Source of the DNA: an uncultured Holophagales bacterium
Lineage (GTDB): Bacteria > Acidobacteriota > Thermoanaerobaculia > Multivoradales > UBA5704
Reading direction: 5' to 3'
NCBI GenBank assembly: GCA_963842525.1
Contig: CAWJGT010000034.1
Location: forward strand, 192,001 to 256,000
Length of the DNA stretch: 64,000 bases
The position numbers and the translations under genes were made by a program. A model generated the notes under the pieces. That model did not search any database. It saw only the letters and a list, made by a program, of their open reading frames with translations, and was not told where the DNA came from. Positions 1 through 64,000 of this stretch are shown one piece after another (position 1 is the first letter of the stretch; the number at the start of each line of letters is the position of its first letter).

Positions 1-1312
1 CCGTAGCCTTCTCGGTCACCTTGTCCGGCTCCAGACGCTCGATCTTTGGCCCTGCGTTCTTCGCCTTGCCGGCTTCGTCCTTGCGCGGGTCGTTGCGCGG
101 CGTGAAGAGCGTCTCGAAAATGTCCTTGAGCTTGAGGGTGGCCGGCTCGTGGAAGAGCCCGATCAGTCCCGCGAAGGCGGCGACTCGGAGACAGTCAGCG
201 CCGGCCAGGGAGAAACTGCCCACGCCGAAACCAGCCCGGAAAACCAGGAACACGACTATGGCGACGAGCGCCGCGAGAAACGGCTTGAAGATGTACCACC
301 ATAACCAACTCGGGAGGAACTCTCGGTTTCCGACAAAGGTGGTGAACGACGAGATACCATGAATCATGCCCCCCAGAGCACCCATGAGGGCGAGCAGCAG
401 GAGTAGCGACGCGACGTTGGTTCGGCCGTCCTGGGTGCAGGAATCCGCAGCGTGGGAATCCGGCAGCACGGTGACCCAGGCCCCGGCGACCGCAGTGCCT
501 TCGAGGGTTCTGGCCAGGATCTTGACGGCCACGGGGCGCTCGATCCCGGCGGCCTCCACGCTGAACCGGGCCGTCTTCCCGGTCGGGTCGAGAGGCGTGA
601 GCGAGCCGAGCTCGGGGTCCAGCCACTCCACCTCCGGTCTGGCCTCTGCGCCCGCTGCGTCTGGCGTACGTAATCGGCTGAGCCTCGCCGTCAGATCCAC
701 GCTCCCGCCCGCAGGCACGCTCACGTTGACCGGCTGGATCGACAAGCCCAGATCGGGCGACAGGAAGACCTCAGCACGCCCGACCTTCGCAAGCTCTCCC
801 TCGGATCGGGTCTTGATCACGACTTTGCCGGGCGCTTGCAGAGGGCGAGGAGCCGTGTAGATTCCAAGCTTCGGCGACACCGTCGTGTTGGCGCTGAAGG
901 CCTGGGCCTCCCCTGGCGTGAGAGTCACCACGGGAGGGCTCAACCGCACCTCGTCCGGCTCGCAGCGCGGGCAGAGCTTGTGCCAGCAGGAGGTGACGAA
1001 GATCAAGAGGATCAGAAATACAGCCAGAAGGTAGCCACCCAGGAACTGGACCCAGAAGGAGTGCGGAGTCAGCTCGATGGCCGCGACCGCCGACTCACCG
1101 TCGGCCTTGGCGATCACGGTTACCTTCCGGCTGCGGAAGATCCGGGACGGAGCCGCGTAGACCCCCTCCTGGCTGAGTGCACCAGCCGAGCTCGGAATGT
1201 GAGACCACGTCACCCCTGCCTGGAGGCGTTTCCCGTCCTTGAAAGCTTCGAAGCTCTGGGTCTGGCCGGCGGAGATCGAGACACTCTTGGGACTGATCTG
1301 GAGCTCGGACAT
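1..1312 (-). CDS. Membrane protein with Ig-like repeats and C-terminal multi-TM domain (runs off window edge)
   Basis: Manual translation from ATG at 1312 (GGAGG RBS upstream): MSELQISPKSVSISAGQTQSFEA...VTWS...GVYAAP (Ig-like), a TM segment, further Ig-like repeats, then LMGALGGMIHGISSFTTFVGNREFLPSWLWWYIFKPFL. Open to position 1 and absent from the ORF track. Confidence 0.8.
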   Translation of the reverse strand, partial: MSELQISPKSVSISAGQTQSFEAFKDGKRLQAGVTWSHIPSSAGALSQEGVYAAPSRIFRSRKVTVIAKADGESAVAAIELTPHSFWVQFLGGYLLAVFLILLIFVTSCWHKLCPRCEPDEVRLSPPVVTLTPGEAQAFSANTTVSPKLGIYTAPRPLQAPGKVVIKTRSEGELAKVGRAEVFLSPDLGLSIQPVNVSVPAGGSVDLTARLSRLRTPDAAGAEARPEVEWLDPELGSLTPLDPTGKTARFSVEAAGIERPVAVKILARTLEGTAVAGAWVTVLPDSHAADSCTQDGRTNVASLLLLLALMGALGGMIHGISSFTTFVGNREFLPSWLWWYIFKPFLAALVAIVVFLVFRAGFGVGSFSLAGADCLRVAAFAGLIGLFHEPATLKLKDIFETLFTPRNDPRKDEAGKAKNAGPKIERLEPDKVTEKAT

Positions 1313-1385
1313 GTAAGGCCTCCTGCGGGCATAGACGGACCGGAACTCCAGATTCCCCTTCACTCCGAGTTACACTTCCCCTCGT

Positions 1386-3149
<1,764 letters not shown>

Positions 3150-3256
3150 CGCTGAGAACAATATCTATACATCCAATTGTCGATCCGTCGCGTAACCCCT
3201 TGTGAACCCGAACGCCGGACGGCGTCCGGGCAACTCACAGAAAGGGGTTAACTCCA

Positions 3257-3814
3257 ATGAATGGAAAGAAAATGCTTGGCGCCCTGCTGGCTCTGGCGGT
3301 GATGGTGGTACCGATGCAGCTCCTGGCGAAAGACAACCCGATGGTCGGCGGTGCAGCCATGTACACCACCAAGGACATCATCGACAATGCCGTCAACTCG
3401 GCCGACCATACAACCCTCGTCGCCGCGGTCAAGGCGGCCGGCCTGGTGGATACCCTCAAGGGCAAGGGGCCGTTCACCGTCTTCGCACCGACCAATGCCG
3501 CCTTCGGCAAGCTGCCGGCCGGCACCGTCGACACTCTGCTCAAGCCCGAGAACAAGCAGACCCTCACCAAGATCCTGACGTATCACGTGGTCCCCGGCAA
3601 CGTCGACTCCGCCGCGCTCGCCAAGATGATCAAGGCCGGCAACGGCAAGGCCACCCTCAAGACTGTCGAGGGCGAAACCCTGACCGCCATGATGACTGGC
3701 AAGAACGTCGCTCTCAAGGATGCGAAGGGCGGCACCTCCACCGTGACGACCGCCGATGTGTATCAGTCGAACGGCGTGATCCATGTCATCGACAGCGTCG
3801 TGATGCCGAAGTAG
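3257..3814 (+). CDS. Secreted fasciclin (FAS1) domain protein
   Basis: Signal peptide; TLVAAVKAAGL, FTVFAPTNAAF, ILTYHVV, NGVIHVID motifs. Confidence 0.93.
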   Translation: MNGKKMLGALLALAVMVVPMQLLAKDNPMVGGAAMYTTKDIIDNAVNSADHTTLVAAVKAAGLVDTLKGKGPFTVFAPTNAAFGKLPAGTVDTLLKPENKQTLTKILTYHVVPGNVDSAALAKMIKAGNGKATLKTVEGETLTAMMTGKNVALKDAKGGTSTVTTADVYQSNGVIHVIDSVVMPK

Positions 3815-4090
3815 TCGGCTTCCCGCCAACACTCTCCCAGCTACACCAGGCAGACGGCAGCAGGGTGCGAGTAGGTCACCCTTGGCTGTTGCTTTGAGCG
3901 ACGGCACTGTGGGCTCGCGTCAAGGGCCTCCCCCGGCGACTGCGTGGGCCTCTTGACGCGGGCCCACGCCTTCAGCCACTGGATCCACAGAGTGGTCTCC
4001 GAGGGCGTATGGCTGGTTCGCGGCGAGCCAATGACCATTCTGCCTGGCGGAGTGTTACGTCTCCAAGCGGCTATTGATTGATAGATGCCG

Positions 4091-4963
4091 TCAGTGCGGC
4101 TCAGGCTGCCGTTCTCTCTCTGGGACCTGGATCGCGTGGATCAACCTGGCGATGCTACTCTCGAAGCTTTCCTTCCTGAGATCCAGGGTCAGGTGCTCCT
4201 TCAGCCGCAAAAGGATCTCGCCGAGGTTGTTGCGCAGCTTGAAGAGACGCGATTTCTCGCTATTCAACTCGACCGGATCGAGCTTCTCTTCGGCGTACCG
4301 CGGCAGCAGCTCATCGATTTCACCGATTCTTGCATCGATCTCCTGCGTCGCGGTCAACCTGAAGCCTGGCTGGAAGAACCCATCATCAAGGTAGCAGGCG
4401 ATGAATTGCCTTCCTCGATCGAATCTCCCATGCTCGAATGCCTGAATCGTCTCCATGGCCACCCAGGCTGAAAGCAGGCTCGTCCTCGAAACCAGCGAGA
4501 CGGTGACATCGGCCTTGGCAATGGAATCCTTGATGAAGCTCTCGATCCCTTCGCCGGCTCTCATCGCCTTGTCGTCGATGAGCACGACGACTCCGGCCGA
4601 TCGGAGGGCCTGCGCCAGCCTCTCGGCAGCCTCACGATCGTGGTGGCTGTACGAAATGAATGCCTGCTTGGCGCCAGTAGTTTCCTGAGTAGGTGGGGCG
4701 TTGGCATCCGGCGCTTCCAGGATTTCAGGGAGCAGGTCCAGAAGCGCATAAGCTACCTTCGTGCGGATCAGGCTCTCCTCGGTGCCGGCGAGGAGCCCCC
4801 GTCGCACCTGCTTCCGGCTGCGCTCGAGGGTCCTACCATGCTCGGTGAGCTCCGCAATGAGCTCGGGATCCCGCTTCCCCAGAAAGGCGAGCAGACGGTC
4901 CACCGTGCCCTCCAGCTTGTCGGCACGAATCAACGCTGTAACTTCGTCTCGCAGGTCGGCCAT
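4091..4963 (-). CDS. EAD11-like effector-associated domain fused to TIR domain
   Basis: N-terminal helical domain ending RRGLL...EESLIRTKVAYALLDLL, then AFISYSHHD...SLLSAWVAMET (TIR with conserved Glu). The start codon abuts the upstream stop. Confidence 0.8.
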   Translation of the reverse strand: MADLRDEVTALIRADKLEGTVDRLLAFLGKRDPELIAELTEHGRTLERSRKQVRRGLLAGTEESLIRTKVAYALLDLLPEILEAPDANAPPTQETTGAKQAFISYSHHDREAAERLAQALRSAGVVVLIDDKAMRAGEGIESFIKDSIAKADVTVSLVSRTSLLSAWVAMETIQAFEHGRFDRGRQFIACYLDDGFFQPGFRLTATQEIDARIGEIDELLPRYAEEKLDPVELNSEKSRLFKLRNNLGEILLRLKEHLTLDLRKESFESSIARLIHAIQVPERERQPEPH

Positions 4964-6487
4964 TCAGACCTCGGCTGAAGGTTGTTTCTGGGCGGCTCGC
5001 AACCGCCTCCACTTCGCCATGAGACTCTCTTCCGTGACGTACTCGTGAATCAGATAGAGGGGTGCGAGCAGTGAGAGCACCGTATAGACCATAATTGGAA
5101 TAAATAATAACGAGAACCATCCACTCGTTCCCCATAAAAGAATACCGCTGATCAACCCCGAGACAGTTAGCGTGCCGCAGCCGGTTCCTAAACGTAACGC
5201 CTTTCTTTTCTTGAACCTTATCTTCTCCTGCCTTTTTCCCTCCTCATGTTCCAGCAACTCCGCTTCCAGGCGCCTTTGCTTGGCCCGCAGTATAGGGATC
5301 ACCAGGCTGTCATGGCTCACTTCGTAAGCGTAGCCGCCGCCGGCGTGAGGCTCGGCACGAATCAGATGGGTGTCCACGAGACTGCGGAGGAGGTCGGCTC
5401 CAATCTGATAATTCCTCTGAATTTGGCCCTCATACAGGCTCAGACGACGCTTGTCGTCTTCGAACACCAATCCATCCTCGATCAGTATCCTTGCCGCTTT
5501 CTGCGCATTGGCGGGCAGCTTCTGGATACTGCGTTCGTAATAGCTCTTATAGATCTCCTCCAGGTCCCCGATGTCAGAGGATTCTATATAGGAATCATTT
5601 TGCCTAAGGACGATCTCCTCCTCTACGTGCTGGCAGAGGATCTGAAGCTGAAAGGATTCGATATCCGTGGCCCCGTCCTTGGAGAGGAAGCTCAGTATTC
5701 TGCCGAGGGATTCCTGCTCGTAGGAGAAAGGCGGCGACAGGAAATCACCCTGCTGTGCCGCCGGAAAAATGATCGCCTTCTCGGCCTCGTTGCGAGACAA
5801 GTTGTTGAGCTCAAAACAGTTGCGTAAAATATTCGGCAGCCAGGCAGACAGAGATTCGATATGGCTCATCTTGTCCGAGCGGATGGAAAGGAGAGCCATC
5901 ACAGGGGGCCCGGCCTTGAGAAGCGCCCATTCCTCTTCGGTGAGAAGGGTCGGATCGTAGCGCGTGCGGAGCTGAAGCGACCGGCGGAAACTTTCGGGCA
6001 TGCGGTCGTAGAGCAGATCGGCGAGTGCTTCAGCAAAGTCGCCGACTCCCTGGGGAAATGAGAAAAGCTCCTCGAATTGATCGAACACCAGGAGAATCGC
6101 GCGCTTGTCGGGGTTATCGAGCTGAATTCCCTTGAAGCACTGCCAGATGGAGGGAACCTCCTCGACTCGGGAGAGAAAGTTGTCGCCAGAAGAGATCTGC
6201 AGGAGTCTCTGCTCAAAAATTACTTCGGGCCGCGGCGTGACTCGGGGTATGTAGCTGGTGAAGCGAATCGGAATGGTCAGATAGTTGTGCTCTCTCCCGA
6301 GCAGGGGCACCACGCCGGCGTTGATGAGGGACGACTTGCCGAGGCCGGACCGCCCGTAGAGCACTGTCAGCGGCTCGACCCGAATCTGGGTGGCGAGCTT
6401 CCGGATATCCTCATCGCGGCCGAAGAAGACAGAGCTGTCGTCCGATGTAAAGGGTCGCGAGCCTGGGTAGCGGGGACGTTTCTCCAT
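4964..6487 (-). CDS. nSTAND1-type NTPase with C-terminal transmembrane helices
   Basis: RYPGSRPF...FFGRD, Walker A GRSGLGKSS, LVFDQFEELF, LSIRSD, FQLQILC, YEVSHDSL; hydrophobic C-terminus. Start taken at MEKRP (6487). Confidence 0.88.
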   Translation of the reverse strand: MEKRPRYPGSRPFTSDDSSVFFGRDEDIRKLATQIRVEPLTVLYGRSGLGKSSLINAGVVPLLGREHNYLTIPIRFTSYIPRVTPRPEVIFEQRLLQISSGDNFLSRVEEVPSIWQCFKGIQLDNPDKRAILLVFDQFEELFSFPQGVGDFAEALADLLYDRMPESFRRSLQLRTRYDPTLLTEEEWALLKAGPPVMALLSIRSDKMSHIESLSAWLPNILRNCFELNNLSRNEAEKAIIFPAAQQGDFLSPPFSYEQESLGRILSFLSKDGATDIESFQLQILCQHVEEEIVLRQNDSYIESSDIGDLEEIYKSYYERSIQKLPANAQKAARILIEDGLVFEDDKRRLSLYEGQIQRNYQIGADLLRSLVDTHLIRAEPHAGGGYAYEVSHDSLVIPILRAKQRRLEAELLEHEEGKRQEKIRFKKRKALRLGTGCGTLTVSGLISGILLWGTSGWFSLLFIPIMVYTVLSLLAPLYLIHEYVTEESLMAKWRRLRAAQKQPSAEV

Positions 6488-6497
6488 GACAGTTGAC

Positions 6498-7592
6498 TCA
6501 CTCGCCGGGCGGCGGCAGTGCCTCATCGATGATGGATGTCAGTTTCTCAGTCGTCCGGGCGCACTCGACGTCTATGTCCTCCTGCTTGATCTGCCCTCTT
6601 CTCCTGTCTTGCAAGAACCGGTTGTAGTGTCCGGACAGAGTGATGACCTCATTGAAGAGACTCCGATCCCCCATCTCTTCGAGGTGGTCCGCCAACGGCT
6701 CGAATAGGCCCTCTATTTTCCCCTGCTTGAGAAGATCGAGAAGGCGCTCGCGTAAGGAGAGGAGGGGCGCCTCCCTGATCTCGCGAAGCTGACCGGCACT
6801 CTCGCAGTGCCTGTAGAGGCTGTCGACGTACTGGACTACACCGGAATCGATGAACTCCAATCCGTAGTTTCGTCCGTAGAAGTCGCGGAGCTGGGCAGGT
6901 GTAAGGTTCTCGGGCTCGGCGGCCTGGGAAGGTTTCTCGCGGCTGAGGCGGAACAAGTTGAGGAGAAGATGGAGATACCACTTCTGGAAGTCGAAGCCCA
7001 AGAAGATGAAGTAGCTCGCCTCTGATATGACCGTCCGCAGCTCATCGGGGAGCTTGAAGTCGCGGATGACGGAAAAGACGAACTGGATGAGATCGGTGTG
7101 AGTCAGGATGAGTGAGGCGTCATCCTCGATGCTGCCAAAAAGGTTGTAAAGCAGGGGGCATTCCTTGGATGGCCGGCCAACGGGTTCCGGAGTGCTCTGC
7201 TTGGCGTAGTATGCAAATTCGTGATCGATCCCGAGCTCGGAGAATGCCGCGGGCAGGACCAGGTCGGGAGTAAGGGAGATGATCAGGTGGGCGGGAATCC
7301 GAGCGAGTTGCCGGTGGAAGTCATTGGGACCGGAGCTCGCGCTGTAGTATTTCTTGATCGGGGTGTAGAGCCGGCGCCTGGTGGCCTCGTCGCAGCGGTA
7401 GAGACCGTCGACATCCTCCGAGACTTGCAGGCGCTGATCGATTAGATGGGCCAGCAAGGCGGTCTGAATCGGCTCGCCCGCTCTGTTGGTGCCGACGTTG
7501 GGACCAAGCAGAATGACGCATCGCTCTTCGGCAAGGTTCTCGGCGATCTCGTCAATTGGTATAGCCATTTCCGCATGTTCCAACTGGTCCAA
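6498..7592 (-). CDS. SIR2-like domain protein with C-terminal EAD11-like domain
   Basis: CVILLGP, IISLTPD, LYNLFGSI, LILTHTD, FIFLGFDF (SIR2_2-like; the usual KxHG His is replaced by Phe). C-terminal LLDLLKQGKIEGLF...LSGHYNRF...GQI. Alternative ATG at 7568. Confidence 0.8.
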   Translation of the reverse strand: MDQLEHAEMAIPIDEIAENLAEERCVILLGPNVGTNRAGEPIQTALLAHLIDQRLQVSEDVDGLYRCDEATRRRLYTPIKKYYSASSGPNDFHRQLARIPAHLIISLTPDLVLPAAFSELGIDHEFAYYAKQSTPEPVGRPSKECPLLYNLFGSIEDDASLILTHTDLIQFVFSVIRDFKLPDELRTVISEASYFIFLGFDFQKWYLHLLLNLFRLSREKPSQAAEPENLTPAQLRDFYGRNYGLEFIDSGVVQYVDSLYRHCESAGQLREIREAPLLSLRERLLDLLKQGKIEGLFEPLADHLEEMGDRSLFNEVITLSGHYNRFLQDRRRGQIKQEDIDVECARTTEKLTSIIDEALPPPGE

Positions 7593-7797
7593 GAGGCTAA
7601 CAACGCTCCGGAGGCTGCTCCCCTTGGCCGAGAAGATCGAGTCTACTCACGCCGTGCGACGAGCAGCACCGGAATTACCAGTTGACTTTATCAGCTCTGT
7701 CCTGTTGTTGCAAGGCGGCCCCGCTTCGTGCGCAGCCTTTTACACCTGCCGAGCTTCGGCTGGCGGTACGGCGCGTTATCAATTCGGCTCGCGCAGT

Positions 7798-7910
7798 GAA
7801 GGCTGCTTCGAATACGTAAGGAACAGCATGCGGGCGCTGCGCCAGTCGGCGCTGGCAAGATGGCGGAGGGAGTAACGCCGTTTGAAGAGGTGGTGCTGGT
7901 GACGAGCCTT
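7798..7910 (+). pseudogene. Decayed duplicate of the gspE 3' end
   Basis: gaaggctgcttcga matches ~2919-2932. After an internal deletion, gcatgcgggcgctgcgccagtcggcgctg...gaagaggtggtgctggtgacg matches ~3051-3140. Confidence 0.85.
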
Positions 7911-7984
7911 TTACGAAGGAGCGTTTGGGTGTTCGGAGTCGTCGCCAGCGAACGAGATCGACCGGCCAGGTATCCGTTCCGTCG

Positions 7985-8088
7985 TGTCATCCTGAGCGTA
8001 GCGAAGGATCTGGAGGCAGGGCCTGCGAATCCGTTGCGGTCGTGCTTCCGGGACCCGCCACCGCCCAGATCCTTCGCTCAGGATGTCA
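7985..8088. repeat. REP-like palindromic element
   Basis: tgtcatcctgagcgtagcgaaggatctgg ... ccagatccttcgctcaggatgtca inverted arms; a related copy lies at 32430-32508. Confidence 0.8.
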
Positions 8089-8204
8089 GCTCGCTAGGTC
8101 CATCCTTGTCTTCCCCGGCGCAATCGCGATGGCGACCGCGCCTCCGCATCATTCGTCTCGTCCTCAGCAACATCGGCTCCGGAGTCCCGTCTATTTGTCT
8201 GTCC

Positions 8205-8510
8205 AAACCGATTTTTCTGCCAGGCTGAGTAGTTTTTCAGGCTACAACACCAAACATTCAGCTCTTCGGAGGAAAGATTCCGAGATGCCTCCGTGTGCGC
8301 GGTTGTGGCCTCGGAATCTTTCGTCTTGAGGCCCCAATCATTGGGAGCTCGACGCGAAAGGGGCGTCAGCCGGTCTCAATGAGGCGGAGCCCAGGTCTAA
8401 TGGCACGCCAGGGGCTCCTGAATGCGCAGGAATGTGCTTGAATGGCGCGGACGCAGGTCCCTATGCGCGGAAGGCATTCGCTTGAACCTTCGGCAGGAAG
8501 GAGAATGCTC
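8205..8510. repeat. Highly degenerate 21-bp periodic tract
   Basis: AA(T/A) motifs at 8252, 8273, 8315, 8336, 8357, 8378, 8399, 8441 and 8504, all in one 21-bp phase. Internal inverted repeat at 8272-8284/8310-8322. Confidence 0.5.
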
Positions 8511-8558
8511 CGGAGACCCGGACCGGCATCGCGCAGCCGGCTTCTGATGTGAAGGAGC

Positions 8559-8999
8559 TCAGGGCGAATCGTCGCCGCCAGCCTTCCGATAGATCGTGGC
8601 CCTCTGGCCGGCGCCGAGAGACTCGTGCTTCAAAATGTTCTCGCGGATGAGCTCCTCGAGGCATCGGTACAAGGTGCCTCGGTCCGGCTCGTAGCCGAGT
8701 GCCTCGCAAACCTCGGTCCGGGTGAACGTCTCCGGCAGTCGCGACAGCGCTGCGCGGACATCGGCATTCACCTCGGGTGCGCTCCGCCGGCGGGGTTGCT
8801 TGGGCGGAGGGAGTGGCGCGGCGAGTTGGGGAACGGAAGCCGGCACGGCCCCGGTGCTGCCATCCTCCTCCTCCTGGAGCATCCAGACCAGATCGAGGGC
8901 CCGCACCTGGGCCCGGAAGGCCGTCTCCAGAAGCTCGATGCCGGACCGAAGCTGCTCTTCCAGCCGTCGTTTGCGCTGCTCGTACTCATTCCTGGTCAT
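8559..8999 (-). CDS. Hypothetical protein: N-terminal coiled coil, Pro-rich linker, C-terminal winged-HTH-like domain
   Basis: MTRNEYEQRKRRLEEQL...; FTRTEVCEALGYEPDRGTLYRCLEELIRE resembles a winged HTH. Confidence 0.7.
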   Translation of the reverse strand: MTRNEYEQRKRRLEEQLRSGIELLETAFRAQVRALDLVWMLQEEEDGSTGAVPASVPQLAAPLPPPKQPRRRSAPEVNADVRAALSRLPETFTRTEVCEALGYEPDRGTLYRCLEELIRENILKHESLGAGQRATIYRKAGGDDSP

Positions 9000-9066
9000 T
9001 GTGCACGATTAGACCGGAATGCACGGAGCATTGCAAGAGGGACCGCCATCAGCCGGGAGAGAGCCC

Positions 9067-9489
9067 TTACGAAGGAGCTTTTCCCGCAGGCCAACGCTCC
9101 ACGGCCAAGATCCCGCTGGCAAGAATGATCTCCAGATCTCGGTCACGGACCAGAATGGAGCACCCATGCTCCTCAGCGAGCACTGCGATCAGACAGTCGA
9201 TCGTCGACCGGATCGTCTTTCCCTGCTGACGTAACGCTCGATAGAGATCAGCAGCCCGGAAATACAGCTCGATGCTCGCAGGCTCCAGGAATGTGAGATC
9301 CCGGAACAACTCAGCGAGCCGTTTTCGCCCCTTGTCTCTGCGCAATCCTTGGAAGACTTCCGCGACCACGACGCCACAGGTGCAGATCTCGTGATCGCTT
9401 GGGAACAGCTCAGCCAAAGCCCGCCGCTCAAGAGACGGATAGTCGTTGAAAAAGTCGACCCAGACAGAGGTATCGACGAGAACCTTCAA
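9067..9489 (-). CDS. vapC: VapC/PIN-domain toxin
   Basis: VLVDTSVWVD, VVAEVFQG, TIDCLIA, DRD PIN motifs; overlaps the antitoxin stop. Confidence 0.92.
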   Translation of the reverse strand: MKVLVDTSVWVDFFNDYPSLERRALAELFPSDHEICTCGVVVAEVFQGLRRDKGRKRLAELFRDLTFLEPASIELYFRAADLYRALRQQGKTIRSTIDCLIAVLAEEHGCSILVRDRDLEIILASGILAVERWPAGKAPS

Positions 9490-9689
9490 GCTTCCCGTCT
9501 CCGCCCTCGTAAGTCGTCCAGATCTCCCTCCCAGTGGACTTTCCCCTCAAATTCCAAGAATTTCTGCAAACGCCGACGCCGGGCGTATTCCCGGAGCGCT
9601 TCGTTGATGATGTCCGTCTTTGTCTTCCCAGGCGCGACCTTCATGGCGCTCGCGAGTGCTTCGGTATCGAGGTTGAGCGTGGTCCTCAT
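9486..9689 (-). CDS. vapB: VapB antitoxin
   Basis: MRTTLNLD...KTKTDIINEALRE...WEGDLDDLR, directly upstream of the PIN gene. Confidence 0.9.
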   Translation of the reverse strand: MRTTLNLDTEALASAMKVAPGKTKTDIINEALREYARRRRLQKFLEFEGKVHWEGDLDDLRGRRREA

Positions 9690-9756
9690 CGTTACCTCCG
9701 ATGCAGATCATAGGCTTCTATCATCTGCATCGCAAGACGTTGAGGGGCCTCCCGGC

Positions 9757-10644
9757 TCAAAAGGCATACCGGAGCTGGGCGAGGATGTTCCAGCGGCTCG
9801 CCAGCTCTCCGCGGCTCACCTCTTCCCAGACCGGAACCTGGATGGACAGGTCGAGGAAGAGGCGCTCCGTCGCGACGTACTGGACGCCGGGCGCGAGGAG
9901 GAACGCCGAGCGATCCGTCCCCTGGAGGGGCGCCCCGCGGAGGCGGTCTTTCCCTGCGTCCACGAACGTACCCTCGACAACGGCGAACACTTCGTGCCCG
10001 GGCTGGGTGTAGGCCCGTGGGAAGAGCACATACTGTGCGCTCAGGTTGAGCTGGGCTTCGTTTCCCCGGCGGTAGTCCCCGTCCCCTTCCGTGTTGTAGC
10101 GGTAGCCGGCATCCGCCGCGAAGACGAAGCGGCGGCGAGCCTGCTGGTAGACGAGATCGACCAGCCCGTCGGTCGAACCTGTCCCCGGTTGGAGCCGGGT
10201 CCGCAGGGCGACCGGCAAGCCAGGATCGACCGGCCGGTCGGTGGCTCCGCTGGGGAGCTTGAGCCCCACCTCGATCGCCGCGTGCCGGTCCGCCCACGGC
10301 CCCACCCAACGGTAGAAGCGGTGTTTGACCGAAACGACGACATCTCCCAACCCCGAGGCGGTTTCTGTCGGGGCTCCTGGCCGCTTGACGCGGCTCTCCA
10401 CCAGGTAGGGCACCCGCACGCCGAGCACCCAGTGGGTCGCCGGGGTGTAGCGCAGCTCCACGAACGAGGACAGCGTGAGGAGCTCGGTGTCGCCGCTCTC
10501 CTTCCGGTCCGCGATGACACCCGCCAGGAGGCCGCTCCGCTGGAAAACGCCCGTGCCCGGGGTGTTGGCCCGGATCGGGTTCGCCCCGGCGGCCCGCACA
10601 ACGAGCAAGGACAGGAGGAGGACGCCCCAGATGGCCGTCTTCAT
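9757..10644 (-). CDS. Outer-membrane beta-barrel 'transporter' (MetA-pathway/phenol-degradation-like)
   Basis: Signal peptide, SGLGDV, GLKLPSG, LQPGTGSTD, C-terminal LRYAF; ATGA-coupled to the upstream HMA-like gene. Confidence 0.8.
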   Translation of the reverse strand: MKTAIWGVLLLSLLVVRAAGANPIRANTPGTGVFQRSGLLAGVIADRKESGDTELLTLSSFVELRYTPATHWVLGVRVPYLVESRVKRPGAPTETASGLGDVVVSVKHRFYRWVGPWADRHAAIEVGLKLPSGATDRPVDPGLPVALRTRLQPGTGSTDGLVDLVYQQARRRFVFAADAGYRYNTEGDGDYRRGNEAQLNLSAQYVLFPRAYTQPGHEVFAVVEGTFVDAGKDRLRGAPLQGTDRSAFLLAPGVQYVATERLFLDLSIQVPVWEEVSRGELASRWNILAQLRYAF

Positions 10645-11159
10645 GGGCGTTTCTCCTCGGCCCGCGGCTCTTCGAGCAGGATGACCTCCTGCCGGTCCGC
10701 CGCTTTCCAGGACCCCGCCGCGGTCACCGGGCCGGCGGCATCGGCCTTCTCCCGCAGCATGCGAAGCCGTTGCTCTCCTTCGAGGCGAAAGACCTGTCCG
10801 GACTCCGGGACAAGCAGCCGCCCGTCCGGAGTCAGCGTGCCGGAGACTTCGATCCAGGTCCCTTCGATCTCATAGCCAGCCTTGGTGATCGCCGTTCGCA
10901 GGTCTTCAAGGAATACCGGCTTGCCCGGGCGCGGCCGGAAGGCGAAACGCCCGTTGGTGATGTCCTTGACCTCCATTTCCTTGGGGTCCGGGGCATATTC
11001 GAGACGGCGCACGGCCGCCTTGATCCCGTAGACTCAAAGGCCGCACAGATAGCCCGCCACATCGATCTCGATACGCCGCACCTCGGCCATTCCCGGAGCC
11101 GATCCGACGACGAAGGCAACCCCCGCGAGCGTAAGGATCTGACGAAACGTGTTCTTCAT
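10641..11159 (-). CDS. Secreted HMA-like metal-binding protein, probable selenoprotein (CxxU)
   Basis: ATG at 11159 with GGAGG RBS. MKNTFRQILTLAGVAFVVGSAPGMAEVRRIEIDVAGYLCGL-TGA(11036-11034)-VYGIKAAVRRLEY... continues in frame into ORF 10641..11012, with a hairpin after the TGA. Confidence 0.78.
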
Positions 11160-11237
11160 GACTTGGCCTCCTTATGGAACGGACACGGCTTCCCCGCCGC
11201 TACGAAGCGGCAGACGAAGTGTTGCTGCGAGCGGGTG

Positions 11238-11537
11238 CTATGTCAGGAACGCTCGCGGGACATGGAGGATGTCCCGGGGGTGCGGAGGCGGATTGCCGTT
11301 TTCATCCGCCAAGGCAAGACGGGCGCCTTCGACCGGCGTGAAGCCCGACCTGAGCAGGTCTGGAAGGGTCGAGACGGAGTGCAGGCAGCAGAGGGAAAAG
11401 CCGGTGGTCGCAGTGCCACAGGTGCCCGTCCGTCCCGCGCAGCAGTCCCCGCAGGAGACCGCCCCGGCCACGACCGGCCAGAGGACGCCGAGCACGACGA
11501 GGCTCAGGAAGAGCCATGCGAAGCGACCACGCCACAT
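11238..11537 (-). CDS. Cys-rich secreted leader peptide (CruR/CutF/DUF2946-like architecture)
   Basis: Signal-like N-terminus, SCGDCC...TC...LCC, C-terminal PPPHPRDILHVPRA; first gene of the HMA/barrel operon. Alternative GTG at 11558. Confidence 0.72.
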   Translation of the reverse strand: MWRGRFAWLFLSLVVLGVLWPVVAGAVSCGDCCAGRTGTCGTATTGFSLCCLHSVSTLPDLLRSGFTPVEGARLALADENGNPPPHPRDILHVPRAFLT

Positions 11538-11643
11538 GCCGCCGATAGAGTACACCACTCAGCGTGAAGAATGCGTTCGAAGGGTTTGCCGCCGCCTCGG
11601 AGCGCAGCCTACCCGCCTTGACGGAGGTCCGAAGCAATCCCAA

Positions 11644-11817
11644 TCAGGGCGGGTCGTCCATCGCGCAGCCCAGCGCGGTCGTGTTGCAGGTGCAGGAACC
11701 AATGCAGGTGAGACCCGTGCCCTCCAAAGCTGCCGCGACCTGCCTCAGCTTCGGGTCGTCGAGGATTCTGAGGGTCTCGATCGACAGAACCAACTTCCCG
11801 GTCCGCTCCTTTCGCAT
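11644..11817 (-). CDS. Lanthipeptide-like RiPP precursor
   Basis: AAGGAGG RBS; leader MRKERTGKLVLSIETLRILDDPKLRQVAAA; core rich in Thr/Ser/Cys (TGLTCIGSCTCNTTALGC). Confidence 0.65.
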   Translation of the reverse strand: MRKERTGKLVLSIETLRILDDPKLRQVAAALEGTGLTCIGSCTCNTTALGCAMDDPP

Positions 11818-12027
11818 ACCGCCCTCCTTTCGACATATTCGCACGGCAGTGGCAGGCCTATGAGCCCACCGTTGCTCCCTTTTGCCGCAGACGAGTATAT
11901 TCCCCGGTCAGCGCCCCTACCATACCTGAACCAAGAGAAGGAGAAGAGACACAGCCACAAGGATCCACCTCGACCCACTCCGCGATCTGCTGCAACGGGC
12001 TCTCGCTGACGAAGAGCCGCGTGGCTC

Positions 12028-12765
12028 CTACCCGTACGTCGGCTTCTGGGGCCAGCCGGGAGGCGAGTCCTCGAAGTCCTCTTGCCGGCCGTAGGGCGTC
12101 ACGTCGAGGAGGCCGTAGGCGGTGGTGAGCCCTTCGACGCCTCGGGCGTAGGCCGAGTAGGTGTGGAAGACGTTGTCGTCGAGGTGAAAGAAGACGCTCA
12201 GGCCGTGCCCTTCTCCTTCCGCGAAGTAATGCTCGCTCCTCGCTTCGAGCTCGGACTTGTCTCGAAAGTTGTACATGATGGGCGCGACCTTCTCGTCCAA
12301 CGTGACATGGAAGTCATAGTTGAAGTCGCTGCCGTAGGACGAGAGCCACGGCAGGCTCCACCCCATGCGCGCCTTGTAGGCCTCCAGCTTGGCCAGCGGT
12401 GCCCGGGAGATGAGCACCACCGTGGTGTCGCGTTCGTGCAGCAGCGACAGGTCCCCCAGGTCGTTCACAAAGGCTGTGCAGCCCTGGCAGCCTTCGTCCC
12501 AATCCGGGTCGAACATGAAGTGGTAGACGATGAGCTGGCGGCGGCCGTCGAAGAGGTCGAGGAGGCTCGCCTTGCCGTTGGGGCCCTCGAAGACGTAGTC
12601 CTTGTCGATCCTGACCATCGGCTGCCGGCGACGTTCCGCGTTCAGCGCATCGCGGCGATGGGTGAGCTCTTTCTCCTTGGTGAGCAGCGCTTTGCGCGCA
12701 GCAAGCCATTCGTCTTGCGAGACGATGTCCGGATGTGCGATTTGGGTCTCTGTCATGACTGCCAT
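12028..12765 (-). CDS. DUF899 thioredoxin-like protein
   Basis: [48 protein letters not shown]; AAGGAGG RBS before 12765. Confidence 0.92.
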
Positions 12766-12867
12766 GATGATTCCTCCTTGGCTTTTCAAGGACATACATA
12801 GGCAAAATCTGTGCCCCTCGGGCGGGGTGCTCCGCCTGGCACCCTACTTGCAAAATCGCTCGGAGGC

Positions 12868-15087
12868 ATGTCTGAAGCCGCCATTCGCCTGGGTTGGCCG
12901 GCCGCCTGGCTCGGTCCTTCGCTGCTGGTCACCAACGAGCAGGGGGAGTGCGGGTCCGCCCAGCCGCTCACCGGATTCTATGTCCGCGAGACCCGGCACC
13001 TCTGCACCCTGCGCCTCGAAATCGACGGCGTACCGCCCTGGTGCTGCGAGCGGTCGCGTTCCGAGGCCGCGCAGCTCGCCTTCGTCTTCGCCCACCCCGA
13101 GCTCACCCGCTTCGGCGGCGGCGGCAGCGGGGTCTCCGGCGACGAGGTGACCACCGACGAGCACGGCATCCCCTACCGCGCTCTCGATCTCCGGCTGATC
13201 TACCGTCTCGAGCCCCACCGTCTGCACGTCACCTTGCGGCTTCACAACCGCTCACGCGCCCGGATCGCTCCCGAGGTGGCCTTTATCGTCGCCGCCGACT
13301 ATGCGGACCTGCTCGAGGCGTCCGAGGACCGGCGCCAGCAGGAGGCCCCGGTCACGGCCACAGCCGCCGAAGGCGTCATCCGGCTCCGCTACGAGCACCC
13401 GCGGCTCGCCTTCAGCACCGCCATCCAGGGCTGGGGCAGCGGCCGGATCACCGTGGAGCCCCACCGGTGGGCGAGCCGGGTCGAGCTGGCGCCGCAGGCA
13501 GGGGCGACGTTCGAGCTGCAGGTCGACGCCTTCGACCCCGACCAGGAGATGGACGAGACCGCCCGCGCGGCGCGCCTCCACCACCATCGGCAATGGAGCG
13601 AGGGCCTCACCCGGGTCGTGGTGCCAGGCAACCCCCTCGCCGAGCGCATCCTCGGCCGCGCCAGCGCCGACCTGGCCTCGTTCCCGAGCCTCGAAGGAGA
13701 ACGCGACGAGTGGCTGGCCTTGCAGGCGGGCATCCCGCTCTACCCCGCCTTCTTCGGCCGCGACGCCCTTACCGCCGGCTGGCAGGGCGCGCTCCTTGAC
13801 CGCGGCGCGATGCTCGACGCGGCCCTCACCCGGCTGGGCAGGTTGCAGTCGGACCGGGACTTTGCCTGGCGGGACGAGGAGCCGGGCAGGATCCCGTACC
13901 AGGTGCGCTCGGGCCCGCTCGCCAGGCTCGGGGTCAACCCCTTTTCCGCCTACTACGCGGACTTCGCCAGCCCGTTGATGTACGTCATCTCCGTCGCCAA
14001 CCTCTACGCCTGGACGGGAGAGCGCACCGACATCGAGCGGCATTGGGGAACCGCCTGCCGCATCCTGGAGTGGGCCGGCACCTATGGCGACCGCGACGGC
14101 GACGGCTACCTGGAGTACCTGACCCGCTCCCCCGCCGGCACCAAGAACCAGGGCTGGAAGGACAGCGGCGATGCCATCGTCTACGAGGACGGACAAACGG
14201 TCCCGCCGCCGATCGCCACCTGCGAGCTCCAGGGGTACTGGTATGCGGCCCAGCAGCTCATGGCCGTGCTCGCCTGGGTGATCGGCGAGCGCCGCCGCGC
14301 CCGCGAGTTGTGGCGCTCCGCCCGCGCGCTCAAGCGGCGGTTCAACCGCGACTTCTGGGATCCGGAGGAGCGCTTCTACGGCCTCGCGCTCGATCCCGAC
14401 AAGCGGCTCGTGCGCACCGCGACCTCCAACGTCGGCCACTGCCTGGCAACCGGCATCATCGCCCGCGAGCACCTGCGGGACGTCGCCGACCGCCTCCTCG
14501 CTCCCGACATGTTCAGCGGTTGGGGCATCCGCACGCTGACGGCCCGGCATCCGGCCTACAATCCCCTGGGCTACCACCTCGGCTCGGTATGGCCGGTCGA
14601 GAACGCGACCATCTGCTTCGGCCTGAGGCGGATGGGGTTCGGCGCCGAGGCGTTGCGCGTGGCCGATGCGCTCTTTCGACTGTCGGAGCTCTACACGGGC
14701 GACCGGATACCCGAGTGCGTGGGCGGCTATGCGCCCGACGAGCACCCCACCCCAGGGTCCTACCCGCGGTCGAACAGCCCGCAGATGTGGAACGCCAGCG
14801 CCCTGCCGCTGGTCCTGCAGTCACTCCTCGGGCTCATGCCCTACGCCGCCCGGCACATCCTTCTCGTCGATCCGCTCCTGCCGCCCTGGCTCCCAACGGT
14901 CGAGCTGCACGGGCTCCGGATCGGCCGTGCCACCGCCTCGCTGCGCTTCTGGCGCGACGAGAAGGACCGCACGCATACCCGGGTCCTCGAACAGGACGGG
15001 CCGCTCCACGTCATCCGGCAGCCACCACCCGAGGCGGTCGGCGTGGGGCTGGGGCAGAGGCTCCGTGCGCTTCTGCCCTCCAGGTGA
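12868..15087 (+). CDS. Amylo-alpha-1,6-glucosidase / glycogen debranching family protein
   Basis: AGIPLY..FFGRD, EEPGRIP, NQGWKDSGD, CELQGY, SGWGIRTL, YHLGSVWP; GGAGG RBS before 12868. Confidence 0.9.
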   Translation: MSEAAIRLGWPAAWLGPSLLVTNEQGECGSAQPLTGFYVRETRHLCTLRLEIDGVPPWCCERSRSEAAQLAFVFAHPELTRFGGGGSGVSGDEVTTDEHGIPYRALDLRLIYRLEPHRLHVTLRLHNRSRARIAPEVAFIVAADYADLLEASEDRRQQEAPVTATAAEGVIRLRYEHPRLAFSTAIQGWGSGRITVEPHRWASRVELAPQAGATFELQVDAFDPDQEMDETARAARLHHHRQWSEGLTRVVVPGNPLAERILGRASADLASFPSLEGERDEWLALQAGIPLYPAFFGRDALTAGWQGALLDRGAMLDAALTRLGRLQSDRDFAWRDEEPGRIPYQVRSGPLARLGVNPFSAYYADFASPLMYVISVANLYAWTGERTDIERHWGTACRILEWAGTYGDRDGDGYLEYLTRSPAGTKNQGWKDSGDAIVYEDGQTVPPPIATCELQGYWYAAQQLMAVLAWVIGERRRARELWRSARALKRRFNRDFWDPEERFYGLALDPDKRLVRTATSNVGHCLATGIIAREHLRDVADRLLAPDMFSGWGIRTLTARHPAYNPLGYHLGSVWPVENATICFGLRRMGFGAEALRVADALFRLSELYTGDRIPECVGGYAPDEHPTPGSYPRSNSPQMWNASALPLVLQSLLGLMPYAARHILLVDPLLPPWLPTVELHGLRIGRATASLRFWRDEKDRTHTRVLEQDGPLHVIRQPPPEAVGVGLGQRLRALLPSR

Positions 15088-15224
15088 AGCGGGCGCTTCG
15101 AACGAGACTGGCCTACCACCCTGGCCCCCTAAATTGCCGCACGCCAGCCCCGCAGGGGCGGTCGGCCTCGTTGGGGTGAGGGTGCCGTGCCATGCCCCAC
15201 ATTCTACCCCCTTCCACGCGCAGT

Positions 15225-15690
15225 GGTCCCGCGGGACCGGCAACGCACACCGCGGGAGCAGCTACATCCCACCGCGGGGAGTCGAATCGCTGCCGCGGCA
15301 GCGGCAACGCCCACCGCGGCAGCAGCCACATCCACCGCGGAGAGTTCGAACCGCCGCCGCGGCAGCGGCAACGCCCACCGCGGCAGCAGCTACATTCCTC
15401 GCGGGGAGTTCGAACCGGTCCCGCGGGACCGGCAACGCCCACCGCGGGACCAGCTACATCCACCGCAGGGAGTCGAATCGCTGCCGCGGCAGCGGCAACG
15501 CCCACAGCGAGAGCAGCTCCATCCACCGCGGGGAGTTCGAACCGCCGCCGCGGCAGCGGCAACGCCCACCGCGGCAGCAGCCACATCCACCGCGGAGAGT
15601 TCGAACCGCTACCGCGGCAGCGGCAACGCCCACCGCGGGAGCAGCTACATCCACTGCGGGGAGTTGAACCGCTCCCGCAGGACCAGGTTC
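15225..15690. repeat. Tandem array of ~22 units of 21-22 bp, each anchored on CCGCGG, with a 63-64-bp higher-order period
   Basis: Cycling units cgcggcagcggcaacgcccac / cgcggcagcagccacatccac / cgcggagagttcgaaccgccgc. Confidence 0.92.
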
Positions 15691-15763
15691 GAAATCCCGG
15701 GCTAATTCCGACCGCCTCTGCGGGGCTGGCAATGTACCGCCGAGGCAGTCTGACAAAGTAGAA

Positions 15764-16282
15764 TCAGGCTGAGGGTGGCTTCTGAGGCCAGCGAGCGAAG
15801 TAGCCGTCGAGCCACACAAGATCGCGGTCGAAGTCTTCAGGGTCGAATGGTCCAGTTCGGTATGAGGTACCCTCAAAGACGCCGTCGCGACCAGGGCTGC
15901 GGATGCCGATCACGTTTTCGTTGCGAAGAGTGTCCTTGCGCTCGAGACAGAACTCGTAGGGGTTGCCCCAGGGATCTCGCTCCGGAAGTACCTTGATGTA
16001 CTGAGGCACGAGAACGGCTTGGAGCTCCTCGAACGAGGCCCGCGGACAGGATGGCCAGTCGATGGGCTGCTGCGCATCGTCGGCAGCGAGCGCAAGTGCG
16101 CCGGCCGGAGGCGCCTCAGAGATCTGGTCCACCAGCCACGCCATCATTGCGGTTCCGATGTACCGCATATCTGCGATGGCGCCTTTCTGGGCTGCGCCAT
16201 TGTCGGCAGGTCTTTCAGCGGCAGATGAGAGGCCGGGGATCGCCAGGCACCAACTCAATGCGAGGAGCGTAACTCTATTCAT
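15764..16282 (-). CDS. Secreted protein with type II secretion GspG-like C-terminal domain
   Basis: Signal peptide; ADMRYIGTAM...LVPQYIKVLPERDPWGNPYEF...IRSPGRDG. No prepilin GFTLIE motif. Confidence 0.72.
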   Translation of the reverse strand: MNRVTLLALSWCLAIPGLSSAAERPADNGAAQKGAIADMRYIGTAMMAWLVDQISEAPPAGALALAADDAQQPIDWPSCPRASFEELQAVLVPQYIKVLPERDPWGNPYEFCLERKDTLRNENVIGIRSPGRDGVFEGTSYRTGPFDPEDFDRDLVWLDGYFARWPQKPPSA

Positions 16283-16342
16283 AGTGCATCTCCTATAGCC
16301 ACGATGTGAGGTGAGCTCTAGCGATTATCGCGCCGCCTAGCA

Positions 16343-16594
16343 GAGAAACGCTATCACGCCGCCTCGGACGCTCGACCTAGGTGCCATGCAGGTCGAGGAC
16401 CAGGAGCGGCAGGAGGCCGAGGATGGCGCAGCCTGCGGTCATCAGCTTCGGGCGGACGCGGCCGATGCTCGCTTCGCGCAGCGCGTCTTCGAAAGGCCTC
16501 CCCTCGGCGAGGAGCGATCGGGTCTGGGCCACCAGGACGAGGCCGTTCTGGACCGCGATGCCGAAGAGGCCGATCAGCCGACCAGGGAGGAGAC
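16343..16594 (-). pseudogene. Decayed duplicate of the czcA 3' end
   Basis: Matches ~18783-18805 (stop region) and, after an internal deletion, ~18942-19168, with scattered substitutions. Confidence 0.9.
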
Positions 16595-16665
16595 CGCCCC
16601 CGGAGGCGGTCGGCGTAGGGTTGGGGCAGCGGCTCCGCGCGCTTCTGGCCCCCAGGTGAAGCGGG
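16595..16665 (+). pseudogene. Decayed duplicate of the debranching-enzyme 3' end
   Basis: PPPEAVGVGLGQRLRALLAPR* versus PPPEAVGVGLGQRLRALLPSR* at ~15022-15093, including the post-stop agcggg. Confidence 0.9.
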
Positions 16666-16688
16666 ACGGAGAGAGGGGTCCGCGGGGC

Positions 16689-16716
16689 TTGCTTGACCAG
16701 CCCGTCGGGTTATACT
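16689..16716 (+). promoter_or_regulatory. Putative sigma70 promoter for the MazEF-like operon (possibly leaderless mRNA)
   Basis: TTGCTT-N16-TATACT ending 6 nt before ATG 16723; no obvious SD. Confidence 0.45.
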
Positions 16717-16722
16717 TGCGGT

Positions 16723-16959
16723 ATGAAGACGGCAATCTCAATTCCCGACGACGTGTTCGAAGAGGCCGAGCGCCTCGCCACCGAGTTGCAGACCTCTCGC
16801 AGCCAGCTCTACAGCCGTGCGCTGCGGGAGTTCGTGGCCAGGCATTCCACCGATCGCCTGACCGAAGCGATGAACCGAGTGGTCGACGAGGTGGGACCGG
16901 AGATCGACGAGTTTAGCCAGAAAGCCGCCTATCTAGTTTTGGAGCAAGTCGAGTGGTGA
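16723..16959 (+). CDS. RHH antitoxin (MazE/ChpI-like)
   Basis: MKTAISIPDDVFEEAERLA...SRSQLYSRALREFV; overlaps the toxin start. Confidence 0.88.
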   Translation: MKTAISIPDDVFEEAERLATELQTSRSQLYSRALREFVARHSTDRLTEAMNRVVDEVGPEIDEFSQKAAYLVLEQVEW

Positions 16960-17297
16960 TCAGCCAAGGCGAGATCTGGTGGGCCGACTTGAGGGAGCCA
17001 ACCGGATCAGGCCCTGGGTATCGGCGGCCAGTCGCCGTCGTACAGTGCGATGCGTTGAATCAAAGCCGGGTGGGCACGGTCGTATGTGTGCCGCTCACGA
17101 CTAATTTGAAGTGGGCAGACGCACCCGGAAATGTGCTCCTGACGGCAAGAGTGACGGGACTTTCAAAGGACTCATTCGCGAATGTCTCGCTGATTGTCGC
17201 CGTCGACAGACGGCAGATGACCGAATGCGTCGGCAAGCTGCCGCGGCGCCAATTGGAACTGGTGCTCGCAGGTATCGACACCGTTCTCGGGCGATAG
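16953..17297 (+). CDS. mazF: MazF/PemK-family toxin
   Basis: QGEIWWADL..PTGSGPGYRRPVAVVQ, VPLTTN, PGNV, GLSKDSFANV. Confidence 0.92.
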   Translation: MVISQGEIWWADLREPTGSGPGYRRPVAVVQCDALNQSRVGTVVCVPLTTNLKWADAPGNVLLTARVTGLSKDSFANVSLIVAVDRRQMTECVGKLPRRQLELVLAGIDTVLGR

Positions 17298-17571
17298 GCT
17301 ACACCTCACTGCCTCCTGATGAACGATGACGCTGGGCAAGCGTGCCCGGCGAACGTTACGGTTGTGTTACGGTTGATCAGCGGCACGTGGGCGCGAGTCC
17401 ACGTGTCCTTTGTATCATCGTGTTATGCGGCGTCTCCTCCAGTACGTGTGCTGCTCCTTCTGGCAAAACCTGAGATCTCTTGAAACTCGCGCTCCAAGAG
17501 CCTCTCTAATAGCCCGGCACCTTTCCGCCTTTTCCGGTCGCAGGCACTTTTTTGGGAACAGCAGCGGCCGT

Positions 17572-18342
17572 TCATGTCGGATCGGTCGTCAAGTTCGCGA
17601 AAAGGGCCGGTAGCACCTCCTTCAGTGCCAGGTATTCATCTGAGAACGTCACAGGGATCTCCTGGAGGCGCTCGGCCCGTTCTATGGCTTCGGCTGCTTG
17701 TTCGCGCGTGACGAGGCCGGGATGCAGACCAACTTCGCCGGTCTTTGTGATATGGACGTACAAGGCTGACTGCTTCTTGCGGTCGAGCGAGCCGTCGGCG
17801 ATTTTGCGCGCTTGTCCGGTCGACCAATCCGCATCCCTCCAAGGATAACCGCGCCCGAAGCGCTCGATTTCCTCGTGGCGGTAGATATTCAGCGCCGTCG
17901 CGACATCTGACGGAAACGAGACATCCGGTTCGACCGGCTCAGGGTCGTTCGGGTCGGGCGCGAAGTTGCCCTGCTTGTAACGGTCGATACACCTCTGCAG
18001 CCACGCCATTTTCTGCTCATGCCACTCCCCGCGGCGCTTGGATAGCTCCGCAAGAGCGGGCGAGTCCCAGGGCGGCAGCCATTCCATGACAAGGCCGAGC
18101 AGATGCTTGCATTCGTGCCGTGCCATCGACCGCTGCACTTCACGCACCCACGGCAGGGCGCCATCGGCGACGAGTTGCAGGAGGAAGGCCTTAGCGAACT
18201 CCTCCTGGGCGAGAATGGCTAAAGCAAGCGCTGTCGAGAATCGATCCCAATCGAACAGGAATTTCGCGTCTTCGAGAAGCTCTTTACCGTTCTTGGTCGT
18301 CGCGGAGATCGAGGCCTGCAGGACTTTGGGTTTCGGCTGCAT
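17572..18342 (-). CDS. AbiV-family (HEPN-like) abortive-infection protein
   Basis: NGKELLEDAKFL, ALAILAQEEFAKA, HECKH, KKQSALYV motifs. Start taken at MQPKP. Confidence 0.8.
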   Translation of the reverse strand: MQPKPKVLQASISATTKNGKELLEDAKFLFDWDRFSTALALAILAQEEFAKAFLLQLVADGALPWVREVQRSMARHECKHLLGLVMEWLPPWDSPALAELSKRRGEWHEQKMAWLQRCIDRYKQGNFAPDPNDPEPVEPDVSFPSDVATALNIYRHEEIERFGRGYPWRDADWSTGQARKIADGSLDRKKQSALYVHITKTGEVGLHPGLVTREQAAEAIERAERLQEIPVTFSDEYLALKEVLPALFANLTTDPT

Positions 18343-18514
18343 AGTTGACAATTCCAAGAAAGGGCGGAGCCCCATAAGTGCCACCTGATTCTACAACTCG
18401 GAGCCCCCTGTGATCCACACCCATACGCATAAGAGCTACGAGGAACGACAGCCTTTAGGGCTTCTACCTACCCGCCGCATAATTCTACTTTGTCAGATTG
18501 AGCCCGGCTTGCGA

Positions 18515-18735
18515 CTGCCCCGAAGGGGCAAAGGCGTAAAGCCTGGGGTTTCAACCCCAGGGACCTCGGCCCCCATCCAATCCTCAGCCCCGAAGGGGCG
18601 ACGGCATGGGCGAGGGGCGCGAGCCCCGCCTGCGGGTGGATGGAATGCCTGCGCCCCTTCAGGGCTCCAGAAAATTTGAGGGCGCCAACCTGGCGCTGAA
18701 GCGCCAGGCTTTATGCCCAGGCCCCTTTGGGGCCT
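18515..18735. repeat. REP/MITE-like palindromic element
   Basis: gccccgaaggggc twice, cctggggtttcaaccccagg and cctggcgctgaagcgccagg hairpins, inverted outer arms. Confidence 0.75.
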
Positions 18736-18793
18736 CTCCAACCGAAGCCGAGCGAATCTGACGGGACGCCCGCGCTCCCAGGGAGAAACGCGG

Positions 18794-21700
18794 TCACGCC
18801 GCCTCCCGCCGCAGCCGTGCGGTCATCCACCCGCCCAGCCGTTCCTGCATCTGGTGCACCCATTGATAGAAGGTCGGCAGCGCCAGCAGGGTGAACAGGG
18901 TCGATGTGATCAGCCCGCCGATCATCACCACCGCCAGGGGGCGCTCGATCTCGGTGCCGTGCAGGTCGAGGACCAGGAGCGGCAGGAGGCCGAGGATGGC
19001 GCAGCCCGCGGTCATCAGCTTCGGGCGGACGCGGCCGATGCTCGCCTCGCGCAGCGCCTCCTCGAAAGGCCTGCCCTCGGCGAGCAGCGATCGGGTCTGC
19101 GCCACCAGGACGAGGCCGTTCTGAACTGCGATGCCGAAGAGGCCGATCAGCCCGACCAGGGAGGAGACGTTCCAGCTCTCTCCGGCGATCAGCAGGGCCA
19201 GGATGCCGCCCACGAAGGCGTCCGGCAGGGTGGCCAGGATGACGAGCGTCTCGGCGAGCGAGCCCAGGGCCAGGTAGAGGAGCAGGAAGACCGCCAGGAT
19301 CGCGGTGGCAATCGCCAGGGTGAGCGCGCGCGCCGCGCGCGCCTGGCTCTCCACCTTGCCGCCGATGTCGAAGAAATAGCCGGTCGGGAGGTCGAGCTCC
19401 CGACGCCAGCCGCTCGCGCACCTCCGCCGCGGTGCTTCCGAGGTCCCGCCCGGTGACGCTCGCCTCGACGGCGATCCGCCGGCTGCCGGCCTCGCGCTGG
19501 ATCGCCGCCGGCCCCACGGTCTCCTCGATCCGGGCGAGCTGGCCGAGCGGGATGCGCTCACCGTCGTGCCCATCGACGAGCAGGGAGCGCAGCGCATTGA
19601 CGTCGCCCCGGCGGTCGTCCTGCAGCCGCACGACCAGATCGTAGCGTCGCTGGCCGATCCAGATCTGTGACAGCTCCTCCCCCGCCAGCCCGATGCGAAC
19701 GGCTTCGATGACGTCCCCCGGCTGGAGCCCGGCCCGGGCGGCGCTCTGCCGGTCGACCTCGATGCGGATCTGCGGCAGGCCGGTGAGCTGCTCGGCCCGC
19801 AGGTCGGCGATGCCCTCGATGGGCTGCATGATCTCGCGGGCTTGGGCGGCGAGGCCGGCCAACCGCTCGAGGTCGGGGCCGAAGATGCGGACCTGGAGGT
19901 CGGCCGGCGTGCCGCCCAGGCCTTCGTCGATGCGCATGCCGAGGGGTGTGGTGAAGAGGACGGCGACTCCGGGCACGGGCTCCAGGCGCTCGCGCATGTC
20001 CGCCTCGATCTCTTCGAGCGAGCGGTCGCGGTCGCGCTTCAGGACCACCAGGACGTCGGACACCGTGTGGGGCATCGGGTCTTCGGTGCTCTCCGCCCGC
20101 CCGGTGCGGCGCACCACGTCCTCGACCTCCGGGACCTCGCGCAGGATCTCCTCGGCGCGGTGGTTCAGCCGGTCCACCTCCTGGAGGGACGCCTCGGCCG
20201 GCACCACGGTCTGGAGGAGGAAGGCCCCCTCGTCGAGCCGGGGCATGAAGTCGGAGCCGATGAAGAAGGCGAGGGCCAGGGCGGGGACCGTCACCGCCAG
20301 CGAGAGCACGCGCACCAGGCCCGCCCGGCGCATGCAGGCGTCGAGCACGGGGGCGTAGAACGCCTTGAGGCGGCGGATGAGCCAGACGTCCTCCGCGGCT
20401 CCGGGCGGTCTCGGCCGCAGGAACAGCGCCGCGAGGACGGGCACGACGGTCAGCGCCAGGACGAGGGCCGCGGCCACGGCGGCGACCACGGCGGCGGCCA
20501 GGGGCCGGTACATGCGGCCTTCGATGCCGGACATGGCGAAGAGCGGCGTGAAGACCGCGATCACGATCAGGGTGGCGAAGGCGATGGGCCGCCCCACTTC
20601 GAGCGCCGCGGCGAGCGCCTGCTGCCGGCGGGCCTCGCGAGCCGCCGCCGTCATCCGGTGCATGCGGTGGAGGATGTTCTCGGTCATGATGATTGCGGCA
20701 TCGACCAGCAGCCCCACCGCGATCGCCAGCCCCCCCAGGGTCATGGTGTTGATGCCGACGCCGAGCGGCTCGAGGATCAGCCCCGAGAGGGCGATCGACA
20801 GCGGCAGGGTCAGGGTCACCAGGAGGGCCGCGCGCAGGTTGCCGAGCAGGGCGAAGAGCACGCCCATGACCAGCACGGCCCCCAGCAGGACGGCGCGGCC
20901 GACCCCTCCCAGGGCGAGGGCAACCAGCTCGGACTGGTCGTAGACGAGGCGGAGCTGTACCCCTGGCGGGAAGGTCGGCTCCAGGTCGCGGAGCACCTGC
21001 CGCGCCTGCGCCGCCACTTCGACCGTGTCGGCCCCGAACTGCTTGACCAGCCGGCAGCTCACCACCTCGCCGGCGAGGCGGTGGGCGAGGCCGCGGCGCA
21101 CCGCGGGGGCCTCCCGCACCTCGGCCACGTCGCCGAGCAGGACCGGCGTGCCGCCGCGGACCGCGACGACCGTCGAGCGCAGGTCGTCGAGCGTCTGTGC
21201 GCGGCCCACGGCGCGAACGGTCCACTCGATCGGCCCCTGGACGACGAAACCGCCGGCAGCGCTGCGGTTCGCGCCCTCGGCGGCGTGCAGGACCTCTCCG
21301 AGGCTGATCGACCGCGCCACCATCCGCTCGGGGTCGAGTTGGATCTGGAACTGCCGCAGGTAGCCCCCCAGGACCTCGACGGCCGCGATCCCCGGCACGG
21401 CGAGCAGGCGGTTGCGGACCTCGAATTCCGCGAGGTCGCGCAGGGTCATGGGATCGGCGGCCCCGGGCTCGGCCTCCAGGGTGAATTCGAGGATCTCGTT
21501 GAGCCGGCCCGTCAGGCTGGACACGAGGGGTGTGTCGGTGCCGGGAGGCAGCTCCCGCGCCGCCTGGTTGACCCGCTCGCCGACGAGCTGGCGGGCGCGG
21601 TAGTAGTCGGCGTCGGGCTCGAATTCGACGCGGACCTGCGCCACGCCGAGCTGCGAGGTGGAGCGGACGCGGCGGACCTCGGGCAGCCCGGCGAGCGCCA

Positions 21701-21911
21701 ACTCCAGGGGGACGGCAACGCCGGTCTCGAGCTCTTCGGCGCCCATGGCCGGGTTCTGGACGATGACGCTGAAGACCGGCGTCGAGAGGTCGGGAAAGAC
21801 GTCCCGGGGCAGTCCCTGGAGCCAGACCGCGCCGAGGCCGGCGGCGGCCAGCACCAGGAGGAGCGCCAGCCCGGAGCGGGCGAACGAGCCGCGGAGGATG
21901 CGTTCGATCAT
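18794..21911 (-). CDS. czcA: CzcA/CusA-family heavy-metal RND permease (one frameshift near 19400)
   Basis: DVFPDL, GLLVDAAIIMTEN, EGRMYRPLA, GLFGIAVQNG, RVRPKLMTA. ORFs 18711..21911 and 18794..19597 join by removing one G from TCGGGAG. Confidence 0.9.
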
Positions 21912-21920
21912 CGGCGCCTC

Positions 21921-23156
21921 CTAGTGATGGTGGTGCTCGCCGCCGCCGTGGGCCTTGTCGGCCTCGGCCTTGAGCAGGAAGGCCCCGTCCACCACGACGG
22001 TGATGCCCGGCGGGAGCCCCGAGAGGATCTCGATTTCGCCGCCGAGGTCGCGTCCGCGGCCCACGGCGCGGACCTCGAACGTCCCCGCGCTGCGCGGCAG
22101 GAAGACGACCCACTGCTCCTCGATGCGCTGGAGCGCCGCCGCGGGGACGGTCACCACGGTGCCGGTCGAGTCCGTGAGCGGCAGCCAGGCGGTGGCCGAC
22201 ATCCCCGGCCGCATCACCCCTCCCTGGTTGGTCAGATCGATCCGGACCGGCACCGTGCGCGAATCCGTGGCCACCTCCTTCCCCACCCGGGCGACGGTGC
22301 CCTGGAAGGTGCTCCCCGGCAGGGCGGCCAGGCTGACGTCGGCGACCGAGCCCTCGGCGACGCGCACGGCGTCGCGCTCGAAGGCATGGACGACCAGCCA
22401 GAGGCGCGACAGGTCGGCGATGCGGAACAGGGGCTCTGACGGATCGGCGGTCTCGCCGCGCAGGGCCTTCCTTTCGAGGACCGTGCCGCCGAGCGGCGCC
22501 AGGAGGGGGAAGCGGGACGGATCGCCGCCTCCGGCGTCCCGGGAGACGCCGAAGGAGGCGAGCGTGGCCCGGGTAGCCCCAAGGTCCGCCTCGGCCTCGG
22601 CCATCGCGGCCTCGGCCTGCTGCAGCTCGCCCTGGGAGACGATGCGTTCGGCCGCCAGGCTGCGCTTGCGCTCCAGGGTCTTGCGGGCCAGCCCGGCGCG
22701 CGCCGCGGCGGCCTCGTGGCCGGCCCGCGCCCGGCCCAGCTCCACGCTCTGCAGCTCGGCGAGGACCTGCCCGGACCGCACGCCCTGCCCCGCCTCGGCC
22801 CGCAGGGTGGCGACGCGGGCCGGGATCGGCGTCGACACGGCGGCGTAGGCGTTCTCGTTCACCTGCAGCTCTCCGAGGACCGAGACGGTCTGCTTCGCCT
22901 CCCGGGCTTCGGCCCGCGCCGTGGTCAGCTTGAGGTCGCGGAGCATCTCCGGGGCGATCCGGACGAGGCCGTCTTCCTCGGCTTCCCTTTCCCCTTCCCC
23001 GTGCGCGTGCTCCTCGCCTTCGGCGTGCTCCGCGCTTCCGGCTTCCACCGGCGTGTGCCCGGGCTCGTCCCCGGCGTGCTCCGTCGCGGGCTTGCCGCAG
23101 GCCGCGAGCAGGAAGAGGGTGATCAGCCAACAGAAACAGCGGATTCTGGTCGTCAT
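21921..23156 (-). CDS. czcB: CzcB-family RND periplasmic adaptor, lipoprotein with His-rich segments
   Basis: LAAC lipobox, His/Glu-rich N-terminus, APLGGTV, IADLSRLW, RPGMS, C-terminal HHHH. Confidence 0.9.
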   Translation of the reverse strand: MTTRIRCFCWLITLFLLAACGKPATEHAGDEPGHTPVEAGSAEHAEGEEHAHGEGEREAEEDGLVRIAPEMLRDLKLTTARAEAREAKQTVSVLGELQVNENAYAAVSTPIPARVATLRAEAGQGVRSGQVLAELQSVELGRARAGHEAAAARAGLARKTLERKRSLAAERIVSQGELQQAEAAMAEAEADLGATRATLASFGVSRDAGGGDPSRFPLLAPLGGTVLERKALRGETADPSEPLFRIADLSRLWLVVHAFERDAVRVAEGSVADVSLAALPGSTFQGTVARVGKEVATDSRTVPVRIDLTNQGGVMRPGMSATAWLPLTDSTGTVVTVPAAALQRIEEQWVVFLPRSAGTFEVRAVGRGRDLGGEIEILSGLPPGITVVVDGAFLLKAEADKAHGGGEHHHH

Positions 23157-24367
23157 CGCGAGGCTCCCGCCCTCGTCTCCAGCTCGAGGGCCGTCAGACG
23201 CGCCGCGAGCAGGAGGTCGTGGTAGGAAAGGCGGGTCTCCAGGATCTCGCGGCGGACCAGGAGCAGCTCGCCCAGGTTGATCTCGCCCACCTCAAAGCTC
23301 CGCTCGGCGAGCGCTTCGTTGTCCACGACGGCAGGCAGGGCCGTGCGCTCCATCTCCTCGACCGCCTGGAGGCGCCGCTGGTAGGCCTCGAACGCCGCCC
23401 GGACCTCAGACTCCGCGGCGCGCCGGGATGCCTCCAGTTGCGCCCGGAGGCTGCTCGCCCGCGCCTGGCCGGCGGCCCGCTCCACCTGCCCCCGCTGGAC
23501 CAGCGGCAAGGCGATGGCGAGGCCCGCCGAGACCACGTCAGCCCCCTCCTCCCGCTGGTAGCCGGTGCGCAGCCCGAAGCCCGGCCGCGCCAGCGCCTCC
23601 CCGAGACGGGCTTCGGCCTCGGCCTCCCGCACCCCGGCGGCGAGGGCACGAAGATCCGGCCGCTCGCCAATCCGGGCGAGGAGCGCGTCCAGGTCGTAGC
23701 CGGGAAGCTCCCGTAGAGGTCCCACGGGGTCGAGGCCCTCGCTCGCGTCGAGCCCGAGGAACGCCCGGAGCTCTCCGAGCGCGCCGAGGCGGTCCCCTTC
23801 CGCCACCCTCTGTCCAGCCCTTGCGCGCGCCGCGGCGATGCGTGCCCGGTTGAGGTCGAGCGCGGTGGCCTCGCCCAGCTCGTAGCGGCGCTCCGTGGTG
23901 GCGAGAAGGCGGCCTGCCAGCTCCCCCTCCTGCGCGGCAAGGACCAGGCGCTCCCCCGCCGCCACAGCCTGAAGGAAGGCCGCGGCGACCTCGCCCAGGT
24001 AGACCCGCCGCGTCTCGTCGAGCTCGGCCTGGGCGACCTCCAGGGTGGCCTCGGCGCCGGCGACCCGCGCGCGGCGGTGCGCGGCAGGCTCGAAGCCCTG
24101 GCTGACCGCGACCTCGTAGTCGGTGAAGGTTTTTTCAGCCTGCCGCCGGCCGCCGCCCCATTCGACCACCGGGTTCTCGCGCAGGCGGCGGGAGGCCGGG
24201 AGGAGCCGCGCCCGCGCCTCCTCCACCCGGCCCACGGCCGCGATCACCCGCGCCGCCCTTGCCCGGGCAATGTCGAGGGCTTCCGCCAGCGGCAGGGGAC
24301 GTCCCTGGGCGACCGCGCCGGGGACGAGCAGAAAGGCGGCGGCGCACACCGCCAGAACGTGCTTCAT
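23153..24367 (-). CDS. czcC: CzcC/TolC-family outer membrane efflux protein
   Basis: Signal peptide, RRYELGEA, ALPLVQRGQ, SFEVGEINLGELL. Confidence 0.88.
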   Translation of the reverse strand: MKHVLAVCAAAFLLVPGAVAQGRPLPLAEALDIARARAARVIAAVGRVEEARARLLPASRRLRENPVVEWGGGRRQAEKTFTDYEVAVSQGFEPAAHRRARVAGAEATLEVAQAELDETRRVYLGEVAAAFLQAVAAGERLVLAAQEGELAGRLLATTERRYELGEATALDLNRARIAAARARAGQRVAEGDRLGALGELRAFLGLDASEGLDPVGPLRELPGYDLDALLARIGERPDLRALAAGVREAEAEARLGEALARPGFGLRTGYQREEGADVVSAGLAIALPLVQRGQVERAAGQARASSLRAQLEASRRAAESEVRAAFEAYQRRLQAVEEMERTALPAVVDNEALAERSFEVGEINLGELLLVRREILETRLSYHDLLLAARLTALELETRAGASR

Positions 24368-24452
24368 GACGGACCTCCCACACGATCGGCGCACCGACTG
24401 TCGCCGGTGCGCACGTCAGAACGACGGATGGAGTGTCAGCGTGGAAACGCCG

Positions 24453-24731
24453 TCAGGCGGCTTTGGGAACGTGGAAGACGCCGCGAGGCTCGCAGAACCG
24501 GGGAGCTTCCTCGGCGAGGGCGAGGAACGGCATCGCGCTCAGGTCGGGCGTCCTCTGCGACCGGATGGGCAGCGAGGCTCCGATCGGACAGCACGAGCAG
24601 GAGACGCAGACCCAGGAACAGAGGCCGGAGCACGGAGAGCACTCGTCATCGCAGCTCTCGAAGGCCTCGGCCGAGGCGGCCATCCCGAGGCCCACCAGGA
24701 GCAGCAGCGCGAACGCGATCCCTCTCCGCAT
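24453..24731 (-). CDS. Cys-rich secreted leader peptide upstream of czcCBA (CzcI/DUF6660-like position)
   Basis: MRRGIAFALLLLVGLGMAASAEA, SCDDECSPCSGLCSWVCVSCSCC, C-terminal EPRGVFHVPKAA. It is the 3' part of the antisense ORF 24453..26288. Confidence 0.75.
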   Translation of the reverse strand: MRRGIAFALLLLVGLGMAASAEAFESCDDECSPCSGLCSWVCVSCSCCPIGASLPIRSQRTPDLSAMPFLALAEEAPRFCEPRGVFHVPKAA

Positions 24732-24857
24732 GCTGCGGGTTATATCACGGCCGGCGCGGCGCGTCGGCGAGCCCGGCTCGCTCCAGGTGAAGCCTGGCTC
24801 AGAAGTGCTAAATTCAAGGCCTCGGTTCACCGGCCGGAGCCAGCTTCGAGGTTCCAG

Positions 24858-26399
24858 ATGCCCGTCATCTTCATCAGCTATCGCCGCGAGGACAGCGCGG
24901 GCCACGCCGGCCGGCTCTTCGACCGGCTGCGGGAGCGCTTCGGCAAGGACCGCGTGTTCCTCGACGTGGTCGGGATCGCGGCCGGGGTGGACTTCGTCGA
25001 GACCATCGACAAGGCGGTCAGCTCCTGCGACGTGCTGCTCGCGGTGATCGGCCGCGAGTGGCTGACCTGCTGCGACAAGCAGGGCCGGCGGCGGCTCGAC
25101 GACCCGAACGACTTCATCCGGGCGGAAATCAACTCCGCGCTCAAACGGAATGTACGGGTCGTCCCCGTGCTGGTGGAAGGGGCGGAGATGCCGCCGACGG
25201 ACGAGCTGCCCGAAGAGCTGAAGCGCCTCACCCGGCGCCAGGCCGTGGAGCTCCGGGACAGCCGCTGGGACGCCGACGTCGAAGCCCTGATGACGACGCT
25301 GGAGGGAGACACGGCTGTGCCCGCAGCGCCGCCGCAGGCTCGCGGCGAGCCCGCCAGGCCGGAGGAGCAGCGAAGGCCGCGTCCCGCGCTGCTCTGGGGG
25401 ATCTGCGCTCTCGTCGCAGCGCTGCTTGCCGCCTGGGTGGCCTGGTCCTTCTGGCCGTCGCGGGAGCCGAAGGTGCAGCCGGCCGAGCCAGCCCGGGAAG
25501 CTGTGCGGCCACGGGAGCCCGAGCCAACGCCGGCCGAGCCAACGCCGGCCGAGCCATCGCCACAGCAGGAGCTCGCCAGCGGGCCGGCTCAGGAGCACCA
25601 GAGGCCGGAGGTCAAGCCGGAGCGGCGGACGGTCCGCGCGCCCCACCTGGTTGGGCTCTCCCTGGAGACGGCGACCGCACGGCTCCGGGGGTCCGGCCTC
25701 GCCGTCGGCGAGCGGGAGGCCCGGCAGACCGCCGAGGCGCCCGCAAGGCAGGTGCTCAGCCAGTGGCCACGAGCCGGCAAGCAGCTCGACCCGGGGACTG
25801 CGATCGACCTGGTCTACGCAGAGCCACCGCCGGATCGAAGGATCACAGTCCCCGACGTGGTCGGGACTCATTCGAAGACGGCCTTGGACATCCTCCTTCG
25901 CGTGGGCCTCGGCTACACCGGCGAGCCGGAGCCGAGCAAAAAAGAGCCGCACACAGTGCTCCGTCAGAAGCCGCCGGCCGGGAGCCGCGTCGAGAAGGGG
26001 GCGCAGGTCCACCTGGTCTTCGCCGCACCGGTCGAAAAGATCGAGGTCACGGAGGTTAACCCGATCCCGGTCGAGGTGCCTGACACCGTCGCCCCAACGA
26101 TCGTCTACATCTTCTACTCCGGCGAGGCCGATCAGGACACGGCCAGGCAACTGATGAGCTTCCTGCAAGGCCTCAAGCTGCAGAAAGCCCGTTACGTGAT
26201 CTCGCGGTCCAGACCTGAGCGGAAGCCGGGCAAGCTCCTCTATGGCTCGGAAAAACATGCCGAACTGGCCAAGGCGATCGCGCACCATGCCGGCTCCTGG
26301 CTGTGGAAGACCTACAACCGCGAGGTGCGCCTCGAAATGGAGCTCGACACTCGTCTCAAGGAGGACGAGCTGGCGCTTACGATGCCCAGCTCGCGGTGA
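24858..26399 (+). CDS. TIR-TM-PASTA-PASTA protein
   Basis: IFISYRREDS...VFLDV...DFIRAEI (TIR), one TM helix, Pro-rich linker, APHLVGLS...VLSQWP.AG and VPDVVG...VLRQKPPAG (PASTA). Confidence 0.85.
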   Translation: MPVIFISYRREDSAGHAGRLFDRLRERFGKDRVFLDVVGIAAGVDFVETIDKAVSSCDVLLAVIGREWLTCCDKQGRRRLDDPNDFIRAEINSALKRNVRVVPVLVEGAEMPPTDELPEELKRLTRRQAVELRDSRWDADVEALMTTLEGDTAVPAAPPQARGEPARPEEQRRPRPALLWGICALVAALLAAWVAWSFWPSREPKVQPAEPAREAVRPREPEPTPAEPTPAEPSPQQELASGPAQEHQRPEVKPERRTVRAPHLVGLSLETATARLRGSGLAVGEREARQTAEAPARQVLSQWPRAGKQLDPGTAIDLVYAEPPPDRRITVPDVVGTHSKTALDILLRVGLGYTGEPEPSKKEPHTVLRQKPPAGSRVEKGAQVHLVFAAPVEKIEVTEVNPIPVEVPDTVAPTIVYIFYSGEADQDTARQLMSFLQGLKLQKARYVISRSRPERKPGKLLYGSEKHAELAKAIAHHAGSWLWKTYNREVRLEMELDTRLKEDELALTMPSSR

Positions 26400-26571
26400 A
26401 CGGCTGCGCTTCCAGGAAGATGACCGATCCTGTCACCTTTTCCCCGCCTGCGGTACCTAGGGGAGTAGAGGGCTCCGAAAGATTCTCTTGTGGCCCTTAC
26501 GGCCCAATCGCCACTGTTCCGCCGATGGCCGGCGGTGACTCTCTGGTGTCCGCAAGGACGAGGAGGTTTGC

Positions 26572-27123
26572 ATGAAGCGACTGGTATCCATGGCTCTCCT
26601 GCTGCTGGTTCTCGTGGGGATCCAAGCCGGGGCGTCGACCTTCCTGGCGATGAGCCAGCGAGACCTGATCCAGGCCTCGCAGGCGGTCGTCCAGGGCCAG
26701 GTCCTCAAGGTCAGCTCGTTCTGGGAACCCTCGGGACGGATCATCGTCACCGAGGCGCTCGTCAAGGTGGACGAGGCGATCGTCGGCAAGAGCCCCTCAG
26801 TGGTGATCGTCCGGACGTTCGGCGGCACCGTGGGCGGCTACACGGTCGAGGCGCACGGGTTCCCGACCTTCCAGAAGAACGATCGGGTCCTCCTCTTCCT
26901 CGAGCCCGAGCAGAACGGCCTCAACCGCGTCACCGGCTATCAGCAGGGCCAGTTCCGGCTCGTCCGGAGCAAGGCGGGCCAGGAGATCGCGGTGCCGGCA
27001 ATGGAGCTCGGTACGCGCGTCATCACCCGGGACGGCCGCTCCATCGCCGCCCCCAGGCCGATCGCGCTCGACACGCTCAAGGGTCAGATCCGGGCCGAGG
27101 CGGCGCGCCTCGGACGCGACTGA
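26572..27123 (+). CDS. Secreted protein resembling the N-terminal domain fused to some matrixin-type proteases
   Basis: GAGGAGG RBS, signal peptide, ASQAVVQGQV, GGTVGG, PTFQKNDRVLLFL, GYQQGQF. Confidence 0.7.
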   Translation: MKRLVSMALLLLVLVGIQAGASTFLAMSQRDLIQASQAVVQGQVLKVSSFWEPSGRIIVTEALVKVDEAIVGKSPSVVIVRTFGGTVGGYTVEAHGFPTFQKNDRVLLFLEPEQNGLNRVTGYQQGQFRLVRSKAGQEIAVPAMELGTRVITRDGRSIAAPRPIALDTLKGQIRAEAARLGRD

Positions 27124-27160
27124 GGAACGGACCGAGGACTCTTCCGGAGAGGAATGAACC

Positions 27161-27784
27161 ATGAAGCGGATCAACTTCCAACTCATCATCGCCCTCGCCC
27201 TCCTGCTCTGCATGGCCGCCGGCACCCTGTCGGCCTACGTGCTCCTCAGCCCCCGCCGGACCTGGGACGCCGATCCCAACATCATCGTCGACAACCGCGG
27301 CCAGGCGAGCATCTCCGACGGCGACCTCGGCCGTACGCGGACGCGTAATGCCATCGTGTCGAGCAGCGCCTGGAACGGCGCGGGCTCCGGGACGGTCGTC
27401 AATGCCACGGTCGGCTCGATCTCGAGCTTCCGGCTGGGTGACAACCGTCCGATGCTGAACTTCCGCGACCCCACCGGGGCCTGCTCGGGCAACTGCCTGG
27501 CGGCCACCTTCACCGGCTACTACTCGTCGCGCGGCAACGGCACCTATCGCATCAACGACGCCGACATCGTGACCAACACGGCTCACGCCTGGGCGTCGCT
27601 GGGCGAGTCCTGCTCCGGCGAGTTCTACATCGAGGGCGTGATGGTCCATGAGGTGGGGCATCTCCTCGGCCTGGGCCACACCAGCGTCGGAGGCGCCACG
27701 ATGTACCCGTCGGTCAGCTCCTGCAACAACGGTCCGGCCTCGACCGAGGCGGACGACGAGAACGGCATCAACAACCTCTACTAG
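27161..27784 (+). CDS. Matrixin-family (M10-like metzincin) metalloprotease
   Basis: Signal peptide; DADI, HEVGHLLGLGH, Met-turn ATMYP, DDxxG...LY. Confidence 0.9.
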   Translation: MKRINFQLIIALALLLCMAAGTLSAYVLLSPRRTWDADPNIIVDNRGQASISDGDLGRTRTRNAIVSSSAWNGAGSGTVVNATVGSISSFRLGDNRPMLNFRDPTGACSGNCLAATFTGYYSSRGNGTYRINDADIVTNTAHAWASLGESCSGEFYIEGVMVHEVGHLLGLGHTSVGGATMYPSVSSCNNGPASTEADDENGINNLY

Positions 27785-27802
27785 GCCGCTCTGCATCCTT
27801 CT

Positions 27803-27833
27803 CCGCGGGGGCTCCCACGAGCCCCCGCGGTTT
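27803..27833 (+). terminator. Intrinsic terminator-like hairpin
   Basis: ccgcgggggctc-ccac-gagcccccgcgg-ttt after the matrixin stop. Confidence 0.7.
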
Positions 27834-28011
27834 GCCTGTCACGCTTCCCGCCCCCCCGGCACCACAATTGTTAGGGAATAGTGCTCTTCTCTCCCTGATG
27901 CTTCGGCTGATATCGAGATGATTCCAGGGCGGCCTATGGTGGGCTCGCCCTCGCAGTCCCTTACAGGGCGCCGGCGGTGGGGCCGGGTCCGAACACGGAA
28001 GGAGTTCACAG

Positions 28012-31000
28012 ATGAATGCCTCAGAGTTGTCTCGGAGGTTGTGCAGGAAGGTGGGCCTGCTCGCCCTGCTCCTGGGAGCCGCGATGGCCAGCGGGCTCTG
28101 GGCGGTCGAGCCCAAGGAGCCTGCCTCGTACCTGGACCAGAAGGCGTTCTTCAAACCGGAGCTGTACATCAGCAGCTCGCAGGTGCCTGTCGAGCAGATC
28201 CTGCAGGCTCTGCCCAACCGCACGGCATGGACGCGCTTCCTGGCGGACGAAGAGGTCCGGTTCGCCGGCGTCTCCTCCCGGGGCAAGGCCAAGGCCTTCA
28301 TCGACCCCCGGTCGGGAGCCGCCACCAGCATCGTGGCTGCATTTCCCCTCATCCCGGGCCGCGGCGTCGGCAACACCATCAGGCTGGCGGACATGTCCGC
28401 GACCCTCGGGCGCCCCGTCCGCAAGGTCGACGCTCCGGCGGTTTCCGACGTCGTGCTCGCCTTCATCCGCCAGAACCTCGGTCTGCTCGGCATTGAAGAA
28501 GCCCAGCTCGGCAGCATCAAGACCGTCGAGGTCACGCCCGAGCTCTGGCAGGTCCGCATCCCCCAGAGCTATAAGGGGGTCCCGGTGCGTCACGGGCACC
28601 TGGTGGCTTCGCTCAACCACGGCAACCTGGTCTTGATCGGCACCGAGACCTGGGGCAACGTCCGGGGCCTCAACACGAAGCCGGCCCTCGATGCGGCGGC
28701 GGCCGTCGCCGCCGGCTATCAGCACGTGGGCGGCGCCTCGTCCATGGATGAGGTCAAGCGACCGCCGGTCCTGGAGATCATCCCCGTGGCGGCCAGCACC
28801 GGCGGCCCGGGAGGCGCCGGCTACGGTCACGTTCTGGCCTGGACCTTCTCGTTCCGCCGTCCGCCGGACGAGGCCGTCTGGGAAATGATCGTCAACGCCC
28901 ACACCGGCGAGGTGCTCTCCTTCCAGGACACCAACCACTACGTCAACCACCAGATCACCGGCGGCGTCTATCCGATCACCAGCACGGAGATCTGCCCGAC
29001 CAACGGCTCCTGCGGCATCATGCAGAGCGGCTGGCCGATGCCGTTCGCCGACACCGGCCTGGCGTCGCCCAACAACTTCACCAACAGCGCCGGCATCTTC
29101 GACTGGACCAGCGGCACGACGGCGACGACGCTGACCGGCCGTTACGTGGACATCGTCGACTCCTGCGGCGCCGTCAACAACACCTCGACGACCGGCTCGA
29201 TCAGCCTCGGGGGCACCAACGGCCAGCACGACTGCACCACGGGCGGCGGCAGCGCCGGCAACACCGCGGCCTCGCGCACGGCGTTCTACGAGACCAACAA
29301 GCTCGCGGAGATGGCGCGCGGCTGGCTGCCGAGCAACACCTGGCTGCAGGCGCGGCTGACCACCAACGTCAACCTGAACCTGACCTGCAACGCCTTCTGG
29401 AACGGCTCGTCGATCAACTTCTACCGCTCGGGCGGCGGCTGCCGGAACACCGGCGAGATCGCCGGCGTGTTCGACCACGAGTGGGGGCATGGCATGGACG
29501 ACAACGACAGCGGCGGGTCGCTGTCCAGCTCGAGCGAGGCCTATGCCGACGTGGCCGCGATCTACCGCCTGCAGGCCTCCTGCGTCGGCCACGGCTTCTT
29601 CTGGACGAGCAACCGCGGCTGCGGCCAGACGGCGGACGGCACGGGCTTCAACAACAACGAGGCGCTGACCGGCGCCGCCTACTGCGCCACCGACTGCTCG
29701 GGCGTGCGCGACGCCGACTGGGTGAAGCACAACCCGAGCACGCCGGCCACGGCGCTCGGCTTCGTCTGCGGCCAATGCACCACCGGCCCCGGCCCGTGCG
29801 GACGCCAGGTGCACTGCTCCGCGGCGCCGTCGCGCCAGGCGGCCTGGGACTTCGCGGCGCGCGACCTGCAGGCCGCGCCGTTCAACCTCGACAGCCAGAC
29901 GGCCTTCATCGTCGCCAACCGGATCTTCTACCACGGCAGCGGCAACATCGGAGCCTGGCACGCCTGCACCTGCGGCTCCTCGTCCAGCGGCTGCGGTGCG
30001 ACGAACGCCTACATGCAGTGGCTCACGGCGGACGACGACAACGGCAACCTGAACGACGGCACGCCGCACATGACGGCGCTTTTCGCCGCCTTCAACCGCC
30101 ATGGCATCGCCTGCGCCACGCCGACGGCGGTCAACAGCGGCTGCGGCAGCGGGCCGACCGTGGCGCCCACCCTCTCCGCCACGGCAGGCAACTTCCAGGC
30201 CTCTCTGTCGTGGAACACGGTCGCCGGAGCGACCCGGTACTGGGTCTTCCGCTCCGAGGGGCACGCCGGCTGCGACTTCGGCAAGACCAAGATCGCGGAG
30301 GTGACCGGCACGTCCTTCATCGACACCCAGGTGGCGAACGGCCGCAACTACTACTACAACGTGGTGGCCGCGGGAGCCTCCAACGCCTGCTCCGGCCGGG
30401 CCAGCAACTGCACGACCGTGACTCCGGCGGGATCGGTCACGCCGGACTTCTCGGTCGCCTGCAGCCCGTCAGGCCTCTCCTCCGGCCAGGGCGGCACTGC
30501 CACGAGCACCTGCACGGTCTCCTCGCAGAACGGCTTCAACAGCGCCGTCACCCTGTCGTGCACGGGCCTGCCGAGCGGCGCGAGCTGCGGCTTCGTCGCC
30601 AACCCGGTGACTCCGCCGGCCAACGGCAGTGTCAACAGCACGCTGACCGTGACGGTGTCCGGCTCGACGGCGACCGGCACCTTCCCCTTCACAGTCCAGG
30701 GCGTGGGCGGCTCGCTCACCCGCACCACCAGCCTTTCCCTCACCGTGACGCCTCCGGGCCCGACGACCGTCTTCTTCGACAACTTCGAAACGAGCCAGGG
30801 CTGGACCACCAACCCGAACAGCACGGACACGGCCACCACGGGCCTGTGGGAGCGGGGTGACCCCGAGACCACGACCTCCAGCGGCACGAAGCAGCTCGGC
30901 ACCGCCTTCAGCGGCACCAACGACCTGGTGACCGGCCGGCTGGCCGGCGCCTCGGCGGGCGACCACGACATCGACAGCGGCGTGACCAGGATCCAGTCCC

Positions 31001-31302
31001 CCGCCATCACCCTGCCCTCGACAGGCAACCTCACCCTGACGTTCTCCTACTACCTGGCGCACGGCACCAACTCCTCGACCGCCGACTTCCTGCGCGTCAG
31101 CGTGGTCGGCAGCACGACCTCACAGGTCCTCCAGGAGCTGGGCGCCGCCAACGACGACGACGCGGTCTGGGCAGCCTCGCCGGCCATCAGCCTCAACAGC
31201 TTCGCCGGCCAGACGGTCCGCATCCTCATCGAGGCGGCGGACGCCTCCACGGCCAGCCTGGTGGAGGCCGCCGTCGACGACGTGAGGATCACCCAGCAGT
31301 AG
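28012..31302 (+). CDS. Large secreted Cys-rich M4/M36-like metallopeptidase with FN3-like and C-terminal beta domains
   Basis: Signal peptide, FTP/PepSY-like propeptide ([17 protein letters not shown]), CNAFWNG, HEWGHG, SEAYAD; YYYNVVA FN3-like segment; FFDNFE..QGW C-terminal domain. Confidence 0.85.
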
Positions 31303-31326
31303 CGGGCGGTCCCATCTCCTCTCCCC

Positions 31327-31357
31327 GCCCCTCTCCTCCAGCACGGAGGAGAGGGGC
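31327..31357 (+). terminator. GC-rich hairpin after the peptidase gene
   Basis: gcccctctcctcc-agcac-ggaggagaggggc. Confidence 0.55.
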
Positions 31358-31402
31358 CCCTCCCTTTACTCGGCCTCGCGGGTCGAGCTAGATTCTCCCG
31401 CC

Positions 31403-32125
31403 ATGGGACGCATCTTCGAAACCAGAAAGCACACGATGTTCGCCCGCTGGGACCGGATGGCGAAGCAGTTCGCCCGGATCGGCAAGGAGATCGTCATCGC
31501 CGTCCGGGCGGGCGGACCCGACCCGGTGAGCAATCCGCTGTTGCGACGCGTCGTCCAGAACGCGCGCGCCGTCAACATGCCCAAGGACAAGGTGGATGCG
31601 GCGATCCGGCGCGCCTCGGGCAAGGAGGCGGAAAGCTATGAAGAAATCGTCTACGAGGGCTACGGCCCGCACGGCATCGCCGTCCTCGTCGAGACCGCGA
31701 CCAACAACACGACACGCACTGTCTCGAATGTGCGCTCTCACTTCAACAAGGGCGGCGGCAACCTCGCGACGTCCGGCAGCGTCAGCTTCCTGTTCAAGCG
31801 GATGGGCGTCTTCCGGCTGAACCCGGAGGGCCTCGACCCCGACGAGCTGGAGATGGAGCTGATCGACCACGGGCTCGAGGAGATGGGCGAGAGCACGGGC
31901 GAAAAAGGCGAGCCGCAGCTCGTGATCCGCGTCGCGTTCGGCGACTTCGGCACGATGCAGAAGACGCTGGAAGACCGCGGCATCACGCCCCTCTCGGCCG
32001 AGTCGGAGTACATCCCCCTGACGCCCGTCGAGCTCTCGGAAAGCCAAGCCACCGAGGTCCTGAGCCTCGTCGACCGGCTCGAGCAGGACGACGACGTCCA
32101 GAAGGTCTTCCACAATCTTGGGTGA
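31403..32125 (+). CDS. yebC: YebC/PmpR-family protein
   Basis: [44 protein letters not shown]. Confidence 0.95.
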
Positions 32126-32171
32126 GCCGCACCCGCGGATGGGAGTACGATAGGGTCAAAGGGAGGCTTCG

Positions 32172-32440
32172 ATGCCGAGCATCTACCGAGCCATTCTCTA
32201 CGGAAACCGGCTCGAATGGAGCGAGGAGGAGCCGCAGAGGCTGCCTCCAGACCGCGGGGTGGAGGTCTTTGTAACGATCCCCGGCAAGCCGGATTCCACC
32301 AGATCCGCCCGACAACGGGGTGCTGCCATGGCTGCTGCGCTGAGGGGCTCGCTGAAGCCGGAGGCCCGAAGAGCTTCGGGGACGCAGCCCAGTGGGAGCG
32401 AGCGACGCGGGAGGAAAATCCCCCGACCGTGTCATCCTGA
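32172..32440 (+). pseudogene. Small antitoxin-like protein with a frameshift near 32343; no partner toxin adjacent
   Basis: MPSIYRAILYGNRLEWSEE...VEVFVTI...RGAAMAAAL continues as EGLAEAGGPKSFGDAAQWERATRE in another frame; the end is overlapped by a REP. Confidence 0.5.
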
Positions 32441-32508
32441 GCGAAGCGAAGGATCTGGGGGATGGGAAGCTCCGCCCGCCCAGATTCTTCGCTGCGCTCA
32501 GAATGACA
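32430..32508. repeat. REP-like palindromic element
   Basis: tgtcatcctgagcgaagcgaaggatctggg ... cccagattcttcgctgcgctcagaatgaca; same family as 7985-8088. Confidence 0.82.
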
Positions 32509-32539
32509 GTCGTGGGCTCGCGCTGAAGGCTCCAACTGC

Positions 32540-32596
32540 GTCCCCCCTCTCCCGGTCGGGGGGGAGGGAGATGGGAGAGGGGGACAGGGGGTGAGG
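32540..32596. repeat. REP-like CCCCTCTCCC...GGGAGAGGGG element
   Basis: ccccctctccc ... gggagagggggacagggggtgagg. Confidence 0.65.
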
Positions 32597-32925
32597 TCAG
32601 CTCGGCACGGGTAGCCGCTCCAGCCGCGTCCTGTAGACGGGATTGCGCTCGAAGATCAGCTCGAGGTCGTGGCTCCCGATCCGGAGGCGGTCCACGGTGA
32701 CGTCGGCCGCGCCCAGCCAGGCGCCGCCGTGCTCGCCGCACACCCAGCGGTCGAGCCGGTGCCGCTTGCCGTCGATCCGCAGCCGCGGCGGCCTGCGCTC
32801 GGGGTTCTGGATCGTCACCGCCACGGCCACCCGGGAGGTCGTGCGGACAGCGTCGCCTGCCCCGCCGCGTACTCGCGGTCGAGCTGCAGGATGTTGGTCC
32901 ACCGGGCCGGGTCCATCTGGTGCAT
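32597..32925 (-). pseudogene. Internally deleted radical-SAM gene remnant, copy 1
   Basis: MHQMDPARWTNILQLDREYAAGQATLSAR joined out of frame to ...LDRWVCGEHGGAWLGAADVTVDRLRIGSHDLELIFERNPVYRTRLERLPVPS; near-identical to 42397-42812. Confidence 0.78.
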
Positions 32926-33111
32926 GCAATCCTTCTACGCCTGCGGAGGGAAAGGCGTCCAGCGGAGTCTATTCTACTCTACTCCGCCGCGCACCTTACC
33001 TGGAGTGCTTGGCTCCGGCGTAAAGTGCCCCGCAATGGCGGATCGTGCCACCCAGTTCCACTGCTGATCACGCCGGAGTAAGATGAACGTAGTTCATAGA
33101 CGAGCTCTGCG

Positions 33112-36100
33112 GTGGCGAAATCAACCCTTCAGCATGATCGCGGCGGCCCCGTTAATCTGCGGGGCATCCACTATCAGCTCCTCGCAACATTCCGGGAGGT
33201 GGGTCGGGCCGTCCGCGTCGTGTCTCACGATGGTGAGAACGGCCCCCTTACCAGCGTGATGCTGGTTATTGAACCGTACGGAGGAGGCGACAGCGCGATT
33301 TCTCAGGGCGCCGCTCGCCGTGTCCAACAGATCAAGACTCATCAAGGAGTCTGGACCCTCGCCGAGCTCGCCAGGAGAGTTTTTCCAGATCTCTTCCGAG
33401 CCTACTGCAGCGACCCCGGAGCCGTCGCAGTCGAGCTGGTTACGAACGGCCGACTTGACACGCAGGCGCAGGGCTTTTGCGCGATGCTTGACGTAAGCTC
33501 CGAGGGGAGGGCGAAGGGCTGGGGAGGGCTGGAGCAGCACGCGGTTGAAGAAAATGACCTGCTCCCTTGGTTCAGGGGGGTAGCGCGGTCCACCAACAAG
33601 CCTGCCGCGAGGGCAACCTTCGCTGACCTAGTCGACTATCTTGCGAACAAGCTCCCTAAAATCGCCGCTGCCGAGCAACTCAACGAAGTTCCACATCGTG
33701 AGAGAGTCAAGGGCTTTCTGAGCCGATTAGCTCTGCGAACAGGGCTCTCCTTTGAGGATCAGGAGAATGAGTGTCGTGAGTTCTTGCAGGCTTGGGGCAT
33801 TTCACCCAAAGCCGTCCCTAGAGCCATTGACCAAGTCGTTGGTTACCTACTGCGCCGGGGCCACCCTGGTAATCAGGCAGTTACCTTCGGTGAGCTTGCG
33901 CTCACACTTGGTCTTGCAGACCGAGACCTCGGCGACTGGACCTTTTTGAGCACTCTGAGCTGCGACCGCCTCCTGACAGACCTTGCTCGCCCCCGACCCG
34001 CCTACCACGAAGATCAAGACGTTCGGCAGTCCGATCCTCTCGTACCTGAACTCTTGTGCCTCATATCTCGACCGAAGGCAGATCAGATCGTTGAATCGTT
34101 TGGCTCTCCCGCGCTCTCCAGTTATCAGCTCCGGCCGATCGTTATATGGGGCAAGAGTGGGATCGGCAAGACTTGGCTTCTCGCGCGCGCCGCCCACCGA
34201 CTCGCCCAGATCAAGCACTCGCCAACTTCGGCGGGGCCGGCAATATTGTGGATGTCTTCCCAGCAGGATCCTCAAGCCGATCTTCAAGCCGCGGCACAAA
34301 AGTTCTGCCATCGCATATGGGGGCGCGAGCAACCGCTTCCGGTGGAGCTCTTGGCAGATCGCGTAAGCCAGTCGACCGATAGCAGTCCGGTACCATGGCT
34401 CGTGGTCTTTATCGATGGGATACAGTCTCCCAACTATCTGGGCCGGCTCAGTGAAGTGCCTCACTCCGAGTTGGGCATTCTTCTAATCGTCGCTGTCACC
34501 GTGCAATTTGACAGTGACTCTCCAGAATTCCCCGGGCTGCGCCTCCTGAAAGCCCCGGGCTTTAATCCAGATGAGGTGCTTCGTTTTTTGGAACGCCGTG
34601 CTCCCATCTCGCGGGGGCTTCCACCCACCGACGTCCGCAAGCTACTCGAGACGCCCGTTTTTTTGGCATTCTACGCAGCCTTGAAGCACGATGGATCCAT
34701 CTGGCAGCCCGAGGACGAGTACGGACTGATTCAACACTTTTGGCTGGAGCGGATTGCGAGGCCGCGTCCGCAGGCGGCTGACGTATTGGCCAGGCTCTCC
34801 TGCACGCGAATGCGAGAGGCCACGGCTACCAGTGATCGACCTCCTCAGGGCCACCTCAACTGGACGGTGGCCGAGCTAAAGGAAGCCGGTCTTACGCAGG
34901 AGGATCTTGACTTACTTGAGGTTTCGGCGATCCTCGTTCGGGACACTTGGAGTCGCAGCTATTTCTTCGCTCACGAACGAATCCTGCAGTGGACTGCAGC
35001 CGAAGGAGCACTTCGCGCCTTTCAGGCTGGGGGATTCCAGGCGGAAGAGCTTGCCGAGATCTGCACCGCCATCCTGATCGGCGAGAGTCAGGCTCGATGG
35101 ATGTTCGGCTATATGCCCGCCGACCTGCTCTGGCTCCTCCTCGATCCCGACTTGCCGGAGACTTGCTGGTCGGCAGCCGAAGCTCTACTAGGTAGGCTTG
35201 AACGACATCACCATTTCTCAAGCCTGAAGGACTGGCTCTCCACACTCGGCCCACGCCTCGTTCCTCCACTTTTCAAGCGGCTTCGCTCTGCAGACCACAA
35301 GAATGCGGGCATCCTCTACACCTATCGAGATGCTCTCATGCAGATTCCGGGTGCCGACGTTGCGGAACGCGCCACCAAACTCCTCGCAGAACCTTCCCTA
35401 GAGCTCCAAGAGATCGGTGTGCAGCTGCTCGGAGGGAGGGAGTACCTCCCGGCCTTGGACACCCTCTGGAGTCTCTACCAGGAATGGTGGGCCGCAGCTC
35501 ACAGCGAGCGGCCTCCAAACTCGGAAACCCGCGAGGGCCCCTGGATGTACCACGTTGATATCGGGGAGACGGCCCTTCGGCGATCGGTACGCAACCGGCC
35601 GGAATGGTTGGAGCGTAAGCTCCTTGAAGCGGAGAGCCTTGGCGGTGCGAACTCAACCCTCCTCTTTTTGTTGGCTTCCACGCCAAAGGGCGAAGCCGTT
35701 TGGAAGCGCCACAAAGCGCTTCTTCGGGACCGTCTGGCGGAGGATCGGCAACGGGGATACATTCGTTGCATTATCTCTTTTCGGGATCTGGATGAACGCC
35801 CCTGGCTAGAAGGCAAAGTTAATGAGACTCGAGGCTTCGTCGCGCCTGCAGCTCGCGGTGCCCTTGCTCTTCTGGCTCCAGAAAGCGCCTTGGCTCAGGT
35901 CGATCCTGAGGCGTTATTTGATTTAGGTTCCACTCCCGGGTGGTGGCTGCCTCTGGTCCGCATTCAGAAGCCGAGAGAAACGGCTCGCTTCCTCAAGGAC
36001 TTGATTCTAGGCTCTGACAATCCGATCAAAGCTCTTTTCGCATTCAGCGGTTTCGAACTATGGTATCCACCCGAAGTCGTTGATTTCCTATTTGACACTG

Positions 36101-37869
36101 TCCAAAAGGAACTGACAGCTCTCAAAGAAGGTAGGGCCGAGTCCAGCAAGGACCTGTTATACGCACCTCTCTTGCGCCTGTCAGATTGCAACACGGTTGA
36201 GCAGCTCGAAATTTTTTGGAAGCCCAGCCACCAACAACTCGAATCTCAACTTGCGGACTGGCTGACTGACTGGGGCCCGAACGATACAGGTTGGGTACGA
36301 CGTGGCAGTGAGGAAGAGGCGGGCGAGGTGCTAAAGCTAATTGCTGGGCCCGGCATGGCTAAAGTAGGAGCGAGCATACTAGAACGGGCTGAGACCTGGA
36401 CGGGGGGCCGCGACGGTCTCTATTTGGCTGTCCGAGAACCGGATGCGGAAGCTCGAGCGGCGATCCGACGCAAGGCGCTCGATCCGACACTGTCTGCTTC
36501 ACCAAGAGCAACGCAGCATCCGATACTCCAGCGCTTCTGTTTAGAAGCTTTAGCCTATCTTCGGGATTTCGATGGATTTGCCTACGGCGTAGTGCAGTGG
36601 GGTCTCCTACTTCCTCCGAATCTTGCCACGTATCTCGATGATCATCGCGGGAAACCCGAGATGCTCAGAGTCGCCAAGGAGGCACTAAAAAAACACCCAG
36701 TTACGCCTGGTGCGTTTTTGTTGCTGGGCTTGCATGGCGGGACGGAGGCCCTCGACTGCCTCCGGACGCAGCGACCCAGCCTTGAATCTGCGGACCTACA
36801 ACTTGGCTGGATTATCGGTCTCGACTACTCCATAGATTGCTCCAGCGAAACGCTGGCTGTATTTGCACAAGGCTTAGAAAGTGCAGACGCCCGTATTCAA
36901 TTCTCCTCGTGGCAGGCCCTCCTGCGCCGGATCGAAAACCCCACAGCCCAGGAGCTGCTCTTGTCGGTGATCGATGGAGGCCAGAAGGACTCCGCGCGAC
37001 TCGCAGCCCATCTCCTTGATCAGGAGATACTTCAAAAGGCAGTAGCCGAGCGGCTCTGGCAAAGGGAACCGAAGGATACTTGGTTTCTTTACGACTTCGC
37101 CAACCAACTGGAGAAATTCGCCGTTCTCGGAACAGATGAGATAAAGGAATTCCTACTCAAGCACGCTACCGAAGCGCAGAACCCAATGACCCCAGCAGCA
37201 AGATATTCTGCAATCCGAGGTCTCGCCTCCTTAAATCGTGACCTCGCGTTTCGAGCAGCCCGTGCCTGTCGGCCGGGAAAGAGGAGCACGGAGGACATCA
37301 GTTGGCCAGCGCTGCTCGTGGAGGTTGGAGGCTCTAAAGCACTACCCGACCTTAAAGTGGAAATAGCTGAAGATCGCGACGTCGTTCGGCTTCATGCGCT
37401 GGGCGAGGCGCTACGAGCTCAGAAACAGCATCAGATTCTCCTATATTGGCTTCAGGATGAAAACCCAAGAGTCCGAGAAGGTGCCTGCTATGCCGCTTGC
37501 GCCCAAGCGTATGATCTTCAACTCGAACACACTGTGATTCGCTGTTGCCTCGACCCAGAAGAGGACGTGCGCACCGCAGCACAAGCTGCCTTCGATCACC
37601 TATGGAGGGATCGTGAGGTGGGCCGTTTGATTGACCGCCTCCACTCAGAGTCCCGTTCAGGCCGCCGCTGGGCTCTTCTCGACTCGGCGCTGGCTATCGG
37701 CTATCCAGGCGTTCGTCCCGGCTTTGGACAGATCTCGTGGTTCAGTGAGCTTATTAGCGGTCGACCTTACTACGAGGTTGATTACTCCATCAATCGGCTC
37801 AAAGAGCGCCGAAAGAAGGTTGTCGAGGAACTAAAGAGACAGTCCAAGAATTTCCGCGCGGATGCGTGA
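33112..37869 (+). CDS. Large STAND/NACHT-like NTPase with N-terminal PD-(D/E)xK-like nuclease and helical-repeat C-terminus (Avs-like defence protein)
   Basis: GGPVNLRGIHYQ...GGGD...QQIK; Walker A GKSGIGKT; Walker B VVFIDG; YFFAHERI; HEAT-like ENPRVREGA and EEDVRTAA; codon usage unlike flanking genes. Confidence 0.75.
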   Translation: MAKSTLQHDRGGPVNLRGIHYQLLATFREVGRAVRVVSHDGENGPLTSVMLVIEPYGGGDSAISQGAARRVQQIKTHQGVWTLAELARRVFPDLFRAYCSDPGAVAVELVTNGRLDTQAQGFCAMLDVSSEGRAKGWGGLEQHAVEENDLLPWFRGVARSTNKPAARATFADLVDYLANKLPKIAAAEQLNEVPHRERVKGFLSRLALRTGLSFEDQENECREFLQAWGISPKAVPRAIDQVVGYLLRRGHPGNQAVTFGELALTLGLADRDLGDWTFLSTLSCDRLLTDLARPRPAYHEDQDVRQSDPLVPELLCLISRPKADQIVESFGSPALSSYQLRPIVIWGKSGIGKTWLLARAAHRLAQIKHSPTSAGPAILWMSSQQDPQADLQAAAQKFCHRIWGREQPLPVELLADRVSQSTDSSPVPWLVVFIDGIQSPNYLGRLSEVPHSELGILLIVAVTVQFDSDSPEFPGLRLLKAPGFNPDEVLRFLERRAPISRGLPPTDVRKLLETPVFLAFYAALKHDGSIWQPEDEYGLIQHFWLERIARPRPQAADVLARLSCTRMREATATSDRPPQGHLNWTVAELKEAGLTQEDLDLLEVSAILVRDTWSRSYFFAHERILQWTAAEGALRAFQAGGFQAEELAEICTAILIGESQARWMFGYMPADLLWLLLDPDLPETCWSAAEALLGRLERHHHFSSLKDWLSTLGPRLVPPLFKRLRSADHKNAGILYTYRDALMQIPGADVAERATKLLAEPSLELQEIGVQLLGGREYLPALDTLWSLYQEWWAAAHSERPPNSETREGPWMYHVDIGETALRRSVRNRPEWLERKLLEAESLGGANSTLLFLLASTPKGEAVWKRHKALLRDRLAEDRQRGYIRCIISFRDLDERPWLEGKVNETRGFVAPAARGALALLAPESALAQVDPEALFDLGSTPGWWLPLVRIQKPRETARFLKDLILGSDNPIKALFAFSGFELWYPPEVVDFLFDTVQKELTALKEGRAESSKDLLYAPLLRLSDCNTVEQLEIFWKPSHQQLESQLADWLTDWGPNDTGWVRRGSEEEAGEVLKLIAGPGMAKVGASILERAETWTGGRDGLYLAVREPDAEARAAIRRKALDPTLSASPRATQHPILQRFCLEALAYLRDFDGFAYGVVQWGLLLPPNLATYLDDHRGKPEMLRVAKEALKKHPVTPGAFLLLGLHGGTEALDCLRTQRPSLESADLQLGWIIGLDYSIDCSSETLAVFAQGLESADARIQFSSWQALLRRIENPTAQELLLSVIDGGQKDSARLAAHLLDQEILQKAVAERLWQREPKDTWFLYDFANQLEKFAVLGTDEIKEFLLKHATEAQNPMTPAARYSAIRGLASLNRDLAFRAARACRPGKRSTEDISWPALLVEVGGSKALPDLKVEIAEDRDVVRLHALGEALRAQKQHQILLYWLQDENPRVREGACYAACAQAYDLQLEHTVIRCCLDPEEDVRTAAQAAFDHLWRDREVGRLIDRLHSESRSGRRWALLDSALAIGYPGVRPGFGQISWFSELISGRPYYEVDYSINRLKERRKKVVEELKRQSKNFRADA

Positions 37870-37890
37870 GGGGGTGCCGCCCCGGATAGG

Positions 37891-38732
37891 GTAGAGTCGG
37901 CGGCGGGCGCGGTGTCTGTAGGCCGAGGGAGTAGCTGTGGCCGGCGGCTTTCGCCTACTCGCCGGTGCCTCGGTCTCGGCCGTGGCTCCGTTTCCCACCG
38001 CCGCTCATCGAACCGGACTTGCGGATCTCCCGCATCCGGCTCTCGGACGGGCTTCACAGCAGGGCATGCACGGGTGCCGTGGACTGTCTGGCCCCTCGCG
38101 ATCGAGACCTTGCGTTTCCCGCTTGGCCCTGCCATACAGCTTCTTCCGGAGGTACTCGACAAATTGGGTTCTAGCCTCACGGCAATGCCCTGTCTCTACC
38201 TCCCCTCAAGAGCGCACCCGAACCAGGGCTCCGTCCCTCCACCGGCATTACCCGGCTTCATCGGTACCATGGGCCCCTCCGACTTCCACACGGCCCGAGG
38301 CTGACCATTTCAAATCACCCCGGTTGGTGGCCGCGACCCACCACCTATGTGGATCTCACACGTTGCCTCAAAGACCTTGTCTGCGCATGCTGACCCCACT
38401 ACCCCGGCTGGAGAGGACGAGTTCTTCGGTCGGTTGCTCCCCCGCCCCCCGACGGCCTTCCCCTTATGGCAGGAGGGTCGGCTCCAGCGAGAAACTATCG
38501 AGGCCTGCTCAGGGTTCACGTGCTTTTCGGCCTGCGCATTTGCACCCCGGTTGCACCGAGGACTTCCCCGGAGGCTTCAGCCGGGCGATTGCTCAAGCTC
38601 AGCTGCTCCAGTGGCTACCGGGCGAACCGACAATTCCCCGGACGGGACTTCCACCCGCTGGCCTTCGAGACCCAGGAGGTCTCTCTGTAATCTGCAAACT
38701 CAGCTCACATCAGACCTCCCTTCGTGTCGCAC
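37891..38732 (-). mobile_element. ORF-less group II intron (~840 nt)
   Basis: 5' GTGCGA at 38732; domain V GAGCCGGATGCGGGAGATCCGCAAGTCCGGTTC; extended domain VI ending CTCTAC at 37891. Only a short intron-encoded-protein stub (VEYLRKKLYGRAKRE) remains. Confidence 0.88.
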
Positions 38733-38764
38733 TGCCAGGCGCTTATTTCAGCAATAGCAAATGG

Positions 38765-39350
38765 TGCGGTCGAGGGCTCCATGTGAGCGGGAGATCGACG
38801 ATGGTGACGCCGGCTCGACGATGGTGAGCGGGAGCCTCGACGCCAGTGACGGCGGGCTTGACTCCGGTAAGCGGGAGATCGACTCCAGTGATGGCGAGCT
38901 TAACTACCGTCAGCGGGAAATCGACGATCGTCACGGCGACTTCGACTCCCGTCAGCGGGAGCCTGACTGGAGTCACGGAGGCTTCGACGCCTGTCAGCGC
39001 GAGCCTGACTGGAGTCACGGAGACTTCGACTCCCGTCAGCGCGAGCTTGACTGGAGTCACGGCGACTTCGACTCCCGTCATCGTGAGCTTGCCTGGAGTC
39101 ACGGCGACTTCGACGCCCGTCATCGTGAGCTTGCCTGGAGTCACGGCGACCTCGACTCCCGTCAGCGCGAGCTTGACTGGAGTCACGGAGACTTCGACGC
39201 CCTTCAGTGCGAGGCTGACTGGAGTCACGGAGACTTCGACGCCGGTCAGCGCGAGCTTGACTGGAGTCACGGCGACTTCGACTCCCGTCATCGTGAGCTT
39301 GACTGGAGTCACGGAGACTTTGACTCCCGTCAGCGTGAGCCTGACTCCGG
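38765..39350. repeat. Tandem array of ~28 21-bp units (42-bp higher-order dimer)
   Basis: gactggagtcacggcgacttc / gactcccgtcagcgcgagctt alternate; GAC recurs every 21 bp; units decay toward 38765. Confidence 0.93.
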
Positions 39351-39390
39351 TGATCCTGCGGTGTGCTGCAGGGGGGAAGGTGAGGGCCCC

Positions 39391-39422
39391 AAAAAAAGGG
39401 GCGTGGCTTGTGGCCACGCCCT
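39391..39422 (-). terminator. Intrinsic terminator
   Basis: Minus strand GGGCGTGGC-CACAA-GCCACGCCC-C-TTTTTTT just after the stop at 39447. Confidence 0.85.
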
Positions 39423-39446
39423 CATCGGAATCAGCGACCGAGGGGA

Positions 39447-39851
39447 TTACTCCTTCAGCGATGGTGCCGGCGGCTCCGCCGGGGCGGGGCTCGGCTTCAC
39501 CGGTTTGCCATCCACACCGACCAGCTTGAGCCGAGGCTGGCTGCGGAAGGGCTGCTGGCCGAACTCCACCAGCTTCTCCGACCGGGTGCCGTAATGCACC
39601 CGGATCCCGGCATCCACGAAGGTCATCAGCTTCTGCCCCTCGTTGTTGAGCTCAGCGAGACGCTTCGTGACCTCCTGTTTTGCCGCGGTCAGGCTCGCCT
39701 GCTTCGCGGTCAGATCCTTCAGCTCTGTCAGCACCGAGTTGACCTTTTGGCGTGTCACCTCCATCTGGGGCAGCTCCGCACTGTTTGCCTCCAGTGCCTG
39801 GCGTCGCAACTCCAGCTTCTTCTGAGTTACCGCAGTCGGTGAACCTGGCAT
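39447..39851 (-). CDS. Small coiled-coil hypothetical protein (..HYGTRSEKLVEFGQQPFR..)
   Basis: AAGGAGG RBS; long heptad helix followed by the GxRSEKLxEFG motif and a Pro-rich tail. Confidence 0.82.
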   Translation of the reverse strand: MPGSPTAVTQKKLELRRQALEANSAELPQMEVTRQKVNSVLTELKDLTAKQASLTAAKQEVTKRLAELNNEGQKLMTFVDAGIRVHYGTRSEKLVEFGQQPFRSQPRLKLVGVDGKPVKPSPAPAEPPAPSLKE

Positions 39852-39881
39852 CAACTCCTCCTTTGGTGAACGCCGCCCGGC

Positions 39882-40301
39882 CTATCCGAGCTGCGCCGCG
39901 AGATCGAGCACTTCGTCGGTGAGGCCCTTGTCGGACCCCTTCGAGCGCCCGGTGAGGGCGATGATCACGGTCCCGCCGACCTGCGAAACCCGCAGGGGCT
40001 GACCCGCCTGGCGGGCGAGCAGCGACGCGAACGTCAGATACGAGGCCGCCACCAGCGGGTCCGCGAACTGCCGCACCCGGTCGATGGCCTTCCCTTCCGG
40101 CAGCATCTTCCAGCCCTGCATCCGCTTCAGGCGCGTCTGCACCCGCTCGGCCTTCAGCCGCTGCTCCGCCTGGTTCCGCGTCACGGCCAGCGCGGCGCCG
40201 ACGGTGTCGTCCTGACCCGTCACCCGCTTCCTCATCAGAGCCAGCGACTCTTCCTGCACCCGCTCCGCCTTCAGCTCCTGCTCGGCCTGGGTCGTCTCCA
40301 T
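39882..40301 (-). CDS. Pterin-4a-carbinolamine dehydratase (PCD/DCoH)-like protein, catalytic His motif absent
   Basis: LKRMQGWKM...AIDRVRQF...GLTDEVLDLAAQL fits the PCD pattern but lacks HHP; duplicated QAEQxLKAERVQ in the N-terminus. Confidence 0.62.
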   Translation of the reverse strand: METTQAEQELKAERVQEESLALMRKRVTGQDDTVGAALAVTRNQAEQRLKAERVQTRLKRMQGWKMLPEGKAIDRVRQFADPLVAASYLTFASLLARQAGQPLRVSQVGGTVIIALTGRSKGSDKGLTDEVLDLAAQLG

Positions 40302-40361
40302 ACCGTTTCTCCTCTCGGAAGCTCCGGCACCTGGAACGGCGCCGGAAGCGCTCACAGGAGA

Positions 40362-40455
40362 AGGATAGGCCAATAGAAGAGAAGAAGTCAACACCTAATT
40401 TTGGTACATCTTCGCCTGATGTGCGCTTATCTTCGCTTGACTCCGTTTTTGGTGT
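40362..40455. promoter_or_regulatory. Divergent promoter/operator region
   Basis: Minus-strand TTGACT(40391)-N18-TATCCT; direct repeats ATCTTCGCYTGA at 40408 and 40429 (21 bp apart); ACACCTAA/TTTGGTGT imperfect inverted repeat. Confidence 0.5.
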
Positions 40456-40458
40456 AGG

Positions 40459-40857
40459 ATGGCCGGCATGGCACCCAGGCGGAAGGCACCCAAGCGGAAC
40501 TACACGGAAAAGGCCCATGCGCTGGCGGAACGGCTTCGCAGCGCTCTGAAGGCGGAAGTCCGGAGGCGAGACTTCCGCCAACTCGATCTCGAGCAGGCGC
40601 TGGGAAGGAGCCATGGCTACTTTTCCCACCTGTTCGGAGGGAGGCTGGCCCTGACCATGGAGGGTGTCCTCGAGGTCCTGCTGGCGCTCGACGCCGACCC
40701 CGCCGAGTTCTTCACCGCCGCGCTCGGGGCTGAGGAAGAAAGGAAGGGCGGGCCGAGCTCCGAGGAGATCGAGGCGACCGTCCTCCGCGCCTTGAGGCGG
40801 TACGGCTACGCCCCAGGAGGAGAAGCGGACGAAAAGAAGAGGCCAGGGCGGCCCTAG
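40459..40857 (+). CDS. XRE-family HTH regulator
   Basis: RQLDLEQALGRSHGYFSHLFGGRLALTMEGVLEVLLALDADPAEFF; its stop overlaps the convergent TPR gene stop (CTAG). Confidence 0.85.
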   Translation: MAGMAPRRKAPKRNYTEKAHALAERLRSALKAEVRRRDFRQLDLEQALGRSHGYFSHLFGGRLALTMEGVLEVLLALDADPAEFFTAALGAEEERKGGPSSEEIEATVLRALRRYGYAPGGEADEKKRPGRP

Positions 40858-41858
40858 ACTGCCCAGAATTTCCGCTGCGCGTACAGGAGCCGGCTCAGCT
40901 CGCACAGCAGATCGAGGTCGGGCTGCGAAGAAGCCAGGATCCTGTTCAGCAGCCGAACCTCCTGGGAGTCCTCGGGAATGCCGATCTGGGCCAGGATGGG
41001 ACCCACCAGAGCAACTTCCGCCCGCGCCTCGAGCGGGCTTGACGTCAAGAGGTGCCGCGCCAAGTCGAGAGAGATCAGCGCGCCTTCCTGAAGCATCTTC
41101 TCCGCGGCGCAGCGTTCCCTGACCTCGACAAACGCGGCACGCGCCGACTCTTCGCCGAGCGCACCGGCGATCCGCGCGAGAATCCACTCCACCCTGACCT
41201 TGGCACGAATTGCCCCTTGTGCAAGGAAAGAGCGAGAATGCTGCAAGACCCGAAGGGCCTCCGCCGGGCGGCCCGAGTTGGCCAGGTAAAGCGCCAGGTT
41301 CTGGAGCGCTGATCGCAAAAGCTCCTCGCCCTTGGCTGAAGATGAGTGGTCTGCGAGTGTTTCGACGGCGCCCAGCGCGACCCTCCAAGCATCATCCGGT
41401 CTTTCAGACTGGTCGAGGATCATGGCGTTCAGCAGCAAGATCGACGAGTGGGCAAGAGGGTCTGCCTGCTTACACTGAAGGGCGGCAGCTTGAGAGAGAG
41501 CTTCGGAAGCTCTCTCTAGCCTGTGCAGGTCGTACAGGAGTGAAGCCTTGAACTCGAAAAGGCGGGGCTCCACTGTGCAGAGAGCCAGTGCCCTGTTCAG
41601 ATGAGCCTCGGCGCTCGTGAATTCTCCCATGACCCTGTGGGCGTTGCCCGCGTATCCATAAAGCCGAGCCGCCGTGTGCGCGTCGGTTTCCGGAGGAAGA
41701 CCGACCAGGGCGGCATCGCACCAGGCCCGCATCGCGGCAGGATCACGGTACCGCAGGGCAAACCCGTGCTCAGCCAGAGAGAGGCGTTCCCCCGCCGTCC
41801 CCGGCTGGTTGCGAAAGTAGAGAGCTGCAGCTTCAGGGTCTCGGAAGCGCAATTTCAT
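40854..41858 (-). CDS. TPR-repeat protein
   Basis: YAGNAHRVMGEFTSAEAHLNRAL, KASLLYDLHRLERASEAL, NLALYLANSGRPAEAL, WILARIAGALGE; no enzymatic or HTH domain evident. Confidence 0.82.
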   Translation of the reverse strand: MKLRFRDPEAAALYFRNQPGTAGERLSLAEHGFALRYRDPAAMRAWCDAALVGLPPETDAHTAARLYGYAGNAHRVMGEFTSAEAHLNRALALCTVEPRLFEFKASLLYDLHRLERASEALSQAAALQCKQADPLAHSSILLLNAMILDQSERPDDAWRVALGAVETLADHSSSAKGEELLRSALQNLALYLANSGRPAEALRVLQHSRSFLAQGAIRAKVRVEWILARIAGALGEESARAAFVEVRERCAAEKMLQEGALISLDLARHLLTSSPLEARAEVALVGPILAQIGIPEDSQEVRLLNRILASSQPDLDLLCELSRLLYAQRKFWAV

Positions 41859-41926
41859 CCCCTCTTAACTTCGGAAAGCAGCGAGCGGGATGATAACGCG
41901 ACGACGCTGCAAGGGGAAGCTTCGGC

Positions 41927-42223
41927 TTACGCCCCGCCTGGGCACCCATTGGGGTCAAGTGAGCATCGACCATCGCCCAATGACTCGGGCGCGGGCTGGG
42001 CCGGTGCCGGCGCCCCGTGCGGGCACCCGTCGGGGTCGATGGTGCAGCGACCATCGACATGCAAGTTGAACCAGGCGGCGACGTCACCCCAGATGCTGGC
42101 GAGCCAATCGAACGCCGAAGCCTGATCAGCGCTACGGATCTCTCTTTCCTGGGCGGCAACGGCCACCGGCATGCACGCCAGCAAAATCGCGACCGCACTC
42201 GCGGTCAGTACTTTCCGGAACAT
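41927..42223 (-). CDS. Secreted precursor-like peptide with two DGRCxxDPxGCP cores
   Basis: GAGGAGG RBS; signal MFRKVLTASAVAILLACMPVAVAA; Trp-rich helix FDWLASIWGDVAAWF; DGRCTIDPDGCP and DGRCSLDPNGCP. Confidence 0.82.
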   Translation of the reverse strand: MFRKVLTASAVAILLACMPVAVAAQEREIRSADQASAFDWLASIWGDVAAWFNLHVDGRCTIDPDGCPHGAPAPAQPAPESLGDGRCSLDPNGCPGGA

Positions 42224-42396
42224 CTGAAACCTCCTCGAAGACGTAGCCAGCGCCGCCAGCATGGCGGGCGGGCGATACCGCGGATGTCGGAACTCGGGTA
42301 AAGGAACGTCTGCGGGAGAAATTCTACACCCTGTCCTGTGCCCTGGGTCAACCCCCCGGGCCGCCGGCGCAACGCTCCGAAAAAGTTGGGGGGCCC

Positions 42397-42812
42397 TCAG
42401 GACGGTTTGGGCAGCCGTTCCAGCCGGGTCCTGTAGACGGGATTGCGCTCGAAGATCAGCTCGAGGTCGTGGCTCCCGATCCGGAGGTGGTCCACGGTGA
42501 TGACCGCCGCGCCCAGCCAGGCGCCGCCGTGCTCGCCGCAGACCCAGCGGTCGATCCGGTGCCCCGCTTGAGCGTAGGGAAGACCGGAGCGAGCCGGTCG
42601 AACATCTCCTCGGACAGGAGGGCCGGGAACCCCGATCCGGACTGGTACCGCGGATCGACGATGATCGGGCACATCTGGCAGCGCAGGTTGCAGCGCGCCG
42701 CCACCTCGATGTAGGCCTCCAGCGGCCGCGCGGACAGCGTCGCCTGCCCCGCCGCGTACTCGCGGTCGAGCTGCAGGATGTTGGTCCACCGGGCCGGGTC
42801 CATCTGGTGCAT
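42397..42812 (-). pseudogene. Internally deleted radical-SAM gene remnant, copy 2
   Basis: MHQMDPARW...YIEVAARCNLRCQMC (CxxxCxxC)...FDRLAPVFPTLKR joined out of frame to the C-terminal IDRWVCGEHGG...RLERLPKPS. Confidence 0.82.
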
Positions 42813-42877
42813 GAAATCCTTCTACGCCTGCGGAGGGGGAGGCGTCCAGCGGCGTCTATCCTACCCGGTCGGTCCGC

Positions 42878-44140
42878 TCAGGGCGAATCCAGCACGGTCT
42901 GCACGTCGTCCCCCACGACGTCCTCGACGTAGAGGAGCTTGACCGCGACCATGACCGCGGCGAGGAAGGGAACGGCGACCAGCATGCCGAGGAAGCCGAA
43001 GACGACTCCCATGAGGGCCAGGCCGAGCAGGGTCAGAACAGGCGGCAGGTCGAGCCCCTCGTTCATCAGCAGGGGGATCAGGACGTGGTTCTCCAGGAAC
43101 TGGATCGCGATGTAGGCGAGGGCCACCAGGAGGGCCTTCTGGGGCGAATCGAGCAGCCCCATCGCCACCGCGGGGATGGCGGAGAGCAGCGGACCCACCA
43201 TGGGCACGAACTCCAGCAGGCCGGCGAGGATGCCGAGCGCAAAGGCTGCCTTGACTCCGATCAGCTTCAGGGCGATGGTGGTCACGACACCGATCACCAC
43301 CATGGCGATGAGCTGGGTGACCAGCCAGCGGCGCAGGGTGATGCCGATGGCGGTCAGCACCTCGGCCGCGCGGGGCCGCGCGCGGTGCGGGACCAGGTGC
43401 AGCAGGCCCCGGTAGTAGAGCTGCGGATTGGACGCGATGTAGATGGTCAGGAAGATGATCAGGATCACCCCGGTGACCACCGCCACGGTCGACGACAGGA
43501 ACGAGAACAGATAGCGAGTGACCGCTCCCAACTGGCCGGAGAGGGTCTCGGGCAGATTCGAGAGCTGGCCCGACGGCTGTGCTCCCTGGTCCGCGGGAGG
43601 CTCCTCCCCGGCCGCAGGACCGCCAGGCCCCGGGGCTGCGGACTGGCGCTGCGCAGGCGAAGCCGGAGCCTGCTGCGGGCCGGCCGGTTGGCCGGAATCG
43701 AGGGGCAGCATGCGACCCAGGAAGCCGTCCTGGTGACGGTACATCCAGGCCTCCACCTTGCCGATCGCCTGGGGCACGGCCGTGCGCAGCTCCCTGAGCT
43801 GTGCGCCGAACGTCGGTCCCGCCCAGGCGCCCAGGCCGACGAGGAGCCCCAGAAACGCCAGGACGATCAGCGTCGCTCCGATCCCGCGCCGGATCCGCCA
43901 CCGTTCCAGGTATTCCGCCCCGCGCGCCACGGGCAGCGCGAAGAGCACGCCGAGGAACGAAAGGAAGAGCAAGGGATAGACGAGCCAGAGCAGCCGGGCC
44001 GTGAGATAGACCGCCAACACCAGCGCCGCGGCGCGCAGCACGTCGGCGCTCCGCCACCCCGACATCCGAGCAAGCGCCTGCGCGCTCCGCGGGGGCGCCG
44101 CGGGCGTACGTGCCTGGGGCACACCGAGATCGATCGCCAT
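42878..44140 (-). CDS. AI-2E family transporter
   Basis: LRRWLVTQL, GLLEFVPMVGP, IQFLENHVLIPL, FGFLGMLVAVP. Confidence 0.92.
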   Translation of the reverse strand: MAIDLGVPQARTPAAPPRSAQALARMSGWRSADVLRAAALVLAVYLTARLLWLVYPLLFLSFLGVLFALPVARGAEYLERWRIRRGIGATLIVLAFLGLLVGLGAWAGPTFGAQLRELRTAVPQAIGKVEAWMYRHQDGFLGRMLPLDSGQPAGPQQAPASPAQRQSAAPGPGGPAAGEEPPADQGAQPSGQLSNLPETLSGQLGAVTRYLFSFLSSTVAVVTGVILIIFLTIYIASNPQLYYRGLLHLVPHRARPRAAEVLTAIGITLRRWLVTQLIAMVVIGVVTTIALKLIGVKAAFALGILAGLLEFVPMVGPLLSAIPAVAMGLLDSPQKALLVALAYIAIQFLENHVLIPLLMNEGLDLPPVLTLLGLALMGVVFGFLGMLVAVPFLAAVMVAVKLLYVEDVVGDDVQTVLDSP

Positions 44141-44356
44141 ACCGTTCTGACAAGCAAAGGAGATGCCGGCGGTTCCGCGCCTGCCACCACCGCGCCGGCG
44201 CGAACGCAGTCGGGATCTGCCGGGGAAGGGTGGCCAGGGGCGGTTGTCACGAATCCCCTGCTCTCTGCACTAGAGGTATTGAGGCCATGGCGGGCTCGTG
44301 AAGCCGCAGCGACGGCGCTCGGCGCGGGACTTGATTCGGTTCGAGGGGCTTTAGCG

Positions 44357-45169
44357 ATGTTGCAAGATAACGAAGTCGAGATCTACCATCGAGACGGATT
44401 CCTATTCGTCCCGGCCTGTTTCTCCGAGGCCGAGGTGAATGTCTTGCGGGCGGCACGCGATGCGGAGCTGGCCCAGGAGTCGGAACGCCGCGTCAACGAG
44501 AAGAACGGCAAGGCCGTGCGTTCCGTGTATGGCTCTCACAGGACCAACGAGGTGTTCGATCGCCTGGCGCGGCACCCGCGCCTGCTCAACCCCGCGCGCC
44601 AGATCCTGGGGAGCGAGGTCTATGTCTACCAGTTCAAGATCAACGCCAAGGTCGGTTTGGAAGGAGATGTCTGGCAGTGGCACCAGGATTATGTGTTCTG
44701 GCTCCGCGAGGACGGCCTTCCCGCTCCGCAGCTCGTCAATGTGGTCGTCTATCTGGACGAGGTCAACGAGTTCAACGGCCCGATGATCCTGATCCCGGGA
44801 TCCCAGGGAGGGGACGTCATCGAGGTCGATCCGTTGCAGGACAAGCCCGCTCCCTATGCGGACAAGCCCGACTGGATCTCGAATCTCACGGCCGACCTCA
44901 AGTATTCGATTGACAAGGAGACTTTAGCCCGGCTGCTCCGCCAGCGCAGCATGGTGGCTCCCAAGGGGCCTGCCGGATCTGTCCTGCTCTTCCATCCCAA
45001 CCTGGTGCATGGATCGGCCCAGAACATGTCCCCCTTCGACCGGACGATCGCGATCGTCAGCTACAGCCGTGTGGACAACATCCCCCAGCGGGAGGTCCGG
45101 CCGGAGTTCCTGGTGAGCCGCGACCACCGGCCGCTCGAGCCGGTGCCCGATAACGCGCTGACCGCCTGA
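44357..45169 (+). CDS. Fe(II)/2-oxoglutarate dioxygenase, PhyH/EctD-like hydroxylase
   Basis: YHRDGFL, YQFKINAK, WQWHQDY (HxD), NGPMILIPGS, LVHGS..NMSPFDR. Start taken at MLQDNE (44357). Confidence 0.88.
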   Translation: MLQDNEVEIYHRDGFLFVPACFSEAEVNVLRAARDAELAQESERRVNEKNGKAVRSVYGSHRTNEVFDRLARHPRLLNPARQILGSEVYVYQFKINAKVGLEGDVWQWHQDYVFWLREDGLPAPQLVNVVVYLDEVNEFNGPMILIPGSQGGDVIEVDPLQDKPAPYADKPDWISNLTADLKYSIDKETLARLLRQRSMVAPKGPAGSVLLFHPNLVHGSAQNMSPFDRTIAIVSYSRVDNIPQREVRPEFLVSRDHRPLEPVPDNALTA

Positions 45170-45340
45170 GAGAGCGCCGCGGATTTCCAATCCGCAGCCT
45201 CCTGTCCCGAATCCCCCGCCCCCCTGCACCAGAGGGTTTGGTATCATGACGGGTTACTGAGGCTCCTGGAATGAGGAGATGAGAAGAGGAAAAGCGTTAT
45301 CCAGTTGAGGAGCAAATGCGAGTGATCGGCGAGGTGCTAT

Positions 45341-56883
<11,543 letters not shown>

Positions 56884-56891
<8 letters not shown>

Positions 56892-59800
56892 CGAGAGCGC
56901 GCGCGTCACCTCCTTGCCCACCGACAAGCTGCGCCGGCTCATGGCGCGGCTTTCCGAGCGGCAGGGGACGGCGGCGGGGATCCCCCGCGTGCTGCGCGAC
57001 AGCCCGCTGCCGCTGTCCTTCGCCCAGGAGCGCCTCTGGTTCCTGGACCGGCTCGGAGGCGGAGGCGCCGCCTATCACATCCCCGCCGCCGTGCGCCTGC
57101 GCGGGCCGCTCGATGCTATCGCTCTGGAGACGACCCTCGGCGCGCTGATCCGGCGCCACGAGGCGCTGCGCACCACCTTCGGCGAGCAGGACGGCCGCCC
57201 CGTCCAGACTGTGCACGCGGAGGCGCACCTGGAGATGCCGCGGGTCGATCTCGCAGCGCTGCCCGAGGCTCTGCGCGAGAGCGAGTGGGCGCGGATCTCC
57301 CGGGAGGAAGCGGGCCGGCCGTTCGATCTGGCGCGCGGGCCGCTGCTGCGCACCGTGCTCGTCCGGACCGGCACCCTTGACCACGTGCTCGTCCTGGCTT
57401 TCCATCACATCATCACCGACGGCTGGTCGCTCGGGGTGCTCCTGCGCGAAGTGGCCGCTCTCTACCCGGAGCTCACCCGGGGGGCTCCGGCGGTCCTGCC
57501 CGAGCTGCCGGTCCAGCCCGCGGACTACGCGGTCTGGGAGCGGGAAAGGATGCGCGGCGAGGCGCTCGAGAGCCAGATTTCCTTCTGGCGCGAACGCCTG
57601 GCCGGCCTGCCGCCGCTGGAGCTGCCGGCGGACCGGCCACGGCCCGCATCCCCGAGCTTCCGGGGGGGGCTGGCGACCCTCGACCTTCCCGGCGAGACGG
57701 CCCGCGCCCTCGAAGCCCTGGCCTGGCGCGAGAGCGCCACGCCGTTCATGGTCCTGCTGGCGCTGTTCCAGGCCCTGCTGCTGCGCTACACAGGCGGCCA
57801 GAGCGACTTCGGCGTTGGCACGCCGGTGGCCAACCGGACCCGCAGCGAGGTCGAAGGGCTGATCGGCCTGTTCGTCAACACTCTCGTGCTGCGGGCGGAT
57901 CTGTCGGGGCAGCCGGGCTTCGCCGAGCTGGCGCGCCGCGCCCGCGAGGTCACCCTGGCGGCCTTCGCCCACGAGGAGCTCCCTTTCGAGAAGCTGGTCG
58001 AGGAGCTGCGGCCGGAGCGCGAGCCGGGCCGCAATCCGCTGTTCCAGGTGCTGTTCACCCTGCAGGACCAATCCTGGCCGAAGCTGCGCATCGGCGAGCT
58101 CGACCTGAAGCTCTCCGAGATCGACACCGGCACGGCGCGCGCGGATCTCACGCTGATCTGGCGCGAGCGGGAGGGGTCCTACCAGGCGGTCCTGGAGTAC
58201 AGCACCGACCTCTTCGACGATGTCACCGCCAGGCGCCTGCTGCGCTGGACCACGCTGCTGCTCGGCGCCGCGGTCGAGGAACCGGCGGTGTGCGTGCGGG
58301 AGCTCCCCCTGCTCGACGCCGCCGAGCGTGCCGCCCTCCTGGAGGGGGGCCGCGGCCTGCGGACTTCCTACCCGAGGGAAGCAACGATCCACAGTCTGGT
58401 CGGAGAGCAGGTGCGGCGCAACCCCACGGCGATCGCGGTGGAGATGGGTGACGAGCGGTTGACCTACGCCGGGCTCGCGGCCCGTGCCCACCGCCTCGCC
58501 CACCGCCTCCTCTCCCTCGGCGTCCGTCCGGACGATCGCGTCGGCCTCGCCGTGGAGCGCTCGGCAGACCTCGTCGTCGGTATGCTCGGCATCCTTGCGG
58601 CCGGGGGCGCCTACGTGCCGCTCGATCTCTCCTACCCCCAGGAGCGCCTGGACTGGATGGTCGACGACGCCGGGATCACGGCGCTCGTCCACCACGGCGG
58701 CTGGCAGGGCTCCCCGGCGGTTCCGCTGGTGAGCCTCGAAGATGCCACTCTCGCGGGGGAGAGCGCGGAAGCCCCCACAGCGGACGTCACGGCCGATCAC
58801 CTGGCCTACGTCATCTACACCTCTGGATCGACCGGCCGTCCCAAAGGTGTGGCCGTGCCCCACCGCTCCGTGGTCCGGCTGCTGATCGAGACCGACTACG
58901 TGCGCCTGGAGCCGTCCGACCGGGTGGCGCAGGTATCCAACCCTGCCTTCGACGCCGCGACGTTCGAGGTCTGGGGAGCCCTGTTCGCAGGCGCACGGCT
59001 GGTGGGCGTGCCGCGTGAGGAGGCGCTCTCCCCGGAAGCTCTGGTCCGGCGCCTGGCCAGCGACGGCATCACCGCTCTCTTCCTCACCACTGCGCTGTTC
59101 AACCAGGTGGCACACCATGCCCCCTGCGCGTTCGGAAGCCTGCGCCACATGCTCTTCGGCGGCGAGGCGGTCGATCCGGGCGCGGTGCAGCAGGTCCTCG
59201 CGCAGGGCCGGCCCGAGCGCCTTCTCCACGTCTACGGGCCTACGGAGACGACGACCTTCGCAACGTGGCATGAGGTGCAGGAGCTGCCCGCCCAGGCGGT
59301 CACCGTACCGATCGGACGGCCGCTCGCCAACTCGACAGCCTGGGTGGTCGATCCGGCCTTCGGGCTGGCGCCTGCGGGGGTGCCGGGCGAGCTGATGCTG
59401 GGCGGCGACGGCCTCGCCCGCGGCTATCAGGAGCGCGCGGAGCTCACGGCCGAGCGCTTCGTGCCGCACCCCTGGAGCGACCGGCCCGGCGACCGGCTGT
59501 ACCGCACCGGCGACCTGGTGCGCCTGCTGGAAGGGAGCAGCGCCATCGAGTTCCTGGGGCGGATCGATCAACAGGTGAAGATCCGCGGCTTCCGGATCGA
59601 GCCGGGGGAGGTCGAGGCGGCGCTCGGGACCCACCCGGACGTGGCCGCGTGCGCCGTGGTGGTCCTCGGCAGCTCCGGCGAGGACCGCCGGCTCGCCGCC
59701 TGGCTCGCGCCGCGCGAGGGTGCGGCCCCGGAGCCGGCCGCGCTACGCTCCTGGCTCGCCGCCCGGCTGCCGGCGTACATGGTGCCCGCCGCGTTCGGCA

Positions 59801-62800
59801 TCCTGGACACCCTGCCGTTGACCCCCAACGGCAAGGTGGACCGCCGGGCCCTGGCCCGCCTGCAGCCTGCGTCCGCGGAAGCTCGCGGCGCCGAGCCGGA
59901 GACTCCGCTCGAGCGCCGGATCGCCGCGGTGTGGAGCGACCTGCTCGGGCACGAGCGGGTCGGCCGCGACGACGACTTCTTCGCCCTGGGCGGCCACTCG
60001 TTGCTGGCCACCCGCGTGGTCGCGCGGCTGCGCCAGGAAGCTCGGCATCGAGCTGCCGCTCGTCACGGTGTTCGAAAACCCAACGCTGGCGGGTCTCGCC
60101 GCCGCGGTCGAGCACGAGGCCGAGGGCGCGCCGGACGACCTCATCCCCGCCGCGGCCAGCCTGGACGAGGCAGAGCGCCGGATGGTCCTCGAAGAGTGGA
60201 GCTCGACGGGGTGGAAGACCCCGGCTCCCGCCCTCATCCATGAGCTGTTCGCGCAGCAGGCGGCCCGGGCTCCCGGCAAGACCGCCGCGGTCTGCCAGGG
60301 CACGGCCGTCACCTACCGGGAGCTCGCCGAGCGGGCCGGTCAGCTGGCGCGCCTCATCCTGAGCTTTGAAGACCGCGGCCTGATCGGCCTGATGGCCACG
60401 CCGGATCTGCCGCTGCTTGTGGGCATGCTGGGCATCCTCAAGGCCGGGCGCGGCTTCGTGCCCCTTGATCCCGATCTCCCGGCCGAGCGCCTCCAGCGGA
60501 TGGTCGAGGACTGCGGCCTCACCGTCCTTGCTACCGACCGGAGGAACCTCGCCAGGTGCCCGGCCGTGGCGCACGTGGTCTGCCTGGACGAGCTCGATCC
60601 GGAGCTGGAGCCGCTCTCCCCGGCGGAAGCCGGGACGGGGGACGGGACCGCCTACGTGATCTTCACCTCGGGCTCGACCGGAGTCCCCAAAGGGGTGCCC
60701 ATCACCCACGAGAACCTGGTGCCGCTGCTCCTCTGGAGCCGCGAGGTCTTCGGCTTCGGCGAGCATACGCGGGTCCTCCAGAGCCTCTCCTACGCCTTCG
60801 ACTTCGGGGTCTTCGAGATCTTCACCACGCTGCTCTTCGGCGGCACGATCGTCCTGCGCGGCGAGGCCGAGCGCAGCGACATCGAAGGTTATCTCCAGGA
60901 GGTCCGGGACCATGGCATCAACACCCTCCACACCACCCCCTCTTTCTTCCGCGCCGTCGCAGCCGCAGCCGCGGGAGAGCGCCTCCCGCTGCAGGTTCTC
61001 CATCTCGGCGGCGAGGCCCTGAGTGAGGGTCTGGTCGCGGAGGCCTTCGCGGTCACCGGTCCGGAGTGCCGGGTGTTCAACGGCTACGGGCCGACCGAGG
61101 CAGCGGTCAACTGTGCTCTCTACGAGGTGGGACGGGAGGCGGAATGGCGCCCGCGCGGGCTCGCCTCCATCCCCATCGGCTACCCCTCGGCCGAGAACCG
61201 CCTCTACGTGCTCGACCGCCGCCTGCAACCGGTGCCGGCCGGGGTGGCCGGCGAGCTGCTGGTGGGCGGCCAGGCCCTCTCCCGCGGCTATCTCGGCCGG
61301 CCGGACCTGACCGCGGCGCGATTCATCCCTGATCCCTTTGGCGAATCGGGCGGGCGCCTCTACCGCACGGGAGACCTCGTCCGCTTCCACGCGGACCGGG
61401 CCATCGAGTTTCTGGGACGCGTCGACCACCAGGTCAAAATCCGCGGCTACCGCATCGAGCTCCAGGAGATCGAGGCCGCCCTCGCCGCGCACCCGGAGGT
61501 CGGCGCCTGCGCCGTCGTCGCCCTGTCCCAGGACGGCGGCGAGGCCCGCCTCGCGGCGTTCGTAACCGCCCGCCAGCAGCCGCCGGAGGCCGCGGAGCTG
61601 CGCCTCTTCCTCAGCCGCACGCTGCCCGCGTACATGGTGCCCGCGTCCTTCGCCTTCCTGGCCGAGCTGCCTTTAAATGCGAGCGGCAAGGTGGACCGCA
61701 AGGCACTGGCCCTCCTGCATCCTCCGTCCGCGGAAGCTCCCGGCGCCGAGCCGGAGACACCGCTCGAGCGCCGGATCGCCGCAATGTGGAGCGACCTCCT
61801 GGGACAGCCGCGGATCGGCCGCGACGACGATTTCTTCACGTTGGGCGGCCACTCGCTGCTCGCCACCCGGGTGGTCTCCCGCCTGCGCCGGGAGCTGGGC
61901 ATCGAGCTGCCCGTCATCGCCCTGTTCGAAAATCCCACGCTGGCGGGGCTGGCTGCGGCGGTCGAGCGGGAGGGTGAGGTCCTGCCGGGCGGCGGTCTCC
62001 TGCTGGCGGTAGCAAGCGAGACCGCGCCTCCTCTCTCCTTCGCCCAGGAGAGGCTCTGGTTCCTTGATCAGCTCCGGCCCGACAGCGCCTCCTACAACAT
62101 CCCGGCTGCGGTCCGGCTCGCCGGCACACTGGATCCCGCGGTGCTCACCGCCTGCTTCGGCGAGATCGTCCGCCGCCACGCCACGCTGCGCACCACCTTC
62201 CTCGTGGATACCGGCGGCGAGCCACGCCAGCAGGTCGCGCCGGCGGCCGAGGTCCGCCTGTCCCTGGTCGATCTCGCCGCCCTGCCGGAGGAGGCCCGGA
62301 GCCGGGAGGCCCGACACCTGGCCGCCGCCGAGGCCGCGGCGCCCTTCGATCTCGCGGCCGGACCGCTGCTGCGCACCACGCTGCTACGGCTGGGAGAGGA
62401 CGAGCACCTGCTCCTGCTGACCTTCCACCACATCGTGGCGGACGGCTGGTCCATCGCCATCCTCGTGCGCGAGACCGCGGCCCTCTACGAGGCCTTCGCG
62501 GCCGGAAAGCCCTCCCCGCTGCCGGCGCTGCCGGTGCAGTACGCGGACTTCGCGCTCTGGCAGCGCCGCCGCCTGAGCGGCGAGAGGCTCGAAGGTGAGC
62601 TCCGCTTCTGGAGCGAGCGCCTGCACGGCGCGCCGCCGGAGCTGGCGCTGCCCACCGACCGCGCCCGCCCCGCCCTGCCGAGAGAGCGCGGCGCAAGCTG
62701 CCGGATCCGCCTTTCGCCCGAGCTGGCCGAAGGGGTCCGCCAGCTCGCTCAGAGCGCCGGCGCCACCCCGTTCATGGTCCTGCTCGCCGCCTTCGAGGTG

Positions 62801-64000
62801 CTGCTCTCGCGCCTCTCCGGCCAAGCCGACCTCACCGTCGGCATACCCGTAGCCGGACGCCAGCGCGCCGAGATCGAGGGCCTGATCGGCTTCTTTGTCA
62901 ATACCCTGGTGCTGCGCGCCAACCTCGAGGACGAACCCTCCTTCGCCGAATTCCTCGCCCGCACCCGCCGGCATGCGCTGGAGGCCTTCTCCCATCAGGA
63001 GATGCCCTTCGAGAAGCTCGTCGAACAGCTTCAGCCCGGGCGCAACCTGGCGCAGACGCCGCTGTTCCAGGCCTCCTTCGTCCTGCAGAACGCGCCGGCC
63101 GAGCCGCTGCGCCTGCCGGGGCTCGCCGTGGAGCTGCTCCCAGTCGACAACGGCACCGCCAAGTTCGACCTCACCCTGGCTCTGGCCGAGGACGGGGACG
63201 GCTTTGCCGGCGAGCTGGTCGGCAGCGCCGACCTGTTCGAGGAAGCGACGATCCAGCGTTGGGCCGGCTGCTTCGAGCATCTCCTGGCGGCCGCCCTTGC
63301 GGCTCCCGGCGAGTACGTCTTCGAGCTCCCCCTTCTCGGCGAGGCGGAGCGCCGTACGGTCCTCGAAGAGTGGGGCTCGGCGGGCTGGAAAGCCCCGGCG
63401 CCTGTCCTCATCCACGAGCTCTTTGCGCAGCAGGCGGCCCGGACTCCCAGCAAGATCGCCGCGATCTGCCACGGCACGGCCCTCACCTACCAGGATCTCG
63501 ACGAGCAGGCCGGGCGGCTGGCGCGCCGGATCATGAGCTGCGAAGACCGCGGCCTGGTCGGCCTGATGGCTGCGCCGGACCTGCCGCTGCTGGTGGGCAT
63601 GCTGGGCATCCTCCAGGCCGGGAGCGGCTTCGTGCCCCTCGATCCCGACCTCCCGGCCGAGCGCCTCGCGCGGATGGTCGAGGACTGCGGTCTCACCGTC
63701 TTGGCAACCGACCGGACGAGCCTCCCCAGGTGTCCGGCCGTGGCGCACGTTGTCTGCCTGGACGACCTCGATCCGGCGCTGGAGCCGCTCTCCCTGATGG
63801 CTGGCGGGGACGGTACCGCCTACGTGATCTTCACCTCCGGCTCCACCGGGGTGCCCAAAGGGGTGCCCATCACCCATGAGAACCTGATCCCCCTGCTGCT
63901 CTGGAGCCGCGAGGTCTTCGGCTTCGGCGAGCACACGCGGGTCCTCCAGAGCCTCTCCTATGCCTTCGACTTCGGGGTCTTCGAGATCTTCACCACGCTG
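56884..64000 (+). CDS. NRPS 2 (partial): C-A-T-A-T-C-A...; frameshift at ~60038
   Basis: ATG 56884 (MVDESA) overlaps the NRPS1 stop. HHIITDG C domain; A code DAFFLGVTFK (Ile-like); T; an extra A in cgccaggaagctc; then A-T, a HHIVADG C domain and an A domain running off the window. Confidence 0.9.

Follow-up and report, generated by a model that had tools for sequence, protein, structure and literature searches.

A minus-strand operon of SIR2-like, nSTAND1 and EAD11-TIR genes as a candidate three-protein STAND conflict module in an uncultured Holophagales bacterium

Gene layout and genomic setting

The window analysed here, a 64,000-nucleotide stretch of DNA from an uncultured Holophagales bacterium, harbours a minus-strand operon of three genes, g1-g2-g3, which the ORF translations place within 4091..7592. 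Translation and Pfam searches assign to g1 (6498..7568, minus strand; 356 aa; P0001) a catalytically degenerate SIR2-like domain followed by EAD11, to g2 (4964..6487, minus strand; 507 aa; P0002) a P-loop NTPase of the nSTAND1 type that ends in a membrane hairpin, and to g3 (4091..4963, minus strand; 290 aa; P0003) EAD11, TIR_2 and a helical C-terminal extension. The g1 reading frame opens with a TTG at 7592; the ATG at 7568 is the likelier start because the homologues begin at this methionine (MAIPI..). The first two genes are spaced by 10 nt and the TGA stop of g2 directly abuts the ATG of g3: the tight operon described in an earlier sequence-only reading was recovered, junction for junction, when the stretch was read again.

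The GC content of the operon (54–60 %) is lower than that of its flanks (63–72 %). The neighbouring genes encode a T2SSE ATPase, an outer-membrane Phenol_MetA_deg protein, a DUF899 protein and a glycoside hydrolase; no integrase, transposase, prophage or defence genes were recognised in these flanks, and no defence island is apparent. Scans for tRNA genes (positions 1–20000) and Rfam families (1–16000) returned none. Between 3800 and 8400 no sigma-70-like promoter was detected, and the two terminator-like sites in this interval, fewer than in shuffled sequences, both lie on the wrong strand. Among the sequencing runs listed for the words of the locus there was no RNA run; one soil-metagenome DNA run shares a small fraction of them.

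The HMM and PADLOC searches proposed in the sequence-only reading gave a divided outcome: all its domain assignments proved right, but no named defence system emerges from PADLOC. PADLOC-DB 2.0 lacks models of g1 and of the whole system and gave no system-level match; gene by gene, it returned no family for g1, P-loop-level matches for g2 (best E 2e-4) and generic TIR models only for g3. No NCBIfam equivalog matched the proteins of the operon. P0001, searched at E <= 1e-10 against 400 other genomes of the phylum, matched none of them; such a query and cut-off detect close relatives only and also missed the paralogous SIR2-like genes of the same genome.

Domains and active-site residues

The SIR2-like core of g1 spans residues 1–262 (6783..7568, minus strand) and matches Pfam SIR2_2 at 31.2 bits (cut-off 24.5). 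The AF2 model has a pLDDT of 83.5. When the family profile was compared with the PDB, the top match was the ThsA structure 6lhx (E 3.4e-8), and a Foldseek search of the fold placed ThsA, DSR2 and KomC on top (E 1e-9 to 1e-6). Within this fold g1 has neither the catalytic Asn of the TTNxD motif nor the His (or Asn) of the HG/NG motif: in the profile alignment to 6lhx, T100 of S98-L99-T100-P101-D102 takes the place of ThsA N112, and F144 of Y141-N142-L143-F144-G145 that of H152. The missing His, set in NLFG, had been pointed out in the sequence-only reading; the motif is real, and the canonical Asn is gone too. In ThsA, N112A and H152A each abolish NADase activity (Ka 2020). Loss of the His alone is no proof of an inactive SIR2 domain, because PaAvs5, whose motif reads NG rather than HG, is active as an NADase. 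Seven positions, G22, D102, P138, N142, G145, S152 and G191, are invariant in the 29 members of the g1 family, and the invariance of D102, N142, G145 and G22 means that the pocket may still bind nucleotide. Pfam detects just SIR2_2 and EAD11 in g1; SLOG, Macro and other known signal-binding domains are absent.

The nSTAND1 model (PF20703) covers residues 7–396 of g2 with 110.1 bits (cut-off 27.1). Both nucleotide-binding motifs, Walker A (GRSGLGKSS; G45..K51-S52-S53) and Walker B (DQFEE; D136-Q137-x-E139-E140), fall in columns that are invariant across 27 homologues. Two hydrophobic helices follow, at residues ~431–451 and ~457–480 (5048..5197, minus strand), identified on the Kyte-Doolittle scale with a maximum of 2.11 over 19-residue windows. 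A KKRK stretch precedes this hairpin, a 3-residue loop joins its helices, leaving no ectodomain, and a 27-residue tail completes the protein; the hairpin and the downstream HEYVTEESL.. tail motif are common to g2 and its nearest homologues. Pfam found no repeat family at the C-terminus and there is no recognisable sensor, in agreement with the earlier description of a STAND protein that ends in transmembrane helices rather than WD40 or TPR repeats. Assignment of g2 to the classical tripartite STAND/NLR type was rejected, as nSTAND1 starts at residue 7 and a C-terminus of repeats is lacking. Other relatives of g2 carry a single transmembrane helix, and the tails behind it vary from 72 to 1386 residues, some of them being WD40 propellers. 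In the literature consulted, 'transmembrane STAND ATPases' are named once, as sensors of protease-Pepco modules.

The TIR domain of g3 occupies residues 102–212 (4328..4660, minus strand; Pfam and alignments), with a TIR_2 score of 68.8 bits against a cut-off of 28. S104, D130, S165 and E171 are invariant in all 15 members of the family alignment and correspond, counted on a printed alignment, to S7, D33, S68 and E74 of Cat1. In that protein the four residues line the NADase site, and the variants D33A, S68A and E74A are defective. The TIR domain thus keeps its Glu, as the sequence-only reading had held, and on these residues g3 is most likely the enzyme of the module, a candidate NADase with an intact active-site Glu. 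Past the TIR domain, a helical extension runs over residues ~213–285 (4109..4327, minus strand) and is conserved among TIR homologues both with and without EAD11; long helices at 201–225, 231–257 and 264–279 are seen in the AF2 model of g3 (pLDDT 85.4).

The remaining parts of g1 and g3 form a pair. A four-helix EAD11 domain makes up the C-terminus of g1, residues 272–349 (6522..6755, minus strand), as indicated by Pfam (44.8 bits, cut-off 26), a whole-genome scan and the helices of the model; a second lies at the N-terminus of g3, residues 4–80 (4724..4954, minus strand). The g3 copy scores 22.8 bits in Pfam (PF19964; E 9.3e-5), slightly under the 26-bit cut-off, and is joined to the family by profile-profile comparison as well as by the genome scan; for close homologues of g3, PF19964 is already among the precomputed annotations. 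Comparison of the two families by profile gave a probability of 98.5 % (E 1.8e-15, 81 columns), which establishes as homologous the two ~80-aa helical domains that the sequence-only reading had called similar. Direct BLASTP of g1 against g3 aligned the correct stretches at a non-significant E of 0.33. The AF2 models share the four-helix pattern (g1: 272–281, 286–299, 302–323, 329–350; g3: 2–13, 17–28, 33–54, 60–82). The two copies are about 21–28 % identical and are therefore not a recently duplicated matched pair. In the 9.95-Mb genome EAD11 has two matches in total, and both fall in this operon, a clustering beyond chance; each sits at a protein end, one on a core component and the other on the effector next to it.

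A complex prediction for the two domains, suggested in the sequence-only reading, scored 0.43 against 0.00 for the best control and is graded weak support: the mark was reached by 58/80 solved complexes and 2/110 mismatched pairs, and passing scores of 0.60 or under came from 7/80 solved complexes and from both passing mismatches. Between runs at least 94 % of the contacts agree, and the pLDDT of the partner is at least 84.

Conservation of the SIR2-like/STAND pair

Eighty genome loci with an alignable STAND protein of the g2-type nSTAND1 clade were collected. At 76 of them the nSTAND1 gene is immediately preceded by a SIR2-like gene in the same orientation; among the other four, the STAND N-terminus is fused to a CHAT protease instead in two, one has no such gene and one is cut at a contig end. 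The 77 upstream SIR2-like ORFs differ in the domain added to them: TIR in 33 (32 fused, one split), EAD11 in 24, a nucleotide cyclase in three, CHAT in one, a weak EAD7 match in one and nothing in 15. As the C-terminus of the SIR2-like protein carries either TIR or EAD11, EAD11 occupies the place of an otherwise fused effector. Both Asn and His are retained in 5/77 ORFs, none of which has an added domain, and neither residue is present in 69/77, of which 60 have one. On alignment evidence, this coupling of residue loss with gain of an effector or adaptor fits a replacement of the lost activity. Going from intact SIR2 alone, through degenerate SIR2 with TIR, to degenerate SIR2 with EAD11 and a TIR in trans, the series seems to trace the conversion of an effector to a scaffold.

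Co-occurrence of the genes elsewhere, on which the sequence-only reading had staked its proposal, is observed: the g1-g2-g3 order is repeated at the metagenome loci L124, L127 and L129, and L113 is cut. Of 11 metagenome loci whose upstream DNA suffices for the assessment, or in which the STAND gene is cut, four have a STAND gene upstream of the EAD11-TIR gene; eleven EAD11-TIR metagenome loci have instead a second EAD11-X gene downstream. In P0165, one of the seven proteins scanned out of 150 listed, nSTAND1 is fused to a pair of SIR2-like-EAD11 units. Judged by gene neighbourhoods, conservation centres on the SIR2-like/STAND pair and not on the three-gene set. The comparative data favour the chain put forward earlier, from STAND through pseudo-SIR2 and EAD11-EAD11 contact to TIR, but do not uphold the triple as a conserved unit. 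The same genome contains eight more SIR2-like/nSTAND1 pairs with TIR, CHAT or intact SIR2, whose sensors are mostly transmembrane helices plus WD40; by their domain content these pairs are a putative NLR-like repertoire of this genome.

Proposed mechanism, alternatives and known systems

Bacterial STAND/NLR proteins are established phage sensors, and those described so far are, to our knowledge, single soluble chains. The operon probably encodes a STAND (NLR-like) conflict module of three proteins, and this is most likely an immune system of the abortive-infection type. Starting from the domain identities, the loss and retention of catalytic residues, the gene pairing, the exchange of TIR and EAD11 and the exclusive EAD11 pair, we infer its physical contacts, enzyme activity, trigger and defence role. 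In the proposed scheme g2 would be an NTP-driven switch, tethered to the cytoplasmic face of the inner membrane by its C-terminal helical hairpin. Its constant partner g1, a SIR2 fold minus Asn and His, would serve the STAND protein, in its 'effector position', as an adaptor or docking subunit, and g3 would be tethered through its own EAD11. A trigger would lead to NTP-dependent oligomerisation of g2 at the membrane, bound g1 subunits would cluster, and EAD11-EAD11 contacts between g1 and g3 would concentrate the latter. The TIR domains could then self-associate and become active, cleaving NAD+ either to deplete it or to produce a signal, and growth arrest would end the response.

The role given to g1 has one competitor of some, albeit low, probability: the SIR2-like domain would still bind nucleotide, either as a second, non-canonical NAD consumer or as a receptor for NAD+ or a TIR-made ADP-ribose derivative feeding back on the STAND protein. 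The fully kept fold, the seven invariant positions, the activity of PaAvs5 minus the HG His and the precedent of type I Thoeris, where TIR and SIR2 form a signal-and-receiver pair, speak for it; against it stand the substitution of both Asn and His in g1, when N112A alone kills ThsA, the lack of a known signal-binding domain and, across the 77 ORFs, the gain of an effector or adaptor that accompanies loss of the two residues.

A very unlikely alternative concerns g2, whose hairpin would itself be the killing device (for example an oligomeric pore), with TIR and SIR2-like proteins acting upstream, as sensor or as source of a signal, along Thoeris-like lines. The STAND protein does lack sensor repeats, hairpin and tail motif are conserved in the closest homologues, and membrane-disrupting effectors are common in TIR-signalling systems such as type II Thoeris. 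In the relatives, however, the transmembrane helix precedes the variable tails and so behaves like the sensor position, and the swappable parts on the g1 side (TIR, CHAT, cyclase, intact SIR2) are classical effectors. A function other than anti-phage defence, namely kin discrimination, developmental cell death or another regulated NAD-linked response of a large-genome soil bacterium, is highly improbable: Kaur et al. link EAD/STAND systems to complex life styles and apoptosis-like processes and the flanks contain neither defence genes nor prophage, but TIR, SIR2, CHAT and STAND are parts of proven anti-phage systems, and both the lack of close g1 relatives among the 400 other genomes of the phylum searched with P0001 at that threshold and the lower GC of the operon than of its flanks fit a mobile defence gene set.

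For the adaptor chain, no published description of a SIR2-like/nSTAND1-TM/EAD11-TIR system was found in literature searches. Among the nearest relatives are the nSTAND1 counter-invader systems (Kaur 2021, PMC8195603), in which an NTPase of the same clade is likewise coupled to effectors (TIR, caspase-like proteases) or EADs. Those forms fuse the effector or EAD to the STAND N-terminus and have a lectin-fold (FGS/NPCBM) sensor at the C-terminus, whereas here the N-terminal role would be played in trans by a pseudo-SIR2 protein bearing the EAD, and a bare membrane hairpin forms the C-terminus. The SIR2/nSTAND1 pair is absent from the text of that paper, whose PDF supplements might show more architectures. 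EADs are predicted to replace direct effector fusions (Kaur 2020, PMC7159879; Kaur 2021), and the operon follows this principle: two copies of a small helical domain in one operon, at protein termini, on a core component and an enzymatic effector, with EAD11 replacing a direct fusion exactly as predicted. EAD11 itself has hardly been described: it is absent from the main text and readable supplements of Kaur 2020, from which its PDF supplements might differ; in the supplement of Kaur 2021 the EAD11 profile retrieves only itself, with one recorded architecture.

Type I Thoeris (ThsB TIR plus ThsA SIR2-SLOG) also combines TIR and ThsA-like SIR2-fold genes in one operon. Unlike ThsA, g1 has no SLOG and no equivalents of N112 and H152, a STAND NTPase gene lies in between, and in place of a cADPR signal the coupling is predicted to be protein-protein, via EAD11. 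Membership in type I Thoeris was rejected on the missing SLOG, the lost catalytic residues and the absence of a PADLOC ThsA match for g1. In Avs5 and SAMD9 a SIR2-like part (a 'variant Sir2-like domain' in SAMD9) sits immediately N-terminal to the STAND NTPase, and in these proteins, as in the wider Avs/bNACHT group and here, oligomerisation-driven activation is expected. Such proteins combine everything in one polypeptide with a soluble TPR-type sensor, and in Avs5 the SIR2 is the active NADase; in the present operon the SIR2-like part is separate, degenerate and would hand its job to TIR, and the STAND protein is predicted to be membrane-anchored. PADLOC Avs/NLR models were unmatched and Avs membership was rejected.

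In animal inflammasomes ASC is a non-catalytic adaptor that joins an NLR to its effector via homotypic small helical domains. This analogy for EADs is discussed by Kaur 2020 (PMC7159879), and the effector-to-scaffold series would parallel adaptor evolution in animal inflammasomes. It is an analogy only, not homology: EAD11 is a four-helix unit and the adaptor body here is a dead enzyme fold. What the module would add is a split design, with a dead SIR2 fold turned adaptor, and a membrane-anchored STAND protein without ligand-binding repeats. More speculative, and unlikely on balance, is that the STAND protein, which has just a two-helix hairpin and a conserved juxtamembrane tail, itself reads the state of the membrane (phage genome injection, holin action, depolarisation or lipid stress) instead of a ligand captured by repeats, and fires TIR via a dead-enzyme functional counterpart of ASC; if true, the module would also be the cleanest case in nature in which to prove homotypic recruitment by EADs, because the genome has exactly one EAD11 pair. 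The pair would also offer the first tractable test case for the long-standing, purely computational 'effector-associated domain' hypothesis, since no paralogues confuse it in this genome. Five Bacteroidota genomes, in contrast to this closed one-to-one pair, carry 34, 6, 14, 31 and 29 EAD11 matches.

Three genes and their products

Positions 4091–7592 of the window hold three minus-strand genes in the same orientation, which encode a SIR2-like protein with an EAD11 domain (g1), an nSTAND1 protein with a membrane hairpin (g2) and an EAD11–TIR protein (g3). The g1 frame opens at a TTG at 7592 and ends at 6498, the ATG at 7568 being the likelier start because homologues begin at the methionine of MAIPI. 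The second gene follows after 10 nt (ATG 6487 to 4964) and the ATG of g3 (4963 to 4091) abuts the TGA of g2: the tight operon described in the sequence-only reading, with a 10-bp gap and then adjoining stop and start, is borne out by these coordinates. Pfam recovers each of its domain calls: SIR2_2 (31.2 bits, cut-off 24.5) and EAD11 (44.8 bits, cut-off 26) in g1, nSTAND1 (110.1 bits, cut-off 27.1) in g2, and TIR_2 (68.8 bits, cut-off 28) in g3, whose EAD11 match falls below the cut-off of 26 (22.8 bits, E 9.3e-5). The GC content of the operon is 54–60 %, against 63–72 % in the flanks, where the genes are of housekeeping type and no mobile or defence genes were recognised. PADLOC, proposed earlier as a check, returned no system-level name for the operon, and neither did NCBIfam. 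In the ∼2 kb upstream of g1 (7593–9750) neither Pfam-matching ORFs nor Rfam families were found; this stretch may contain a promoter or be what is left of a decayed insertion.

The best solved relative of the g1 family profile is ThsA (6lhx, E 3.4e-8), and the best Foldseek matches of the g1 model are ThsA, DSR2 and KomC (E 1e-9 to 1e-6). ThsA H152 is aligned to F144 of g1 (YKMHG vs YNLFG), in agreement with the earlier remark that NLFG lacks the catalytic histidine; N112 is also replaced, by T100 (TTNYD vs SLTPD). In ThsA, N112A and H152A are each reported to abolish NAD+ cleavage (Ka et al. 2020), which argues against a domain that still binds nucleotide, as enzyme or receptor, instead of acting as a passive adaptor. 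A nucleotide-binding role nevertheless keeps a small probability, because PaAvs5 is described as an active NADase with NG in place of HG, but with TTNxD retained, and because G22, D102, N142 and G145 are invariant across the g1 family; we regard it as unlikely. Among 1.84 billion cluster representatives, those related to the SIR2-like core number 1423 at E <= 0.001, 953 at 1e-10 and 156 at 1e-30. At least one of them, P0165 (1158 aa), joins nSTAND1 (35–386) through a Gly-Pro linker to two tandem SIR2-like–EAD11 units and has no TM helix; it may be genuinely fused or owe its form to faulty gene calling.

The Walker A (G45..K51-S52-S53) and Walker B (D136-Q137-x-E139-E140) motifs of g2 occupy invariant columns in 27 homologues. 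Beyond the NTPase come a KKRK stretch and two hydrophobic helices (∼431–451 and ∼457–480) with a three-residue joint, followed by a 27-residue tail with an HEYVTEESL motif common to the nearest relatives, so that the STAND does end in TM helices as first read. Both termini are expected to lie inside (N-in/C-in), leaving no ectodomain. Because its relatives usually have one TM helix 40–70 residues past the NTPase and then a tail whose length varies from 72 to 1386 residues, and the tails of paralogues in the window's own genome are WD40 propellers, the hairpin-only g2 is a pared-down form of a receptor that spans the membrane.

The TIR glutamate is retained, as had been noted: E171 of g3 lies within an invariant S..SAWVA.E motif of the family alignment. 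Counted on the alignment, S104, D130, S165 and E171 face S7, D33, S68 and E74 of Cat1, which are reported to line its NADase site, the D33A, S68A and E74A variants being defective. By sequence, the closest solved structure is 5y8e, a SEFIR-type TIR from a bacterium (E 2.7e-6), and the homologue alignment and the model display a conserved helical extension C-terminal to the TIR.

The SIR2-like/STAND pair across genomes

A STAND-alignment scan with one genome per species returned 80 loci of 520 confirmed relatives. In 76 of these the STAND is immediately preceded by a co-oriented SIR2-like ORF whose end is no more than ∼200 nt away; the other four comprise two CHAT proteases fused to the STAND N-terminus, one locus with no such gene and one that is cut. 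As judged by Pfam, the 77 upstream SIR2-like ORFs carry TIR in 33 cases (32 fused, one split), EAD11 in 24, a nucleotide cyclase in three, CHAT in one and a weak EAD7 match in one, while 15 have no added domain. EAD11 and TIR share one C-terminal place. The catalytic Asn and His are both lost in 69 of the 77, 60 of them with an added domain, and both kept in five, all without one, with Asn alone kept in three; these counts are drawn from related sequences and the events are not phylogenetically independent.

At L045, L035 and L047 the SIR2-like partner bears an N-terminal adenylate/guanylate cyclase and not TIR or EAD11. Divergent from the SIR2-EAD11/STAND pair, L039 has an EAD11–CHAT protease gene (2791–3984, minus) and L015 a gene for EAD11 plus a domain without known identity (2332–3180, minus); the tethered effector at these two loci is probably a protease rather than a TIR.

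The window's genome contains eight further SIR2-like/nSTAND1 pairs (two CHAT, five TIR and one intact SIR2), and EAD11 is used by the window's pair only. Further pairs are located at L153 (G000:C6:30000-42000), L154 (contig C20), L155 (C23), L156 and L157 (C9) and L158 (C22). The intact paralogue (TTNYD, HLHG) is paired with a TM + WD40 STAND, an arrangement found in most STANDs of the five SIR2-like–TIR paralogues, two of whose pairs stand in tandem on C9. At L157 (560–5662, minus) a 1701-aa nSTAND1-TM-WD40 frame ends in GmrSD_N (68 bits), a restriction-endonuclease N-terminal domain.

The EAD11 pair and a candidate adaptor chain

The helical domain of ∼80 aa that had been considered similar in genes 1 and 3 proved homologous. 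BLASTP aligned residues 269–329 of g1 to 1–55 of g3 without significance (E 0.33); with full-length relatives at E <= 0.001 (21 clusters for g1, 23 for g3), comparison of the EAD11 profiles of the two families gave 98.5 % probability and E 1.8e-15 over 81 columns. AlphaFold2 models of g1 (pLDDT 83.5) and g3 (pLDDT 85.4) have a four-helix EAD11 unit in common. In the whole 9.95-Mb genome an EAD11 model scan found two matches, both in this operon: the pair is closed and one-to-one, unlike the situation in five Bacteroidota genomes with related modules, where 34, 6, 14, 31 and 29 matches occur. The expansion of EAD11 in the latter (the genomes behind L020, L024, L036, L016 and L019), where the open frames that carry it measure 81–1575 aa, is very large and implies an extensive EAD11-tagged protein network.

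The predicted EAD11–EAD11 complex scored 0.43 against 0.00 for the best control, with at least 94 % contact agreement between runs and partner pLDDT of at least 84. Of 80 solved complexes, 58 attained the mark for such scores, as did 2 of 110 mismatched pairs, but passing scores of 0.60 or less came from only 7 of the 80 and from both of those mismatched pairs; the prediction hints weakly at a direct contact.

The STAND would oligomerise at the membrane and cluster g1, which would in turn cluster g3 and switch on the TIR. On this simplest reading g1 would occupy the effector position of the STAND in trans and, its catalysis lost, would pass the killing function to the TIR, a domain that many relatives carry as a fusion and that would here be tethered by EAD11. 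These contacts and activities are what we infer. The observation itself is confirmed, and the adaptor chain put forward earlier has such support as sequence analysis can give, favoured by the comparative evidence and tentative at the EAD11–EAD11 step.

Both the EAD concept and nSTAND1 go back to Kaur et al. 2020 (PMC7159879) and 2021 (PMC8195603). EAD11 was not found in the main text or readable, non-PDF supplements of the former; in the supplement of the latter it matches only itself, with one recorded architecture. Avs5 and SAMD9 are described as single chains in which SIR2 and STAND adjoin, whereas the window's module is split. No description of a split, membrane-anchored SIR2-like/nSTAND1 module was found in the literature searched, which for the Kaur papers comprised text and non-PDF supplements; the term ‘Transmembrane STAND ATPases’ occurs once, in a different setting. 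The window's locus is distinguished by a TIR in trans, a hairpin-only STAND and a single EAD11 pair.

EAD11–TIR in metagenomes

An EAD11–TIR alignment scan of metagenomes yielded 47 loci. The three-gene set recurs in part: the order SIR2-EAD11, STAND, EAD11-TIR is complete in L124, L127 and L129 and truncated in L113, their STANDs having a single TM helix and a ∼345-residue tail, but in seven other loci the upstream DNA is long enough to show a STAND and contains none. Because of these seven, and of 11 loci where a second EAD11-X gene follows the TIR gene, EAD11–TIR appears to be a portable effector that serves more than one core.

Second genes at L104:970-2067, L117:782-2071, L126:639-1808, L128:2791-4092, L111:1909-2619, L119:4739-5476 and L115:4996-5493 consist of EAD11 and 150–340 residues without a Pfam match, with no STAND nearby, and may mark a different EAD11-coupled core. 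L115 (759–5493) presents a defence-like row of TPR-S protein, patatin phospholipase, SLATT_1/DUF4231 two-TM protein, EAD11-TIR and EAD11-X. At L100:63-3955 and L121:1292-5695 an EAD11-bearing ORF or TIR gene adjoins an ABC_tran ATPase and a large protein without a Pfam match, a possible further EAD11 context. Directly downstream of the three-gene operon of L127 (5627–10938) are a DUF7379/LCAT-type lipase-like protein and a CHAT-TPR-S protein.

Follow-up and report, generated by a model that had tools for sequence, protein, structure and literature searches.

A putative secreted-peptide and TPR gene pair with a split XRE regulator in an uncultured Holophagales bacterium: one copy of an expanded cassette family and a candidate RRNPP-like switch

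The window analysed here, a stretch of 64,000 nucleotides from contig CAWJGT010000034.1 of an uncultured Holophagales bacterium, contains a group of five genes. The first gene (41927-42223, minus strand) encodes a pro-peptide of 98 amino acids and has GGAGG 7 nt upstream of its ATG. The N-terminus shows, by eye, the n-h-c layout of a signal sequence ending in VAA/QE, from which we infer export via a Sec-type signal peptide and a predicted mature peptide of about 74 amino acids. The mature part contains a Trp-rich amphipathic helix (FDWLASIWGDVAAWF, with three Trp in 15 residues) and, at the C-terminus, two Cys-bounded DPxG cores, DGRCTIDPDGCP and DGRCSLDPNGCP. Downstream on the same strand, after a gap of 68 nt, starts a gene (40854-41858) for a TPR-only protein of 334 amino acids, which is predicted to be cytoplasmic and is a putative peptide sensor. 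The stop codon of the TPR gene (40854-40856) overlaps the TAG (40855-40857) of a convergent plus-strand gene (40459-40857) that encodes a small XRE-type helix-turn-helix (HTH) protein of 132 amino acids. Divergent from the latter lie, on the minus strand, a gene for a PCD/DCoH-like protein of 139 amino acids (39882-40301, ATG preceded by AGGAG) and a gene for a coiled-coil protein of 135 amino acids (39447-39854); a strong terminator-like hairpin of nine pairs with a T-run ends this operon (39399-39421, minus strand). The original prediction had described a secreted 98-aa peptide with a Trp-rich helix and two cores, a TPR-only protein in the same orientation and overlapping stops of the convergent TPR and XRE genes, and all three descriptions agree with the open reading frames, the Shine-Dalgarno sequence and the other sequence features.

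The peptide belongs to a family. Members carry a variable core of the pattern [DE]xGxx(x)DPxG in one to four copies at the very C-terminus; five homologues have one to three cores, the range seen in orthologues of the window peptide, and paralogues have up to four. Family alignments show that the Trp-rich helix is the conserved part and the short repeated C-terminal core the variable part, and many family peptides terminate exactly in DPNG or DPDG. A motif detector that looked in small ORFs for a signal peptide, a Trp-rich helix and DPxG cores at the C-terminus returned 62 candidates in the source genome, where the window peptide is the second-best match to the family profile (E 4.7e-27). A paralogous TPR gene lies within 500 bp of 51 of these 62 candidates, compared to 2.4% of random segments, and a peptide is present beside 57 of the 105 TPR-family hits in the same genome. 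In other genomes, a TPR hit at E<1e-10 lies no further than 1.5 kb from the peptide at 28 of 29 sampled loci. The linkage of peptide and TPR genes is far above chance, as had been anticipated for DPxG peptides elsewhere.

The peptide profile was positive in all 61 genomes of the same family, covering 11 of 11 genera, with 2-68 matches per genome, and L009 adds one more peptide-TPR case from another family of the same order. In a phylum-wide sample in which 26 candidates per genome were scored, only five of 201 genomes were positive, the source genome included; the other four were marginal (E 5.7e-7 to 9.5e-4) and the motif pattern was absent from their loci. A narrower TPR alignment used as query gave six loci, the same relatives as found by the genome search. 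The complete five-gene module is kept in L031 and L035, while L032 is without only a detectable XRE hit and L034 without a coiled-coil hit. Identities in this module are 54-79% for the PCD-like protein and 64-67% for the coiled-coil protein, but just 40-73% for the TPR protein and 38-52% for the peptide. We read the five-gene group as a single copy, of the 'split regulator' variant, from a cassette family that is specific to this lineage and has expanded massively in a family of the Thermoanaerobaculia (Acidobacteriota). The cassette itself is the gene for a small, putatively Sec-exported pro-peptide together with the gene for a predicted cytoplasmic TPR superhelix. Distances between peptides and between TPR proteins are correlated over 38 pairs (Mantel r 0.47, with none of 2000 permutations as high); co-duplication alone would be expected to give such a correlation.

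Pfam assigns TPR_2 to the window TPR protein (31.3 bits, cut-off 27), and the Pfam and NCBIfam matches are generic TPR models and a weak match to the NsdA family (E 0.0014, 18 bits versus a cut-off of 75). Its AF2 model (pLDDT 95.4) has 19 helices, with neither an HTH nor a signal peptide, and an N-terminal output domain, whether an HTH or a Rap-like three-helix bundle, is absent. The model resembles the peptide-binding superhelices of LGN, Rap and NprR. Since the eukaryotic LGN is matched just as well as Rap and NprR, the likeness points to a superhelix of the peptide-binding type and not to kinship; with the LGN/Pins TPR domain, at 14-17% identity, the window protein shares architecture only. 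In a co-fold of the TPR protein with the mature peptide the score was 0.60 (runs 0.53, 0.64 and 0.60) and the best of three controls scored 0.00. Of 157 solved complexes, 116 attained the mark for this test, as did 2 of 215 mismatched pairs, and a score of 0.60 or lower belongs to a weak band that holds just 18 of the 157 solved complexes and both mismatches. The partner had a pLDDT of at least 46 and contacts agreed to at least 64%; the interface was not returned. The co-fold lends weak support to peptide-TPR binding.

The same co-fold could also fit a different arrangement, in which the TPR protein would recognise, in the cytoplasm, the C-terminal end of the unexported precursor as a chaperone or partner switch, and export would free the TPR protein to act on the XRE protein. 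This would be regulation coupled to secretion and not cell-to-cell signalling. It would make re-import across two membranes unnecessary; the weak pass was obtained with the unprocessed mature chain, and the peptides that end exactly in DPNG or DPDG are consistent with the recognition of a C-terminus that is typical of TPR domains such as those of Hop and PEX5. However, the Cys pairs that flank the cores in the window subfamily suggest a function after periplasmic oxidation, recognition of one C-terminus does not require one to four repeated cores, and we know of no comparable Sec-coupled circuit. We consider this arrangement decidedly improbable.

The XRE protein is predicted to carry an HTH of the lambda-repressor type. 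As a single sequence it stays under the cut-off of HTH_31 (E 0.016, 15.9 versus 27 bits), but a profile of nine sequences, made of orthologues (found in L031, L033, L034 and L035) and paralogues, matches the solved XRE proteins C.BclI (E 1.2e-8), ClgR and HipB and 50-odd further XRE structures. The likeness to the controller proteins C.BclI and C.AhdI, to ClgR and to HipB covers the HTH (E 1.2e-8 to 1e-4). Unlike these proteins, the window XRE has a conserved C-terminal tail, GPS..IE..VLR.L.R.G, and its gene is linked to a TPR gene.

Among the 105 TPR hits, an XRE HTH is fused to the TPR protein in 16, and a separate XRE ORF lies within 400 bp of 18 others, in 14 cases on the opposite strand as in the window; the random expectation is 2.7%. 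Pfam finds HTH_3 or HTH_31 both in the fusions and in the small neighbouring genes. That the same TPR domain occurs either fused to an XRE or beside a separate one supports the 'split regulator' reading, and with it the proposed split between TPR sensor and HTH. No XRE link is present for the remaining 71 of the 105 hits, and output must therefore differ there. N-terminal Cys/His motifs are found in part of the family: among the 105 hits, six have the strict Zn-binding motif HxxxCxxC and 23 have Hx4Cx2C, and the window TPR protein is without such an N-terminal domain. A reading as an ECF sigma/anti-sigma system (ZAS-TPR) was rejected, as neither a sigma-factor gene nor a zf-HC2 hit was found among 129 scanned cassette neighbours (129 of 157 called ORFs, taken from 20 of the roughly 51 cassettes).

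The region between the XRE gene and the operon that diverges from it contains a putative sigma-70-like promoter of the PCD-like/coiled-coil operon, TTGACT-18-TATCCT (40362-40391, minus strand), and the orthologous operons are preceded by a similar TTGACA...TATCCT. Two direct repeats of 12 nt, 21 nt apart (40408-40440), separate the divergent -35 from the start of the XRE gene and form a candidate operator. The repeat sequence, ATCTTCGC[C/T]TGA, has its only two matches in the window here, but the statistic is weak because 8 of 100 shuffles also give at least two matches, and inspection by eye shows no such repeats in four orthologous intergenic regions. The divergent layout across repeats matches the original description, and the operator function of these repeats is poorly supported by statistics and conservation.

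The PCD-like gene likely comprises 39882-40301 and not a longer ORF with a GTG start, which corrects the gene bounds. At its N-terminus the protein has a helical hairpin that carries two LKAERVQ motifs; a DCoH domain of the beta-beta-alpha-beta-beta-alpha fold follows, which PF01329 recognises narrowly (26.8 bits, cut-off 26). A fold search gave 22 PDB matches at E<=0.001, and those listed at ranks 1-22 were all PCD/DCoH entries. Among the matches are 2ebb (E 3.2e-6; TM 0.77 relative to the target, with an rmsd of 2.3 across 87 columns), the DCoH-HNF1 structure 1f93, and 4low. We take the catalytic residues of PCD to be an HHP motif plus a third His. The HHP of 2ebb aligns to GQP in the window protein, and no His occupies any of the three catalytic positions in the listed half of the family alignment of 41 rows, nor in its consensus. 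Because the catalytic His are missing, the protein is a member of the fold and not a dehydratase, in line with the original description as catalytically degenerate, and most likely it acts by binding another protein. It shares its fold with DCoH/PCD (pterin-4a-carbinolamine dehydratase, the dimerisation cofactor of HNF1) and with non-catalytic PCD-like adaptors, among them the RuBisCO assembly factor of carboxysomes (PDB 4low). It is unlike DCoH/PCD in the absence of the catalytic His from the listed rows and the consensus, in the extra N-terminal hairpin with its duplicated LKAERVQ and in the coiled-coil partner present at every sampled locus.

At all 29 PCD-like loci sampled in other genomes the coiled-coil gene adjoins the PCD-like gene, and a TPR, XRE or peptide gene lies within 1.5 kb of 24 of the 29. 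The divergent PCD-like/coiled-coil pair is, by its gene neighbourhoods, a conserved companion. The cassette in this way gives a context to an orphan but highly conserved family of DCoH-like proteins. The source genome has 29 loci with coiled-coil paralogues, which have no common upstream partner, and since just 3 of these have a TPR hit at a distance of 3 kb or less, the coiled-coil family overall is not specific to the cassette. A protein atlas search with the coiled-coil protein returned unnamed acidobacterial clusters only.

Upstream of the peptide gene lies a radical SAM/SPASM-like fragment of about 416 bp in two frames (42397-42812; TIGR04311, E 2.9e-5). It bears on a further explanation, which takes the peptide for a RiPP precursor whose conserved helix resembles a leader and whose cores are repeated; the maturase (e.g. 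a radical SAM/SPASM protein) would be encoded elsewhere and the TPR protein would take part in recognition or regulation. A conserved N-terminal part followed by variable repeated cores indeed resembles a leader/core layout. The fragment reaches only 23 bits against a cut-off of 400, however, and with a second decayed copy at 32597-32929 it is a duplicated remnant, as originally described, so that an intact maturase gene beside the window precursor is absent. Moreover, in tblastn with the five window proteins as queries, L033 and L036 have another TPR paralogue stretch upstream of the peptide, and L031 has a helical-repeat ORF there. The 129 neighbours include one B12-radical SAM gene only, 2.4 kb from its cassette, and RiPP precursors do not usually carry a Sec signal peptide. 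These points weaken the RiPP alternative, which we hold to be very improbable.

The proposed location in a defence island was not borne out. Searches of PADLOC and PHROGs with the coiled-coil, XRE, TPR and peptide proteins, and with a neighbouring protein of 1585 amino acids, returned no match better than chance, and the TIR/STAND/SIR2 and AbiV genes are 21-35 kb away. As a separate observation, three DNA runs from soil metagenomes contain a 0.05 share of the words, and no RNA run was among those listed.

The peptides could also be secreted effectors, for instance membrane-active amphipathic peptides, competitors similar to bacteriocins, or periplasmic peptides that bind metal or Ca, whose production the TPR and XRE proteins regulate in response to another cue; the gene linkage would then be that of a regulator and its target, and not of a receptor and its ligand. 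A Trp-rich amphipathic helix in a mature part of this length resembles a functional secreted peptide more than a pheromone precursor, the roughly 50 fast-diverging copies in the genome are reminiscent of polymorphic competition loci, and the TPR hits without an XRE link fit this reading too. Against it, the 129 neighbours scanned around 20 of the roughly 51 cassettes show no recurring gene for immunity or export, and variation is concentrated in the short repeated core, with the helix being the conserved part. TPR domains of such shape bind extended peptides, and the co-fold gave a pass, if a weak one, against controls that scored zero. We therefore see effectors as unlikely.

Taken as an RRNPP-like peptide-sensing switch, the likeliest of the readings, for which we put the chances at even, the locus could operate as follows. 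Firstly, the peptide would be exported. Secondly, its conserved helix would serve a common handling step and the variable C-terminal core or cores would be released. Thirdly, the groove of the cognate TPR protein would bind the core, after re-import or possibly before export. The TPR protein would then alter the activity of its XRE partner, which is separate and convergent here and fused in paralogues. Lastly, the XRE protein would act at the divergent promoter region to control the PCD-like/coiled-coil operon and probably its own gene too. Export, processing, uptake, binding, DNA binding and the action on the output operon are all deduced from gene content and models. The three SBP_bac_5 (OppA-type) binding proteins encoded in the source genome make an uptake route possible. 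Among the points against the switch, the peptide would have two membranes to cross before reaching a cytoplasmic receptor, the cassettes have no linked gene for a dedicated importer or a processing protease, the mature part is long for an RRNPP pheromone, and the reducing cytoplasm would open any disulphide loops. From the originally proposed peptide-signalling switch we retain the architecture, the peptide-TPR linkage and the TPR/HTH split, but not the defence island, and the co-fold adds weak support.

A wider scenario is conceivable, although we consider it rather doubtful. A diderm soil bacterium would maintain at least 50 private peptide channels, each made of an exported DPxG-core peptide and a cognate cytoplasmic TPR receptor that is fused to an HTH, split from it, or provided with a Cys/His N-terminal domain. 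Such channels would have arisen independently of the RRNPP systems of Bacillota and could serve kin or strain discrimination, in the present subfamily by switching a conserved non-catalytic DCoH-like/coiled-coil pair. Acidobacteriota are abundant in soil and rarely cultured, and to our knowledge peptide signalling has not been described in them. The family has a clear genomic signature that can be counted, with dozens of copies in a genome and receptors of three architectures; it offers a directly testable system, and the cassettes could reveal how peptide circuits operate across two membranes.

Peptide signalling through cytoplasmic TPR receptors is regarded as characteristic of Bacillota and of the mobile elements they carry. 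RRNPP(A) quorum sensing comprises Rap-Phr, NprR-NprX, PlcR-PapR and AimR-AimP of Bacillota and their phages and plasmids. In the parts of the RRNPP(A) survey literature covered by a term search, Acidobacteria are not mentioned and 'Gram-negative' occurs solely in a reference list; the literature searched gave no account of an acidobacterial peptide-TPR system of this kind. The window shares with RRNPP(A) a receptor with a TPR-type peptide-binding superhelix, as modelled for the window protein, and an adjacent small pro-peptide gene whose product is predicted to be exported. It is unlike RRNPP(A) in its diderm acidobacterial host and in having the HTH as a separate convergent gene. Pfam and NCBIfam, the profile collections compared, gave the TPR protein no RRNPP(A) family match beyond generic TPR hits. 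The peptide is also longer, with a predicted mature length of about 74 residues compared to 5-10 for RRNPP pheromones, and differs by its conserved Trp-rich helix and its DPxG cores, which are Cys-bounded here. A further parallel may be the tandemly duplicated Phr pro-peptides, which are reported to carry several near-identical cores per pro-peptide (PMC11343458). The DPxG family likewise has several cores per pro-peptide, but in comparison with the duplicated Phr cores described there its cores are units of about 11 residues with an invariant DPxG, sometimes closed by a Cys pair, and extracellular proteolysis would be a hypothetical step here.

All five genes of the original prediction were found in the window, which belongs to a genome of 9.95 Mb in 34 contigs; its close relatives in a public collection are MAGs named Thermoanaerobaculia bacterium, and one named Holophagales. 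The peptide gene (41927-42223, minus strand, 98 aa) has GGAGG before its ATG and is co-oriented with the TPR gene (40854-41858, minus strand, 334 aa), which encodes the putative sensor. The stop codon of the latter (40854-40856) overlaps, as had been claimed, that of the convergent XRE gene (40459-40857, plus strand, 132 aa; stop codon 40855-40857). For the PCD/DCoH-like (PCD-like) gene, the ATG at 40301 (139 aa) is the most likely start rather than the upstream GTG; the gene forms a divergent operon with the coiled-coil gene (39447-39854, minus strand). A TTGACT-18-TATCCT site (40391-40362) lies upstream of this operon, a like promoter precedes four orthologous operons, and a terminator-like hairpin (39421-39399) lies at the operon's end. 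Of the operator-like repeats, two 12-nt repeats do exist at 40408-40440, but their statistics are weak (at least two matches in the window in 8 of 100 shuffles) and they were not seen in the orthologues.

A database search with the window's peptide yielded five homologues, each with one to three cores. A scan of the whole genome, with the motif taken as an ORF ending in DPxG no more than 14 residues from the stop and having a Trp/Phe pair and a signal-peptide-like stretch before it, returned 62 candidates; by eye, roughly ten of them look spurious. A profile seeded with the TPR protein of the window and the first matches to it hit 145 ORFs at E<=1e-5, some of them pieces of frameshifted genes, and 105 of these had E<1e-20. 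The predicted linkage to TPR genes was borne out: 51 of the 62 candidates have one of the 105 TPR matches no more than 500 bp away, compared with 2.4% of 20,000 random 300-bp segments, and, seen from the TPR side, 57 of the 105 matches have a peptide candidate at that distance or less. Four parts can be told apart in the family alignment: the signal peptide, a helix with the conserved pattern LxxxWxxLxxxW, a spacer that varies, and [DE]xGxx(x)DPxG cores, the final one at or near the C-terminus, and in many peptides DPNG or DPDG is the exact C-terminal end. Cores are near-identical inside any one peptide, and the Cys pairs of the window's peptide are a trait of a subfamily, not of the whole family.

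A profile built from 22 peptides matched all 61 sampled genomes of the same family and all 11 genera (40/40 among genomes with completeness of 90% or more and contamination of 5% or less), with 2 to 68 matches per genome and about 1,440 in total. Among 29 loci returned from other genomes as best matches, one per genome, 28 had a TPR-family match (E<1e-10) within 1.5 kb, and the sole locus lacking one is a 1.85-kb contig end. In an even phylum sample of 201 genomes, with 26 candidates scored per genome, five genomes matched, the window's own among them; the other four matches were marginal and without the motif pattern, and in the genomes searched no member of the cassette family was detected beyond its order. 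A locus from another family of that order (L009:2480-2959, genome G026) encodes a secreted peptide with the Trp helix and two QHGPLIDPNG cores, with a TPR homologue adjacent, which shows that the cassette family extends past the sampled family. In our judgement, the window's unit almost certainly represents one member of a real and lineage-specific family of peptide/TPR(/XRE) cassettes.

The TPR protein was modelled with high confidence (pLDDT 95.4, 19 helices), and Foldseek matched the model to generic TPR superhelices. Its family is narrow: among 1.84 billion representatives, a search with the single sequence returned just 237 proteins at E<=0.001, seven of them at 1e-30. In an alignment of 65 sequences R75 is invariant and N72 nearly so. 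At two of the related loci (L033 and L036) tblastn with this protein found a second TPR stretch upstream of the peptide, and at L002, the same place as L031, a 330-aa helical-repeat ORF lies there. Peptide and TPR distances correlate (Mantel r 0.47, reached by 0 of 2000 permutations) over 38 of the 51 pairs, namely those with a near-full TPR match, and such a correlation is also expected from co-duplication alone. In a rival reading, which we consider rather unlikely, the peptides would be secreted effectors with their regulators beside them. Binding of the peptide by the TPR protein was addressed in one co-folding job, whose input was the alignment of the TPR protein together with the peptide alignment from residue 25 to residue 98. 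The outcome was 'weak support', with a score of 0.60 (runs 0.53, 0.64 and 0.60) against 0.00 for the best of three controls. Of 157 solved complexes, 116 attained the pass mark, as did 2 of 215 mismatched pairs; with scores of 0.60 or lower it was attained by only 18 of the solved complexes and by both passing mismatches. The pLDDT of the partner was no lower than 46 and contact agreement no lower than 64%; no interface was returned. The predicted complex gives the probability of peptide-TPR binding a small push upward and no more.

The proposed split between sensor and HTH is supported by the distribution of XRE domains around the 105 TPR matches. A profile of the XRE subfamily matches solved XRE proteins at 1.2e-8. 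A custom XRE profile found a fused HTH in 16 and a separate XRE-like ORF within 400 bp in 18 (random expectation 2.7%), 14 of these on the opposite strand; 71 had neither. Among the 18 with a separate XRE, ten have a short N-terminus, as does the window's TPR protein. An Hx4Cx2C motif occurs in 23 of the 105, and the canonical ZAS spacing in six of the 105. Pfam was run on 129 of 157 called ORFs (at least 95 aa) around 20 of roughly 51 cassettes. Proteins of ~500 aa opposite three-core Cys-loop peptides have HTH_3/HTH_31 fused to the TPR region, and in those of ~450 aa that follow a co-oriented peptide Pfam finds no N-domain. Small HTH genes lie convergent with several shorter TPR proteins (L011, L013, L023 and L026), which is the arrangement of the window. 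No sigma factor was present among the 129 scanned neighbours.

The radical SAM gene beside the cassette is indeed a remnant: the fragment at 42397-42812 holds ~85 N-terminal codons, including CxxxCxxC, and ~55 C-terminal codons in a different frame, and scores 23 bits with TIGR04311 against a cut-off of 400. That the peptide is a RiPP precursor is very improbable in our view. A second, more decayed radical SAM/SPASM-like copy (32597-32929) shares blocks of >90% identity with the first at both ends. The two copies, which may be the trace of an insertion or recombination event, flank a 9.5-kb stretch with a G+C of 0.56-0.65 versus about 0.67-0.75 around it, containing a 1585-aa protein, a group II intron fragment, a 42-nt tandem array and the cassette. 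For the 1585-aa ORF (33112-37869, plus strand) neither Pfam nor PADLOC gave a family; a Walker-A-like GKSGIGKT and helical repeats can be made out by eye, and the ORF lies in the lowest-G+C part of the window. The intron fragment (38520-38660, minus strand) scores 87 bits with the Rfam family group-II-D1D4-4, whose gathering score is 49, and the array (38783-39346) has ~10-12 copies of its 42-nt unit with 84-89% matches and several frames open on both strands. The segment looks mobile or recombined. The claimed defence-island location was not established, because the TIR, STAND, SIR2 and AbiV genes, although in the window, are 21-35 kb from the cassette, on the far side of an RND efflux operon; they comprise a TIR_2, nSTAND1 NTPase and SIR2 + EAD11 cluster and a separate AbiV-type HEPN gene (4091-7592 and 17572-18384). 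Next to the cassette lie an AI-2E family transporter (42878-44140, minus strand), a PhyH dioxygenase (44300-45169, plus strand) and a very large NRPS (45341-56848, plus strand). The genome's two other cassettes with a PCD-like gene and a near-identical peptide are on different contigs, and one, L023, adjoins an NRPS condensation domain.

We searched eight related loci with the window's five proteins by tblastn. Identities were 54-79% for the PCD-like and 64-67% for the coiled-coil protein, and 40-73% for the TPR protein and 38-52% for the peptide, and therefore suggest a conserved output coupled to a fast-evolving input. L031 and L035 have all five genes, L034 four, and L032 all except a detectable XRE match, an XRE-like ORF being seen there otherwise; the PCD-like pair was not detected by tblastn at L033, L036 and L012, and at L011 the peptide alone matched. 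At E<=0.001 the PCD-like family (~139 aa) counts 187 clusters, most of them with 57-84% identity and, where organisms are named, mostly from Thermoanaerobaculia, with one record given as 'bacterium'. It occurs in 30 of the 61 same-family genomes, which carry 1-7 copies each and represent 6 of 11 genera. A coiled-coil homologue adjoins the PCD-like gene in 29 of 29 loci returned for other genomes, and 24 of these loci have a gene for a TPR protein, an XRE protein or a peptide no more than 1.5 kb away; all five PCD-like copies in the window's genome adjoin cassettes. The coiled-coil family is wider, with 29 loci in this genome and just 3 within 3 kb of a TPR match. These paralogues are mostly stand-alone (e.g. 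C3:702640 and C23:3610, on contigs 3 and 23), and in the atlas they fall in unnamed acidobacterial clusters.

In the proposed working, the core of the exported peptide would be bound by its cognate TPR protein, which in the bound state would control the XRE protein, and this in turn the PCD-like operon; for this scheme as a whole we see the chances as evenly balanced. What stands most in the way of true cell-to-cell signalling is that the peptide would have to come back through two membranes. The genome encodes three OppA-type proteins, which could make peptide uptake possible. One OppA-type (SBP_bac_5) gene (C9:403765-404823, contig 9) lies ~3.3 kb from a peptide/TPR cassette (C9:408093-409882), which may be coincidence. 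Sensing of the precursor before export would need no return path, and we consider it improbable. Going back to sensing of the exported peptide, the comparison system is RRNPP(A), the Bacillota quorum-sensing class with TPR receptors. We found no paper joining Acidobacteria with RRNPP, secreted peptides and TPR; abstracts and term searches of three RRNPP(A) surveys (PMC10075063, PMC9765709, PMC12700828) gave no mention of Acidobacteria or diderms, and the sole occurrence of 'Gram-negative' was in a reference list. For the output, the model of the PCD-like protein has a helical hairpin and a DCoH beta-beta-alpha-beta-beta-alpha domain, the structure matches listed at ranks 1-22 are PCD/DCoH entries (best 2ebb, E 3.2e-6), and the catalytic histidines are replaced in the consensus and listed rows of a 41-row alignment. 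By analogy, we would expect the PCD-like/coiled-coil pair to have a protein-binding role, for which DCoH and the non-catalytic carboxysomal PCD-like factor (4low, among the structure matches) are models.
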